A stretch of 64,000 bases of DNA, from positions 1,561-65,560 of the forward strand of contig JAAOMT010000112.1 in NCBI GenBank assembly GCA_016748015.1. The letters run 5' to 3'. The DNA comes from Geosiphon pyriformis uo1. Lineage: Eukaryota > Fungi > Glomeromycota. Below are positions 1 to 64,000 of this stretch, piece after piece. Each line of letters begins with the position of its first letter. The first letter of the stretch is position 1. A program made the position numbers and the translations under genes. Under the pieces are notes generated by a model. That model made no database searches. It had not been told where the DNA came from and saw only the letters and a list, made by a program, of their open reading frames with translations.

Positions 1-2437
1 AAGTTGTTGATTTCGATATTGGCTGTTTATCAAAAATTACGCGTTTGTATTTCACGCGAAAACAAGAATATAAGGGTGGAGTTAACTAGACCTTTTTAGT
101 AAATTTGATTTGAAGATAACCTCCCTAGTTTTTAAAATGTAGTCATTAAACGTGTTTTCTATCTAGGTTTAAAGACAAAGCATCACTTTTTGAAACCTTG
201 TAAACAGTTAAGTACTTTCTGGAATTTATTTTAGAATAAACAACAGTCATGAGGATCCGCGTAATATTAAGCTGATTCTCATGACTCGTTTTTTTTGACT
301 CGACTATCCTAAAATGGCTAAATATAATCAGTATGGGAAATCAAATTCACATCCCCCTTAAAACCGTGGGACCCATTATCACAATGTAAATGGTCAGTGA
401 TTAAGTACATGGCGTCCATATTTCGTAGTCGAAAACACAATCGGAAGTGCCTCTAATCTAATGCTAGTGTTTAGGCGTCACACTGACATCCCTTCCCTCT
501 TTTGGTTTTATCGTTCATGGAAATAGACCTTTTATTGCGTTATACGAATACCCCCGTTTTTTAAAGTGTAAATTTTCATACTAAATTCTATTAATAAGCT
601 TATCTATCAAACATTTAGACTATCTATTTTTTGAAATAATTGTGTCATTTAGTTATTCATTAATTTACTTAATAATAAAATTGAAATAAGCTCTTATTTG
701 AATAATAAAGAAAATTTTAATTTTTATCATTCCACAGAGGATGGCCAAAATTATGCGACCACGTTATTTTTGATGAATTCAGTTAAAAAAAATATCATGA
801 AGGTTTTGTTTATAATCGATGACTCTGTGCTATCATATCCATGTACTTTTGTATAGAAAATCTATTTCTGAACATACAATAGATTGTAATCTCATATCTG
901 CTATGAATAAAACACATCATAGGAAACAAGTCAAATTATTAAAATTAAAATATTAAAAAGATACTTTTTCCTGAAAATATTTTACATAAGAAAATATCGT
1001 TCCATATGATCCCAAAGTTGACACAGCTGGAATTGCGATATTACTGTGGCCTGATTGAAAATCTTTGAAAGTTTATGATTGTTGTCGTACTTCACACCAC
1101 TATTTAATCATCCAGAACTTAACAAGCCCGGAATCATCTTTTTTATAATAAAAATTTAATCGAAAATATATAATTGCCGCAAATAAAAGAACAATTAAAG
1201 AGTGTTTTTTGTATAAAATTAATAAATACCTTGATTAATTTATGCACAAATAAAAAAAGTGATTTAAAATATATCTGCATATATTTTCTATAAATACTTT
1301 TAAAAAAATATTTAAAAATTGTATATATTAAAGATCAAATTTTCAAATAATATTGATTTCGATTTATTAATTAATCAAAAAATGAATCTTTGATTAAAAT
1401 TAAATTTGTAACTAATAAGTAAAAACATATAATAAAAAAAGAAAAAAAGAGCTTTGAATTAAATATTGTAAATTATTCAATAAAAGAAATAAATAGAATT
1501 TAGAATAATAAGAAAGACATTTGGAAATTTTAAACTATTTTAATTAGATTTTTCTAAAAAGTTTAAACAACTCAGTCAATAATCAAGTCAACAATTTGTT
1601 TTTAAAATAAAATATTATTCTGTATAACTAATATATAGTAACTGAATAAAAAATTAACTATAATATTAATATTGGCCAATTATTGTTAACAAATCTAAGA
1701 AGTTTGGTAAAAAAAATTGATTTTTCAATAAAACTTAAAGTGCAAAATATTCTAAAAATATTTTATGCTACAAGATCATTTTTAATAAGAAATAATTGGC
1801 AATTTTTACATTCAAATAATAATAATTATTTTATATAAATTTCCAGTAATAACATATTTTTAATTAAAAGTAAAGTATTGAATTGTTTATTTTTAAAAGA
1901 ATTATAAACAAGATCTTAAAATCAAAAAACTTTATTAATTTTAACAAAAAGATTTTTTTATAAAACAATATCTTTAAAAAAGTAGATATTTTATAAGAAT
2001 CTTGCTGAGATTTTTTTATTTTTTAAATGTTTTTTGTATTTTAACAAAAACTTTAATTAAATTTTTTCAAAAAATTTTTTTTTTATATCTAATCTAAAAC
2101 TTAAAATCTTAGATTTCTTATACAATCTCTTTTTAAAACAATAAATTTCAAGTTTCTGTAATTTCAAAAAAATCAAAGTAATATCTATATATATTATAAG
2201 TTGAAACAGAATTTAAGTTAATTCAAAATCAATTTAAGTTGATTTGGAATTTTAATTCAACTTGAATTAATTCTGAATTATTAATTTAATATTGTGTTAA
2301 TTTTGAATTAACTTAACTTATTATATTATTTGGTCAATTGATCAATAAAAAGTTTTTCTTTTATTAATTAATTAAAAAAATCAAAGTTTTAATATTTAAC
2401 ACATTTTTTTATAGCTTTTTAATACTATTTATTATTA

Positions 2438-3610
2438 TTTTTTTTTATTAAAGTTTAACGAGCAAGGCCCAAAAGCTACCTAGAACAATACATCAAAAAA
2501 TTGATCTAAACTAGGTACTAATCATGCATTTTCTACACGTAACCAGCCACTCAGACCAGTCAAGAACACACTATGCTAATGCTACAGAAGAAAACTTATT
2601 CAAAGACAACATTTTTTGAATAACAAAAAACAAAGTAAAACTACAAAAAACCAAACCAACTAGCCACTCAGCAGTTTTAAATGGATCAGTTTTAATATCA
2701 ACAGACTCATGCTCCCAAAGAAACATTAAGTTAGAAAACATCTCATCACTCACAATAAACAGAAGCTCCAAATTACCAGACATATCAATGTTCTCTATGC
2801 AGCATTCTTTTTTCAAAGAAACCACTTCTCTCCCCAACTTACCAACAGTTCTATTAAAGGAACTCATATGCACTAAAATCTCATTAATCTTAAGACCAAA
2901 AGCACTACTTAAAACCAAATTACCATTAATAAACTGTTCAAAAGTTGTAACCAAAGAGCCAATAGACTTAACAATAGACTCAACCAAAGCAAAAAGCTTA
3001 GTTAAATCAGATTCTAAAAAAGACAGACAAGACAGCACCAAAAGATTATCAACAACAGCTGGAGAAGAAACAAGAGGTAACAGAAATGGAAATCCAGAAG
3101 AGTCCAAGGGAGCAGAAGCCTTAGCATAAGATCTAAGACCAACAAAGTATGATGTAAACATCTTGGGAAACTTAGAAGGTGGAAGTAAAGAAACCTTATA
3201 GTCCACAGCCAAATGACCCAGCTATTAACAATTGAAACAACGCCAACAATTAGGAGTTTTCTACCAAATATGGCATTTTCTCAGCATACCAGTTTTAACA
3301 ATAGCAGAGTCCAAATCAGCTTGGGAACCAAATGTAATCAGAGCAAACCAGAAACAATGACCAGACTCAAGAGAACGAAGGATAAAACAAGTCCGACTAC
3401 CAACTTAAGAAATCATATTATTAATCTTAAAAGCTGTGCAGCCAGGAAGAAAATTGACCAACTTGGCCTTAAACTTATTATGAAACAAAATAGTCTCATT
3501 TTGATTTACCAGAAAGAGAATTCTAACACTATCCTTGCCCACCAAGACTAACCAATGATTCAAAGCAGACACAGCAGAGTCCAACTTTTTAAAATAAACT
3601 ACTACATACT
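2438..3610 (-). mobile_element. ORF1-only non-autonomous LINE derivative (HAL1/half-LINE-like), copy 1, 5'-truncated
   Basis: PolyT 2438-2446 and the LINE-family 3' UTR (2447-2570) directly follow the stop of an ORF1-like frame; no ORF2 sequence is present. Confidence 0.8.
2571..3610 (-). pseudogene. Divergent LINE ORF1-like protein (RRM-like region, CCHC knuckle, ~200-aa C-terminal region)
   Basis: The frame upstream of track ORF 2571-3212 reads HWLVLVGKDSVRI...RTCFI...CFNC**LGHLAVDY. This matches WSVLMGKDSVR / KTCFI / CxxCxxxGH of the autonomous ORF1s; the stops are explicable by transitions. Confidence 0.75.
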
Positions 3611-3653
3611 GGTTTGTTATTTGATTTGAGACCCTAAATAATTACCTGTAATA
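3611..3653 (+). repeat. 43-bp U5-end remnant of a family-1 LTR, inverted relative to the adjacent element
   Basis: GGTTTGTTATTTGATTTGAGACCCTAAATAATTACCTGTAATA is close to the reverse complement of the LTR end at 4687-4729. Confidence 0.75.
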
Positions 3654-4624
3654 TCATTGAGCCATACTTGGGCATCATCCTCATTATTGGTAAATTTTTT
3701 TATTTTGGCAATTGGAGTGTAGACCATTGATTGTTGTTGTGGTTGCTGCTAGATTTGTTGTTGGGATAGTGGTTGTGGCTGTTATTGCTGTTTGGTGATT
3801 GGTGGGGTGGATGGTAGATTGATCTCGATTATTGGAGGTAAGTTTTGTTAATTAATTACATCAGAGTTTTGATTGTTCTGATTTTCTGGAGTTTAATTAA
3901 CCAGAGTTTTAATTTCTGAATTTTTTAGGATTGGATTTTGCTTGTTAACTTTCTGATTATTACTCTTCTCTTCCTTAGAGTCAGTTATTTCCCAAAGACT
4001 AACAGCTCTAAAATCTGGTTGTGGTGGTAGTAATTGAATTTCTGATGGCATTAGAAATCATGATTTAAATCTCTCAAAATAATTGCCATATGTTCTTAAT
4101 AATTCTGCTTTCTTTTGTTTACTTTGGAATAAAATTCTGTTTAATAGCATTGTCATGCTTGTTGTAACTGTGATTATTATATTAATAGTGCTTCTAGATG
4201 TGTGATGATATGATAGATTAGCAGGTGAATCAAATTTTTGTTTCTTTCAAGTGGGTAGTTGGATTTGCTTTGGTGTTCCTGCTGGTGTTTGTAACCTTCC
4301 TTTTCTTTTGTCAGCAAAAGTAATAGAAAATTTCTGTTTGATGTATTTTTTAATTTTCCGGTTTATTTCTGTAATTAGGGGTGCAAATAGATAGTTTTGT
4401 GGAAGAGTGGTGCTTTGGAGCAATTCACTAAAAAAGTTGTTAAAGACAGATTCTGAATCTTTTTGGCCTCCCAAGTAATATACTATTTTTTTGTTGACAT
4501 AGCAATTGAAAGCTGATTCTGTTGGCCAACTATTATTTATTAATCCAAGATGGGTGTGATAATATTGAAATAAAGATTTTGCAAATTCTAAATGGTTTGT
4601 TCCTATTTTTTCAGATTCTGCCAC
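3654..4624 (-). pseudogene. gag: gag N-terminal region, truncated at the start of the capsid domain
   Basis: Track ORF 4247-4624 (AESEKIGTNHLEF..) and downstream MVYTPIAKIKKFTNNEDDAQVWLN are homologous to gag of the full element. Confidence 0.8.
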
Positions 4625-4686
4625 TGTTTGGATGGGGTTGTTGGTGCTGGTTTTCTGTAGAATTATATCTTATAGGGAGCACCAAA

Positions 4687-5547
4687 TGTTACAGGTAATT
4701 ATTTGGGATCTCAAATCAAATAACAACTTATAACTTGGTGCTCAATTGATTGAATGATGGTGGTGGTTTTTGAAGGTAATATTGACCTGAAGGTTTTGTT
4801 GTAGAGTTTTTTGTATAATGGACAGAGATTTAATAGTGTTTATCCATAGCTTCTTAAAACTGCAGTTTTGTCAATTTCTTTTTTAGCATGATGGCCAGTA
4901 TTCCTCTTGATAAACTATCTTCAATTGAGTGTTCTACTCTTATTTCTGGGTTTTTTACTAATTACTTTGACATCAGTATTTTGCACATTATTTTTTTTTA
5001 ATTAATTAGTACACAACAATATAATCACAGAAATAAAAAAAAAAAATTAAAAAAAAATTAAAAAAAAAAAAATAAGCCAAGGCAATTTGTAAATTAGTAT
5101 CTCATCAATAGCTATGATCAAGAGCTATTGTTCCAGTATGGTTAAGTATTACTTGTTATCAACATGAAGTGTTGATAGTGAAGAGTGAAATTGGAAATAG
5201 TAAATAATTATTTATTAATATTTGTGATTTGAAAGGTTGTTTAGATCAACTCTAAACTGGGAGTTCTGTCTTTTCTACTTCTAATACTATTGCTATATAT
5301 ATATAATTGAGATTCCTTAATTCCTCAATTTTTCACACCAAAAATTCTGGAATTCCTGAAATCTTGCAATTTCTTTTGAGAGGAATTCTGGAATTCTGGA
5401 ATCCTGCAATTCTTTGTACAAGAATTCTGAAATTCCTGGAATCTTGCAATTTCTCTTGAGAAGAATCCTGAAATTCCACATTTACTATGGCTACTTCTGA
5501 TTGGCTAATTTATATGCTAATATACTTTCTATATTTTATAAGTAACA
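4687..5547 (-). repeat. LTR, family 1 (861 bp)
   Basis: Colinear with 27420-28289 and 36782-37621; internal GGAATCCTGCAATT-type repeats at ~5340-5477. Confidence 0.9.
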
Positions 5548-8325
5548 ACATCTTGTTTTTTTGTCTATTCTTCTATAATTCTATTAATACTGATTTTTAC
5601 TTTATCAGATTCAAGCACCAAATCTCTTTTAACCACCAAATAATCCAAAATAATCTTGTAAAAAAGCCATTCCAAAATACTTTCTATTATACTTCTTTTA
5701 TCAAAACAAAAACTTTTCATATATTTCTTAATTGCTTTCTTAATAAAAATCTCTTCAACCAATTTTAACTCATAATATTTAGACTTTTTATAATTTTTTC
5801 TGACCAATAACAAATGTTTAATAATATTCATTAATTTTGTATTATTTTAAATCATATTTATAACTTTAAAAATCTCTTTATTATTCAAGATAAACTATTT
5901 ATTAACTAAATAATCAAAGTTAGATGTATTATTCAGACTTATTTTTTTAATTATTTTAATTACCAATATTTTCAATTCAAAAAACTTTAAAAATTGTCTG
6001 TTTTTTAAACAATTAAACACTATTATAGATAAACTTAGTAGAATATTGTAGTAATATTTGGTGTTTTAATTTGGATAAAAAAAACTTAAAAGTCTTTATT
6101 TTGAATATTTGAAATAAGTTATTAATATTAGTCTTTAAAGATTTTTTACTTGTTTTATCTATAGAGTTTTTTAGTTATAAGGCACAAAAAAGTATTTAGT
6201 TGTTTGTAACTTATATATGTAAGCTATTTTCTTTAAGCTAATTCCAAATTTACATGTCAATAAACAATGTTTTCTTGTTTAGCAGAAACATTAATACTTT
6301 AAATATTGCATATAACAAACTTTTAAACTAAGTCATTTATTAAGAGGAAAGATGTATCAAAGAACTTAAACCAGACACAACTGATTTAATTTCATTAAAA
6401 TTAAACCAATAAAAATTTCAAAAGCAATTATTTTTGATTTTAGACTACTTATTTTGGTAGCAAAGATCTTTAAGCTATTTTAACTCAAATTCAAAGTCCT
6501 ATCTTTTGCTACTAAAAAAAGAAGAAAAAATAACACTAGTGAAGTATCCAAAATTATGTTTAAATTCAATTTTAAATTTAATGTCACAGATATAATTGAA
6601 AAAAAAAATTAAAAAACAGATGCCAGAAATATCAAATTTATATTGTTTAGTTTTTATATAATACTAAACATTTAATCAGCCAAAAGCTTCAAGAAGTATT
6701 TCAAAGAAACCAGATAAACATCAATAAATGAATTGTCTTAAACAGAAAAATTTTTACCAACACATAAAGTGTTAAAAAGAAATAGCCCAAAACCAAATCA
6801 AAATAAAGACTATTAAAAAAGACAGTAATTAAAACTATTTGTGTTTATAATTTGTTATTAAAAACAGTAAAATGTAAAATAAAAACATTTTTTTTTATGT
6901 ACAATCTGACCAATTGAAAACAACTCTTATTTATTGCAATTTTTTTATAAACTTTTAAAGATAGCAAAAAAAATACACTTAATATATTACACTTCAAATT
7001 TAAATGTTTAAAATGCTTACACTATTCACATTAAACCAGATTTAACTTAGTCTAAGAGAGCTTAATATTATTCAAAATTGGCTCTGTACAAAAAACCAAC
7101 TCCAATTTTTTTTTAATTTGAAGCTAATCACTACATAATAAATTTTATTGCCAGTTTCAAATAATTAATTAATACCACAAGTTTTTTTATCAGTTTTTTT
7201 CAATAGAGTACCAAGATTATAAACAGTTGTTTCCATAAAAAGAGTAAACAAAAATTTCTTGAATTAATTTCTAAACATCTAAGTATTGTAATTTTTTATA
7301 GTTTTTGTTACACATATTGAATTTTTTTTGATTAAAAATAACCAATTAACTGTTAACTGATCTGTTTAAACCAATTCAGCAAATTCTACTATAGTTTTCT
7401 GTTATAGTTTAATTAGTTGCAATCAGATTAATATTACTTGACCAAACTTAAAAAAGCTGGAATAAATTTTTTTTTGGCATATTTATGAAAATTTTTTTAA
7501 TTACAACAGCTTAATATAAATAAAAACTTTGTTTTTTAAAATCATTGTTTACAATAATGCTTTTTTTTTGACTAATAACATGGTTTTTTTTATGTTTTTC
7601 TCTAATATAAATATTAATCTAATAATTTTTTCAAATTTTGAAAAAGTAATAACTTCTTTAAAATTATTGATTATTGAAAAAAGTTTTCTAATAAACTGAG
7701 TTTTTATTATTGTTAATTTGTCATATATTGTTAAAAAATTAATATCTAAAGCAAAAAATTTTTTAACAGATACTTCTATTTAAGTTTTTGTTATTTTAGA
7801 ATCAATTTGTTTTTTATTTAGGACAAAAAGAGAAAAAAACCTTATTATTATTTATGTTATAGTTAAAAAAACCAATCAAAGAGCCAAAAACAGCATTAAT
7901 ATTGACTTATTTAACTTTAGAAATATTTGTTTTAGGATTAAACCACTTTTTTTTTTTATTTGTTTTATAATTAGTATTATCATTCAGAAAAACCACTTTA
8001 AAAGCATTTTCATCTGTATTCATTCTAATATACTGACCAACAATATGCTTTAAACTATTAAAACTTAAATTTGCTCTATTACTTAAATGTTTTACTTTGC
8101 CAAAAGAAACTTTTTACTTCTGAACCAAGCTTTTACTAATTAAACTTAAAGCCAAAAGTTTGGCTGGTTTTTTTTAACTACAAAACTACTTATGATAACA
8201 GCCAACTTAACAACAAAAAAATTTGTTTCTTGAGAAATTGTAAAATATAAAACAAAAAAACAAAAAACTTCTTTAAAAAATATGCTTTTTGAGAAATTTT
8301 TGGATGTAAAAGAGAAAAAAGTTTT
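5548..8325 (-). mobile_element. Heavily mutated LINE A (5' end, ORF1, partial ORF2 with internal deletion), cut by the LTR at 5547
   Basis: Track ORF 5565-5831 (KSKYYELK..KRSIIESILEWLFYKIILDYLVV) aligns to ORF2 linker; decayed ORF1 ~6340-8190; family 5' motif at 8311-8325. Confidence 0.75.
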
Positions 8326-8456
8326 GCAATTTTATTAAATATTAAAATAAAAACGTTATATAAAAATTAAAAAAAAACTTAATATAAGTTAAATTAATCT
8401 TTGCAATTTTATTAAACATTAAAATAAAAATTATTTCTTTAAGAAATTTTTAATAC

Positions 8457-8775
8457 TTTTTTTATTATTAATATAATTAATAAATAAAGTTCAACCACTA
8501 TCTAGTATACAAAATTAAACTAAATAATTTAAATTAGATGTAATTTACACATTTATTACATATAATTAACCATTCAGACCAGACAAAACAATACTATACA
8601 TTTATGAAAACTCTTATACTATTATTTAAACCAGAAAAAAAAACATGGCTTATAACTGCCAAAAAGCCTGACTATATTATTTAACAACTCAATTACTAAG
8701 TCATCAATCAAACTAAATACCATATTATTATCTTTCACTAAACCAGCTTTTTTTATCTTAGTCTTAAATTTGGTT
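8457..8775 (-). mobile_element. Short 3' fragment of a LINE (ORF2 C-terminus, 3' UTR, polyA)
   Basis: Minus strand reads KKAGLVKDN...KPCFFFSGLNNSIRVFINV*, like the end of ORF 41079-41471, then decayed 3' UTR and polyT 8457-8463. Confidence 0.7.
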
Positions 8776-10193
8776 ATAAAGGACAATGTAAAGCTTTTTT
8801 GTATGGAGTTTGCTTTCTAATAGTCTTTAAAAGCTGTATTTTTAATTAAACTTAAAAGCTCTGTTTGTTTAATCACTCTTAAAATTGCTAAATTTTTGAT
8901 AGTTTTTAAGCCTGGTTTTTTTTTGCTATTGTTGTATTGTATAATATGTCTTTAAATATGTTTGTTACTAATATTAAAATAGTACTTAATATGTTTGAAA
9001 AAGTCATTTATATTGTGCTAAAGCCTGCTAATATTTGGTAATATATGACTGTTTACTTCAAAAATTTGGATGCTGTTGTATTTGTTAGTTAGTTTTATTA
9101 GATAAAAATAGTATTAAGATTTTTTTTAGTAAATTAAAATAAAACTATTTTGTCTTGTAATAAGTTTAAAGCCAAATTGGTCAATTTTTTTTCTAGTTAC
9201 ATTGTTTTTAAAATTAATAATATGGTTTTTTAAATTAATAATTAAACTTGTTTTATTTTTTACTTACTTAATTTTGGTTATTATTTTTAATTTGTTTTAA
9301 TTATGTTTGGCTTATAAAATAATTTAAATACTGTTATTATTAAAACTAGTACTTTAAGAAAATATTATATTTAATAAGAAACTTTTGGATGCCAATGTTG
9401 TTTTAAATATTAAGACTTAAATCATTTAGCTGTTAATTATAAAGTGTTTTTATTTCTTCTTTTTAAGACTTCTAAAATGTTTATATCTTATTTTGTTAGT
9501 GCTAAGTTTTATGTTAAGACTGTTATAGTTATATTATCTTTGGTTTTTATGTCTTTGGTTGGCTCTGCTTTTTTTGTTGCAGTTATAATTAATAATTCTA
9601 TGGTGTTTTCTTGGTTAACTTCTTTAGAAGCTAATTTGGCTAAACTTTTTGTATTAATTAAGTTTATTATTAAATTTGTTGGTTTTTTAATTATTATGTT
9701 TAAACAATTTATTAATAATAATTTGGTTTTATGTAAAACATTTGGCCTTAAAATTAATAAGATTATAATACATATGAATATTTTTAGCAAAATTATTAGT
9801 AAGCTAAAACATAAGATAATTGTTTTAAAAACTAAATATAATTATAAAAATATTAATATAGTTGGTTTTTAAGTAGATTTGTTTACAATAAATAATAATA
9901 TATTTTTTATTTTAATGTTACTTTGAGAACACAAATCTGTTGCTATAAAGACTAATACATTAAAAACAGCCAAATAATTGGTTAAAATAGTTAATAATAG
10001 TGCTATATTGTTTAAAATTGTTTAAAAAATGTCTTCTTTAAATAAGTTTTTTTTAATAATATTAACATAATATAGTTTAAGCTAACTCAAATAATTAGTT
10101 ATATATAGAAAATATGTAAACTATATTTAGTAATGATATACTTAATTTGTGCTTAATATTTAGATAATAGTTAGATTATATAATAATAAAAAA
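8770..10193 (+). mobile_element. ORF1-only half-LINE, copy 2 (hypermutated)
   Basis: Track ORF 9444-9872 (SLEANLAKLFVLIKFIIK..FGLKINKIIIHM) is homologous to 2571-3212; stop ~10070, then decayed 3' UTR and AATAAAAAA 10185-10193. Confidence 0.75.
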
Positions 10194-10321
10194 TATATAT
10201 TTAATTTTTTTAAAAACCATAATACTTTAATATTCTAATTTTTAAAATTTAAATTCTTAATAATAATCATATATATTATTATTATTAAAGCGACAGTAAT
10301 AGTGTTAGCGAGATTTCGGAT

Positions 10322-12004
10322 ATGGAAAACTTAAAGAACATGGTTGCAAAGAAAATGAGTTATGTGGATTTGAATGCCTCAAACACTGACAATATGGCGA
10401 ACAATGCCACTCCAAGAATGACAAGGACTGTGACTTATGTGCTGGGCCAACTACCGAAACCTTTTGCTTTTGACAAAATGAGTGATGATGAAGATGTCTT
10501 GGTAATTCTGTCCCCAAAATTCTCTGGTTCCAAGCACTTGCTGGCAGCTAAGTCACGTGTCGCGGAAAATAGGAATTTTGAACCAGTTAAATCGTTTGCC
10601 TTGGATATTGAGATTTCGGCAGTGCCTGGAAAGACAAATGTTGACAGATTAATGGCTGTAAAAAAAATCTTTTATCAAATTGATGGATTTGGGGGAGCTT
10701 CGACTTTCTCAAAATTTCCAGGAATAATAAGATCATCATTTACATCTGAAAAAAGTTTGATTAAGGCAAGGGAAATGACAATCAGAGAAAAAATTTTGGT
10801 AAATGATGATCTAAGAAAAGTAAACAGCCATTCAGATCGGAAAGTAATCATCAAGAAAATCCCAGTGGATCTTCCCAAATTGGCGATTGAGGCAGTATTC
10901 TCCAAGTTTGGCAAGATCATTTCAATCAAAGTACAGCTTATTGGTCTTTGGCAAAAGGCCTTAGTGGAATATGAATCATTTGAGATAGCTGATTTGGTCG
11001 CAGCTAGATAGTCTGTGCTCATGGGAAAGGATTCTGTTCGCATGGCAAAGGCAAGTATTGATAAACAAACATGGGTATCTAGAGATCAGCATTGGGCGTT
11101 GCTCTACACTCTTCCAATTGGCACTACCACTCATGATTTGTCTAAATTGGTGGAGGCTTATGGTGGGAAAACCTGTTTTATTGGCCATAATCCAACTTCA
11201 TATGTTTCTAATCAGTGTGCTGTGATCTGTTTTGAAAGTAAGGCATTCAAGTTGGCTGCTATTGGTTTAGTTTCAGTCTTCAAGAGTGTGAGTTTGCATT
11301 AGGCCAGTCTCTTTTTGGCCTATTGCACAGTGTGTAAACAATTCGGTCATGTTTCTGATGTTTGTTCTATGAGTGGGAATTCTGGTACTCGCAGTAAATG
11401 GGTAGTAACTTCTCAGGATCGGGTTTGTCTGACTAATGTATATAGGAGAAAGCAGGCTTCTATCGCTCATCCAGTTTCCTTTGGTGGCAAGACATGGGCC
11501 CAAGTTGCTAGTAGCACTTCCTCTCGTGTAGTTCCTTCAGGTTCTTTTGGTGTTGGTGCAAATTTTGGTGCAGGATCTGCCTCGGTAAAATCTTCTTCTT
11601 CTAATATCTCTGGTTTGTGCAATTGGGTGGCATCTTTGGAATGCTCTTTGGAGCTTTTGACAGACCAAGTTTCTGCCATTGTGAAAAAGCTGAGCTGTAT
11701 TGAAGTGGTATCTTTGGTGTCTTTTTCTCTCGCCTCCCATCCCATTGCGCCTGCTTCTCTGGCCTCATGCGTGGATTTGGATATGATACTGGATGTTTCG
11801 TTGGCAACGTCTCCTTCTCATTGCCCAACCATTGATGATGCTAATTCTGATTTTGGTTTCAGTAGTTCAAAGGTTTTAACTGCCAAGATTGGTAGTTTGG
11901 AGTCAAAGTTGATGGCTTTGGATGCATTAGTTGGCTCGGTTTTGGCAAGATTGGATATGTTGTGTTCTGGTTTGGGTTCTTCGGTTCTCTTCTCTTCTCA
12001 ATGA
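10322..12004 (+). pseudogene. LINE ORF1 (RNA-binding/gag-like protein)
   Basis: Three collinear in-frame fragments split by single stops; CTVCKQFGHVSDVC knuckle; C-terminal coiled-coil-like segment. Confidence 0.85.
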
Positions 12005-14760
12005 CCAGTTTGATTTGGAAGGTTGCTATGTGTAATGTTCGAGGCATGAACGTTCCTGCGAAACAGGAAGATATAGTTCGTTGGCACAAGAACATGGGCA
12101 ATTTGGTTTCTATTTTTACTGAAATGAAGTTGAAGAATAAGGTTTGTCCCTAGATCATCAACAAGTTTGATAGTGTTTGGGTGTTTGCCTCTGGTTTGGA
12201 TTCTGGATATCTGGGTGCTGGTGTGGTGGTTGTCATGGACTCTTTTTTGGCAAGGCATGTATACAAAGTTTCTGAAGTGTCTGGCCAGCTCCTGTCTGTT
12301 AGATTACTTTTCAAAAATAAGCTCTCAGTGTCAATTCTGGGGCTCTACGCTGGTGCGTTTTTGGTGGTGTGGTTTTCTCAGGCTGATGAGATTAACTCTC
12401 TTATTGCAAGAGCTGTCAATAAATCTTTTTTCGTCATTCTCGGGGGTGATTTTAATGAAAACGGTTCCCATAAAAGTGCAAGTTTTAAGAGATGCTTTGA
12501 TTTGGGTCTGGTCAATTCTTTAGTCAGTAGCCTGGCTGCGAAAATGCCCACTTGGGAAAATTCTAGGGGTGTTAAGAAAATAATTGATTATGTGTTTGTC
12601 TCCTCGAATCTTGTCAATGCAATAGTGTGTCATGAAGTTTTGAATGTCAGTGGGCATTTTAACACAGACTATCAAGCTGTTTCAGTAGATTTGGGTTTGG
12701 ACAGGCTCTTGGATACGCGTTTGAATTCTCTTCACAAGCAAGCAAATAGAGATCATTGGAAGTTTGATGTCAAAAGTGCCAATGAAGCTAAGTGGTTGGA
12801 GTTCAAGGATGCTTTAGCTGCTAATGTCTCTATGTTTTCAGATGTTTTTGGTATGGCAGTGAGGTTTTCAGATATGGACGCTATATGAGACATTGTTCGC
12901 AAGATCATGGTTCTTTTAGCGAGTGGTACATTTAAGAAAAAATGGTTCAAAGGTTTTAATGGCGTGTTTACCAAGACTTCTTCTAGGTTTCACAAGCTGG
13001 AGCTGCTGGTTTCTAAGTTGGTCAAGGCTTCGCATTTGGCTTTTAGGGATGGCTTTGCTTTTTTGTTGGAGGTGTGGCACAAACTCAACTCTCCTGGTAC
13101 ATCAGTGGTCAAGTCTCTGTTTCTTTTAGGTTCTAATTTTGATCTTATTCATTCTGCACTGGCCAAAGCAAGGAAATTGTACCACTTTTTCAAATTATTA
13201 GAATCCAAGCGCGCTGAAAAATCCTCAATCAAGCAGGCTATTGGTAAGAGAATGGAGAGTTTTGAGCTGAACAAGAGTCACACTATTAGAAGTGTTTTGA
13301 AGTGTCTTTTTTGCAAGGTGGTCCTAAATTATCTGGTTGTAGAAGATAAGTTGATTTTGGAGCCTGATTTGGTTAAGTCTAAGGTGGACAAGATTATAGA
13401 GGGATGGACCAGAAAACGTGAGGTGGTGTCTGACTTATCTGAGAATTGGGCTCGTCAATTTCAGCCTCTGGATTACATGTTTGATAGTGCTTTCTCTGAT
13501 GTTATGTGCTCAATTAGTTTTAATGAATTGTCAGCTGTTGTTAAAGATTTTTCTGATGAAAAAGCAGCTGGGCTTTCTGGTATCTCCAACGAATTGTGGA
13601 AACATTGTGACAAATCTGTTTTGGATATGCTTTTGGTGCTCTTAAATTTCTGTCTGGTTGGTGAGTCAGTTCCTGGGCCTTGGAGGGAAACTTGGATTTC
13701 GATGATTTCTAAACCATATAAATAGGAGGGAGTTCTTACAAACACCCATCCTATAGCTTTAATTGAAACAGCCTGCAAGATTCTTTCCAAGATCCTTTCA
13801 GATAGGATCTCTTTGGCTTGCAGCACTTTTGATGTTCTTTGTGAGGACAATTTTTCGGTTTTGAAAGGTATGACAATGCAATCTCCCATTTTTGCTGTTG
13901 GTTCTGTAGTTGAGGATGCCTTGGAGAAGAACCGTGAACTTTGGCTGGTTTTACAAGACATGCACAAGGCTTATGACTTGGTTGGTTGAAAACATCTTAA
14001 GAGGAGTCTGGTTAGGATCAAAATGTGTGACAGATTTATTAGATTTTTTGGCAGTATTCACAATAATCACGTCAACAGAGTGATGACTGACTTTGGTTTG
14101 ACTGATGGGTATTGTATCCATGATGGGCTGGATCAGGGAGAAGTTTTCTCGCCTCTTTTCTGACATATTTTTTATGATTCACTTTTGTGCGAAGTCAAGA
14201 GACAGGAGAGTATGTGTGGCTACAGGTTGAATTCTCATTTTGTTTCTAAAACAGGCCGAGTAGATCTTCGAGCTAGACTGATTTTGTTTCTCGCTGCTGG
14301 TGCTTTCATCAATGATACTATTTGGGTTGGTAGCAGCCAGGCTGCTACACAACACATTTTTGATGTTACTAGTGAATTTTTCAGGTTCAATGACATTTCT
14401 GTGAATAACGACAAGATGGTGACCATCCCTATCAACTGTTGGGTGACGGACCCTTGTTTAACAATCAGTGGCGTGCTTATTTCCATCGCCAAGAAAGGGG
14501 AATCTCATCGCTATTTGGGTATTTTTTTGTCTTCTAAGAGTCTTTCAAAGCCTAGCTTGGCTAAAGCTTAGACTGATATATGGTTTTTTGTGAATCTTGT
14601 TTTGAGGAAGGTGATTTTGGACAAACAGTGTGCATATTTGGTGTCTGCGGTTCTTTTCCCTATCATTAGCTACAGGACTCAATTCAGTTTCATTTCTATT
14701 GGTGTTTGTAGTAAATGGGATGCTTTAGTACACAAGATCTTTAGGTCTAAGTCTGAGTTG
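12001..14760 (+). pseudogene. LINE ORF2 (APE endonuclease + reverse transcriptase), truncated
   Basis: APE motifs NVRG/TE/GDFN/ID and RT motifs KAAG.SG, PIAL, DM.KAYD, QG..FSP. Confidence 0.9.
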
Positions 14761-14915
14761 TCAGTCATAAGTCCAAGTAGTTCTAAAGTTTTAACTACCA
14801 AAATTGGTGGTTTAGAATCCAAGATGATGGCTTTGGAGGTTTCGGTTGAATCTGTTTTGGAAAAATTGGATCATTTGTGCTCAGGTTTGGGTTTGTTGGC
14901 TGCCTCTATTTCTCA

Positions 14916-17900
14916 ATGAATGTTTTGGTTTAGAAGATTGCCATGTGCAATATAAGAGGCATAAACAATCCTGCGAAACAGAATGATATAATTTGTTGGC
15001 ATAAGGAGACAAACAATTTGATTTCTATTGTTATTAAGACCAAGTTAAAGAATAAAATTTGCCCATGGATTATGAATAAGTTTGATGGTGTCTGAGTGTT
15101 TACCTCTGATTTGGATTCTGGTCATGTGGGCTCTGGCATTGCAATTGTCATGGACATTTCTTTGGCAAGACATGTGTGCAAAGTTTTTGAAGTGCCTGAT
15201 CAGCTTCTGTCTATTAAGTTGCTTTTTAAAAATAAACTTTTTGTGTCTATTTTGGGGTTATATACTGGTGCTTCTTCAACAATTTGGTTTTCTCAGGCTG
15301 GTAAAGTCAACTCTCTCATTGCTAAGACTGTTAATAAATCTTCTTTTATTGTTTTGGGTGGTGATTTCAATGAGGACAGTTTGCATAAGAGTGCGAGTTT
15401 TAAAAAATGTCTAGACTTGGAGCTGGTCAACTTTTTGTCAAGTAGCCCAGAAGTGAAAAGTCTTACATAAGAAAATTTGAGAAGTGTGAAAAAAACAATT
15501 GATTTCATGTTAGTTTCATCTAATTTGGTTAATGCAGTAGTGGATCACAATGTTGTAGATGTGAGTGAACATTTTAAAACTGATCATTGGGCAGTTTCTG
15601 TTTTTGTGGGCCTGAGCAGTCTGCTGGATACTCAGTTAAACTCTTTTCATAGGCAGACTAATAGAGATCATTGGAAGTTTGATTTTAGGGGTGCTGATAA
15701 TATTAAATGGAAAAGTTTTGAAGATGCCACTTCAGCCAATACTGATATGTTTGCTGATGAGTTTGAAGCTGTTGTACAACTTTTGGATTTGGATATTATG
15801 TAGAATGTTTTGCACAAAATAATGACTCTTTCAGCTAATGAGATATTTAGGAAGAAATGGTTCAAGGATTTTGATGGAGTTTTCACCAGAGATTCTTTGA
15901 GGTTTCATAAGCTGAAGTTGCTGGTGTCTAAGCTGGTTAAGACTTCTCACTTGGTTTCTAGTGTAGAATTTGCTTCATTGTTAAATATGTGGTGTAAGAT
16001 TGATGCTGATGGTACAGCAGTGATAAAGTCTTTATTTCTTTCAGGTTCCAATTTCAACACAATTTGCTCGGCTCTGGCTAAGATAAGGAAATTTTACCAC
16101 TCTTCTAAGTTGCTGGAATCCAGGCATGCTAAGGAAGTGTGTATCAAGGCAGCTATTAATAAGAGAATGGAAAGCTTTGAATTTAACAAAGATCATACCA
16201 TTAAGAGTGTTTTGGAGCACCTCTTTTGCAAGATGGTACTGGATCATCTGGTAGTAAGTAATGAATTAGTATTGGAGCCAAGCCTAGTTAAATCTAGGGT
16301 GAATAGGATCATGGAAGGTTGGACCAGAAAGCACAGAGTAATGCCTGACATCTCAGATGAATGGTTCTACCAATACTGGCCTCTGGAGTATGTTTTTAAT
16401 GATGTTTTTTCTGGCGTGATGTGCTCTGTTGATATTGATGAGTTGCTTGGTGTGGTTTCTAATCTTCCTGAGGGTAAAGCTGCTGGTCTCTCTGGGATTT
16501 CAAATGAATTCTGGAAACATTGTGATAAATCAGTTTTGGATATGCTTTTGGTGTTTTTGAATTCTTGTTTGATTTGCAAATCAGTATCCAGTGCTTGGAA
16601 GGAAGCTTGGGTCTCGATGATTCCTAAGCTGTATGAAAGGGATGGAATTCTTATGAACACCCGACTTATTGCCTTGATTGAAACTGCCCACAAGATTTTT
16701 TCCAAAATTCTCTCGAATAGGATCTCGTCAGCATGTAGTACTTTTGACATTTTGCATGGGGACAATTTTTCAGTCCTGAGGGATATGACAATGCAGTTAC
16801 CCATTTTTGCCATTGGTTCAGTGGTTGAAGATGTTTTGGAGAAGGGTTGTGAACTCTGGTTGGTCTTGCAGAACATGCAGAAGACTTATAATTCTGTTGA
16901 GTGGGAGCATCTTCAAAACAGTTTGGTTAGAATAAAAATGTGTAACAGATTTATTAGGTTTTTTGGTGGTATTCATAATGATCACGTTAATAGGGTTATG
17001 ACAGATTTTGGTTTGATGGATGGATACAGAGTGCACGATGACTTGGACCAGAAGGAGGTGTTCTCGCCACTCCTTTGGCACATATTTTATGATCCTCTTC
17101 TGTGTGAAGTCAAGAGACAAACAGATGAGTGTGGATATAGGTTGAATTCTTACTTTATTTTTGGATGTGGTCATGCTGAATCTCAGGCTGGTCTCTCCTT
17201 TTTTTTTACCGCAGATGCCTTTGTTGATGATACTATATGGATTGGCAGCAGTCAAAGTGCTATGCAGCACATTCTCAACATTGCTAGTGAATTTTTTAAT
17301 ATCAATAATATTTCAATTAATAATAATAAGACTGTAGCCATTCCCATTAATTGCAAGATTGTGGATCTTTCCCTGTTGATCAGTGGGTCACCTATTTTTA
17401 TTGCCAAGAAAGGGGAATTGCATCACTATTTAGGGATCTATCTGTTGACTAAGGGTTTTTTCAAACCTAGCCTGGCCAAAGCACATTCTGATGTCCAGTT
17501 TTTTGCTAATCTGGTTCTTAAGAAAGCAGTATCTGATAAGCAGTTTTCGTATTTGGTTTCAGCAGTTTTCTTTCCTATCATTGGTTATAGAACACAATTC
17601 AGTTATGTTCCTGTCAATGCTTGTAAGAAATGGGACACTTTGATTTATAAGGGCTTGAAATCTAAGTCTGTTTGCTGCATGACTTCTCTAGTGATGCAAT
17701 TCATCATTCTTCTCTGTACAGTTTGAAAACTTTTAAACAGATTCAGGTTGAGAATAAGTTGGCTTCTATTTTGGGTCATCTATTCTCTCACTGGTCACAT
17801 GATCTTCAGGTTCTCTGCTGGCATCCACTTCATCCTTTGCAGTATCCAGTTCATGTTAAGGTCAACCCTCTGAATAATTTTTTGGCTGGTATGATGTGCA

Positions 17901-20554
17901 TTTTCTTTAGAAATGATTTGTCCTTGGGTGGGTCCCTAATCAATGCTTTTCGTCATCAGGATGAAACTCTTATGTCTTGTGTTCTTGGTAAATCAACCTA
18001 TTTTAAGTGTGTCTTTTCACTTTGGCGTTATAAGATTGTCTTTGTAGACCAGCTGCTTGACCAAAGTGGGGCTATTTTTGATTGGAAAACCTTCAAGTGG
18101 TGGAAGTAGTTAGACCTGCATGGTCCAGTTCTTGCCTGGTTTGAGCTTTCTGTTTGGTTTTTTAGTGGTGTGTCCTCTCTTTCTGTCTATTCCTTGTCTT
18201 TGAATGATGGTGGCTCTTCAAATATTTTTTTTTCTTGTGGATTTAGTGCTATTAGTGCAAATTTGTTGTGTTCTAATATTGGTCACCTTTCTGTCTATAC
18301 GGATGAATCTTTGAGTGGCTTGGAGTCTGTTGATATGAAAGCTGGGGCTGCTGTTTTTTTTAAGAACATTGGTATGAGTTTGGGTGTGGGAGTTTCTAGT
18401 TTGATGTTTTCTATCTTGATAGAGTTGCAGGCCATTGCTCTAGCTCTCAAGTGTGTTCCTTTTTCTCACTCAATCAACTTGTTCTCAAACAGTCAAGTGG
18501 CTTTAGATGCTTGCAAGTTGGAATTGGATTTGGTTCACCCAGATTTTAGAAATCAGTATTGGATTGAACATCGCCATATTGTAAATGTTGTTTGTCATAA
18601 GAATTTGAACATTAATTAGTATAAAGTCAAAGGTCATTTAGGTGTTTCAGGCAATGAGTGTGCAAATGAGTTGGCTAGAACTGCGGCTCTTTCTAGCTGG
18701 AATCTGCCCCATTCTATCAATGAACACTATTTCAGGGTTGGTGGTGCTGCCATTTCTGGTAATTCTAAACATTTTGTTTGGGATGTTTTTCAGTCAGTCT
18801 ATTGTGCACATTGGTAAATTGGTTCTGGTTCATGGGTGGTGGTGGATAGTCTGTGTGTGAATATTGATTGGTTCAGATTATTGTTGATATGGCATCTGGA
18901 CTTTCACATGGCTGCTGGCTTCACTAGCAAGCGAACTGCTGGTTTTCGGATGTATTTTATGAAGGCATTACATCTTCAGCTCCCTGTTGCCATGTGAAAA
19001 CAGCTTTATGATAAGAGTTATCCTAGTGTGGTGTGTTTGTTTTGTGATGATGTCAATGTTACCAGATGAAATTAGAGATATTGCTTAACATGAAATTACC
19101 CTTATAATTTTTATTATTAATTAGCATTTCAAATTATTACTTATTATATTAGCAAAATATCCGAAATTATCATTTAAATTAATAACCCAATTTGTACATA
19201 ACACAAATGTAACCTAATTGTAATGATCAATCATGCAATACCCCAAACTATATAACATTCAAAAAAGTTTGCCGAAATTTGTAGAAATTTGCTAAAATAA
19301 TTGATAGTTCACCGAAATATCTAATAGTTTGCAGAAATAACTTGTAGTTCACCAAAATGTATCTTTAGTTTAGCAAAATTGTAGAAAATAGCAAAGTTCA
19401 AGTTCATAGAATAGTGTTACAACAAGTTGTATAAAAGAAGAGCTTTTCTTTTCGAGAAAATATATCTTACTTTAGATTTATTACTTAGAACCATTCCTAC
19501 ACACACAAAAAAAAATAAATATCAAATAATTTAAAAAACCAAATTCTTTAATTATTGCACTTAGAAAATCCCCAAAACCCAACTAACATTTTGAAATTGA
19601 TTAGCTACCAATTTCAGTAAACTGTTAGTGACTCCAGGCCTGGATAGAAAATGTTTCCCTTAACAGAATTCAATTTCTTTTACATTTCTTTTATTTTTCT
19701 TTTTATTTTTTTATTATAATTATTAGGGTAGCCTACAAACAAAATTTCTATAGAAGAGTTGACTTTTATAGCAAAGTAACTACACATTTTAGTAAGCTTC
19801 CAGATGAGCAATTTCTGGGAAAAAGTTGACATTTACTACAATGTAACTACATAAAATAACTGGCAAGGAATTGGCCATTCCACTATAAGTCCAACAATTC
19901 GAATTATAGGAGATAATTTAAAGATAAATTCAGTTATTGGAGATTCAACTACTTCTAGAAAACGTGAATTTACAACCAACAGACATTTACAACATTCAAG
20001 AAAAGAGACCAAAAAAAACCTCCGGTAACATCAAAGTCTTAGACCATGTTTTTTCTTGTCTGTTTAATACCAATATTTGTGGTCATTTGTTGAACTCTCA
20101 TGCTTCAGCTTGGGGAGTGCAATCTGGTCTAGGTTGTTCTTTTTCAGTTGTCTTGTAGCTGTTGTTTACTTGTTTGTCTGACATTTTGGTTAGCACTGCT
20201 CTGTGCAAGGGTTTTGTTTTCAAGGATTGGTTTTGTGAGTCTGTTTCTGTTTTCAAGAATTCCAGAATAGCAAGTCAGACCATTGTGGTCTTTGTGCATG
20301 AGTTTAGTCATGCTTTTTGGGAAGACATTTGGTTGGTTCATGCCAAGCACTGTGTCTTTATAGAAAAAAATGGGCTTATTCCACGTGATAGATCTGTTCT
20401 TATCTCAATTTCTGGGCTTTCTTCAGTACTGTTGACAAGCGTGATTGGATTGCTGGGTGTTGCTGAGGCAATTGGTGTTGGTTTCAGTTTTCGTAAGTCT
20501 TGTTTGTTTTTTTCAGGCATAAGTAATGAAGTTTCTGTTTATATAAGTGTATAG
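14916..20554 (+). pseudogene. LINE ORF2: APE-RT-RNase H-Zn finger
   Basis: AFVDD RT motif in ORF 15810-17726; RNase H VYTD(E)S / ELQAI / KVKGH.G..GNE; CLFC..DHVFSC finger split by the LTR. Confidence 0.9.
19057..20030. mobile_element. Solo LTR, family 2 (974 bp), 4-bp TSD TCAA
   Basis: Ends TGTTACCAG...CCGGTAACA; TCAA at 19053-19056 and 20031-20034; the LINE frame is restored on removal. Confidence 0.92.
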
Positions 20555-21602
20555 TATTGTCCTGATTAGTTCGAGTGGCTGGTCACGTGTAAAAAGAGCA
20601 TAATTTACACCTAGTTTAGATCATTTTGTATGATGTATTGCACTAGGCAGTGTTTGGACTTTACTCATTAAATCAAAAAAAATATATATATATATAAATT
20701 AAAATTATTATTAAACAAAAATTTTATATATTAAAAACTACTTAAAAAAACAAAAAAACATCTAATATATTAGTTTTTTTTTAAAATATTTAACAAAATA
20801 TTATAATTAGTTTTATTATTAATATTCTTATTATTTAGAAATTATAATATTAAAATAAATCAAATTAAAACTAAATTTTTAAGATTTAATTTTTTTATTA
20901 ATAAAATATAATTTAAGTAAAAAATTTTACTTTTATTAATTAACTACTTATTTATTATTATATTAAAAATCAATCATAAAAAAATACAATATCTTAATTA
21001 ATATTTTAAAAACAAAATTTTTTTACACATATAAAAAATATTCAAATTAATATTATTTAAATAATAAGTAATAATTTAACAAAATTCCGAAACTTTTTAT
21101 CAAAAAGTTTCTTAGTAACCATATTTTTAACTTAATTAAATTGAAAAATAAATTTGGAAATCTTTATTTTAAAATCTGCAAATCCAAAATTTGTGTTAAA
21201 AAAATTTAATATAAAAGCAATTTTGTTTTTAACTTGTAATTATTTAAAAGTTTTAAAATTATATAATAAAAATAGTATTAAATAAATTAGTTTTGGATTT
21301 TAGGTTTTTATTGTAATTAAATTTTATTTTTTATATATACTTTTAAAAACATAATATATTTAAATATAATTAATAATAAATTATAATATTACTAATATTA
21401 AATAGCAAAATTGTTTATCTAAAATAGTTTTTTTTTAAATTTTGTTAATAAAAAGTTTAATATTTAAAATTTTTTTTTTTATTAGGAGTTTTACGAGTGC
21501 AGCCCAATTACTACCTAAATATATAGATCTACATAATCTAAATTAAGTGTGGCTCATGCCTTTTCTACAAGTGACCAGCCATTTGGACTAATCAAAACAG
21601 CA

Positions 21603-24600
21603 CTATATACCAAGATTTCTTATTACAGAGACATCACACAAAAAACCAAAATCAGATCTGATTAGACATAAATATAGCCCAAAACACACATAGATACCTA
21701 GCCTGAAACCAAACTCCCAGATCGTCTCAGTAGATCATGATAAAGACAAACCAGATACTGAAGGAATAGAAGAGTCATCACATGGCAGGAGATTATGCTT
21801 TTCATAATAAAACCTTAACTTAGCCACAGACAACCAAATGGCAGACCTGTGTCTTTCAGCAAAATAACAAATGAAATTAACAACCAATACACCTTCACCA
21901 GATTCAGCACCCAAATGGCCCAATGTGTCAACCATCCAACTTTTCAGCACAAAACCCTTAGCCAGTGCAGTGAACAAGTCCATGAAAGAAGCAGCCTCAA
22001 TCAGCAAATTAGTGACTGCATTCCCATTGGCAGAAGTGTTTAGTAATATATTCTACTCTAAAGCAGCATTAGACAATAAAGTATCCTGAACATTGACATT
22101 ACAAATACAAGAAAAAATGTGATCAGAGTTCTCTACTAAACCATACTGAATACAGACAATGTTTGGATAATTCGGGTTATACATTTTTTTCTTTTTGGCA
22201 ACTGGCAAACAATAATAGAATGTCTTTATAAAGTAAGATTGAAGTGTCGCTAACACAGTATTAGTGTAGCTAGATCTGATTCTGCTATTAAGATGCCAAA
22301 CACAAAAAGTCTTGGTTTTATCAAAATAATTACTGAGACTCATACTAATAACGCTACCAACACATTTGGCCTTTCAACCAACAGATTGAACAGCATTGAA
22401 TAATATTTTAACAACATAACAAGTGTTTTTGAAGACATGTCTGCTCTCAACATTAAGAAAGCAATAAGGTACCACAAAAGACAGAAAGAATCCAGAGGCA
22501 ATAGTTGCATCAGCATAGAAATTGGCCCATTCATTTCCAACAACATCAGAATGGCCTTTGACTTTATTCTAAGTAACTGACAAACTTTTTTTGGAAATGA
22601 CATAGCAAATATGTTTCTTCTTAATCCAGTATTTGTTGTAAAAGTCAGGACCAGTCATACCACCAGCAAATTTGCACATGTTTAGTAAAGCTTGGCTGTC
22701 TATATACAAAACAACAGACTGAGAAGTGGGCATACACTTCAAAGCAAGTGCAATAGTCTGCAGTTTTACTAGAGTTAACGACAACAACCCATTCACTTTA
22801 ACTCTAATACTAATGTTCACATCTGGAAAATAGGTGGTAGTACCATCACAAGCACCCACCAAACCCAAATTTTTGACAGAACTATTTGTGTAGATGGTTA
22901 TAAAGTCAAATCTGGAATTCAGTAGATGCTTACCAATGTAACCAAAGTCACAAAGAAAGTCAGTGGGAACAAAACAAAAAGACAACAACACACTATTTGC
23001 CAAGCCACTTTCAACAATAAATTTGACCAAAGAAACAAACCAGACAAAAACTGGGCCTCTAAGGTCCAGCTTCTTCTATCTGCAAAAAGTATTCCATGTA
23101 AAACACTTGCCATAGCAGTTTAAAAGCTGGTTTACAAACACAATACTGTATTTTTTAAGAGACTTCACTATGCCCAAATAAGACTCAAAACTGAGCATAT
23201 CTAAAACTGCAATACTATTCCCAGTCTAAAAAACATCAGGCAGATCACTGTTCAATGATAAGTTACACAACTTGAGAGCACATGTTACACCAGCCAAAAA
23301 GCAGTTTGCAGGATCAACCAGTAACTCAATTGGAAATTTAAGAGGGTGTCAGAGCATTCAGCTTGTGGTCTACAACTCCATGGCTCTGTATTTGAATAAT
23401 TCACCAAGGATTTTGTCAACATTAGCAAATTTAACCAAGCCAGCCAGCAGATTCTCAGACAGTACTTGCTTAAAAGTTCTTAAGTCATACAGCTCTGGAT
23501 GATACAAAGCTTTATTTGGAAAGTTCTTGGGCAGATTGGTCTTGAGCTTCAAATCCTTCCTTAATATTTTGTCCCACTTTTCACATACACTCTTGAAAAC
23601 ACAACTGAATTGCAGTCTATAACCAATTATAGACTGTAATATAGCAGAAACCAAATATAAAAACTGCTTTTTAGTAACAGCTTTCCTTAAAACCACATTT
23701 GAAAAGAACTTGATATCTGAATAAGCTTTGGCCAAACTCGGCTTAGACAAGCCATTCATAGAAAAAAAGATCTATAAGTATCAGTAAAACTCACTCTTTT
23801 TTACAATGGAGATTTCTGAATCACTAATAGATAATAAAACATCTTTGGCCTCTTGATTAATAGGAATGGCAACCATTTTGTCTGTGTTAATAGCAATGTC
23901 ATTGATCAAAAAAAATTCACTCACAATGTCTAAAATGTGTTGTGTAGCCACTAGGCAGTTTTCAACCCAAATAGTATCATTCACAAAGGCACCAGTTGCA
24001 AAAAAAGAAGTTTTGCCAACCTTAAGGTTAGCCCTACCAGTCTTAGTAAAAAATTTTGAATTCAACCTATATCCACACAGATGTTCATGCTTTTTGACCT
24101 CACAAAACAGAGAATCATAGAAGATTCTTCACAGCAATGGTGAAAAAACTTCCTCTTAATCCAACCCATTATAAACAGTATATCCATCAGTAAGTTTAAA
24201 GTTTGTTATCATTCAGTTGGTCCGACCATTGTGTATGTTTCCAAAAAATTTTATAAAATGGAGGCACATCTTAATCCTAACTAAACTGTTCTACAAATAA
24301 AGCTATTTGATTGAGTTATAAGCTTTTCACATATTTTGAAGAACCAGTCATAGCTCCCTGCTTTTTTCAAGTACATTCTCAATAATAAAGCCAATGGTAA
24401 AAATTGGAGTTTAAGTAGACGTACTTTTTAAAACTAAGAAATTATCACTACAAAGGACATTAAATTTACTGTATGCCAGAGATATCCTGTCAGAAAGAAC
24501 TTTAGACAATATCTTCCTGGTCATCTCAACCAAAGCTATAGGCCTGGTATTGGTAAGTGTTCTCTTCCAGTCATACAGCTTTGGTATCATTGAAATCTAG

Positions 24601-26292
24601 GCTTGCCTCCATTGTAGGAGAACTGCACCTAACTTTAAACACATATTAAGAATATTCAACAAATTTCTCAGAATCTAAGCATCTCCATGTTTTCAAAGCT
24701 CATTAGAAATACCAAAAATGCCAGCAGCTTTCTCATTAGGCAGTTCTTTGACCACCAAGAGAAACTCATTTGATCTAATCACATCTATAACATCTGAGAA
24801 TGCACTATTACTGACATAGTTCAAGAAAGCATATTGATTAGACCAACAATCAGGCAGAGAGATAGGAGCAACTTATTTCCTTGTCCATCCTTCCATGATA
24901 TTATTAATGGCAAATTTAACTTCTTTGGATTTTAAAATTAACTCATCATCCATTATTAGATAATCCAACACTACTTTCTTAAAAAGCCATTCCAAAACAT
25001 TTTTGATCATATGTTCTTTATTGGAACTGAAGGTTTCTATGCACTTGTTTATTGCTTTCCTAATCAAAATGTCTCTGGCTACTCTAGACTCATAGTATTT
25101 GGACTTCTGGTATGATTTTTTGACTCCTGATAGGTGTTGAAGAATGTTCTCCCTGCTTTCACCATTATTAAACATTATGTATGCTTTGGAGGTTCTTTTA
25201 CTATCAAGAGTGAACCACACTTTAAAGAGACAAACAGCTTCTAATTCCTGATTTAAGCTCAAACACTTAACTAACTTGGCCACCAACAATTTCAGCTTAA
25301 AAAACTTTAAAGACAGCTTATTTTTCGGACAATTAAACTCACTAAACTAGTGTCTAGAAAACACACTATTAGCTAAGCCTATAACCACTTTCTTGAGAAT
25401 TCTCCATATAGCATTCAAATTTCTATCATCTTTTGTATTATTAAATATATTTATATTTTTCAAGAACTTGTCTAATGAACATTCCCTAAAGTGTAACCAC
25501 TTATCAGCATCTGCATTCTTGATCTTTGAATTTTCACTTATCTTTATTGGTCTGTTTACACTTACCATTGAGCTGGACATTCAAGAGACTGCCCAGTCTA
25601 ATTGAAACCAAAACAGCATTATGATTAATGTTAAAAAAATCAGAGACAGGAGTAATCTCATGATCAGCCAACATAGACAACAAATTTTTGCTCATGAAAA
25701 TGTAGTTGATAACTTTTACGACACCCTGGGAGTTGCTTCAAGTGGAAGCTCTGACCAGAAAGTGTCCACTAAAGGAGTTGACCAACTCCAAATCCGAATA
25801 GAACTTATAACTAGCACTTTTTCTAGATCCATTTTTATTGAAATCACTGCTGAGAACCACAAACATGAAGAAATTAGCAGCCTTGGCAATAAAGAAGTTG
25901 ATTTTGCAAGCTTGGCCAAATCTGGTTTTAGCAAAAGCACCTGCATATAGACCCAAAATCACTACTAACAATTTGCCCTTAAAAAGAAGCTGAACAAAAA
26001 TAAGACAATTAAGAATTTTTTTAATCTTAGAAACATAACATACAAGAAAATCATTCATAATAATTGCCATCTCAGCACCAAGAAATCTTTTGTCCAAACC
26101 AGAAGAGAATATTTTTACTTCATCAAACTTGTTTATAATCCAAGACCTAGCTTTGGACTTCAACTTTGTTTCTGTAACAATAGACACCATACATCCAGAA
26201 TCTATATGCCACTGAACAATGTCTTTTTGCTTGGCAAGAACATTGATACCACAAACATTGCATGTTACAATTTTCCAAACCAGATCTATCAT
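21603..26292 (-). pseudogene. LINE D ORF2: APE-RT-RNase H-Zn finger
   Basis: Fragments 25738-26292 (WKIVTCNVCG), 23781-24065 (GAFVNDTIW), 22569-23030 (RNase H), 22053-22343 (Zn finger). Confidence 0.88.
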
Positions 26293-27419
26293 TGAAAAAG
26301 ATGCACAGCAGAAATCAAACCAGCATTGTCAATTTTGGCCAAAAAACCCATAACCATGATTAAAAGATTGTTCAAAGTTTTTTCTATTTTAGAGACAACT
26401 GAAAAATCAAAAACTGCCACTTCTACAATAGTCTTATTACTAGTGACCACATCTGAACTCTTACTTATCACTATATCTGCTCCTTGATTTTGTGATAAAA
26501 GGATTACCAATGGCTAATATCCAGAACTAGGCTGGAAAACCATTGGCCTAGGTGAGTCCAATCTCTTAACCAACTTGTCAACACATTCCACAAGGCTAAC
26601 AAATTATGCTCAAAAGTGGCAAACTTATTATTTAATTCTACAGACACCATCAGGGTAGATTTTATCTCTGAAGAGGAACTAAAAGCAGTTGTGTTATTGT
26701 ATACATGAAGAGAAGGGAATGAAAACCCACCAACAATGTTGGCCCATAAAACACCATTAAAAGACATGGGACAGAAGATTGGAGCAAAGCATTTAGCATA
26801 AATGGAAACCAGTTTGCTTTTATTATCATCCAACAATATCCTACAAGTTGTACCACTAGGAGAAACATTCTCATCCACAGAACAACTTAGAGATGTATGA
26901 CCTAAATTCCTACACTTAACACACTTAGCAGAACTTAGATAAAATCAATGCAGATTAGCACCTTTTAAGACAGGTGTAGTTTCCATAATAGCATCAATTG
27001 AAGCAGCAGAGTCAAAACAAACAACAACACACTTGGCCTAAGCATATATAACAGGGTGTTGATTAATAACACATGTTTTTCCACTCACAGAGCCAATAAA
27101 GTCTCAGATATCATGAGCATTGGTACCCACCAGCAGTGTATAAAGCAAAGCCCTATGCTGATCTCTTGCATCTCATGATTCTTTGTCTGCATTAGTCTTG
27201 GCCACTTTCACAGCATCTTTCCCAATTAAGATAAACCATTTAGCTGTGACCAAATCAGCCTGATCTGATTGGGCAAATTCAACCACAGTCTTCTGTCATA
27301 GTCTTACCAATTGCATCTTGATTAACACAACAGAACTAAATTCAGAAAGTGCAGTTCACACAGCCTTAGCTGAAGTTCCAACCAGAATTTTTTTTACCAC
27401 CACAGTCCAATCTGAATGA
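26289..27419 (-). pseudogene. LINE D ORF1, 3' part
   Basis: SDWTVVVKKI..., GKDAVKVA, ALLYTLLVGT, KTCVIN, CVKCRNLGHTSLSC. Confidence 0.8.
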
Positions 27420-28289
27420 TGTTATAGGTAACTAGTCTGGTGTTGAATTAAATAACAAACCCATAACTTGGTGCTCAAATCTAGTTGCAGTTGATAGTAA
27501 TCTGAAGATTTGTGTCTGAAAGGTTTGTATCTGAAGGGTTTAGTTGAGTTCTTTGTATAATGAACAGAGATTCAATGGTAATAGTTTTATCCATAGCTTC
27601 CTGAAACCGCAGTTTCATTAATTTCTTTTTCAGCTTGATGGCCAGTATTCCTCCTGGTAAGCTATCTTCAATCAAGTGTTCTACCCTTATTTCTGGGTCT
27701 TTTACCAGTCACATTTATCTTAACATCAGTACCCCATGCGTTAATCCTCAATAGAGTTAGTAAACAACAATAAAATCAAAGCAAAAAATAAAGAAAAGAA
27801 AAGAAAATAAAGAAAGAAAAGAAATAAGCCAAGGCAATTTGCAAGTTAGTATTCCGTCAATAGCCATGATCAAGAGCTATTGTTTCAGTGTGGTTAAGTA
27901 TCGATTACTATCAACATGAAGTGTTGATAGTGGCAGCAGGTTTGAGATAACAAACAGTTATTTATTTGTGGTTTGGAAAGTTGTCCAGATGAAATCTAAA
28001 CTGAGAGGTTTGTCTTTTTAGTTTTTAATCTTACTGCTATATATACATAATTGAGATTTCTCAATTCCTCAATTCTTTACAACAGGAATCCTGGGATTCC
28101 TGGAATCCTGCAATTCTTTTGAAAGGAATCCTGGAATTCTGGAATCCTGCAATTTCTTATAAGAATCCTGTAATTCCTAGAATCCTGCAATTCCTGAGAG
28201 GAATCCTGGAATTCCACATTTTACTATATCTACTTCTAATTGGTTAATAACTATGCTAATATATATTCCCTATATTTCTATGAGTAATA
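27420..28289 (-). repeat. 3' LTR (870 bp)
   Basis: Direct repeat of 36782-37621; about 30 bp longer in the internal repeat block at ~28083-28215. Confidence 0.95.
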
Positions 28290-28292
28290 TTA

Positions 28293-28304
28293 TTCCCTCT
28301 TTTT
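28293..28304 (-). other. Polypurine tract (AAAAAGAGGGAA)
   Basis: Lies 3 nt upstream of the 3' LTR on the minus strand; a similar tract AAAAAGGGGAA lies at ~28339-28349. Confidence 0.8.
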
Positions 28305-28962
28305 AATATTGAGCTCTGTTGAAATCTAACTCTGTTAATTCCCCTTTTTGAAGTATTTCCTGAATTTTATTTTCGAGAATTACTTGTGTTATTTGAGTCT
28401 GTAATTCTTTAAATTGAGCATTGGTGATCTTTCCTAATTGATTACTGGTAACCATATCCATTGTTTTGTTGAGTAAGATTTCTGGTCAATTTTGAAATGC
28501 TGTGTGTATTTGGTACATGACTCGGGCCTGTGTAGATAAGTTGTTCTTTCCCAAAAAATGTTCTAATTGTTGTAGTATTCTTGTGTTGAATAATCGCTTT
28601 GTTTTATCCATATATAGATTCTGGATATTCAAGTATTGTTCCAAGTAAAAATAACAATAGTTTCTTGGAAATTGTTGTATCCACCAATTCCAAGTTTCTT
28701 TAGTCAACTCTTGGTATAGTGATTTTTTTGTCGACTCTTTAATTGCTAATTTTACTTTTTTAATGATTTTGTCAACAGTATTTTCTGTTTTCTTCTGTGT
28801 TTTATGTGGTGATGTTTTTTTAGTGTCTTGATATTGGATGATTTGTTAATTAATTGTAATTTCCATCTCTTGGTGTTGAATCAATTGAAAGAGTTGTTGT
28901 GCTAGTAAGTAAATGTTGTCTGTAATTTCCATTTTTCTGATATTTCTTGTCACATCTATCAT
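28303..28962 (-). pseudogene. Gypsy ORF3, unknown ~219-aa protein in the env position
   Basis: ATG 28962 to TAA 28303 in one frame, with only two internal stops (TAA, TGA), each one C>T from CAA/CGA; includes track ORF 28486-28707. Confidence 0.75.
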
Positions 28963-28985
28963 GTCTTTATATATTCTTTGATAGA

Positions 28986-30368
28986 TTAATTTAATGTGTT
29001 GTTGTCAATGATAATGATTGGTTCCAGATCTCATGGAATTTTCTCTGGTTGGACTAGTATCTTCTGTACTCCTAATTGTGGAATATTACTGGTGGATAGT
29101 GGTGTGATGTTGTGATATGATTTCAGTCAATCTCCATGTGCTGCTTTGGTTAAGATTTTGTTATCCAGTCTTAATTTGTAAGCTCCATTCCTTAGAATTT
29201 CTTCTATGTGAAATGGTCCATCCTATTTGGGATCAAATTTTCCACTCCATTGTTTTTCCGCTTTAGTACAATGTAAGAGTACTTTGTCTCCAATCTTGAA
29301 TTTAACTGGTTTGTCTGGTAGTTGATTATTATGTCTTTCTTTTTGTTTTTCTTGTGACTTTTGTATATTATCAACTGCTTTTTTTCGTTTGTTTTCCAAT
29401 GTTTCTATTAAGTCATATGTTCTTCTTAACAATGTTTCTTGGAAATTCTCTTCTGTTATTGGTTCAGTTAGATATGTATTAACCTTTATCTCAACTGGTA
29501 ATGTTGCTGTTCTACCATATATCAATTCAAATGGTGTTGCTTGTGTGGTGTTTTGTTTCATTGTCCGATAAGCAAATAATACTGATAGTATGAACAAATT
29601 CTATTCATTTTGGTTTTCTTGGCTGAGTTTTGCTATTGCTTCACACAATGTTCTATTAAATCTTTCAACTAATCCATTGGTATGTGGATAGTATAGTGAT
29701 AATAGTGGTCTCTTAATTCTGAATCTTTGGCTTAGTTCTGCTAATGTTTTATTCACAAAATGGGTTCTTTGGTCTGATAATAGTTCTTTTGGACATCCAT
29801 GTTGACAAATCAGATCTTGATAGATGAATTTGGCAATAGATTCTGCATCCACTTTTTGAATTGCTTTGGCTTTTGGCCATTTAGTAAGATAGTCCATGAC
29901 TATTGCAATATATCTGTTGCCTCTGTTGGTAATTGTCAATGGTCCAACTAAATTAATTCCAATACAGTCAAATGGTTGTCCCACTTTGATTGGTCTCAAT
30001 GGTTTGCTGGGTCTTGTTCCTCCTTTTCTTTGACAAGCATCACAATTTTGCATATATTGAATGATGTCTGGATATATTGATGGCCAATAGTATCTCTTTC
30101 TGGTTCTTTCCATAGTTGCTTCTTTATGAAAATGTTCTGTAGTTGGATCTGAGTGCATATTGAACAGTATTGTCTCCTTTTCTGGTTCTGTAATTACTCT
30201 GGTTGGTTGATCTGAATCTTTTCTATTTTTTTGATAAAGTATATTTTGGTGAGTGATAAAATATTTAGATTGTTGTTTGATCCTCTTTTGTTCTAGTTGA
30301 GATAATTTCTCCTTGAATTGTTGAGTATTTATATAATGTTGAAGTTGTTGATATTTTTATGTGTTCAT
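28986..30368 (-). pseudogene. Integrase (HHCC-DDE-GPF), apparently a stand-alone ORF of ~460 codons
   Basis: MNT*KYQQLQHYI.. is in frame with 29601-30158 and 29223-29597; HSDPTTEH..CDAC, LLSDQ, NGLVERFN, DGPFHI; no chromodomain seen. Confidence 0.85.
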
Positions 30369-30429
30369 TTTTTGTTATATTTTCATGAGTATTGTTTTGG
30401 CTTTGTTATATTTTTGGATTGAAATGTTC

Positions 30430-33400
30430 TTAGATTTGTCTTATTTGCAATAAACCATCAGCATTTCCGTTGTTTTTTCCCTTTTTATAATGTATAGTAT
30501 AAGTATATGTCAAAAGAGCCATTTTTTATTTTAACTGTCTTCTGTCTTCAAATTCTTGTTTTTGGAGTGATGTCAATCTTTTGTGATCTGTGTACACCTC
30601 AAACTTTTGGCTCAAGTATTCTTTCCATTTCATAACTGCCCAATAGATTGCTAGATGTTCTAATTCTGGTGTTTCATAGTTCTTTTCAGCTGGAGTCAAA
30701 TCTCAGCTGGCATATGTGACTGAATGTTCTCTTCTATCCAATCCTCTCTGAGATAGTACTGCTTCCAATGCTTGACCTGATGCATCAGTAGTGATAATGA
30801 ATGGTTTACTATAATCTGGATAGATCAATACTAGAGCTTAAATAAGCTTTCTTCTTAAGATGTCAAATGCTTCTTACTGGGTTTCAGTCCATTCATACTT
30901 TGCATTTTTGGTTTGAAAATTATTAAGTGGTTGTGCTATCTTTGAAAAGTTTTTTATGAAGCGTCTATAATAGCTTGTGAATCCCAAGAATGATTTCAGC
31001 TTGGTTACATTGATTGATATTGAAAAGTTCTTTACTATTTCTATTTTCTCTGGATCTGTTTTTATGCCATCTTTGCTAACTATGTGTCCCAAGAATTTTA
31101 GTTCTGTTTTGCCAAAAAAACACTTTGTTGTATTTAATTTTAATTCTGTTCGTCATAGTCTTTCAAACACTTGTTGGAAATGACATAGATGATCATTGAA
31201 TGTTTTTGAGAACACATTGGTGTCATCCAAGTATACAACTACTAATTTCCACAATAAGCCAATATACACAATTTTCATTAGCCGTTGAAATGTAGCTGAA
31301 GCATTGGTTAAGCCGAATAGCATAACTTCAAACTCAAAGTTTCCCTCTCTTGTAGTGAATGCCATTTTTTCTTTGTCGGCTGGATCCATGGCTACTTGTC
31401 AGTACCCACTATCCAAGTCTAACATTAAGAACCATTTGTTTTCATCAAAAGTGTCAAATAGTTCTTGTATCTATGGAGTTGGATAGCTGTCTTTATGAGT
31501 TACACCATTGAGTTTTCTGTAGTCTACACAAAATCAGATTTTTCTATTCTTCTTATGGATGAGTACTACTGGTAACAACCATGGGCTTATTGATGGCTGA
31601 ATTAACTCGTTGTCAAGCATTCAGTTGATTTCTTGACAGATGATTTTATGGCTGGCTAGTGGTACCCTATATGCTTGCTGTTTGATTGGCATTGTATCTC
31701 CAGTCTTGATCTGATGCTGAATAATATCAGTTCTGCCAAATTCATTTTCACTGGCAAAGATGTTATTGAAATTATTGAGTATCATTTTTAGTCACATTTG
31801 TTGAAGTGGGTCTAGATTTTCCATGTTTATCTGTTTCAATTGTTCTGGCTGTAACAGATAATATTTGTTTTGTCCATAGATGGTTTGTGATGTAATGTCC
31901 ACATATCTACAAAGCTGTGGAAAATCTGGAATACTGCTTGGTGCTTGATCTTTAATTTCTGTGGTTAAATATCTGAGAGTGGTTCTTTCTGGTATCTCTA
32001 CAACATTTCCAGTGTTGTTGTAGATGGGAATTTTGATATGGTTATGGCTCTTGGCTGGTATGTGTAGATTGATAAGTCCAATTTCTCCTGATTCACAAAG
32101 AGTTGCTTCTGCTTCAAAAATTTGTTCTTGCTCCTTCTTTCTCCTTTCTATTGCTAACATGTATTGGCTATATGGTAGAATGGAAATTGTTTGACTGGTT
32201 GAGATAATTTCTCTTTGGCCAATAATTTTTTCCTCTACCATATTGACTGGTACATCTATTCTACCCATTGATCCAAATCTTTGTATCCCTCTTGCTGTTA
32301 TCCCTAATTCTTTCCTATTTCCCACTAAAACTAACTGAGCTATTTTTACCAGAGACAGGAATATTGCCTGTGCTATTCTTTCATTTGGCTCTATAACATA
32401 GGCCTTTTCTGAGTCATTTTGTAGCATAGCAATTATATTTTCTACATATCTTGCATTAATTATTCCTCCTCTGATGTTTATTCTCTTTTTCACTAAACTA
32501 CTTCTAGATGCTAATTGAATTATTGTTGTTGCTGAAATTTCCAGTGTTATTTTCAGATCGATGCAAGTATGCGAATTGGGTTTCAATTTGATGGCATTTT
32601 TTCTTGGATATCTTAGATCAAATCCTGCATCAGTATCATGCACATGTTCTGGCATGATATCTTCATTATTATCACTGAACCATTTCAGTTCTTGCTCCTT
32701 GGTGAGATTAGGGAGTGTGATATATTGTTTGTAGTTTAAATCAGAGTTTAAATCTGAGTTGGAATTATTGTCATTATTATAGCCATTTTGAATGGAGCTG
32801 GAATTGTTATTTTTGTTATCATTATTGTCAGAGTTTAAATCGGGATTGGAACTCGATTCCAATTCTGATGTGTAGCTGTTGATTGGTTCTTCTTCAGGGA
32901 TCGTGTAGATCATGCGTGGTAGTGGATTGTAGATAAGATCACAATCATCACAGAATTAAAAGTTACATGGAATCAAACAGTGGTCACATAATTGGGTGTT
33001 GATTTTTTTTAAGCATTGCTCTTGCTCTTCTCTCATGGGTGCTAGATTCTGATAGTGTTCATGAAATTCTTCTAGGCTGTTTTCTAAGTCAATAAAGATG
33101 TTTGGGTTAAGAACCAAAACAATGTCTGTTGGTTCTAAAGGGTTATTCTTGATCTTCAGAATTTTATTGGACAAAGTGCCTTTTACTTTAACATTGGCCA
33201 TTCACCAGATCTTATCCTCGTCGTGTGGATAGCTGTCTAGGCGGAATATAGCTTGGTGCCATGCTGCTATAATGGACATATCACAACTTACCCAGTTGCT
33301 AATGAGGATTGTGTATTGGCACAAAGTGTCACACGTTCCTCCTCAACCAGGAATGTTGTTCCACATTTCTTCATCGAGTAATTGTTTGCCACAAACAAAA

Positions 33401-36400
33401 CATGGTTTGTTGTCCCACTTGCTTTGTTTTTTTGGGTAGCCATATTGTTCCCTATGGCAGAGTTTGCAATAGTAATGGGTTTGTGTCCAGTAGTCTTTGT
33501 TTAGTACTACCTAAGCTTCCATTGAGGACAGTTTCTTTCCACAGTTCTTGCATTTGAGAGGTATATATGGCAGCTCTTTTATTGGTTCATGTGAGTATTC
33601 CCTTTTCCAGTCACTAGTTATTTCTTCTGCAGTGGTGGTTTCTTTAGGTATGTTTTCTTCCCTTCCTTTTCCTTTTTCCTTGCTCTTTTCTTCCCAATCT
33701 AGAATTGGTAGCATCTCGCTTTAGTTGTTGTTGGTCCAAGCATTAATGGTGGCTTCTCAGGTAGATTCTTCTCTTTGTTTCTTCTTTCTATTGTTATTGT
33801 TGTCCCAGGTGAGTATTGGTGGCAGTTTGTTGTGGTTGATGTCGGCCCACAAGACTTGGTATGCTTCCCAGATGGGTTTCACTTTTTCTTCCTCGAATTC
33901 GATAAGTGGTGTTGATGGCATAGCAATGGGCTTGAAATGGCCACACATGGTAGGTACTCATGTGTGTTGACCATTCTGGCTAAGCTGGAGCTCTTGGGTG
34001 TTCCAATCTAAGGTTGTGTTGATTTTGAACAGCCAGTTGTTCCCAACAAGTGCTTGGTATTGAGTGGCTTCCATGATGAGTACTTTGATTGGTACTATGA
34101 GGCTGTTGACTTCTATGGGAAAATCATCAATTTCTCCAATAGGTGTTTTGGTCACTCCATCAGCTGTAATAATCCTGGCACTGGCAGCATGATCAACTCG
34201 GCAACCTAATTGATCTATAAGTTGTCTTGTGATGATGCTGCCAGCTGATCCACTATCTAGGATCAGTTTGATGAAGTGACCATTAACTTTCACATTAGTG
34301 TACATCATGGTGATGGGTTTTTTCTCAAGTGCTACTTCATTGAACAAAGATGGGTTGATGGTTTCTTCCAATTCAAAAGGAAAGATGGCTGCGAGAGATT
34401 TGTTTTTAGTAATCATTGCTGGTGGAATATTGTTGATAAGTGTTGTTTGGGGTGGGTTGAATTCCAAGTTGTTGATAGTGGCATCTTCTGGAATAACCAG
34501 GAGACTTAAATAGTTCTGGGAATTCAGATTTTGGGTGGAACCAGTACCCGAATTCTGCTATCAAAAGCCTGATGATTGGTAAGAAGAGCTGAAGATTGGT
34601 TGATAAACAACCATCGCTGATCTCCAGTTTTGAGTGATTCTAGGTCTTAAGTTTCCTGATGTTATTTGAGTGGAGTTTTGGAGTGGTGTTTGAATTGGTT
34701 GTTGGGGCTGATAAATTATTTGGGGCTGTGGCTGATAAATTACTGGTGGTTGCAGTTGATAAATTGGAGGTTAATATACTGGCGGTTGATAGATTGGTTG
34801 CTGCGTCATTGGCAAGTAAATGGTTTGATATTGGTTTTGATTTGGGTAGTAATTTTGAGTCTGAAATCTGCAATTGGGGTTTCAATATTGATTTCCCAAT
34901 CATGAATTGTTGCTATAAAATCAACAGTCAGCTCTAATGTGACCTTGTTTACTACAGTTGTGGCAAACATGCATTTTTGGCTGCCATGGCTAATTGGATA
35001 ACAATGATGACAATGATGTTGATGGACATGGCTGATTTTGGAAACAATTTGTGTTTTCTGAATTATTGCATTGTTGTGGTGGTTGATAGATTGCACAATT
35101 GTTAGCTAAGTATCCCTCTAGTTTCTAATTGATTGTATTACTGAATTGTTTTAGTTTGAAATCCAAGTCAGATGATTCGTTCATCACTAAATTTACAGCT
35201 TGGGCATGTTGGCTTTTAGCTCAGCTGCTTCAAAATCTCTGGCATGGGTAACTGCAGTGGGAAGGTCAACTAGATGCATTGGGTGTACTCGTTGGAGGAT
35301 GCTGCTGCATAGCCCTCTGATGAACTGGTTCAAGATCTGTGGTGCCATAAAATAATTAGCTTGGATTGCCTAAATTTGGTGCAGATTTCTATGGAAGTGT
35401 CTCAAGTAAGTGGTAACTGCTTCTGTGTTCCCTTGTTTGATAGTAGTGAAGGTATTAGTCAAGCAATTGATACTGTTATTATTACTAAAATATCTCACAA
35501 ACTCTGTCTTAAAATCATTGAAGATTTGGGGTTTGGTGACTAGACTCTGATACCATGAGTTGGCAGTATCCTTGAGAAAGTATGGAATGGCTTGCATTGT
35601 CCTGGCATTATTCTATCTATTGGCTGCAATGGCTTTTTCGATGTTGTTAAGCCAGACTTGGGTGTTGTCTTCTTCATTGGTAAAATTGTCGATTTTGGCA
35701 ATTGGAGTGTAGGCCATTGGATCTAAATTTAGTTGCTGTTGTTGGATGGGTGGCTGAAGTGGTTGTTGTGGCTGGTGAATCAGCTGCTGGGGTGGTTGTA
35801 AATTTTGCTAATTTGGCAGCTGAATTGGTTAGAGCAGTTGTTATAGTGACAGTTCAATGAGTTCAATTGGTGGGTGATTGATGACGATATTCAGAGATAA
35901 GTTTAGATTAATTACTCCGGGATTTTTATTGTCTTGATTTAGTGGTGTTCTAATATTCGGAGTTTTGATTTCAGAGTTTTCTTGATTTGGATTTCTCGGA
36001 GTTTGATCATTCAGAGTTTTGAATTCTGGGTTTTTAGGAATCAGGTTTTCCTCTTTTTCTTGTTCTTCTTCTTTAGACAATTCCCACAGAGTAGCAGTGC
36101 TGAAATCTGGTGGCAATGGTGGTGATCAAAGTCCTGATGGTGTTGGCAATCACGAGTTAAATCCTTCAAAATATGCGCCATATGGTCCTAATAACTCTGC
36201 TTTCCTTTGTTTACTTTGGAATAAGAATCATCCAAATGCTGATGTCGTGTTTGATGTGGCTGCGCCAGTAGATGTAATATTAATGGTGCTTTCGGGTATA
36301 TAGTGGTATAATGGATTAGTTGGGGACTCAATTCTTGTTTTCTTTCAAGTAGGTGGTTGTATTTTTTTGGGTGTTACTGCTGATGTTTGCAGTTTTTCTT

Positions 36401-36722
36401 TGCCTTTGCTTGCGTAAGTAATGGGGTATCTTTGCTGTGTGTGATGTTCAATTTCTTTGTTGATTTCTATGATGATGGAGGCGAAATTGTGATTTGTTGG
36501 CAGGTTGGTATTTTAAATTAATTCACTGTAAAAGGCTTCTCTTGCTGATTCAATATTTACTGGTGTTCTTAACAGATGGGCAATTCTTTCATTGATGTAG
36601 AAATTAAAAGCTGATTCTGCTGATATGTGGTTGTGATTTAATCCCAAATATTAACAGTAGTGTTGAAATAAGGATTTCATGAATCCTAGATGGTTTGCTC
36701 CTATGTTTTCTGATTCTGCCAC
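30430..36722 (-). pseudogene. gag-pol polyprotein without integrase (capsid, CCHC, protease, Cys-rich insert, dUTPase, RT, RNase H)
   Basis: MAYTPIAK..AIPYFLKDTANSWY capsid; CHNCSKQGHIRADC; LILDSGSAGS; DYRKLN, YLDD; TDAS, YTDH, NADGL. One frame from 34980 to 30430. Confidence 0.92.
32260..32690 (-). pseudogene. dut: Trimeric-type dUTPase domain within pol
   Basis: All five motifs, partly mutated: DAGFDL, ASRSS, GGII(N)A(R)Y, ERIAQ, RGIQ(R)FGS(M)G. Confidence 0.9.
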
Positions 36723-36762
36723 TTTTAGATTTGTGTTGGTGCTGGTTCTCTGTAAGATTATA

Positions 36763-36779
36763 CCTCACAGAAAGCACCA
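36763..36779 (-). other. Primer-binding site TGGTGCTTTCTGTGAGG
   Basis: 2 nt inside the 5' LTR end; complementary to a tRNA 3' end ..CCUCACAGAAAGCACCA. This resembles elongator tRNA-Met ends, but the identity is inferred. Confidence 0.8.
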
Positions 36780-36781
36780 AA

Positions 36782-37621
36782 TGTTACAGGTGACTAGTCT
36801 GGTGTTGGATTAAATAACAAACCCATAACTTAGTGCTCAAATCTAGTTGCAGTTAATAGTGATCTGAAGGTTTGTGTCTGAAAAATTTGTATCCAAAGGG
36901 TTTGGTTAAGTTCTTTGTATAATGAACAAAGATTCAATGGTAATAGTTTTATCCATAACTTCCCAAAACCACAGTTTTGTCAATTTCTTTCTCAGCTTGA
37001 TAGCTGGTATTCCTCCTGGTAAGCTATCCTCAATCAAGTGTTTTACTCTTATTTCTGGGTCTTTTACCAATCATGTTTATCTTAATGTCAGTATCCCATG
37101 TGTTAATTCTCAATAGAGTTAGTAAACAACAATAAAATCAAAGCAAGAAATAAAAAAAAAATAAAAAATAAAGAAAGAAAAGAAATAAGCCAAGGTGATT
37201 TGCAAGTTAGTATTCTGTCAATAGCCATGATTAAAAGCTATTATTCTAGTATGGTTAAGTATCGATTACTATCAACATGAAGTGTTGATAGTGGCAGCAG
37301 GTTTGAAATAACAAACAGTTATTTATTTGTGGTTTGGAAAGTTGTCCAGATGAAATCTAAACTGAGAGGTCTGTTTTTTTAGCTTCTAATCCTACTGCTA
37401 TATATATATAATTGAAATTCCTTAATTTCTCAATTCTTCACAACAGGAATCCTAGAATTCTTGGAATCCTGCAATTTCTTTGAGAGGAATCCTGCAATTC
37501 TGGAATCCTGCAATTCTTTATAAGAATCCTGTAATTCCTGGAATTCCACATTTTACTATGTCTACTTCTGATTGGTTAATAACTATGCTAATATATATTC
37601 CCTATATTTCTATAAGTAACA
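36782..37621 (-). repeat. 5' LTR (840 bp)
   Basis: TGTTAC..GTAACA termini; TATATATATAGCAG TATA-like box at ~37395-37410 on the minus strand, downstream of the U3 repeats. Confidence 0.95.
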
Positions 37622-38374
37622 ACAACCAGTTAATTTCTTGAGATCAGTGTTTACCAAAATATTTGCCACTCTTGCTTTTTTTGTAGCCTGTGCCAAACTA
37701 AATTCAGAAGTAAAGGAAGCATAAATGATTCCTGAGAATTTTAAGGGGGTAGAGGCCTCGCCAAAACCATTAACTTTTGAAAACAATCTTCTAATGACCA
37801 TCAGCTTCTCTTGAGAAGATTTTCCAACCACTTTATTCAAGCTGATATCTAAAGTGAAAGATTTCCTAACAGAAATAGTAACCAAATTCTTCAAGGGAGA
37901 GGGAAGTTCTAAGATAACATTCAAGAGAATATTATCATTATCATCACTATGACTTAAGAAATCTATTCTCCCCAATGGCTTGCCCAAAACTTTTTTAGTT
38001 TTAACATCTGGCCTTTTAGGCATCTGATCATAATCTTCATTAACAATAGCCTCACTCTTACCATAGTCAAAGCTAGTTTTCTCTACTAGACATTTTTCCT
38101 CCATATCAATACTTTCAGACTTGGTGGTGTCATCAGTCTTAGAACCCCATAAACAATCACTTGGCACCTTAGTTAGAACTCCCTTTTTACCAACACCCTC
38201 TTCCAAAGCAACACTTTTTTTCTTTTTCCTTGACAAAACAAGCCTGAAACCTCTACCTAAACCAGAATCTTTAGCAATCTTTTTCATGATGGTAATACTA
38301 GGGCCAACAGTGGCCTTAAAATCAAAAAACGGTTTGGTTTTATCGTACTGAATGTTGAAAAAAACTTTTTTCAA
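37622..38374 (-). pseudogene. LINE D ORF1, 5' part
   Basis: Track ORF 37610-38374: KSFTLDI..FSKVNGFGEASTPLKFSGII..VNTDLKK; resumes at 27419. Confidence 0.85.
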
Positions 38375-38430
38375 AAAAACTTTTGACTTTTTTTGGGAAT
38401 TTTGGAATGAACGAGAGAAAAAAGTTTTTT

Positions 38431-38990
38431 TAAAATTAATAATTATAATAATCAGATTATATAATATCTTAAATTATATAATATTTAAAATATTTAATAA
38501 TTTAACAAAATATTCAATAATTTATAAAAATAACTTATAGTTTGCCAAAATATATTTTTAATTTGTTAAAATATTACCAAAAAAATGTTAAATTATAAAA
38601 TAGTATTATAACAGATTATATAAAAAAAAGCTTCTTTTTTAAAAAAAAAAATTATTTTGAATTAATAGTCTTAATTTAAAATTATTTTTTTAATAAACAT
38701 TTAATTATTATAAATAAATTTAATAAAATCTACTTTAATAACCAAATTTTTTTCTATTTATTATTGTTTAAAATTTCTAATTATAATTAATTTTATTAAT
38801 TATATAATTTTTATTTTTTTTAATTTTAAAAAAAAAAATTTTATATTATTAAATAATCTATAATTAAAACTTTCTATAAAAAAATTAACTTTAACAGTAA
38901 AATAACTACATATTATTAAGAAGCTTATATAAAAATTTTTTTGTAAAAGAATTAACTTTTATCACAAAATAACTATATAAATAATTAATA
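38431..38990. repeat. Hypermutated partial family-2 LTR
   Basis: Colinear with ~19210-19865 after C>T/G>A conversion (e.g. AAATAACTTATAG, AAAATAACTACATA). Confidence 0.65.
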
Positions 38991-39959
38991 TTGTTACAAA
39001 TATATTTGATAAGATATAATTATAATAATTAACATTTATGATTTAATATTAAAAGCAGAATAATTTTTAGATAAATTGGTTTTGTTAATAAAATAGATTA
39101 TTAGTTTCTAAAAAATTTTTTGTTTAATGTTTTTTTTGTTAAATTTTTTTGCTATAAGACACACAAATATTGTTTTATTAATTGTGCTTATTATAGTTGT
39201 TTTTTTTTAAGTTAGTTAAACACAGTTATTAAGATTTAATATTTTTTTGTCTTTTTAATAAGCTAACAAAATAAAGTTATATCCAAATTTAAAAAAAGCT
39301 TCTTTCTTTTACCAAGTTATTATAAAATCTAATATTAAGACAGTCGATTTTTAATGTTGTTATTTTACAAGAAAAAAAAATTAATCTTTTATTAATTATC
39401 ATAATTAAGAATAATTGGTCTAAGTTATTAAAATTTTGAAAACATTTATGCTAATTACATTTGGCTTAAAATAAAGATAAATAAAACCAATTAATTAGAT
39501 TTTAATAATTAAAGTATTAAAATCATAGATTTGTAGATTAAACAATAATATTTTATTTGGTAAATTTGAAATATTAAAGATAAAAAAAAAATTTTAAGAC
39601 TAAAATAAGATAAGAATATTAATTTTATTTTTATATAATTTGTTTTTTTTATTTGTTAAAACTATTTATTTTTATACATATTTTTTAGTTCTATAAAATT
39701 GTTTTTAATTGCTTGTTATTATTAATTATTACTTACTGTTTTAGCTATTGCTTTATTTTTTTTATTATAACTAATTATTTTATATTATTCTGTTTTATTT
39801 TGTATTATTGTGTATTATTTTATACTCTTTTATATTATTTTATGTTATTGTATATTATTTTGTATTATTTTATATTATTTCACATTTTTATGTAATTATT
39901 ACGTTTTTTAACAGTTTTAAATCGGTTTTTCTATTTGAATAATACCAGTTAACTCAATT

Positions 39960-40210
39960 ATTGTAAATATTGTCAAAGAATTTAAAAAATTTATTATATA
40001 TTTTGATTTTTTTTAAGCTATTTTTCAAATGCTTTCAACTTACAAAATTATATGTTTTGCACATATTTTATAAAACCAACCAAAATTTGCAATTTTTTTT
40101 AAAGTATTCTCTATTACTAATTTAATTATAAATATAAAAGATTGTGTCATCATATTTTTTAATACTAAAAAATTATTATTATAAAGAACATTAAATTTAC
40201 TGCTATTATT
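39960..40210 (-). pseudogene. Hypermutated LINE RT fragment
   Basis: SKFNVLYNNNFLVLKNMMTQSFIFIIKLVIENTLKK aligns with SKFDVLQGDNFLVLKGMSTQFPVFAVGLVIEDAIKK. Confidence 0.7.
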
Positions 40211-41078
40211 CATAAAAAAGAAACATAAGAAATAATAGTAGCATAAAATAGCTAATAACAAAATAGAAAATTATTAGAATATATAATACCAAAAATTTTA
40301 AAAATACCAATAAAGATTTTAAACATTTCAAAAATTTCAAAAATTGCAAGAAAACCAATAAAAATATCAAGAATTCTAATAATAACTTAAAATAATTGTA
40401 AAAATTTAAGAATTTTATATTACAAAAATTTATGTATATATAACAGAAATAATAAAAATCAAAAAAACATTAGTTTATTAATTAATTATTAAAAATAAAA
40501 CAACAGACAAGTTCACTTTAAAATCAGTCTAATTATTTTTATTTTATTAACAACTATAAATTAAATAAACTATTTAATAAAAATCTTTATTTTATTTATT
40601 TATTAATAAATTTAAGAATATTATATTGAAATTTAATATTTAAAAATTAGTGTAATATTTTTGTTTAATTACTTTAATCTAACAGTAAATTTGATTAAAT
40701 TAAGTAAAATATTAAGTAATAATTTTATTTGTATTTTGTTTAATATTATTAAAATTTATTTTAAAGCTGTATTATAATATTTAGATTACTAAAATATTTT
40801 AATAACATATTTTTAAATTGGACAAAACTTATAAATTTTGTATTTAAATTTTAATATTATAAATTAAAAGTGCTTTTTAAAAAAAATTAAAATTAAAATT
40901 ACTTTTTTTTTATTTTAATTATTTATTTGAATAGATTTTATTTATTTTTTTATTAACACATTTAATAAGTGTAGCTCAATTGCTATCTAGTACATAGAAC
41001 CAAACTAAGAGGCTCAAACTAAACATGACTCATGCACTTTTTACATGTGGCTAGCTACTCAGGCCAGACAAGACAACA

Positions 41079-44000
41079 CTACACATCTATAATTACCCGC
41101 ACACTGCCACCCAGACTGAAAAAGAAACAATAAGGCTTCCGACGACCAAAGCTAACAGCAAAAGAATTGGCCACACCAAGCAATCTCACAACACCATCAG
41201 ACAAAACCGAAGACACACCACAAGGGAGCCCAGAAACAACACCAATGTCACAGACCAGACCAGCCTTTTCCATCACCACCCAGTGACTGGCCCTAACTAA
41301 CCATACTTTAGCATGATGCAACCCAACAACAAACCTGACAAAATTAACAATCTGAGCAGCGGCCATCTTTCTATCTTTAAAAACACCACAAGCCTCCTTA
41401 TACCACTCCTCCAGCACAAACCCTTTGCACACCAAAGTGTACAGCCCAACATCAATAGAACATTGAGACAAAACTCACAACACAGCAGAAGCAAAGGAAC
41501 CACCAGCCAAAGCTGACCAATGGGCAGAAGCCTCCACCAAAATCTCACCACGGACATCAGACTCATGAACACAAGTAAAAGCGTGGTCAGAGAACTCCAC
41601 CTTACCGCAAAACAAACACAATACACTAGGGTAGCACTTATCATACAACTTTTTTCTTACCGCCACCGGCAACCTTCTGTGTACAGCCTTCATAACATAA
41701 GTGCAAAGCAATGAGGATGCACGGCTAGTAAACCCAGCAAGCATATGAGAATCAGGATGCCACACCTCTGCCGTGACAACCCAGTTTATGCAACCAATCA
41801 TTGCATCCGGAACCACATCACAACCAGGCCCAGCTTCCCAACGAGCACAACAAATTGATCGAAAAATATTTCTGACAAAATGATGGGCATTACCAGAAAC
41901 AGCAACACCCTCAGCAACCAAACAATGTTCACGCACATTGGCACAAAGGGAAAAGGGAAACCCAGAGGCAGCCCCAGCAGCCAAGTCAGCTTTTACATTA
42001 CCAGGAATCCCAGAGTGTTCTTTCACCTTAACCCAACTCACGCTAAGATCCTTATTCCTAACCAAATTGAAAATATGACACCTTTCCAGCCAGCATTGAT
42101 TACGGAAATCAGGGGCAACCAAGGACATCTCAGAAACACATGCGTCAATGGCAGCCTGGCTGTCAAGACGTAGCACCACAGTACTAAAAGAAAGAACACA
42201 CTCCAAAGCCAAAGTAACAGCCTATAATTCAGCCATAGTAGATGACAAAAGGCCACGAACAGCGACACTAATGCTTTTATCCAAGACCGGAAAGTATGCA
42301 ACAGCACCACAGACAACCTCAACAGAGCCTACATTCCTCAAAGACCCATCCGTAAAAACCTCAAAAAAGCCTGACCAAACATCATACATCACATCTTTTA
42401 CTGCAGAAAATTCCTCAGACCCCAAAATGTCCAAACCAAGCTTTTCTGCAGAGCCAATAGAACCAGAAAATGAGTAACCCTGACCTCTCAAAAACTCAGA
42501 AGAAACCATAAACCAGTGAGGCACAGGGCCATGCAGATCCAACTTTTTCCAATGACAAAAAGTTTTCCAATTCAACAAAATGCCCTTCTTATCAAAAAGC
42601 CGATCACCAAAAGTGACACCAAAACATTTAAGAGATTTGACTGAATCAAAATACAGAGACTTTCCAAGAACAGAGAACAATGGAAACCGACCAGGACTAC
42701 AAAATGCAGTGGGGAGGTTGTTCACCAAAGCAAGCTCATTGTCTAGAAAGATCTTCACCATCCCAGCCAAAAAATTGTTTACTGGACTAACATGCAACCT
42801 GACCGGAAACTGCAAAGGATCCAAAGGAGCCCAATCAAGAACCTGAAGGTTCAAAAACCTATGTCTAAACAAATGCCCAAGAATACCATAGGCATTAGAG
42901 AACGCCATTAAAGCAGCAACCTTCCCTTCTGACTGCACCTGCTCAAAAGGTTTTAGGCCATACAATGAGGGATGATGCAAAGCAGCATCTGGAAAATCAT
43001 GGGGAAAACAAGCCTTGGACCTAAGACCCTTTTTAACCAAGACATCCCACTTGCAACAAACATTAGATGAGACAAAACTGAACTGAATATAATAGGCAAC
43101 AATAGGCTGCAAAACAGCCAACACCAGATAGGAGAACTGTTTGTCTGTAATAGCCTTCCTAAGCACAACATTAACGAAGAAACGTACATCTGCATGAGCC
43201 TTGGTGACACTCGGCTTGGAGAGCCCTTCAGTTGACAGAAAAATACCCAGATACTGATGTGCTTCCCCTTTCTTGGCAATAGAAATTGGCTGACCACAAA
43301 TGTCTAGTGAAGCAACTTTAACACCCTAATTGATGGGAATAGCTACCGTCTTCTCACTATTAATAGAAATATCATTGATCACAAAAAATTCACTGGCAAT
43401 GTTCAGAGCATATTGAGTAGAAGCTTAACAATTTTCAACCCAGATTGTATCATCAACAAATGCACCAGCTGAAAAATATGATGTCAAACTGCCACCGCTC
43501 TCAATTCTGCCAGATTTTGAAACAAACTTAGTATCAATCCGGTACCCACACAATTGTTCGTGCCTCTTAACCTCACACAAAAGCGAATCGTAAAAAATTC
43601 TCCAAAAAAGTGGCGAAAAGACCTCACCCTGATTCAGCCCATCATGTACCTTATAACCACCAGACAAACCAAAGTCAGTCATTACCCTATTAACTCTATC
43701 CTCATAAATACCACCAAAAAACCTTATGAACCTCTTACACATCTTGACACGCCGCAAACTAGCTCTTAAATGGTGCCACCCAACTGAATCATAAGCTTTC
43801 TGCATATCTTGCAAGACCAACCATAACTCCCTATCCTTCTTAATGGCATCCTCAATCACCAATCCAACAGCAAACACTGGAAATTGGGTAGACATACCCT
43901 TCAGCACCAAAAAGTTGTCACCCTGAAGAACATCAAACTTGCTACAAGCCATTAAAATACGATCAGACAGAATCTTAGAAAGAATCTTTCTGGCTGTCTC

Positions 44001-46241
44001 AATCAAAGCAATGGGCCGAGTGTTTATAAGAACTCCATCCCAGTCATAAGGCTTAGGAATTATTGACACCCAAGCCCTCTTCCACAAAACAGACACCACA
44101 CCAACAGACAAACATTTATTAAACAGCGCCAACAGGCACCCCAAAACCATCTCACTACCATGTTTCCACAACTCATTAGGAACACCAGACAAACCAGCAG
44201 CCTTGCCATCAGAAAGACCACCAACAACGGAGAGTAATTCGCCCATACTGATTGCACTCATAACACCCGAAAAAGCATCATCCCGAACATGGTCCAAAGG
44301 CATGTACTGACAAGTCCAAAGACCAGGAAGCACTGACTGCACGGAGCGTTTCCTCATTCACCCCTTCATTATTCTATCCACACTGGACTTCACCTCTTCA
44401 GACAACAAAACCAGATCATCGTCAACTATCAAGTGATCCAACACGATCTTACAAAAAGGCTTTTCCAACACACTCCTGATCATATTACCCTTATCTGAAC
44501 AGAAATTATCCATGCACTTCTCAATCACCTTCCTAACTGAAGCTTCCTCAGCCAACCTTGATTCAAACATTTTTGATCTCCTGTAATCTCTGCGAACCAA
44601 TGACAAATGTCTAACAACAACATCAGATTTAACACCCGAGCCCACCAAGTCCTTGAAAACACGAGCCTTCGCGTCATCCAGAGTCAACCATTTACTCACA
44701 AGATGATCAGCACCCAGCAAGTCACCAGAGCAAAATTTTTTGACAATCTTGGCCACCAACAANNNNNNNNNNNNNNNNNNNNACTGACGAGCCCAAAGAC
44801 CAGGAAGCACTAACTGCACGGAGCGTTTCCTCGTCCACCCCTCCATTATTCTATCCACACTGGACTTCACCTCTTCAGACAACAAAACCAGATCATCGTC
44901 AACTATCAAGTGATCCAACACGATCTTACAAAAAGGCTTTTCCAACACACTCCTGATCATATTACCCTTATCTGAACAGAAATTATCCATGCACTTCTCA
45001 ATCACCTTCCTAACTGAAGCTTCCTCAGCCAACCTTGATTCAAACATTTTTGATCTCCTGTAATCTCTGCGAACCAATGACAAATGTCTAACAACAACAT
45101 CAGATTTAACACCCGAGCCCACCAAGTCCTTGAAAACACGAGCCTTCGCGTCATCCAGAGTCAACCATTTACTCACAAGATGATCAGCACCCAGCAAGTC
45201 ACCAGAGCAAAATTTTTTGACAATCTTGGCCACCAACAATTCCAGACCAAAAAACCTAGAAGAATGTTTGTTTCTCGAACACTCGAATTCACTAAACCAA
45301 TGCCTTGAAAATGTCATATCAGCAGAATCCACCACAGTCCCCACCAAAACTGCTCACATTGCATCCACATTACCACATATTTCGGCACCAGAGAACACCT
45401 CACCCAAAGACAAAAGTTTAGCTGATGAGAAATCCTTAAACTTAGCTCATCCAACACAGTCAGCATTCTTGATTTTGAACTTCCAATGATCTTTATTCGC
45501 CTGCTTGCGCAAACTATTCAATTGTACATCTAGAAGCCCACCCAAACTGACTGAAACCACAACTGCCTTGTGATTGGTGTCAAAGAAATCCGAAACAGAG
45601 ACAACTTGATAATCAGCAACAGCAGAAGACAAATTACCACCAACAAAAATGTAATCAATCATTTTCCCAACCCCTCTCGAATTGCTCCATGTATAAAAAT
45701 TAGCCAAATGATGACCAACAAATGAATTGACCAAACCCAAACTCAAACAAAACTTGAAACTAGCACTTCTACCAGATCCATTCTCATTAAAGTCTCCACC
45801 CAAGATAACAAAATTGCTGGAGTTGACTGCCTTTGCAATGAGAGAGTTAACTTCAGAAGCCTGACCAAATCTAGCCCCAGAGGAGGCACCAGCATACAAC
45901 CCCAAAACAGTAACCGAGAGCTTGCCCTTAAACAGGAGCCGAACAGAGACAACCTGACCAGGAATTTTTTCCACCTTAGATACATGACGGGCCAAAGAAA
46001 CGTTCATAATAATTGCAACCCCAGCACCCATAAAACCTTTATCCAAGCCAGAAGAAAATATTCGCACTCCATCAAATTTGTCCTTTATCTATGGTCCAGA
46101 AGAGGACCTCAACTTAGTCTCAGTGATGAAAAAAACCATATTCCCCAAGTTCACATGCCAACAAATAACATCTGCTTGCTTTGCAGAAACATTGATACCC
46201 CGAACATTGCACGTAGCAAATTTCCAAACCAAACTACTCAT
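41079..46241 (-). pseudogene. LINE E ORF2: APE-RT-RNase H-Zn finger
   Basis: CNVRG, GGDFNE, RPIALIE, DMQKAYD, QGEVFSP, AFVDD, FTDGS, WVKVKEHSG..GN..AD, CLFC..DHAFTC. Confidence 0.92.
44763..44782. other. Assembly gap (20 N) flanked by a 457-bp direct duplication (44306-44762 / 44783-45239)
   Basis: The copies are identical except 6 transitions in the first ~65 bp. Confidence 0.9.
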
Positions 46242-48193
46242 TAAGATGGAGGAAAAGCCAATGAACCTGATCCAGAACACAGATGATTCAATCTATCTAA
46301 AACTGAGCAAACTGAAGCCTCAAGAGCCACCATATTCGACTCCAAACTGCCAATCTTGGCAGTCAAAACCCTAGAACTGCTCGGACTGAAATCAACAATC
46401 AACTCACCAACATTGGGAGGAAAAGAGACAGACGATAACAATATACTATCTAAAGCCAAACCTGAGTCCATATCTGAAACAATGGCAGTTGGAGACACCA
46501 AAGGAAGAGCTGAGAAAGAGGGTGCCAATGACACCAAGTCGACGAAACTTAATTTCTTTAAAATGAGTAACACTTGGTCCAAGAGAATTTCCATGGAGCA
46601 TTCCAGCACAGCTAGACAACCACCTAGATCAGCAGCACCAGATGAGGAGGAATCCATTAAAAAAGCCTTCGAACCAGATATTGAACCAACACCAGAAGCA
46701 CTTGAAGAGACAACACGAGAGGGAGAGCTGCCTGCCACTTGGGCCCATGTCTTTCCACCAAAAAAAACTGGGCGGACAATTGGTGCCTGTTTCTTCCTAT
46801 AAATATTGGCCAGCCGTACCCTATCCTGAGAAGTCGCTGCATGTTTCCCATGACCTCCAGACCCCCTATTCACAGAGCAATCAACAGCAGTATGACCAAA
46901 CAGTTTGCAATGAGCACAACTGGCCAAAGAAAGACCAGCCCAACGCAAGCCCACACTTTTGAAAACTGGAACCGAACCAATAGCAGCCAACTTGGATGCC
47001 TCACTTTCAAAACAAACCACAGCACACTGATTATGAACATATGAAGTTGGATTATGGCCTATAAAACAAGTTTTCCCACCATAAGCCTTCGACAAATCAT
47101 GAGTGGTCGTGCCAACTGGAAGAGTGTAAAGCAATGCCCGATGCTGATCCCTAGATACTCACGTTTGTTTATCAACACATGCTTTTGCCACACGAACAGA
47201 ATCTTTCCCCATGAGCACAGACCATCTAGCCACGACCAAATCAGCTATCTCAGATAATTCATATTCCACTAGGGCCTTTTGCCAAAAACCAATAAGCTGC
47301 ACTTTAATTGAAATAATCTTGCCAAACTTGAAAAACACTGCCTCAATCACCAATTTGGGAAGATCTACTGGGATTTCCTTGGCGATCACTTCCTGATCTG
47401 AACAGCTGTTTACTTTTCTTAGATTATCATTTATTAAAAATTTTTTACTGATTACTATTTCCCTTGCCTTAATCAAACTTTTTTCAGATGTAAATGATGA
47501 CCTTATTATTCCAGGAAATTTTGAGGAAGTCAAAGCCCCCCCAAAACCATCAACTTGATAAAAAATCTTTTTCACACAAATCAACTTATCACTAATAGTT
47601 TTCCCAGGAACAGCAGAAAGTTCAATATCCAATGCAAAAGATTTCACCAAAATAAAATTCCGAATCTCTCGATCATGTTATGCGACTGGCAGCAACTGAT
47701 TGGATCCATTGAACATGTGAGAAGGGAGCTCCAAAACATCACCAGTACCACCCACATCAACGAAAGAAGGCTGCTTAGGCAGGTGATCAAATACGTACGT
47801 TCTCGTTCTCAAACTCTTTGGCGTAGCATTATCCATTAGTTCGTCATCCCCAGAAGCATCGGAATTGACGTAGCTCATTTCTTCCACAATCGTGTTTTTC
47901 ATGTTCTTAACGTCAGAAGTCCCGCCAATACTTGATTCCTCGCTATCCATTTCGCTACCCCAAGATTTCTTCCGGTCATCAACGCCACCATGTAGCATGT
48001 CCACAGGCAGAGAGCCAGCTGACAAATTCACAACAACACCAGAATCATCAGGTTTCTTCACTTTCTTGTAAGACGGACCACAAGCGTAAACACTCTCAAT
48101 GCGCGTCTTTTTTTTAGTGCCAGAATGGGTCCCCACACTAGCCAAACCAGATGCTGACCCACCAGCAGAAGAGCCTACTGGATCTATTGTCAC
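46241..48193 (-). pseudogene. LINE E ORF1
   Basis: Fragments 47678-48193, 47159-47650, 46241-47134; CAHCKLFGHTAVDC; close to LINE B ORF1. Confidence 0.88.
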
Positions 48194-48435
48194 GAACAGA
48201 GGTGTATGTAAAGAAATAACTAAAGAGAACAGAAGGGAATAAGGGAAAAGGAAAATATTTCTTTGACTACTCTATGCTCTTGTTGTGGTTAGGGGATTAA
48301 CGAAAGAAAAAAGTTTTTGAATAGATTTTTGTGTTTTATTAACTATATATATATGTTTATTTTTTTTTCCTAAAAAGTTTGTCAATTATATATATATAAG
48401 ATGAATATTTTATCAATATTTTTTTTAATAATATT

Positions 48436-48960
48436 ATTATTAGGAGAAATTCAAGTTATTAATTAACATAAAATTATTTTTATAATTTTTATTATTAATT
48501 AGCATATATTATAATTTTAAATTATTATTTATTATTATATTAAATTAACTAAATTATTATTTAATTCATAATTTAATTTATATAGAATACAAATATAACT
48601 AAATTATAATAATCAAATTATAAATTGATTAACTACTAATTTTAATAACTTTTAGAATCTCTAAGTTTAAATTTGAAACAATTTTTTTAAACTTATTTTT
48701 ATTTATTTTTTTATTTTTATTTTATTTTATTTATATTAGATAACTTATAATTAAAATTTCTTAAAAAAAATTGACTTTATAAAAAAATAATTACATATTA
48801 ATTAAAAAGCTTACAAATAAAGAATTTTTGTAAAAGAGTTAACTTTTATTATAAAGTAACTATATAAAATAATTAACATAAAATTGGTCATTTATTATAA
48901 GTTTATTAGTATATATAATCTAAAATATAAAGAAATATTTTAAAAGAAAAATTAATTTAT
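48436..48960. repeat. Hypermutated family-2 LTR with internal deletion
   Basis: TTATAATTTTTATTATTAATTAGCAT and downstream blocks are colinear with 19057-19930. Confidence 0.65.
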
Positions 48961-51136
48961 TAAGAATTTATTAACTTTTATCAATATTAAAATTAATAGC
49001 AAAATAGCATTAATAATAACAAAAAAAAAGATAAAAAACTTTTGATAACAGTAAAATTAATGATTTAAAAAAAGATAAAAGAATATTTTTTTGAATATTT
49101 TTAAAGATAATTTTTTTTATATTTAAATTTTTTTTTGGTTATGAATTTTTTGGTTTTCGAACTGGTTTTTTGTTTTAATAATTGGTTTTATAACTGGTTT
49201 TGTTTCTGGTTTTTTTATAAGTTTTTTTAGATTTTAATTCAAATTCTTTTTTATAATTTTCAAACTTTGTTTCAAATTTAAGTTAAAAAAAAACTTTTAG
49301 AATAATAACAAGTATTTATTTATAATTAGTATATTTTTCTAATTATATTGTTTAAGCTTTTCAATATAATTAAAAGTTTTCAGTATTTATAAAGTTAATT
49401 TGAATAATAATATGTTTTTTAATAAAATTTAAATCTTATTTTTTGCCAAAAAATAATAAAATTTGTTTTCTAATAAATAAATATATTGTTTTTTTACTAA
49501 TTACATAATAGTTTTTTGGGTGTTTGAATAAATGTTCTTAATTTTTGCTGGTTTTTTTTATGATTAATTTTTGGATTTTTATTAATATATTTTTTGGTGT
49601 TTTTTGTAAATATTAAGTAATTTTTATTAATGTATTATTTAATTTTATAATAAATTTATTGTAATATTAATATAATAAATAAGAGTGTTTTTAGTTAAAC
49701 AATACTTTTTTAATAATTTAAAGTTACTTTATTATTATAAATAAAAAGCATAACAAAATTTAATAATAATAAAATTAAAAGTTTTTGTTATTACTTTGGG
49801 TTTTTTTTTCTTAACAATAAACTATTACTAATTATTATTATTTTTAATTTTTTTTCTTATAAAATTTACCAAATATTATGAAAATATTTTTATTTTGATT
49901 ATAATTAGTTTCTTATAAATTTTTTAATTTTATTTATATAATAATAATAATAATAATAATAATATAATACTTAATACTTTTTTGTTAATATTACAATATA
50001 AATTATTTTTTAAATTTTGATTATTATGTGTATTTATATATTCTTTTTTAAAAACTAATCTAAAATTTATTTGCTGTTAATAAAGTTTTTTTTGAGACTA
50101 TTTTTGCAATTGTTTAAAGTGTTTTTTTAATCTAAAAACATAAAATATTAATAGTCTTTAATATTTTTTTAATTTTAATAATAAAACTTTTATTAATTAT
50201 TAACAATATGAATAATTTTGATTAAAAATTACTCTTCTAAAAAATTTATTTAATTTTTAATAATTAAATAACACAAATAAGTTTTCTAATATTTTTAATT
50301 ATAATAATTAGTTTTTAATATTATTTTTTATTTTTTTTGATTAAATTTTTTTTAGATATTTATTTAAAAATAAAGATTAAATAATAATTAAAATAGAAAA
50401 TTAAATTGTTGTTTTTTTTAATATTAAAATTATTATATATATATATGTTTGTAGTTTTATAAAAAAACATATTATAATTTTTTTTTTATATTTTAATATA
50501 ATATTTATTGTTATTACAAAATAGTAATTGTTATTAATATTATTTAGTAATTATTATTATATTAATTATTTTTTTAAGATTATTATTGTGTTATATTATA
50601 ATTAAATAATTTATTTTATTTTATAACTCTTTACTAAATTTTTAAATTATAATAATATTTAAAAATACTATTATTATTATTATTAAAATACTTTTTGTGT
50701 TTTTAATAAAATATTTTGTTATATTAAAATTTGCTAATATTTAATATGCTGTTATGTATTTTAGTTTTTTAATACAATTATAATTATTAATCAGTTTTAA
50801 TAATAAAAAATAATATTAGAATTTTTTTTATTTAAAATAAAATTATTATTTTTTAAACAATTTTTTTTCAGATTATACTGTTTTTAAAATTAGTAAATTG
50901 GTTTTTTAGATCTGTAATTATATTTGTTTTATTTTTTATTTTCTTAATTCTGTTAAATAATTAAAATATATAATTGTTATTTTCAGTTTTAAAAAAAACT
51001 AAAATTCAAAAATAAAAAATTTCTTTTTCTCTTACCTCTAAATAATCTTCAAAGAGTGCACTTTCTGAAAAAGAAGTTTTTTATTTTTTCTTGTTAAGTT
51101 TATATTAACATTTCTTTACCTAATAATCCCTTTGTC

Positions 51137-53011
51137 ATGAATTTAAAGGCTGCTTCTAGCAGTGATATGTCTAAAAAAAAAGCATCTAAGGGCACTCTCT
51201 ATGGTTCTGCTGATGGTTTTTTCTCCCAAAAGAAAAAGATAGTTCTTGGTAATGTTAAACATTCAGGTAATGAAAGAGATATTTCTCTAGTCAAACTTGG
51301 TTCTAGTGGCATGTACTCAGACATGGATAGTGAGTCTAGTTGTGGTAAAGACAATATGATTTTGGAGGGTGTCAATAATGGGTCTCTCTTAGACTTGGCA
51401 GCTACTACTTCTAAAGCAAAAAGAGTGGATTCCAACATGGTCTTTGGGTCCCTTCTTGGCTCCCCCAATTATGATATGAATAAAAAAGTGGAACTTCTCC
51501 TACTTCCTCTTGATATATCTTTGGAAAAGAAATGGATAAATCCTAAAATTGTGAAAACTTCTGTGGAAGTTTCTGTTAGGAAGTTTTTTGCTTTGGATAT
51601 CAATTTTTTAGCAGTGGAGGACAAATTTGCTACAGCAAAGACCCAGTTTATCAGGAAAATTTTTTCAACAGTCAATGATTTTGGGGAGGCCACCACTCCC
51701 TTAAAATTTGAAAAGATCATCTGATCAATATTTACTTCTGAGAAAAGCTTGATTAAGACTATATTATTGGCCAGAAAGAAGGGGATTATCATAAACAGTG
51801 ATCTCAAGAAACAAGGAATTTGTTCAGATTGGGCCATAGTAATCAAAGAAATTCTTATGGATATGTCAAAGAAAATAATTATTACCACAGTATTTGAGTT
51901 TGGTAATATTAAGTCAATTAAAATTCAGCTGATTGGAATGTGGCAGAAGGCTGTGGTAGAATTCACTGAATTGGAACAGGCAAAACAACTGGCATCAAGA
52001 TGGTCATTTTTCATTGGAAAAGATTCAGTACATGTGACTATGACTGTGGGAGATTGTGATACTTGGATGTCTAGAGATCACTTCAGGGCATTTTTGTTTA
52101 CTTTGCCAGTGGGAACAACAGTTCATGATCTTAGTACTCTTTTAGAAGAAGCTGATGAGAAAACTTGTGTAATCAATCATTCTTTAGAGACTGGAAACCA
52201 GATCCATTGTGCCATTGTTGGTTTTGAGTCTGAAAATAAGCTTGATTTTGCATTTTACACAGAACCAATTTTTGGTGGCATAAAACTTTCTTGGGCTAGG
52301 TTGGACTTGGTTCAGTGTGAGAAGTGTGGGAGGTTTGGACACTCAGCTTTAGAATGTAATGCTTCTGACACTTTGGTGTCTGCTCTATCTAAAAAGTCCT
52401 ATAAAAGAACTGCTTCTGACAAGAATCATGTTTGGTTGGCTAGGTTGTATGCCAAAAAAAATGTTTTTATTTCTTGCCCCACTGCTTTTGGTGGCAAATC
52501 TTGGGCTCAAATAGTTTCTTCTGCCTTTTCTTCTGGTGGTCTTTTATTCGAGTCTGGTTTTGGTTCTGGTTCTTTTTCTTCTGGTGCCTCAAGTATGGGT
52601 GGTGGTTTTCCTCTTGCTCTAACCAACAATTCATTTTTAAATGCTTGTTTGTTGTCTTTGGAATGCTCCTTAGAGCTCTTGAGTGATCAGATGTCTGGTA
52701 TTTTGCACAAACTCAACAGCATAGAATTGGTGTCTTTAGTTTTTCCATCTTCTTCTAACAGTCTAGTTACATTGATAAATGTTAAATTGGATTCAAATTC
52801 AGATATAGTCTTGGAAAGTTTTGTAGTGGTGCCTGCGCCTCTCTCTGTTGTTTCAGTTCTAAGACCCAGCAGCTCAAAGATTTTGATGACTAAGGTGGGC
52901 TGTTTGGAGTCCAAGTTGGTGGCTTTTGAGGCCTCTATTGGTTCAGTTTTGGTGAAGTTAGATCAGTTGTGTGCTAGCTTGGGTTTTTAAGTATCTTCTG
53001 CTTTTTAATAA
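51137..53011 (+). pseudogene. LINE F ORF1
   Basis: Fragments 51137-51724 and 51749-52990; CEKCGRFGHSALEC knuckle. Confidence 0.88.
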
Positions 53012-56000
53012 GTGACTTGATTTGGAAATTTACTATGTGCAATGTTAAAAGCCTTAATGTTCTAGCAAAGCAGGATAATATTATATGGTGGCACATAAGT
53101 TTGGGTAACATGGTTTCCTTTATTACTGAAACTAAATTAAGGTCTAGCATAAGACCATAGATTATAAAAAAATTTGATGGTATGCGGATATTCACTTTTG
53201 AGCTAGAGAAGAGTTTTCTAGGAGCTGGTGTGACAGTTATTATGAATAAATGTCTGGCTTGGCACATTTTTAAGGTGGAAGAGATTTCTAGGTGAGTCAT
53301 TTTGATTAGACTTTTTTTTAAGAACAAGATCTCAATATTCATTGTGAGCTTGTATGCTAGTACCTCTACTGAATCAAAATTTAGTCAAGCTTCAGTTGTC
53401 AATTCTCTCATTGCCAAAGCAGTCAATTCTAGCATGTTTGTGGTTTTGAATGGGAATTTCAATAAAAACAGGAAAGGGAAGAGTGTGAATGTCAAGTTTT
53501 GTTCTGATTTGGGTCTGGTAAATTCATTTGTTGGCCATATACTGATCAAAGCTTCTACATGATCCAACTCACAAGAGATTAAAAGAACTATTGACTTTAT
53601 CTTTATTAGTTGCAATTTATCTTCCACTGTTGTTGGCCACAAGATCAGCTCTGTTGTGGAATTTTTTAACACTGATTATTGGGCAGTTTTGGTCTTGATT
53701 GGGTTGGGAGGTCTTGTGGATTCTGATTTAAATAGTTTATATAAGCAAGCCAATAGAAACAAGTGGAAGTTTAGGATTAAGGATGCTGATGCTGGTAAAG
53801 GGCTACATTTCAGAGAGTACTTGTTTGATAGGTTTGCTATAGTTTTGCCTAAATTCAACCTGGCAAAGGACCTTGGGAATTTGGATACAATGTGAAATAT
53901 TTTAAGAAAGGCTGTGTTGATGTCAGCTGATAAAATTTTCTTCAAATATTGGTTCAGTGACTTTGAGTGTATGAAGAACAAATATTCTTCCAAGTTTTTT
54001 AGGTTAGAACTTCTGGTGGCAAAGATTGTGAAGAGTCTGAGTTTGGGTTGCACTGTAAACTTTGCTCACTTTTTACACACTTGGTCTGGTCTTGATGAAA
54101 CAGAAGCTTCCGAGTTCGAAACCCTGATTAATAACAATGTTGGGACCGAAGTAGCTCTTCAGCACTTGACAGGTATAAGAAAAAGATACTGCAAATCCAA
54201 GTATTATGAATTCAGAATAGCAAGAGACAACTTCATTAGAAAAACAATTGACAAACATATAGAGAACCTTAACTCTGATAAAAGATGCATGATTCGGAGT
54301 GTATTAGACTGGCCAGTTCGAAAAGTAGTGTTTAATTATCTGATAATAAATGATAATTTGATCCTGGATCCTCGTGACATTAAGTCAAACATTGATATGA
54401 TTATAGAAGAATGGATGAGAAAATGTATGGTGCCCGAAGTTCTATCAGACCACTGGTTGATTCAATATGCTCCCTTAGCTTATATTGACTCTAGTGTCTT
54501 TACAGGTGTTATGAGTGATTTCAGTTTAGATAAGTTGCTGGTAGTGGTCAATGATCTACTGAATGGCAAAACAACTGAACTTTCTGGTATAACCAATAAA
54601 CTGTGAAAACATTGCAATAAGAGAGTTTTGAGTGGTTTATTAGAAATTTGCAACATGTGTCTAACTTTGATGATGGTTCCTACACTATGGAAGAAAGCCT
54701 GGGTTTCCATGATACCCAAACCATATGAATGGGAAGGTACTTAACTAACACAAGACCTATTGCTCTAATCAAGACTGCTTACAAAGTGCTATCTAAGCTG
54801 CTCTCAGATAGGATTTCTTTAGCATATAGCAAGTTTGATGTTTTTCAAGGTGACAACTTCTCAGTTTTGAGAGGCATGTCTACTCTTTCTCCGATTTTTG
54901 CTGTTGGCTTAGTGGTTGAAGATGCTCTGGAAAAGGGCAGAGAAGTGTGGTTAGTGCTGCAAGACATGTGAAAAACATATGACTCTGTTAAATGGCATTA
55001 CTTAAAAAATAGTCTGAACAGGATCAAAATGTGTCCTTGTTTTGTTAAGTTTTTTGAAAATATTTACAATGGTCAGGTAAACCATGTTATGACAGATTTT
55101 GGGTTGATGTCAGGGTACACAATTCATGATAGACTTGATCAGAAAGAAGTTTTTTCTCTGTTATTGTGGAAGATCTTTTATGATTCTTTGCTTTGTAAGG
55201 TCAAAAAATTTGGATATGCATATGACTATAAGATAGAATTCAGGTTCTTTACATGCACTGGCAAACCAGATTTTGGGTCTAACAAGATGTCTTTTATGGC
55301 TGTTGAAGCCTTTGTGGACAATACAATTTGGATTGGAAACAGTTTGACTGCTACTCAGAGTATTTTAAATATTGCTAGTGAGTTTTTTTGTGTCAATAAC
55401 ATTTCGATCAATGCAGATAAGACAGTGGCTATACCAATCAACAAAAAGATTGTCAATTCTTGGCTGGTAATCAGTGAGTCAAGCATTACAATAGCAAAAA
55501 AATGTGAAACTCATAGATACTTAGACATTTTTTTGTCAACTGAAGGACTTTTTCACCCTAGTATTGCTAAGGCACATTTGAACTTGAAGTTTTTTATGAA
55601 CTTGGTTTTGAGAAAAGTGGTTTCTGATAAACAATTTCTTTATTTGGTTTCTGCTGTTTTACAGTCTATCATTAGTTATAGACTCCAATTTAGTCATGTT
55701 CCTATTAGTGTGTATGAAAAATGGGACAAGTTGTTGAGAAAAGGTCTGAAACTCAAGACTAACCTGCCTAAATATTTCCCCACAGAGGCTTTTTATCACC
55801 CAGATTTATATAACATGGTGTCCTTCAGACAGCTCCTAGCCGAAAATTTACTGGCCAATTTTGTGTCCTTTGTCAATTTTGTGGATGTACTTGGTGACTT
55901 GTTCAAACACCATGCAATGGATCTGCAGGCCATTAGTTGGCTGCCCTAAAACCCTTTCAATTTTCCGATGACACTCCCAGGCAATCCTGTGAACTGTTTT

Positions 56001-57695
56001 TTAACTGGCGTAATGAACACACTTTCATTATGTGGCCTGTTCTTAGGAAGTAGTGCGACTAACATATTTTGTGTGAGCAGTGGAGTTGCTGCTGCTGATG
56101 TCTTTGGACTGGATGTTTACATGAAGGTGGTAGGTTTGTTAAGAAGATTTGGGATAATCTATGTGAACCAGCTGTTGGACCGTCGAGGCAGATATTTTAT
56201 ATGGAATACATTTTGTAGATAGAAAAGATTGAATCCTAGGGGACCAACTCCTGGTTGGTTCATCTCTCTTGTAAAATTTATTGAGTCTGGTGGTCTGGTT
56301 GGTAGTAGTGACTCATCATATTTTCCCTCTTCCAAATTTTTCTCATACAACACTAGTTATATTAGAGATTGTCTAAAACAAGTGAGTTCTGATGTTATAT
56401 CTATTTATACCAATAGTTTGGTTAAAGATTTTGGTTCCTCTGGTGCTAGTGATGGCACTGCTGCTTATTTTCCTAGTGCTGACATTAGTGTTGATGTTAG
56501 AGTTCTCAGTTTACTGTCTTTAACACTTGTAGAAATGCAGACAATCACTCTGGCCTTGGATTGTGTCCCTAGTCATAGCTTAGTAGTGTTGTTTACTGAT
56601 AGTCAGGCTTTATTGGACTTATGTGTAACAACCTTAGAAAGCACTAGACCAGATTTCAGAAAAAAATGCTGAATGAAGTGTGAGTTTATTTGTGAAACTA
56701 TTTTGTCAAAAAATCTTTTAGTTATATGGAATAAGATAAAAGACCATGTTGGTGTTGTTGGCAATAAGCGTGCTAACTTTTTTGCCAGTGCTGCTACTAG
56801 TTCTAGTTTCATTCTTTCTGTCAAAATGTCACATCATTTTTTTAGCATAAAAGGCAGACTTTTTTCTGGCAACGCTTGTCATATGGCCAGGAGACTTTAT
56901 GAAGCTGTCAATTTTATTAGGTGGAAATTCAAGTACACAAGTGACATGGTTGATGAATCTCTTAGCAGCCTGATAAACAAGTATTATACTTTCAACGTAT
57001 GGCACACAGATGGTTGGATTAGGTCTGGTTACATGAATTCTACTTTTGCAATGCTCCATTTGTATTTTATAAAGGCTTTGTATTATCAGTTGCTTGTGGC
57101 CAAAAGAAAAAGATTATATAATCTGGATTATTCTAGTGTATTGTGCATTCATTGTAGACTTTTAGAAGATTCAGATCACATATTTGTTTGTGTTTCCAAT
57201 GTCAACACTTATAATGACTTAATATTAAAAGCCATCACAGATTGGACAATTTTGTTGGGTGTGCATACCACCTGTAGTGTAGTGGTTTGCTCACTTTGTG
57301 AGGCTGTGGACTTGGATTATCTGTATATGTCTTTGTCCAAAGATTTCATGTTTAAGGACTGGGTGGCTGAAACAAAGTGGTTTTTGGGGATTGAGTCAAA
57401 TAATGGATCTTTGGTGGTTGATCTGATTTGTCATTTTGCTGAGAATCACAGATCTAGTATATGGCTGCCAAGGACCAAACTAAAAGCCCATTATAAAAAG
57501 CATGGTCTTTTGCCATACAATAGATCTATTGTCCCGTTAGTCATTGGTTTGTCTTTGGTTTGGTTCTGTGGCATGATTCATATCTTTGGGATTAAGTTAG
57601 GTATATATACATGTTTCAGTTTCCATCCTCATTTAAATAGTATGCAGTTTGGTTTTCTATGTGATTTCCTTGTGGCTGGTGTTCTTAATGTGTAG
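53008..57695 (+). pseudogene. LINE F ORF2: APE-RT-RNase H-Zn finger (start mutated ATG>ATA)
   Basis: Collinear fragments 53302-57695; AFVDN (mutated DD); RNase H and CIHC..DHIFVC. Confidence 0.88.
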
Positions 57696-60073
57696 TGTTA
57701 CCTTGACTGACTCGAGTAGCTGGTCATGTATAGAAAATGCATGAGCCACACTTAATATAAGATCTGTTAGTTTTTATGTAATTAGGTAGTGGTTGGGCTG
57801 CACTCATTAAACCTAATAAAAAAAAAAAAAAACTTAGATATAACAATTATTAAAATTCGTATTTTAAAAAAATATTATATTTAGTTTAAATTATTTAGTT
57901 ATAAATTATAAAATAATTTATTTATTTTTTAAATTTTTATTTAAGTTTATTAATAATCTTAAAATTTTTAATTTTTAGTTTATTAATACTATATTAAGAT
58001 TTTTATCTTATTGGTTTTTTTTGTTGTTATATTTTTGCTATTTTTGTTATTATTATTATTAATTTTATATTAATTTTAGGTTAAATTTTTTGAAATCTTA
58101 AATTTTTAATTTAATTGTTTTTTGGTAAAAAAGTCTTAAAATAAAAATTAATTTGTTTATAATAAATAGTATTATTAAAAATTTTGTTGTAAGTTTAACT
58201 AGTTTATTTAAAAACTTAATTATTTTTAAAATTAAATATATTTTAATTAAATAGATATTATTAAGATAAATATTATTTTATTTTTTTTAAATAATTTAAT
58301 TCTTAAATATTTGATATTATTATAATAAATAAATAATTTTAATATTAAAAATAAAAAAGAACTAAAAAGTTTTCATTATGATAAGAATAAAAAGGCTAGA
58401 TTGTTTTAATAAACTTAATAAGTTAAATTTATTTTTAGTTCTTATTAATTCAATAAAATTTAATTTTAATTTGACTTATATATTTAATTATATATAGAAA
58501 ATACATAAATTATATATAATTTAATATATTTAGCTTGTTATATAATAATTAAGTTTTATAATTAAAAAATAAAATAAAATAAATTTTTATTATTTAAATT
58601 ATTTTAAATTTTAAAAAATAATTATATTAAAATCTAAAATATTTTAAATAGATTTTAATAATATAAATAAAACAAAATTAAAATTTTTTTTAAATAATAT
58701 TATAATAAACCAGTTTTTTGTTAATATTAAACTTTGATTTTTTATTTTATAATATTAATATTAATTATAATACTTAATTTTATTATAATTATAAACAGTA
58801 ATTAATTGTTTATTTTAAACAATAACAAAAAAAAATATTAATATATTATAAATTAAATTAGTTTTTAATTAATATTTATTGATTTTAAAAATAAATTAAA
58901 TTATGTTTTTGTATATTATTTTGTTTAATTAAGTTATCTAATCTTAAAAATTAATTTAATTAAATAATTAATTAAACTTGTTTTATTTTATATTATTAAA
59001 TTTAAATAATATTTAAAAATATATAATTATTATTTTTTAATTAAAAACTGATTTAGAAACAGTTATTATTATTTAAATTAATATATTAAAAAAGTATTGT
59101 ATTTAATAAAAAAAAATTTATTTTAAGTATTAAAATTTAAATTATATGGTTTCTAATTATAAAATATTTTTATAATATTTTTTAAGTCTTTTATTAATTT
59201 TAAGATTTTTAAATCTTGTTTTATTAAACCAAATTTTTATGTTAAAATTGTTTTTTTTTTTGGTAGTTGTTTATTATATTAATAATTAAATTAAATTATA
59301 TTTTATTAAAATAAAATAAAAATATATTTTTTTTATAATATTTTTTTACTATTTATTTTAGTTTTAAAAAATAATTATGTATTTTTAACATACAATTAAT
59401 TATTTTTATTGGTTCAAAAATAGTTGATAAAAAATTTATTAAAAAATAAAATAAAAAATAAAAAACAGATACAAAATTTTTATATTAAATTATTAATTTT
59501 TTCAATTATATTAATTTTTATTTAATTATATTTTTAAAAATAACTGAATTAATAGATTATTTTTAAATTAAAGAAGAAATTGTAAATATGACAAATAAAC
59601 ATTTTATAAATTATAATTATATGATAAATAAGTATTATATTGATTGCAATCTATTTAAATTTAAATTTTTAGTTTAAACTTTTTATTTTTTTTTATTTTT
59701 AAAGCTTTTTATTTATAACCAAATTTGTATACAATATATAATTTATATGAAAATTTCATTATAGTTTTTGATAACCTCCTTTTAGAATAAAGCAAAAATG
59801 ACATAATTAATTATAAAATTCACTCATTCAGGTCAAAATTATGTAACCATTCATTTGGTTAGGTCAAAATTATGTAATAATTCATTTCCAAAATTGCGAG
59901 TCTTTGTTTCCTTTCATGTAGATTTTACACAAATGAACTCTTTTTCAATTTTATTTTCACGAGCAACTTGAATAAAAGTGACAGGCCATATTTCTTACTC
60001 AAATTCATTGACCTCATGGTAAAATGGATCTTTCTCAATCTTGTACTTCTTATCACAGGACTTAAAAATAATG

Positions 60074-60370
60074 TTCGAACGGCAACAACATTAGCGATTA
60101 TGTAAGTAGATATTCGAATGACAACACTATTGGCGATTATATAAGTAGATATTCGAATGACAACACTATTAGCGATTATATAAGTAGATATTCGAATGAC
60201 AACACTATTAGCGATTATATAAGTAGATATTCGAATGACAACACCATTAGCGATTATGTAAATAGATATTCGAATGACAACAACATTAGCGATTATGTAA
60301 GTAGATATTCGAATGACAACACTATTAGCGATTATGTAAGTAGATATTCGAACGACAACACCATTAGCGA
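60074..60370. repeat. Minisatellite, 39-bp unit x 7.6 (TTCGAATGACAACACTATTAGCGATTATATAAGTAGATA)
   Basis: Units start at 60074, 60113, 60152, 60191, 60230, 60269, 60308, 60347; head-to-tail with no spacers. Confidence 0.97.
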
Positions 60371-60606
60371 AATTGCAGCTTTAAAACAACTAAGGGATAT
60401 TTCGCTTTTTTGAAAGTGGGAAATTAATTTTGAAAAATCTTATAATTTCAATAATCCTTTATCATTTTAACTATAATATTGAGGAAAGAAATAAATTTCT
60501 TGAATGACATTAGTTCTCGTTAATTATGTTATTCGAATCAATTTATCAATGCTGTTCAATGACGTTTTCTTTGGTAATATAGTGAGTGAGTGAGTGAGTG
60601 ATTTAT

Positions 60607-60654
60607 ATTGGTCATGTATTAAGTTATGCCATTAATGATAATAGGTATAAAAAG
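60607..60654 (+). promoter_or_regulatory. Inverted CCAAT box (ATTGG 60607-60611) and TATA box (TATAAAAAG 60646-60654)
   Basis: Both motifs are conserved in the paralogous arm while the intervening DNA diverges; TATA is ~90 nt upstream of the ATG. Confidence 0.7.
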
Positions 60655-60739
60655 GTCATCCTTTAACTCACGAAAAAATATAATTTTAACTGACGAAAAA
60701 AAGAAATTTATAAAAAATTTATAAATCTAAAAATCAATA

Positions 60740-60973
60740 ATGGCTAATAATAACCAATTAAATTCTATTAAGGGACCATATATTCCTTCAGAAACTGAAG
60801 TTTTAATCAAGAAGGCTCCAGAAATGCAGCGAATCGTTCCTCCTAATCGACCCATTGTCCAAGAAAATATCCCTTCGACCTACATCCTTAATGGGCAAAA
60901 TATCAGCTTCAGACAACAAGAATTATTAACTGAGGATAGCTTTCACTATTCCTTCGCTCCTACCAATCCCTAA
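60740..60973 (+). CDS. Unknown 77-aa protein, paralog 1
   Basis: Intact ATG..TAA; same length as and 60/77 identical to 63390-63623; no indels in the CDS although the flanks have them; promoter motifs upstream. Confidence 0.8.
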   Translation: MANNNQLNSIKGPYIPSETEVLIKKAPEMQRIVPPNRPIVQENIPSTYILNGQNISFRQQELLTEDSFHYSFAPTNP

Positions 60974-63389
60974 TCTAGTGGCAGGTCCGTTAGCGATCTA
61001 TCACCCAACGAAATAAATGGTTCCTTTTAACTTAATTTCCCGAGTTACATGTTCTGCCAACCGTTTTGCGAAATTTTTTTATCAAACACTTTTTTATTTC
61101 GATTCTTATTGAATCCATATCTTCTCTGTTCAACTTTAAAAAAAAAAAAAAAAGTTTTTGTTTCGATTCTTATTGATTCCCAACCGTACTTGATATAAGT
61201 TTTGGTACATAATCATCCATCCATATCTTCTTTATTCACCTTTAAAAAAAAATTCTTTGGAAGAAAGTTCTACTGTTGTAGTACTAGTTCCTATCTTTTC
61301 TGCGTTTCGTTCTGTGACGTTTTCGTTATCATATTTTTAATTTCCCAAGACGATCAATTTTTACTGAAAACTCGGATTTCTGTTTACAATTATCTAATCA
61401 AAATCAAGAATATCCTCAAGTTGAAATTTTAATCAACCTAAAAAGTCAATTTTGTCAAATTAAATGTAACCTGTTTATATTTTGCTTATCTAAAACAAAA
61501 AATTTCTAGTTTGCTTTTATGAAATCATTCAAAACGTTAATTTTTATACAGTAATCTACTTTATATATTTAATTTTTATACAGTAATCTACTGTATATAT
61601 TTAATTTATAATAATATAAAATATGTATGATCATGCAATTTTTCTGTTTTAATTTCAATAAGTATATAATTCTATTGAGTTTAATATGACAATAACATTA
61701 TTAACTTAATAATAATCGAAAATTCATATCAACATATATTAATAATTTTTATATTTATAAAATATGCAATTTTTTTATATATGTATAAAAAATAGTTATA
61801 CATATTACATTATATATATAATTATGACTATTAATCTATTAATATTAGCTGTTATTACATTTTTCATAATCACACAATACTATTAAAAGTATTATTATAA
61901 AACGTGACAAACATATATTTTTCAAATGGTTTAGTGTCAAATTTTTGTTGTTTAAAAAAATTCTAATCTAACTGTTTTAAATAGAATAATTAAAAATCAA
62001 AAATTTGAAAAAAAAAAAAAATAGTTTTTATTATTATCATCATAAAAATTATACTGTTTAATTTTATTTTAAATTAATTTAAAAAATTTATTAACAGTTT
62101 AAAAAAGTAAAATAAACACAAAACCTTTTATTTTAAAAGAAAATATAATTTAAAATTATACCAAAAATCTTAAATAATACAATTTCTATCTTAAATTACA
62201 AAATAAATTAAAAAGTTAATAAACTTTATATTGTTTTTTAAATAATTATTAAATAAAATAAATAAATAAATAAATAACAAAAAATTATTTTATATTTTAA
62301 GAATTTTTAAATAAATATAAAATGGTTTAATATAATTTATTTTTAATAAATATCTTGTATAATTATTAAATTAAATTTTGTTTAATACAACAACAAAACT
62401 TTAATATTAAACTAATAGAAAACATTATTCTCTCTTAAATCATTACCAAGTTTCAATCACTTCTAAAAGTAGAAGTTAAAATTTCTACATTTATATTTTT
62501 CTTTTGTATAATGTCATAGCTTTTATTTGTTGTGGATTTTTTTTACGTTTGTTTCATCTGAAAAAATAACACATCACTAATGATATATATTTTTAGTAAT
62601 ATATATATATATATATATATATTGAATCAAGTTACTTTGTTCGTTTAATTGCTTGAATTTCCAAAACAAATGACTTTTTGCTGCTATATAGAATCAAATT
62701 TCTGTATCATAAAGTTAACAATATCATAAAGTGATTTTAATTGTTTTTTTATACCTTTTAGTTTAAATTTATTTTTCCTTTTGTTTTTTTAGGAATATTC
62801 AGTCTTTTAGACTGTAGTAAATTTTTTTATTTTTGTATTTAGCTAGAAACAATCGTATTATTGTGAGGTTGTACTTTATTTTCTTTATAATTTTCTTAAC
62901 ACTCATAATTTTGATTAGAGTTTGTATTTTGCCTTAATTAATGTTGTTTAAAATGCGTACCGAGTATACATGTATATTTTAAATGATAAAATTTTTTTAA
63001 TTGGTTACTTAGTGTATTGTCTGTATTATCATATTATGCTTAATGAAAAATACGTTTGTATAACGCCTTAAAAGGTAAAGAGGCTAATTACGTTATATGG
63101 TACAAAACCCTTGGAAAAAGTTTCACGGTTATTACTTTTATTTTTTTTATTTTATTTTTGAAAAAAAAGATCGTTTTGAGAATTAAAGAATATGAAAACG
63201 AAAGCGTCACAGAATGACACGCAAAACAGTTAAAAAAGAAAAATATAAACTTTTTTTTTAAACGTAAAAAGAGAATATGGAATCAATAAGAATCCGAAAA
63301 GGGTTGACAGAAGATGTAACTCGCGAAAATTAAGTCGGGGAGCCATTTATTTCGTTGGGTGATCGACCGTTAACGGGCCTGTCGTTAGA

Positions 63390-63623
63390 TTAGGGATTTG
63401 TAGGGGTGAAGGAATAGTGAAAGCTATCCTCGGTTAATAATTCTTGTTGTGTGAAGTTGATATTTTTCCCATCAAGAATCCAGGTCGAAGGGAAATTTTC
63501 TTGAACAATTATTCGATTAGGAGGAATGACTCGCTGCACTTCTGGAGCCTTCTTGATTAAAACTTCAGTTTCTGAAGTAACATATGATCCTTTAATAGAA
63601 CTTAATTGGTTATTATCAGTCAT
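63390..63623 (-). CDS. Unknown 77-aa protein, paralog 2
   Basis: Intact ORF with AAAATG context; paralog of 60740-60973. Confidence 0.8.
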   Translation of the reverse strand: MTDNNQLSSIKGSYVTSETEVLIKKAPEVQRVIPPNRIIVQENFPSTWILDGKNINFTQQELLTEDSFHYSFTPTNP

Positions 63624-63735
63624 TTTGATTTTTTAAAATTTCTTTTTTCGTCAGTTAAAATTATATTTTTTTGTTAAAAAATATTTTTTCTTGAGTTAAA
63701 AAGATATTTTTTCTTGAATTAAAGGGATAGGTACC

Positions 63736-63767
63736 CTTTTTATACCTTTAAATGATACATGACCAAT
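63736..63767 (-). promoter_or_regulatory. TATA box (63736-63744) and CCAAT box (63763-63767) of paralog 2
   Basis: Reverse complement of TTTATATTGGTCATGTAT..GGTATAAAAAGG, shared with paralog 1. Confidence 0.7.
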
Positions 63768-63894
63768 ATAAATAATTCACTTACTAAAGATCATTAAAGA
63801 AAACCTCATTAAGCATTTAATAAATTGATTCGAATAACATATCTAACGAAAAACAAAATGAAATAAATCTCATGCAAGAGATCTACTTTTTTGC

Positions 63895-64000
<106 letters not shown>

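Follow-up and report, generated by a model that had tools for sequence, protein, structure and literature searches.

Integrase (IN) reaches the particle as part of Gag-Pol in textbook LTR retrotransposons, and an element in which IN appears as an open reading frame (ORF) of its own raises the question of whether such a split is an accident of decay or the organization of a distinct lineage; a clade with a separate IN must solve integrase translation and packaging differently. We address this question for an element on the minus strand of positions 27420-37621 of the window, the 64,000-nucleotide stretch of Geosiphon pyriformis DNA analysed here, where it is inserted within a LINE-like element and has Geosiphon pyriformis entries as its best-matching proteins.

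A dead Ty3/gypsy element with a stand-alone integrase ORF

We find paired LTRs, a primer-binding site (PBS) and a polypurine tract (PPT) around gypsy-type Pfam families in the order protease (PR), reverse transcriptase (RT), RNase H (RH) and IN, features that identify a Ty3/gypsy element and, together with the ORF junctions, confirm the layout described in an earlier note on this DNA (Table 1). Every ORF is interrupted: the gag part contains 11 internal stops, the pol part 25, IN five and ORF3 two (Pfam was run on read-through frames, with X at stops), and a frame break near 35208 is specific to this copy; the fungal Ty3/gypsy retrotransposon at 27420-37621 is a dead copy. The LTRs are 88% identical (blastn), and 72 of their 74 differences over 840 aligned positions are transitions, found in CpT (22), CpA (21), CpG (17), CpC (8) and mixed (4) contexts, so that classic RIP confined to CpA is unsupported. 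The right copy of the target-site duplication (TSD; 37622-37625) differs from the left in two of four letters.

Table 1. Features of the element and their positions in the window
Feature	Positions	Strand	Evidence or remark
5' LTR (TG...CA)	36782..37621	-	
Primer-binding site, begins TGG, 2 nt past 5' LTR	36763..36779	-	
gag N-terminal extension, ~350 codons, without shared ATG	35717..36764	-	
Capsid domain (Retrotrans_gag / Ty3_capsid)	35310..35588	-	Pfam Retrotrans_gag E 5e-11
CCHC zinc knuckle	34924..34965	-	
Aspartic protease (LDSGS)	34030..34296	-	Pfam E 5e-10
Insert, five CxxC pairs and Asn-rich tract	32700..33900	-	without Pfam family
dUTPase, trimeric-type, motifs partly decayed	32250..32655	-	Pfam E 2e-16
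Reverse transcriptase (YLDD)	31078..31557	-	Pfam RVT_1 E 8e-27
RNase H and Pol stop codon (30432-30430)	30430..30891	-	Pfam RT_RNaseH E 2e-28
Non-coding spacer, 61 nt	30369..30429	-	between Pol stop and IN ATG
Stand-alone integrase ORF, own ATG 30368	28985..30368	-	HHCC, DDE core, GPF/SH3 end
ORF3, ~219 codons, ATG 28962, 22 nt past IN stop	28303..28962	-	no Pfam family
Polypurine tract, ORF3 stop overlaps	28290..28304	-	
3' LTR	27420..28289	-	
4-bp target-site duplication, left copy	27416..27419	.	assigned by position against empty homologous site 47402-47405

Gag, protease, CxxC insert, dUTPase, RT and RNase H form a single frame that ends at the stop at 30432-30430. A GTG at 36722 lies in the gag frame and is a plausible candidate for the start of gag; read-through into gag from the LTR is ruled out because the PBS carries a stop in the gag frame, at 36767.

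The ATG of IN at 30368 is in a different frame from the Pol stop, and the spacer between them contains one IN-frame stop, 5% G and no YAG, and is unstructured (folding z 0.24). The IN ORF matches Integrase_H2C2 (E 3e-16), SH3_Tf2-1 (E 4e-5) and, below the family's curated cut-off, rve (E 1e-5); the first Asp of the DDE core reads as Asn in the window copy. At E<=0.1 the read-through IN of this decayed copy matches no chromo family, and none is listed in the stand-alone homologues. In a mapping of 2530 contigs (run X1), neither the Pol stop nor the IN-frame stop of the spacer is variable among the 40 of 50 variants listed; the IN ATG is retained in ~80% of contig depth, and the stop at codon 4 of IN is confined to the window copy, with another letter in 99%. 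Spacer length is variable among copies, and the indel table of this mapping is unreliable, listing no indel even at 35208, where the window copy has one. All but one of the best 120 IN homologues have an initial Met, and the distance from IN start to the HHCC His is 62-78 aa in 102 of these 120 (window, 71; mode, 71); this search covered stand-alone proteins of 255-812 aa, with fused forms outside that range. A search of viral contigs for IN returned three weak fragments only.

The integrase is separate in close relatives

In 12 of the 26 top-ranked metagenome loci the contig includes where the upstream ORF ends as well as where IN begins, and we find that IN is separate from the upstream ORF in all 12, with RNase H present on the contig in 11 and several carrying Pol and IN free of stops. 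The 12 spacers range from -8 to 727 nt and place IN in frame 0, +1 or +2 relative to the upstream ORF, and in 10 of them, as in the window, an IN-frame stop distinct from the Pol stop lies between the ORFs. A control set of 37 loci that are more distant and carry both RT-RH and IN comprises 22 fused, 6 split and 9 unclear junctions, and three of the six split loci sit on short branches next to fused copies. An RT-RH tree (34 rows, quick search) groups the window element with eight split loci (SH-aLRT 98), and in the IN tree support for the window's group is only 94, with L011, L020 and L025 outside it; both trees were built without named reference elements.

Because the Pol stop is common to the copies, all 12 close relatives are split and the RT places them in one clade, the split is, on sequence grounds, ancestral rather than a product of decay, and assignment of the window element to a distinct split-IN clade is supported. 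These three lines of evidence bear out the earlier claim of an integrase that forms its own ORF in a distinct lineage, and a single gag-pol-IN frame, which would have told against it, appears neither in the copies nor in the close relatives with a readable junction.

The dUTPase and CxxC insert are missing from the close relatives examined

The earlier note also counted the dUTPase and the multi-CxxC insert among the marks of the lineage, and here the relatives disagree: a dUTPase query returns no match under E 3 in 83 loci, and the CxxC insert is not found in the close relatives examined. The five pairs lie between protease and dUTPase, at 33552, 33468, 33402, 32988 and 32952, and the distance from PR to RT is 910 aa in the window element vs 256-327 aa in four relatives (L007 left out). 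CxxC clusters occur in none of 198 host proteins, which were collected by gag and ORF3 queries and mostly stop short of the insert. To judge from the relatives examined, the dUTPase and the insert are a later gain of the window element's family alone. Nor is the dUTPase distinctive in itself, since fungal Gypsy elements that carry a dUTPase between PR and RT have been published before (PMC2864245), PosPlaTy3-5 of Postia, Phanerochaete elements and Tmt1 of Tuber being among the cases given in the available parts of PMC2864245 and PMC6431247. The window element shares this placement and differs in its stand-alone IN, a separate integrase not being described in those parts of the two papers; compared by description only, the CxxC insert upstream of the dUTPase and the lack of a chromodomain match also set it apart.

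ORF3 reaches the polypurine tract and differs among relatives

The ORF3 stop overlaps the PPT, in agreement with the earlier note; its conservation holds among host copies but not throughout the relatives, where ORF3 is missing from the sub-clade of L007, L012 and L017. We find no Pfam family and no convincing PDB sequence match for ORF3. Comparison of the window ORF3 with a 145-aa ORF3 family of the relatives gives hhalign probabilities of 0.4% and 4.2%, with scores no better than shuffles, and a weak bridge runs between the two through P0219; a relationship is only suggested. The structure model of the window-family ORF3 is unusable (pLDDT 38.9), and the relatives' ORF3 is modelled as a small all-helical protein, for which Foldseek finds no match at E<=0.001 in PDB or BFVD (best VIA Z 4.9), a lack of matches to the model that does not show a new fold. 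The ORF3 of errantiviruses is env, a membrane fusion glycoprotein; the window ORF3 has no Pfam match that would place it, and the relatives' ORF3 is small and predicted to be all-helical. Any role of ORF3 in the element would be a matter of inference.

Junction architecture and an RNA structure upstream of the integrase start

With the window counted, 10 of 12 non-overlapping spacers are 30-163 nt long; they have 0-1 upstream ATG and a G content of 5-21%. The remainder are those of L007 (365 nt, seven upstream ATGs) and L015 (727 nt, 12 upstream ATGs), which speak against scanning reinitiation. Pol and IN share a start-stop overlap in L017, and IN and ORF3 an ATGA overlap in L006; these overlaps and the mostly short, ATG-poor, G-poor spacers favour reinitiation. 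The IN start has a purine at -3 in 10 of 13 cases and G at +4 in 10 of 13, and YAG is absent from six of the 12 non-overlapping spacers, including that of the window.

A covarying 40-nt RNA structure lies 4-16 nt upstream of the IN ATG in eight relatives of one sub-clade, an observation in favour of the reading of IN set out below, and all eight copies end in YAG close upstream of this ATG. A covariance model run over 80 loci and the window recovers only its eight training copies and L004 (E 0.12), so the motif is not found in the window element, whose spacer, with neither overlap nor structure nor motif, speaks against reinitiation. Rfam gives three weak matches, none located at the motif, and the motif pattern has no match in viral contigs or prokaryote genomes; two copies, folded alone, do no better than shuffles (z -0.34 and -0.33).

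Routes to the integrase protein

We regard it as somewhat probable that the clade is one in which Gag-Pol terminates behind RNase H, IN and ORF3 each form a gene that starts at its own ATG, IN is likely made by reinitiation or internal initiation, and its packaging would proceed apart from Pol. Since the genes are separate in intact relatives, integrase would likely come from ribosomes that restart, or initiate internally, on the element's own RNA, a step to which we give roughly even chances, and the protein may then enter the particle by binding element RNA or Gag/RT rather than within Pol. Synthesis of IN (and ORF3) from a subgenomic or spliced RNA, as for foamy virus Pol, would leave the split unchanged and is possible, if doubtful: the long, ATG-rich spacers of L007 and L015, the strong IN start contexts and the YAG that ends the motif near the ATG in 8/8 copies would suit it, but half of the spacers lack YAG, the L017 and L006 overlaps would be superfluous under such a route, and the covariation seen in the motif stem is not something that a plain splice acceptor needs.

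The remaining alternatives concern the split itself. That a programmed frameshift or stop read-through joins IN to RNase H is formally allowed at L008 (same frame, single stop) and at the L017 overlap, but all three frame offsets occur and a further IN-frame stop intervenes in 10 of 12 relatives and the window; the junctions show that such fusion would be impossible in most relatives, and we hold it to be very improbable overall. The least credible account, extremely improbable in our estimate, is that an ordinary element with a single gag-pol-IN frame came to look split by decay: heavy mutation of the window copy (almost exclusively transitions between its LTRs, 41 internal stops across gag, pol and IN) and the sporadic splits among distant, mostly fused relatives (6/37) would fit it, but not a Pol stop common to other copies with spacers of varying length, a 12/12 split in close relatives that include stop-free Pol and IN, or the conserved initiator Met of IN. 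An IN cistron captured from, or ancestral as, a Ginger-like transposase cassette never fused to RT-RH is improbable as well; the ~420-aa stand-alone HHCC-DDE-GPF protein resembles the N-terminal part of Ginger1, and the 4-bp TSD, assigned here by position, is as for Ginger1/2 (both from the available part of PMC2836005), but this integrase is enclosed by LTRs, with PBS and PPT, and an IN tree without a Ginger reference gives no direction.

Comparison with known systems

A literature search that left Repbase/GyDB, subscription journals and supplements outside its scope found no published description of a separate integrase in such elements, and none appears in the available portions of PMC2864245, PMC2836005, PMC11952901, PMC3248453, PMC6431247, PMC5972666 and 10.1101/2021.03.30.436303. 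We tentatively propose that mycorrhizal-type fungi harbor an old polycistronic LTR-retrotransposon clade in which synthesis or packaging of an independent IN may be steered by RNA signals, including the uncatalogued 40-nt element at the IN start, and a small ORF3 of no known fold might serve as a lineage-wide helper. If true, LTR retrotransposons would possess, in this clade, their counterpart of foamy-virus Pol. The split layout would explain many stand-alone 'DDE-type integrase' gene annotations in Rhizophagus, and such elements may be taken in error for broken copies or for DNA transposons; it is also relevant to the joining of RT and DDE integrase modules, and the clade would be a compact test system for eukaryotic reinitiation after a very long ORF.

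Gmr1 carries IN before RT within Pol. Gmr1-like elements also have an unusual IN placement, but ahead of RT, and the window IN lies downstream of RH; loci with IN before RT (L071, L076, L079) lie on branches distant from that of the window element in the RT-RH tree. Chromoviruses carry a chromodomain at the IN C-terminus, for which the window IN has no match. Foamy viruses have the entire Pol separate, made from spliced RNA; in the window element IN alone is separate and RT is still fused to Gag. Synthesis of foamy virus Pol apart from Gag is a precedent for a separate RNA (PMC3196705, PMC3705302), with packaging through RNA bridging (PMC3196705). Ginger1 and Ginger2 have TIRs, 4-bp TSDs and no RT (PMC2836005); they likewise encode a stand-alone Gypsy-type integrase, but that of the window lies in an LTR element with RT-RH. 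Termination-reinitiation has precedents in LINE-1 ORF2, SART1 and fungal victoriviruses, systems to which the L017 and L006 overlaps can be likened (PMC5972666, available part), and the 63-nt spacer of LINE-1 compares with 61 nt in the window; in both, a long ORF precedes a downstream ORF that starts at an AUG of its own. Reinitiation has been demonstrated in those systems, which are non-LTR elements or dsRNA viruses, whereas here it is inferred for an LTR element. Canonical Ty3/gypsy elements comprise two ORFs, with integrase in the final position of pol (PMC3248453), and the window element shares their LTRs, PBS, PPT, capsid, CCHC knuckle, PR-RT-RH-IN order and GPF/SH3 integrase end. Because its integrase is not the C-terminal part of Pol but lies outside that frame with its own ATG, we file the element as a variant that works like Ty3/gypsy rather than as a canonical member.

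Element architecture and decay

The interval 27420-37621 (minus strand) holds a full LTR retrotransposon in which both a primer-binding site (PBS) and a polypurine tract (PPT) were found. With frames read through and X placed at stops, its domain order is capsid, CCHC knuckle, protease (PR), dUTPase, RT, RNase H (RH) and integrase (IN), while the read-through frame of ORF3 matched no family. The two flanks align to one uninterrupted LINE-like sequence in another part of the window, where their alignments share four positions; by position this amounts to a 4-bp target duplication, with letters differing at two of the four. The insertion point lies in the first ORF region of a LINE-like element. 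The copy is dead, because 72 of 74 LTR differences are transitions, internal stops interrupt every ORF (gag 11, pol 25, IN 5, ORF3 2) and IN carries Asn at the first catalytic Asp. Across the LTR pair and run X1, whose contigs were aligned to the element, C-to-T/G-to-A changes make up nearly all differences and affect every dinucleotide context (CpG o/e 0.18), a heavy cytosine loss that matches neither CpG-only decay nor classic RIP.

All 30 host proteins (homologues labelled Geosiphon pyriformis) with the junction motif continue into the pol frame past the site of the frame break near 35208; judged from these proteins, the break is private to the window copy and the family encodes Gag-Pol in a single ORF. 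This brings the element to three ORFs, as the earlier note had proposed. The family is highly repeated, since 72,843 contigs of one run align to its internal region, and a marked LTR expansion is reported for Geosiphonaceae (PMC11952901). The label Geosiphon pyriformis is carried by 78 of 78 ORF3 homologues and by all 120 gag-extension homologues listed; the IN homologues with a named source come from Rhizophagus irregularis. Protein P0501 (P0063 cluster), a member of the fungal-type IN cluster, is attributed by its label to an Acidobacteria MAG, probably through binning contamination.

Features of the element, the window and its metagenome relatives (L loci)
Feature	Sequence	Position	Strand	Basis or remark
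5' LTR	window	37621-36782	-	LTR alignment
3' LTR	window	28289-27420	-	LTR alignment
Truncated copy, related family	window	3657-5547	-	5' LTR, PBS, gag extension; 71% identity; internal deletions
LINE-like element, decayed, holding the insertion	window	21700-27419 and 37622-38473
LINE-like elements, decayed	window	10289-18619; 41079-48271; 51098-57695
RVT_1 match within LINE-like element	window	15804-17726
Tandem repeat	window	60032-60409		unit 39 nt; 7 overlapping register copies
43-nt RNA structure	L002; L005; L006; L010	583-625; 4461-4503; 183-225; 488-530		conserved, covarying
43-nt RNA structure	L013; L016; L019; L023	173-215; 6-48; 490-532; 17-59		conserved, covarying
43-nt RNA structure, weak copy	L004	22-62
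145-aa ORF after IN	L001	2284-2712
PBS and new gag directly after LTR	L001; L005	2716-3226; 6345-6804		tandem elements with common LTR
Pol extension past RH	L005; L015; L002	3515-4438; 4936-6702; 2-541		300-590 aa

The start of gag

From the gag-frame stop inside the PBS, about 350 codons run to a Met at 35717, the earliest that is shared (by 52 of 64 host proteins). This extension was coding, because host proteins have Gln, Arg or Trp where it has stops. A GTG at 36722 is a plausible candidate start, to which we give roughly even chances, because Val occupies this position in 98 of 104 aligned proteins, the flanking letters are A (-3) and G (+4), and the codon sits about 40 nt past the PBS, at a place taken by an ATG in L001, L005 and L015. 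Alternatively, gag would start via a spliced exon from the LTR: many host gene models join such an exon to gag, often linking an LTR-coded stretch (36850-37070, minus strand) to the gag extension with the PBS skipped, and 36 alignments cross the PBS. These models are predictions, and they hint at a spliced 5' exon. Gag of the L001 and L005 tandem elements begins with a CxxC...FWxW domain, which is also present in L015 and host protein P0212.

Integrase as a separate ORF

Pol stops at 30432-30430 and IN starts at 30368, leaving a 61-nt spacer with one further IN-frame stop. Neither stop carries a variant among the 40 of 50 variants listed for 2530 contigs on the junction, and the stop that interrupts IN at codon 4 in the window copy is replaced by another letter in 99% of contig depth. 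Spacer length varies among copies (three joints plus loose ends in aligned contigs); the indel listing from this alignment is unreliable here, having missed the known break near 35208. Among the best 120 IN homologues, 119 begin with Met, with a mode of 71 aa upstream of the HHCC His, the window value; this search covered proteins of 255-812 aa, and any fused forms would lie beyond that range.

Relatives were the best 80 of 561 loci confirmed in a DNA-level scan with the IN alignment. The junction is present in 12 of the top 26, and all 12 are split, which, with a Pol stop unvaried in the listed variants, bears out the claim that IN forms its own ORF. Their spacers run from -8 to 727 nt with all three frame offsets represented, and 10 of the 12 have an extra IN-frame stop between the ORFs. 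The 37 more distant loci with both RT-RH and IN divide into 22 fused, 6 split and 9 unclear cases. The RT-RH tree (34 rows with matches >300 aa, quick tree search, SH-aLRT alone; L001, L008 and L025 among the rows left out) groups the window with eight split loci at SH-aLRT 98; three 'split' rows outside this group are short branches adjoining fused copies. The IN tree (75 rows) places the window inside a 21-row group (support 94), sister to L026, with L011, L020 and L025 outside. L032, L034 and L040 form a distinct IN group (support 100); in L032 the IN ORF starts at a Met of its own and nothing upstream of it matches RT, so that it may be a second type of stand-alone IN. The Pol extensions of three relatives are Cys/His-rich acidic tails without a Pfam family.

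A 43-nt RNA structure lies 4-16 nt upstream of the stand-alone IN ATG in one IN sub-clade (support 90) and is absent from the window. Tested on the same sequences from which the pairing was read, 93 of 96 cells are paired, both sides changed in 6 of 12 pairs, and 0 of 500 shuffles reached the covariation score. It has no Rfam match, and its exact pattern was not found in the viral or prokaryote collections searched. The structure could serve to place ribosomes, to mark where processing occurs or as a binding site for integrase.

dUTPase, CxxC insert and ORF3

The dUTPase and the CxxC insert, the latter probably metal-binding, had been put forward as marks of a lineage; their presence holds and their lineage-wide occurrence does not, as neither had a match in the loci examined and the PR-to-RT distance is 910 aa in the window versus 256-327 aa in four relatives. 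Both are real yet local and appear family-specific. PMC2864245 describes a dUTPase between PR and RT in Postia and refers to earlier accounts from Phanerochaete and Tuber.

Window ORF3 is conserved across host copies, and ten relatives (L001, L002, L003, L005, L006, L008, L009, L010, L015, L026) have a 145-aa ORF at the equivalent position after IN. At E<=0.001 this 145-aa family has at least 491 representatives, with Rhizophagus, Gigaspora, Cetraspora and Acaulospora among their labels; its predicted model is confidently all-helical (pLDDT 95.7), with no fold match in the structure search. Three motifs align by eye between the two, and a sibling host protein bridges them weakly (E 5e-4 and 0.003); profile scores are not above shuffles, and hhalign probabilities are 0.4% and 4.2%. 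We lean modestly towards homology. ORF3 is accessory, since L007, L012 and L017, a split-IN sub-clade in which it is dispensable, lack it and have PPT and LTR directly after IN.

Expression and packaging of integrase

Frameshifting or stop read-through joining Pol to IN is ruled out at most junctions by the occurrence of all frame offsets and extra IN-frame stops. Most spacers are short, G-poor and almost free of upstream ATGs, half have no YAG, and the window spacer is unstructured; start contexts are strong, with start-stop overlaps at two junctions (Pol/IN in L017, IN/ORF3 in L006). These features suggest that IN may be translated by reinitiation or internal initiation, the favoured reading at roughly even odds. 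Production from a subgenomic RNA seems less likely as the general route; L007 and L015, whose spacers are long and contain 7 and 12 ATGs respectively, argue for it at least in those elements.

Comparison with known systems

The usual plan is two ORFs (PMC3248453), and the literature searched, which was without Repbase, GyDB and most subscription journals, yielded no account of any Gypsy lineage whose integrase has its own gene. The window adds a spacer-type Pol-IN junction examined across copies, a dUTPase and CxxC insert that appear family-specific, and, in relatives, a structured RNA next to the start of IN. IN would be packaged via RNA bridging, by analogy with foamy virus Pol (PMC3196705). 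The junctions resemble those of LINE-1 ORF2 reinitiation, with a 63-nt spacer against 61 nt in the window, and those of SART1 and victorivirus reinitiation, as these systems are described in PMC5972666.

Follow-up and report, generated by a model that had tools for sequence, protein, structure and literature searches.

A Ty3/Gypsy Retrotransposon of Geosiphon pyriformis with an Integrase Gene Outside the Pol Frame, Likely Translated by Restart

Organization of the Element

The window, the whole 64,000-nucleotide stretch of Geosiphon pyriformis uo1 contig JAAOMT010000112.1 that was analysed, contains a 10.2-kb Ty3/Gypsy LTR retrotransposon on the minus strand, identified by repeat search, Pfam and six-frame translation, and this element is the setting of the Pol/integrase junction. 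The order along the element is LTR, gag-protease-dUTPase-RT-RNase H, integrase, ORF3, LTR, all on the minus strand. The 5′ LTR (36782..37621, 840 bp, TGTTAC...TAACA) and the 3′ LTR (27420..28289, 870 bp, beginning with TA rather than TG) were delimited by repeat and sequence and are 88.1% identical over 868 columns. A putative primer-binding site (36765..36781), with TGG 2 nt after the LTR, was assigned from sequence only, and a polypurine tract (28290..28304) adjoins the 3′ LTR. The flanking tetranucleotides TTGT (37622..37625) and TCAT (27416..27419) would each be one CpG-type change from TCGT, fitting a decayed target-site duplication at a single insertion site that is CpG-centred and not CCGG or CCGT; three contigs of run X1 connect 27418 to 37625 across the element. 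The window copy is decayed, with a CpG observed/expected ratio of 0.17.

Gag (approximate limits 34920..35800), comprising a capsid-like region and a CCHC zinc knuckle, was recognised by inspection of the six-frame translation, Pfam Gag matches being found on relatives only. The window gag changes frame near 35207, where 13% of the X1 depth carries a 1-nt insertion. The Pol frame extends from about 34950, at the zinc knuckle, through an aspartic protease (34030..34296; PF13975, E 3.9e-11), a dUTPase between protease and RT (32287..32655; PF00692, E 2.5e-17) and the reverse transcriptase and RNase H (30433..31698; translation and relatives) to NADGL-LQIRQI and a TAA at 30430..30432, five codons past the last RNase H motif. 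This confirms the single Pol frame, ending just past the RNase H NADGL motif, that an earlier note made from the letters had described, yet in the window copy the otherwise held frame has 23 premature stops within 1,507 codons, including nine in RT-RNase H. The 120 best long RT relatives combine PF00078 with PF17917/PF17919, and relatives carry Gag, PR and RT-RH in a single ORF.

Direct LTRs with a target duplication, the domain order PR-RT-RH-IN and a Gypsy-type RT/RNase H identify the element as Ty3/Gypsy; an integrase inside the Pol polyprotein, a usual though not formally defining trait of the group, is missing from the window element. A Pfam search for the chromodomain PF00385 found none in the window ORFs or in 120 stand-alone integrase relatives. 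The remaining retroelements in the window are of LINE type and have no RNase H-integrase junction.

The Junction and the Downstream Open Reading Frames

The Pol stop is followed by an unstructured, A-rich spacer of exactly 61 nt (30369..30429; predicted MFE 0.0 kcal/mol), in which 36 of 61 positions are A (59%, within the top 1.6% of 61-nt windows in the coding part) and three are G. The spacer holds a second in-frame Pol TAA at 30408-30406, seven sense codons after the first, and an integrase-frame stop at 30377-30375, 9 nt before the integrase ATG, that blocks fusion by frameshift and for which no variant is listed in the family contigs of run X1. The integrase opens with an ATG at 30368 in the context AAAAATG, with A at -3 and in the +1 frame relative to Pol. 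A further ATG 18 nt upstream, followed by the integrase-frame stop, is not conserved: at two of its bases the family contigs differ, in 64% and 40% of the X1 depth. The second stop, the 61-nt A-rich spacer and the AAAAATG opening the integrase in another frame had all been noticed earlier and are borne out.

The integrase ORF (28986..30368) comprises a YPYY region, HHCC finger, DDE core and GPY/F motif, assigned by Pfam and relatives. Its true end is probably the TAA at 28988-28986, as relatives (P0573) read through 29033. The window copy is decayed, with five internal stops and loss of the first catalytic Asp. A stop at its codon 4 is private to this copy, because 99.3% of the X1 depth at 30359 shows another base. 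The zinc-finger His is residue 72 counted from the integrase Met, which agrees with the N-terminal extension of about 70 aa noted earlier; the extension is no novelty, however, because it is the known YPYY region, present also in fused Gypsy integrases. This assignment was made from the text of Bao et al. 2010 (PMC2836005). The motif columns are conserved among the integrase relatives (Y/F in 99/102, P in 79/107, F/Y in 103/120 and Y/F in 117/120), and the Pro is missing from the window copy. The same N-terminal stretch contains Tyr6, present in 100 of 101 relatives, and a YL pair.

A second A-rich spacer of 23 nt (28963..28985) separates the integrase from ORF3 (28303..28962), which encodes about 220 codons from its own ATG or from a second ATG 10 codons on. 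ORF3 belongs to a conserved family, with 88 relatives at E ≤ 0.001, and no Pfam match was obtained on the ORF3 part among the relatives scanned. An apparent likeness, judged by eye, of the window ORF3 to the ORF that follows integrase at locus L007 (described below) was dropped because BLASTP showed no similarity (E 7.1).

Conservation of the Split

The family was sampled as 1,076 contigs of run X1 aligned over 30335-30465, with depth not equal to copy count and the run possibly derived from the same sample as the window. Nine variant rows reach at least 3% in this interval and none falls in the stop at 30430-30432, the adjoining position 30433 being scored at a depth of 395,171. The one junction indel, a +1 at 30385 in 4.4% of the depth, leaves the Pol stop in place, and none of the nine indels of at least 10% across the element lies inside the junction. 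Copies were observed solely as short X1 contigs, runs X2 and X3 giving next to nothing; no single piece among the eight listed spans both stop and ATG, the ATG lying at the limit of the end filter. A metagenome scan returned three loci, none over the junction, and a viral scan three weak and unrelated matches.

The separate integrase is the layout of the family and not the decay of one copy. The opposite view, of which the secondary indel named as a caveat in the earlier note is one form, holds that the active element still reads Pol and integrase in a single frame and that decay or an indel broke it here; it could appeal to the 23 premature Pol stops and CpG depletion of the window copy and to the existence of fused relatives. 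It is largely refuted and highly improbable: the Pol stop is fixed in the family, with a genuine decay stop only 71 nt away absent from 99.3% of the depth, and the same split occurs in intact relatives.

Among the 120 best integrase relatives (390-453 aa, 43-49% identical), 102 have Met in the Met column of the window, the remaining 18 begin further down and two carry any residue upstream of this column; these counts come from a first protein search limited to 245-781 aa, which favours stand-alone forms, and from gene callers that prefer Met starts. In the RT-RH tree, the window falls within a 39-row group (SH-aLRT 92), and 34 of the 38 other rows have no integrase, 18 stopping within 30 aa of RNase H and 16 having a non-integrase tail of 158-406 aa; three have an integrase and one is a long-branch plant row. 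Outside this group, integrase is present in 76 of 84 rows. The tree was built under LG+G4 without a Copia or BEL outgroup after removal of 9/131 rows for short matches, and its deep nodes are weak.

The arrangement is also seen in genomic neighbourhoods. In Rhizophagus irregularis, a Pol ending at RNase H and an integrase have consecutive accessions in three pairs (CAB4415525/526, CAB4415439/438 and CAB4429357/358), both members of each pair sitting on contigs of equal size. At the DNA level, the spacer is 102 nt with frame 0 at locus L007, 117 nt with frame 0 at L012, where it contains an out-of-frame ATG, and 94 nt with frame +1 at L008, whose upstream ORF was not identified as Pol. These spacers are 36-40% A against an element background of 41%, and in each a T-rich YAG lies 12-31 nt ahead of the integrase start codon. 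A search of the five genomes behind L007-L012 yielded no additional junction of the clade. Spacer length is 61 nt in the window and 94, 102 and 117 nt at these loci, variation of the kind that the earlier note had proposed to look for, and the stand-alone integrase it suggested is upheld by the fixed family stop, the Met and the split relatives.

One-ORF fusions with a short linker do occur in P0146/P0523 and P0249, positioned in or beside the clade, and the fused eukaryotic gene models P0247, P0248, P0250 and P0251, which lack the RNase H end, the integrase start or RT, are tentatively read as artefacts. The AU test does not reject a tree in which 41 rows, stand-alone proteins and gene models, form one clade without P0146 and P0249 (p 0.70), which is no proof of the clade. 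Together, the sequence comparisons support a stand-alone integrase ORF common to the family and to a wide fungal lineage. No description of such a separate integrase ORF was found in the literature searched, with Repbase Reports and GyDB entries outside the search.

Relationship to Ginger1

The earlier note had likened the integrase to Ginger/GIN-type integrases, as a possible retro/DNA-transposon intermediate. The likeness holds for the Ginger1 motif set (YPYY, H2C2, DDE and GPY/F), for what is probably a CpG-centred 4-bp duplication and for a tree split (100/99) that places the fungal integrases on one side together with Ginger1. In a quick tree, a 50-row group (SH 99) brought together the fungal integrases, two fused rows on long branches and six rows of animal type, three of these (L027, L022 and L023) bearing Ginger1 marks, and in the Atlas ranking GIN1 clusters come next after Mucoromycota and rotifer clusters. 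A 300-bp inverted repeat around L027 was rejected as its terminus, the real TIRs lying inside and being CCGG-flanked. Ginger1 as the nearest group was not upheld by a careful tree with plant rows added, likewise under LG+G4 with weak deep nodes, unrooted and with bootstrap not fully settled, where the fungal sequences fall together with fused plant integrases (86/98) and not specifically with Ginger1. Among the window's 25 longest inverted repeats there is no TIR pair of 40-270 bp, and RT-RH ends 61 nt upstream of the integrase, whereas Ginger1 has no adjacent RT/RNase H. No Pfam match to an OTU/Ulp1 domain was found on the integrase C-terminal part or ORF3, the domain being detected on the positive controls L027, L022 and L023. 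The window element is not a Ginger, and the proposed intermediate is neither shown nor contradicted by the trees.

Capture of a Ginger1 DNA transposon gene by an LTR element, or its insertion into one, with no fusion to Pol at any stage, is also unlikely as the origin of the integrase. Such an origin, itself a retro/DNA intermediate, would agree with the common YPYY and GPY/F motifs, the probable CpG-centred 4-bp duplication, the Ginger1-marked rows of the quick tree and the Atlas rank of GIN1, but TIRs, introns and an OTU/Ulp1 domain are absent at the window integrase, NCGN targeting is described for moss Phygy elements too, and the 86/98 grouping is with fused plant integrases. In addition, the Met is located at the short RH-IN linker of fused relatives (P0249), as expected from a cut fused Pol.

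Translation of the Separate Integrase

The favoured interpretation is of a Ty3/Gypsy copy with Pol ending at RNase H and a separate integrase gene, likely expressed by restart of translation on the full-length RNA, to which a probability of roughly 0.55 is given. Ribosomes on this RNA would terminate at the Pol TAA, cross the 61-nt unstructured spacer and reinitiate at the integrase ATG, by analogy with LINE-1 ORF2 and its 63-nt spacer. Integrase output might then be held below the Gag level, because in relatives a single ORF covers Gag, PR and RT-RH, and integrase as a free protein could join the particle through binding of element RNA or Gag, like foamy virus Pol. ORF3, behind its 23-nt spacer, may arise by the same restart. 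Against termination-reinitiation, the spacers of 94-117 nt at L007, L008 and L012 are long for such a mechanism, and the 61-nt gap, with no UGGGA (TURBS core; TGGGA in the DNA) within 100 nt upstream of the Pol stop in the window's decayed copy, does not correspond to a TURBS-type signal.

A tentative alternative is that the integrase is separate but made from its own RNA, either a spliced subgenomic RNA or the product of an internal promoter, comparable to foamy virus Pol and retroviral Env. The freely varying frame and length of the spacer (61-117 nt) and the T-rich YAG in 3/3 other spacers would suit this arrangement, which would account for ORF3 too, and foamy virus Pol, translated from a spliced RNA and packaged via genome RNA (PMC7828637), offers a precedent; however, neither a YAG nor a pyrimidine tract was found in the window spacer, and T-rich YAG is frequent in AT-rich DNA. 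Splicing in the other sense, with the spacer as an intron whose removal in some transcripts joins RNase H to integrase, appears quite improbable. Plant Ogre PROT/RT is a precedent (PMC6317226), Pol and integrase are joined in some gene models, and in L012 three GT donors past the RNase H motif can be joined, in frame and stop-free, to TTTTATAG, which lies 9 nt ahead of the ATG. In the window, however, no GT/GC-AG join that is in frame preserves the integrase N-terminus; the only stop-free joins there delete at least 25 integrase codons, including Tyr6 and the YL pair, those in L007 and L008 cut at least 13 codons, and the join in P0248 loses the last RNase H motif. The Met, kept in 102/102 relatives covering its column, would also be unexpected inside a fusion. 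IRES-like internal initiation on the A-rich spacer, requiring no translation of Pol, is marginally less credible still: internal initiation on A-rich tracts is possible in yeast, and the window spacer is structureless, 59% A and has three G, but the three other spacers are near the background A content.

Extending the preferred reading of restart, a large and old Mucoromycota LTR lineage might use a three-cistron RNA (Gag-PR-RT-RH / integrase / ORF3) with serial restart and packaging of free integrase, its YPYY gene being the missing step from an LTR element to Ginger1 DNA transposons or the relic of a recruited transposase; this wider scenario is doubtful.

Comparison with Known Systems

By the usual description, LTR retrotransposons release integrase by cleavage of the Pol polyprotein, and this link to Pol also brings the enzyme into the particle. 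A separate integrase ORF, likely translated by restart, departs from this textbook polyprotein cleavage, and a lineage without the link to Pol would need other means to translate, dose and package the enzyme, questions that intact Rhizophagus irregularis copies make testable. Annotation is affected as well: pipelines requiring an intact Pol-IN frame would label intact copies broken, and a fungal survey that took the rve domain as a Ginger mark (PMC5751038) could have counted such ORFs as DNA transposons. A self-starting integrase ORF also bears on the relationship between Ginger1 and Gypsy integrases, left open in the text of Bao et al. 2010 (PMC2836005).

Among Ty3/Gypsy (Metaviridae) elements, including the dUTPase-bearing fungal PosPlaTy3-5 as described in PMC2864245, the window element shares the LTRs, PBS and PPT positions, gag-PR-RT-RH-IN order, dUTPase between PR and RT, and HHCC-DDE-GPY/F integrase, but its integrase starts from a separate ATG and lies outside the Pol frame, a third ORF comes after it, and no chromodomain was seen. 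The YPYY region, GPY/F motif and tree grouping are common to the integrases of Athila/Tat, Cer1, Gypsy-1-I_RO, DGLT-A1 and Ginger1, and the portions of Bao et al. 2010 (PMC2836005) consulted mention no LTR element with a separate ORF for integrase. Ginger1/GIN1 resembles the window element in its free-standing integrase ORF starting near YPYY, its TGT termini and, probably, its CpG-centred 4-bp duplication; unlike Ginger1/GIN1, the window element carries LTRs together with a Gag region and RT, and it is without TIRs, introns and OTU/Ulp1.

Mammalian LINE-1 ORF1/ORF2 and SART1 (PMC5972666) also place a downstream enzyme ORF behind a stop, with a LINE-1 spacer of 63 nt compared with 61 nt here, but these are non-LTR elements in which restart was tested, whereas here it is deduced by analogy. 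In plant Ogre and Bianca (PMC6317226) a non-coding gap likewise divides a polyprotein region into two ORFs, although the gap precedes RT and not integrase; the Ogre gap is an intron, and its removal brings the fusion back. An enzyme unfused to Gag, foamy virus Pol (PMC7828637) similarly requires another route into the particle; there Pol as a whole is separate, with integrase still released from it by cleavage.

Element and Genomic Setting

The DNA of the window is eukaryotic, very AT-rich and crowded with decayed retroelements, among them an LTR retrotransposon on the minus strand (37621 to 27420) whose LTRs of 840 and 870 bp share 88.1% identity. Its genes run from gag through protease, a Cys-rich region, dUTPase, RT and RNase H to integrase and an additional ORF. 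Its closest named relatives belong to Rhizophagus, Entrophospora and Cetraspora, which makes a Glomeromycota host likely. This copy is dead: its Pol frame is interrupted by 23 premature stops and its integrase by five, and the CpG observed/expected ratio is 0.17. The protease-dUTPase interval (about 32700-33950, minus strand; about 400 codons) contains multiple CxxC pairs and one stretch rich in acidic residues and Asn. The element is inserted in a LINE-like copy, and three contigs of sequencing run X1, whose contigs serve as family copies, join 27418 to 37625 and so show related LINE copies whose site is empty. The 4-bp flanks, TTGT at 37622-37625 and TCAT at 27416-27419, each lie one CpG-type change from TCGT, and the target duplication fits a decayed CpG-centred site.

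Several LINE-type elements occupy 10300-19000, 21500-27300, 41000-48300 and 51000-57700, some with ORFs matching endonuclease, RT and RNase H; the region 11800-17700 comprises two copies 2,915 nt apart. A further, more diverged LTR copy (4839-5435, 75-85%) may be a solo LTR or mark where a related element ends. A duplication at 44306-45082 (477-nt offset, 98%) around a 20-N gap (44763-44782) is likely an assembly artefact, and a pair of 302-nt inverted arms (87%) at 60670-63674, separated by about 2.3 kb and adjoined by a tandem array with a 39-nt unit (60032-60409), is possibly a DNA transposon remnant.

The Pol-Integrase Junction

Re-inspection of the window bore out every junction coordinate of the earlier note. 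Pol stops at a TAA (30432-30430, minus strand) five codons past the NADGL motif, a second in-frame TAA lies seven sense codons beyond, and after a 61-nt spacer the integrase opens at an ATG (30368) in the +1 frame, with the first zinc-finger His at residue 72. The note rightly cautioned that a single decayed copy cannot exclude an indel; as this copy is dead, the split must be judged on others. Run X1, which contains 61% of the sampled words and is possibly the sample behind the window itself, gave 93,345 contigs aligned to the element and 1,076 to the junction alone. In the latter, nine variants reached at least 3% of depth, which is not a copy number, and none fell in the Pol stop, second stop, integrase-frame stop or ATG. 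The base adjoining the Pol stop was scored at a depth of 395,171. None of the listed pieces spans both the stop and the ATG; the ATG borders on the region removed by the end filter, and its constancy therefore rests on the proteins. The sole junction indel was +1 at 30385 (4.4%), an extra spacer ATG varied at two bases (64% and 40% of depth) in the pattern of a decaying CpG, and the integrase codon-4 stop is private to the window copy, with 99.3% of depth differing at 30359.

A search restricted to proteins of similar length, which excludes fusions, returned 504 integrase relatives at E ≤ 1e-30. Among the best 120 (390-453 aa), 102 have a Met in the window's Met column, 18 start further down and two have residues upstream of that column. 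Because such a search leaves out fusions, longer proteins were also searched, giving 115 matches. Five exceeded 270 bits: four (P0247, P0248, P0250 and P0251) are eukaryotic gene models without the RNase H end, integrase start or RT, and P0249, like P0146/P0523 from the Pol search, is a true single-frame Pol-integrase fusion with a short linker.

An RT-RNase H tree was built from 131 long proteins, minus nine with short matches (122 plus the window), in which the window falls within a 39-row group (SH-aLRT 92, quick tree). Of the group's remaining 38 rows, 18 stop no more than 30 residues after RNase H, 16 continue for 158-406 aa without integrase, one is a plant row on a long branch and three hold integrase; outside the group, integrase is present in 76 of 84 rows. 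Several clade members combine Gag, protease and RT-RNase H in one ORF of 1,260-1,820 aa. The long-tailed Pols are P0149, P0154, P0157, P0160, P0171, P0181 and ten more; six tails scanned had no Pfam match. A dUTPase lies within the post-RNase H tail of P0158, and Cys/His clusters occur in the long tails of P0188 and of locus L007. In R. irregularis, Pol proteins end two residues past the last RNase H motif, and in the protein records three Pol and integrase (419 or 289 aa) pairs (CAB4415525/526, CAB4415439/438 and CAB4429357/358) have consecutive accessions and contigs of equal length.

The junction is also visible in three fungal-type contigs within bacterial MAGs, with spacers of 102 nt (L007, double stop, a long-tailed Pol and assembly breaks), 117 nt (L012) and 94 nt (L008, behind an upstream ORF that is only a candidate Pol). 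Stop and ATG are kept and spacer length and frame differ among loci, the pattern that the check suggested in the earlier note looks for. Fungal-type retrotransposon contigs in bacterial genome records comprise these and L009; in L007, a 146-aa ORF and then a gag-like frame follow the integrase. Family contigs, integrase and Pol relatives and these three loci together support the earlier claim of an integrase separate from Pol, and we consider the RNase H-integrase split real with a probability of about 0.95.

Production of the Integrase

In the window, frameshifting cannot fuse the frames because an integrase-frame stop lies 9 nt before the ATG, readthrough of the Pol stop runs into the second stop, and stop-free in-frame splice joins all remove at least 25 integrase codons. 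With each of these routes obstructed, termination-reinitiation, a separate RNA or internal entry remain. The first, in which ribosomes would terminate at the Pol stop, continue over the spacer and begin again at the integrase ATG, is somewhat favoured. The window spacer is unstructured, contains hardly any G and has neither a conserved upstream ATG nor a YAG; these features, with A at -3, suit a ribosome moving on past termination. Reinitiation has been proposed for LINE-1 ORF2, behind a 63-nt spacer, and influenza B ribosomes get to an AUG 63 nt further on (PMC5972666).

Against reinitiation, the TURBS core is absent at the window junction, and a T-rich YAG lies near the ATG in all three longer spacers (L007, L008 and L012), as expression from a separate RNA, which we regard as unlikely, might use. 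Ogre-like splicing out of the spacer, fusing RNase H to integrase, also counts against it and is allowed by one of the three longer spacers, that of L012, whereas the window's joins carry the codon cost noted. The L012 spacer (4440-4604) contains an out-of-frame ATG besides this possible in-frame GT-AG intron. Internal entry of ribosomes at the integrase is the third option left. However made, a free integrase may enter the particle on the model of foamy virus Pol, which is packaged through genome RNA (PMC7828637).

ORF3 (28303-28962, minus strand; 220 codons) follows the integrase stop after a 23-nt spacer, lies before the 3' LTR and ends at the polypurine tract. It matched no family in a Pfam scan, and has 88 relatives at E ≤ 0.001 with identity down to about 26%; several of these share its start or open at Met 11. 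ORF3 is probably an accessory gene, expressed in the way the integrase is; a copy-control or packaging role is our guess.

Kinship with Ginger1 and Known Retrotransposons

The earlier note described an N-terminal extension of about 70 aa. The region is present and conserved (Tyr/Phe, Pro, Phe/Tyr, Tyr/Phe), but it is no addition. Its residues match by description the YPYY motif that Bao et al. place some 40 residues N-terminal to the zinc finger in Ginger1, Athila/Tat, Cer1, Gypsy-1-I_RO and DGLT-A1 (PMC2836005), and a profile of the stand-alone integrases aligns with many fused animal Pols, beginning at its positions 4-9. Judged by sequence, the region is ordinary integrase and the novelty is the Met at its front. 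Ginger1 targets CCGG or CCGT, and moss Phygy elements target NCGN (PMC6317226); the flanks of this element, a single site, fit a decayed TCGT.

Ginger1 marks on L027 (TIRs flanked by CCGG, Ulp1 match), L022 (PHD, weak Ulp1 match) and L023 (OTU) led to their use as references. Ginger1-type transposons with Ulp1, PHD or OTU matches are L027:7515-12070, L022, L023 and L033; their contigs are filed as bacterial MAGs, pointing to eukaryotic contamination. In two trees, both biased by rows picked for likeness to the query, the references joined the fungal integrases (quick tree, 101 rows, SH 99) or, with plant integrases added (careful tree, 49 rows), stood with the fungal integrases, the plant rows and two others on one side of a 100/99 split. 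The careful tree groups the fungal integrases with plant rows (86/98), apart from Ginger1; it repeats the YPYY assemblage of Bao et al., without direction, and neither tree shows the suggested retro/DNA-transposon intermediate. In an Atlas ranking, integrase clusters from Mucoromycota came out on top, followed by one from a rotifer and by GIN1.

A full-text literature search, with subscription journals, Repbase Reports and supplements (e.g., the tables listing elements in PMC2864245 and PMC6317226) outside its scope, found no LTR retrotransposon described as encoding its integrase in a separate ORF. Excerpts of PMC3248453, PMC2864245, PMC6317226, PMC13468544, PMC5751038, 10.1101/2021.03.30.436303 and 10.64898/2026.05.21.726589 describe one or two ORFs and place integrase within Pol, or leave the point unaddressed. 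Beside these, the element is a spacer-type form of a variant Ty3/Gypsy organisation common to a large fungal lineage; it has a third cistron, and its stop is fixed in a family of many copies.
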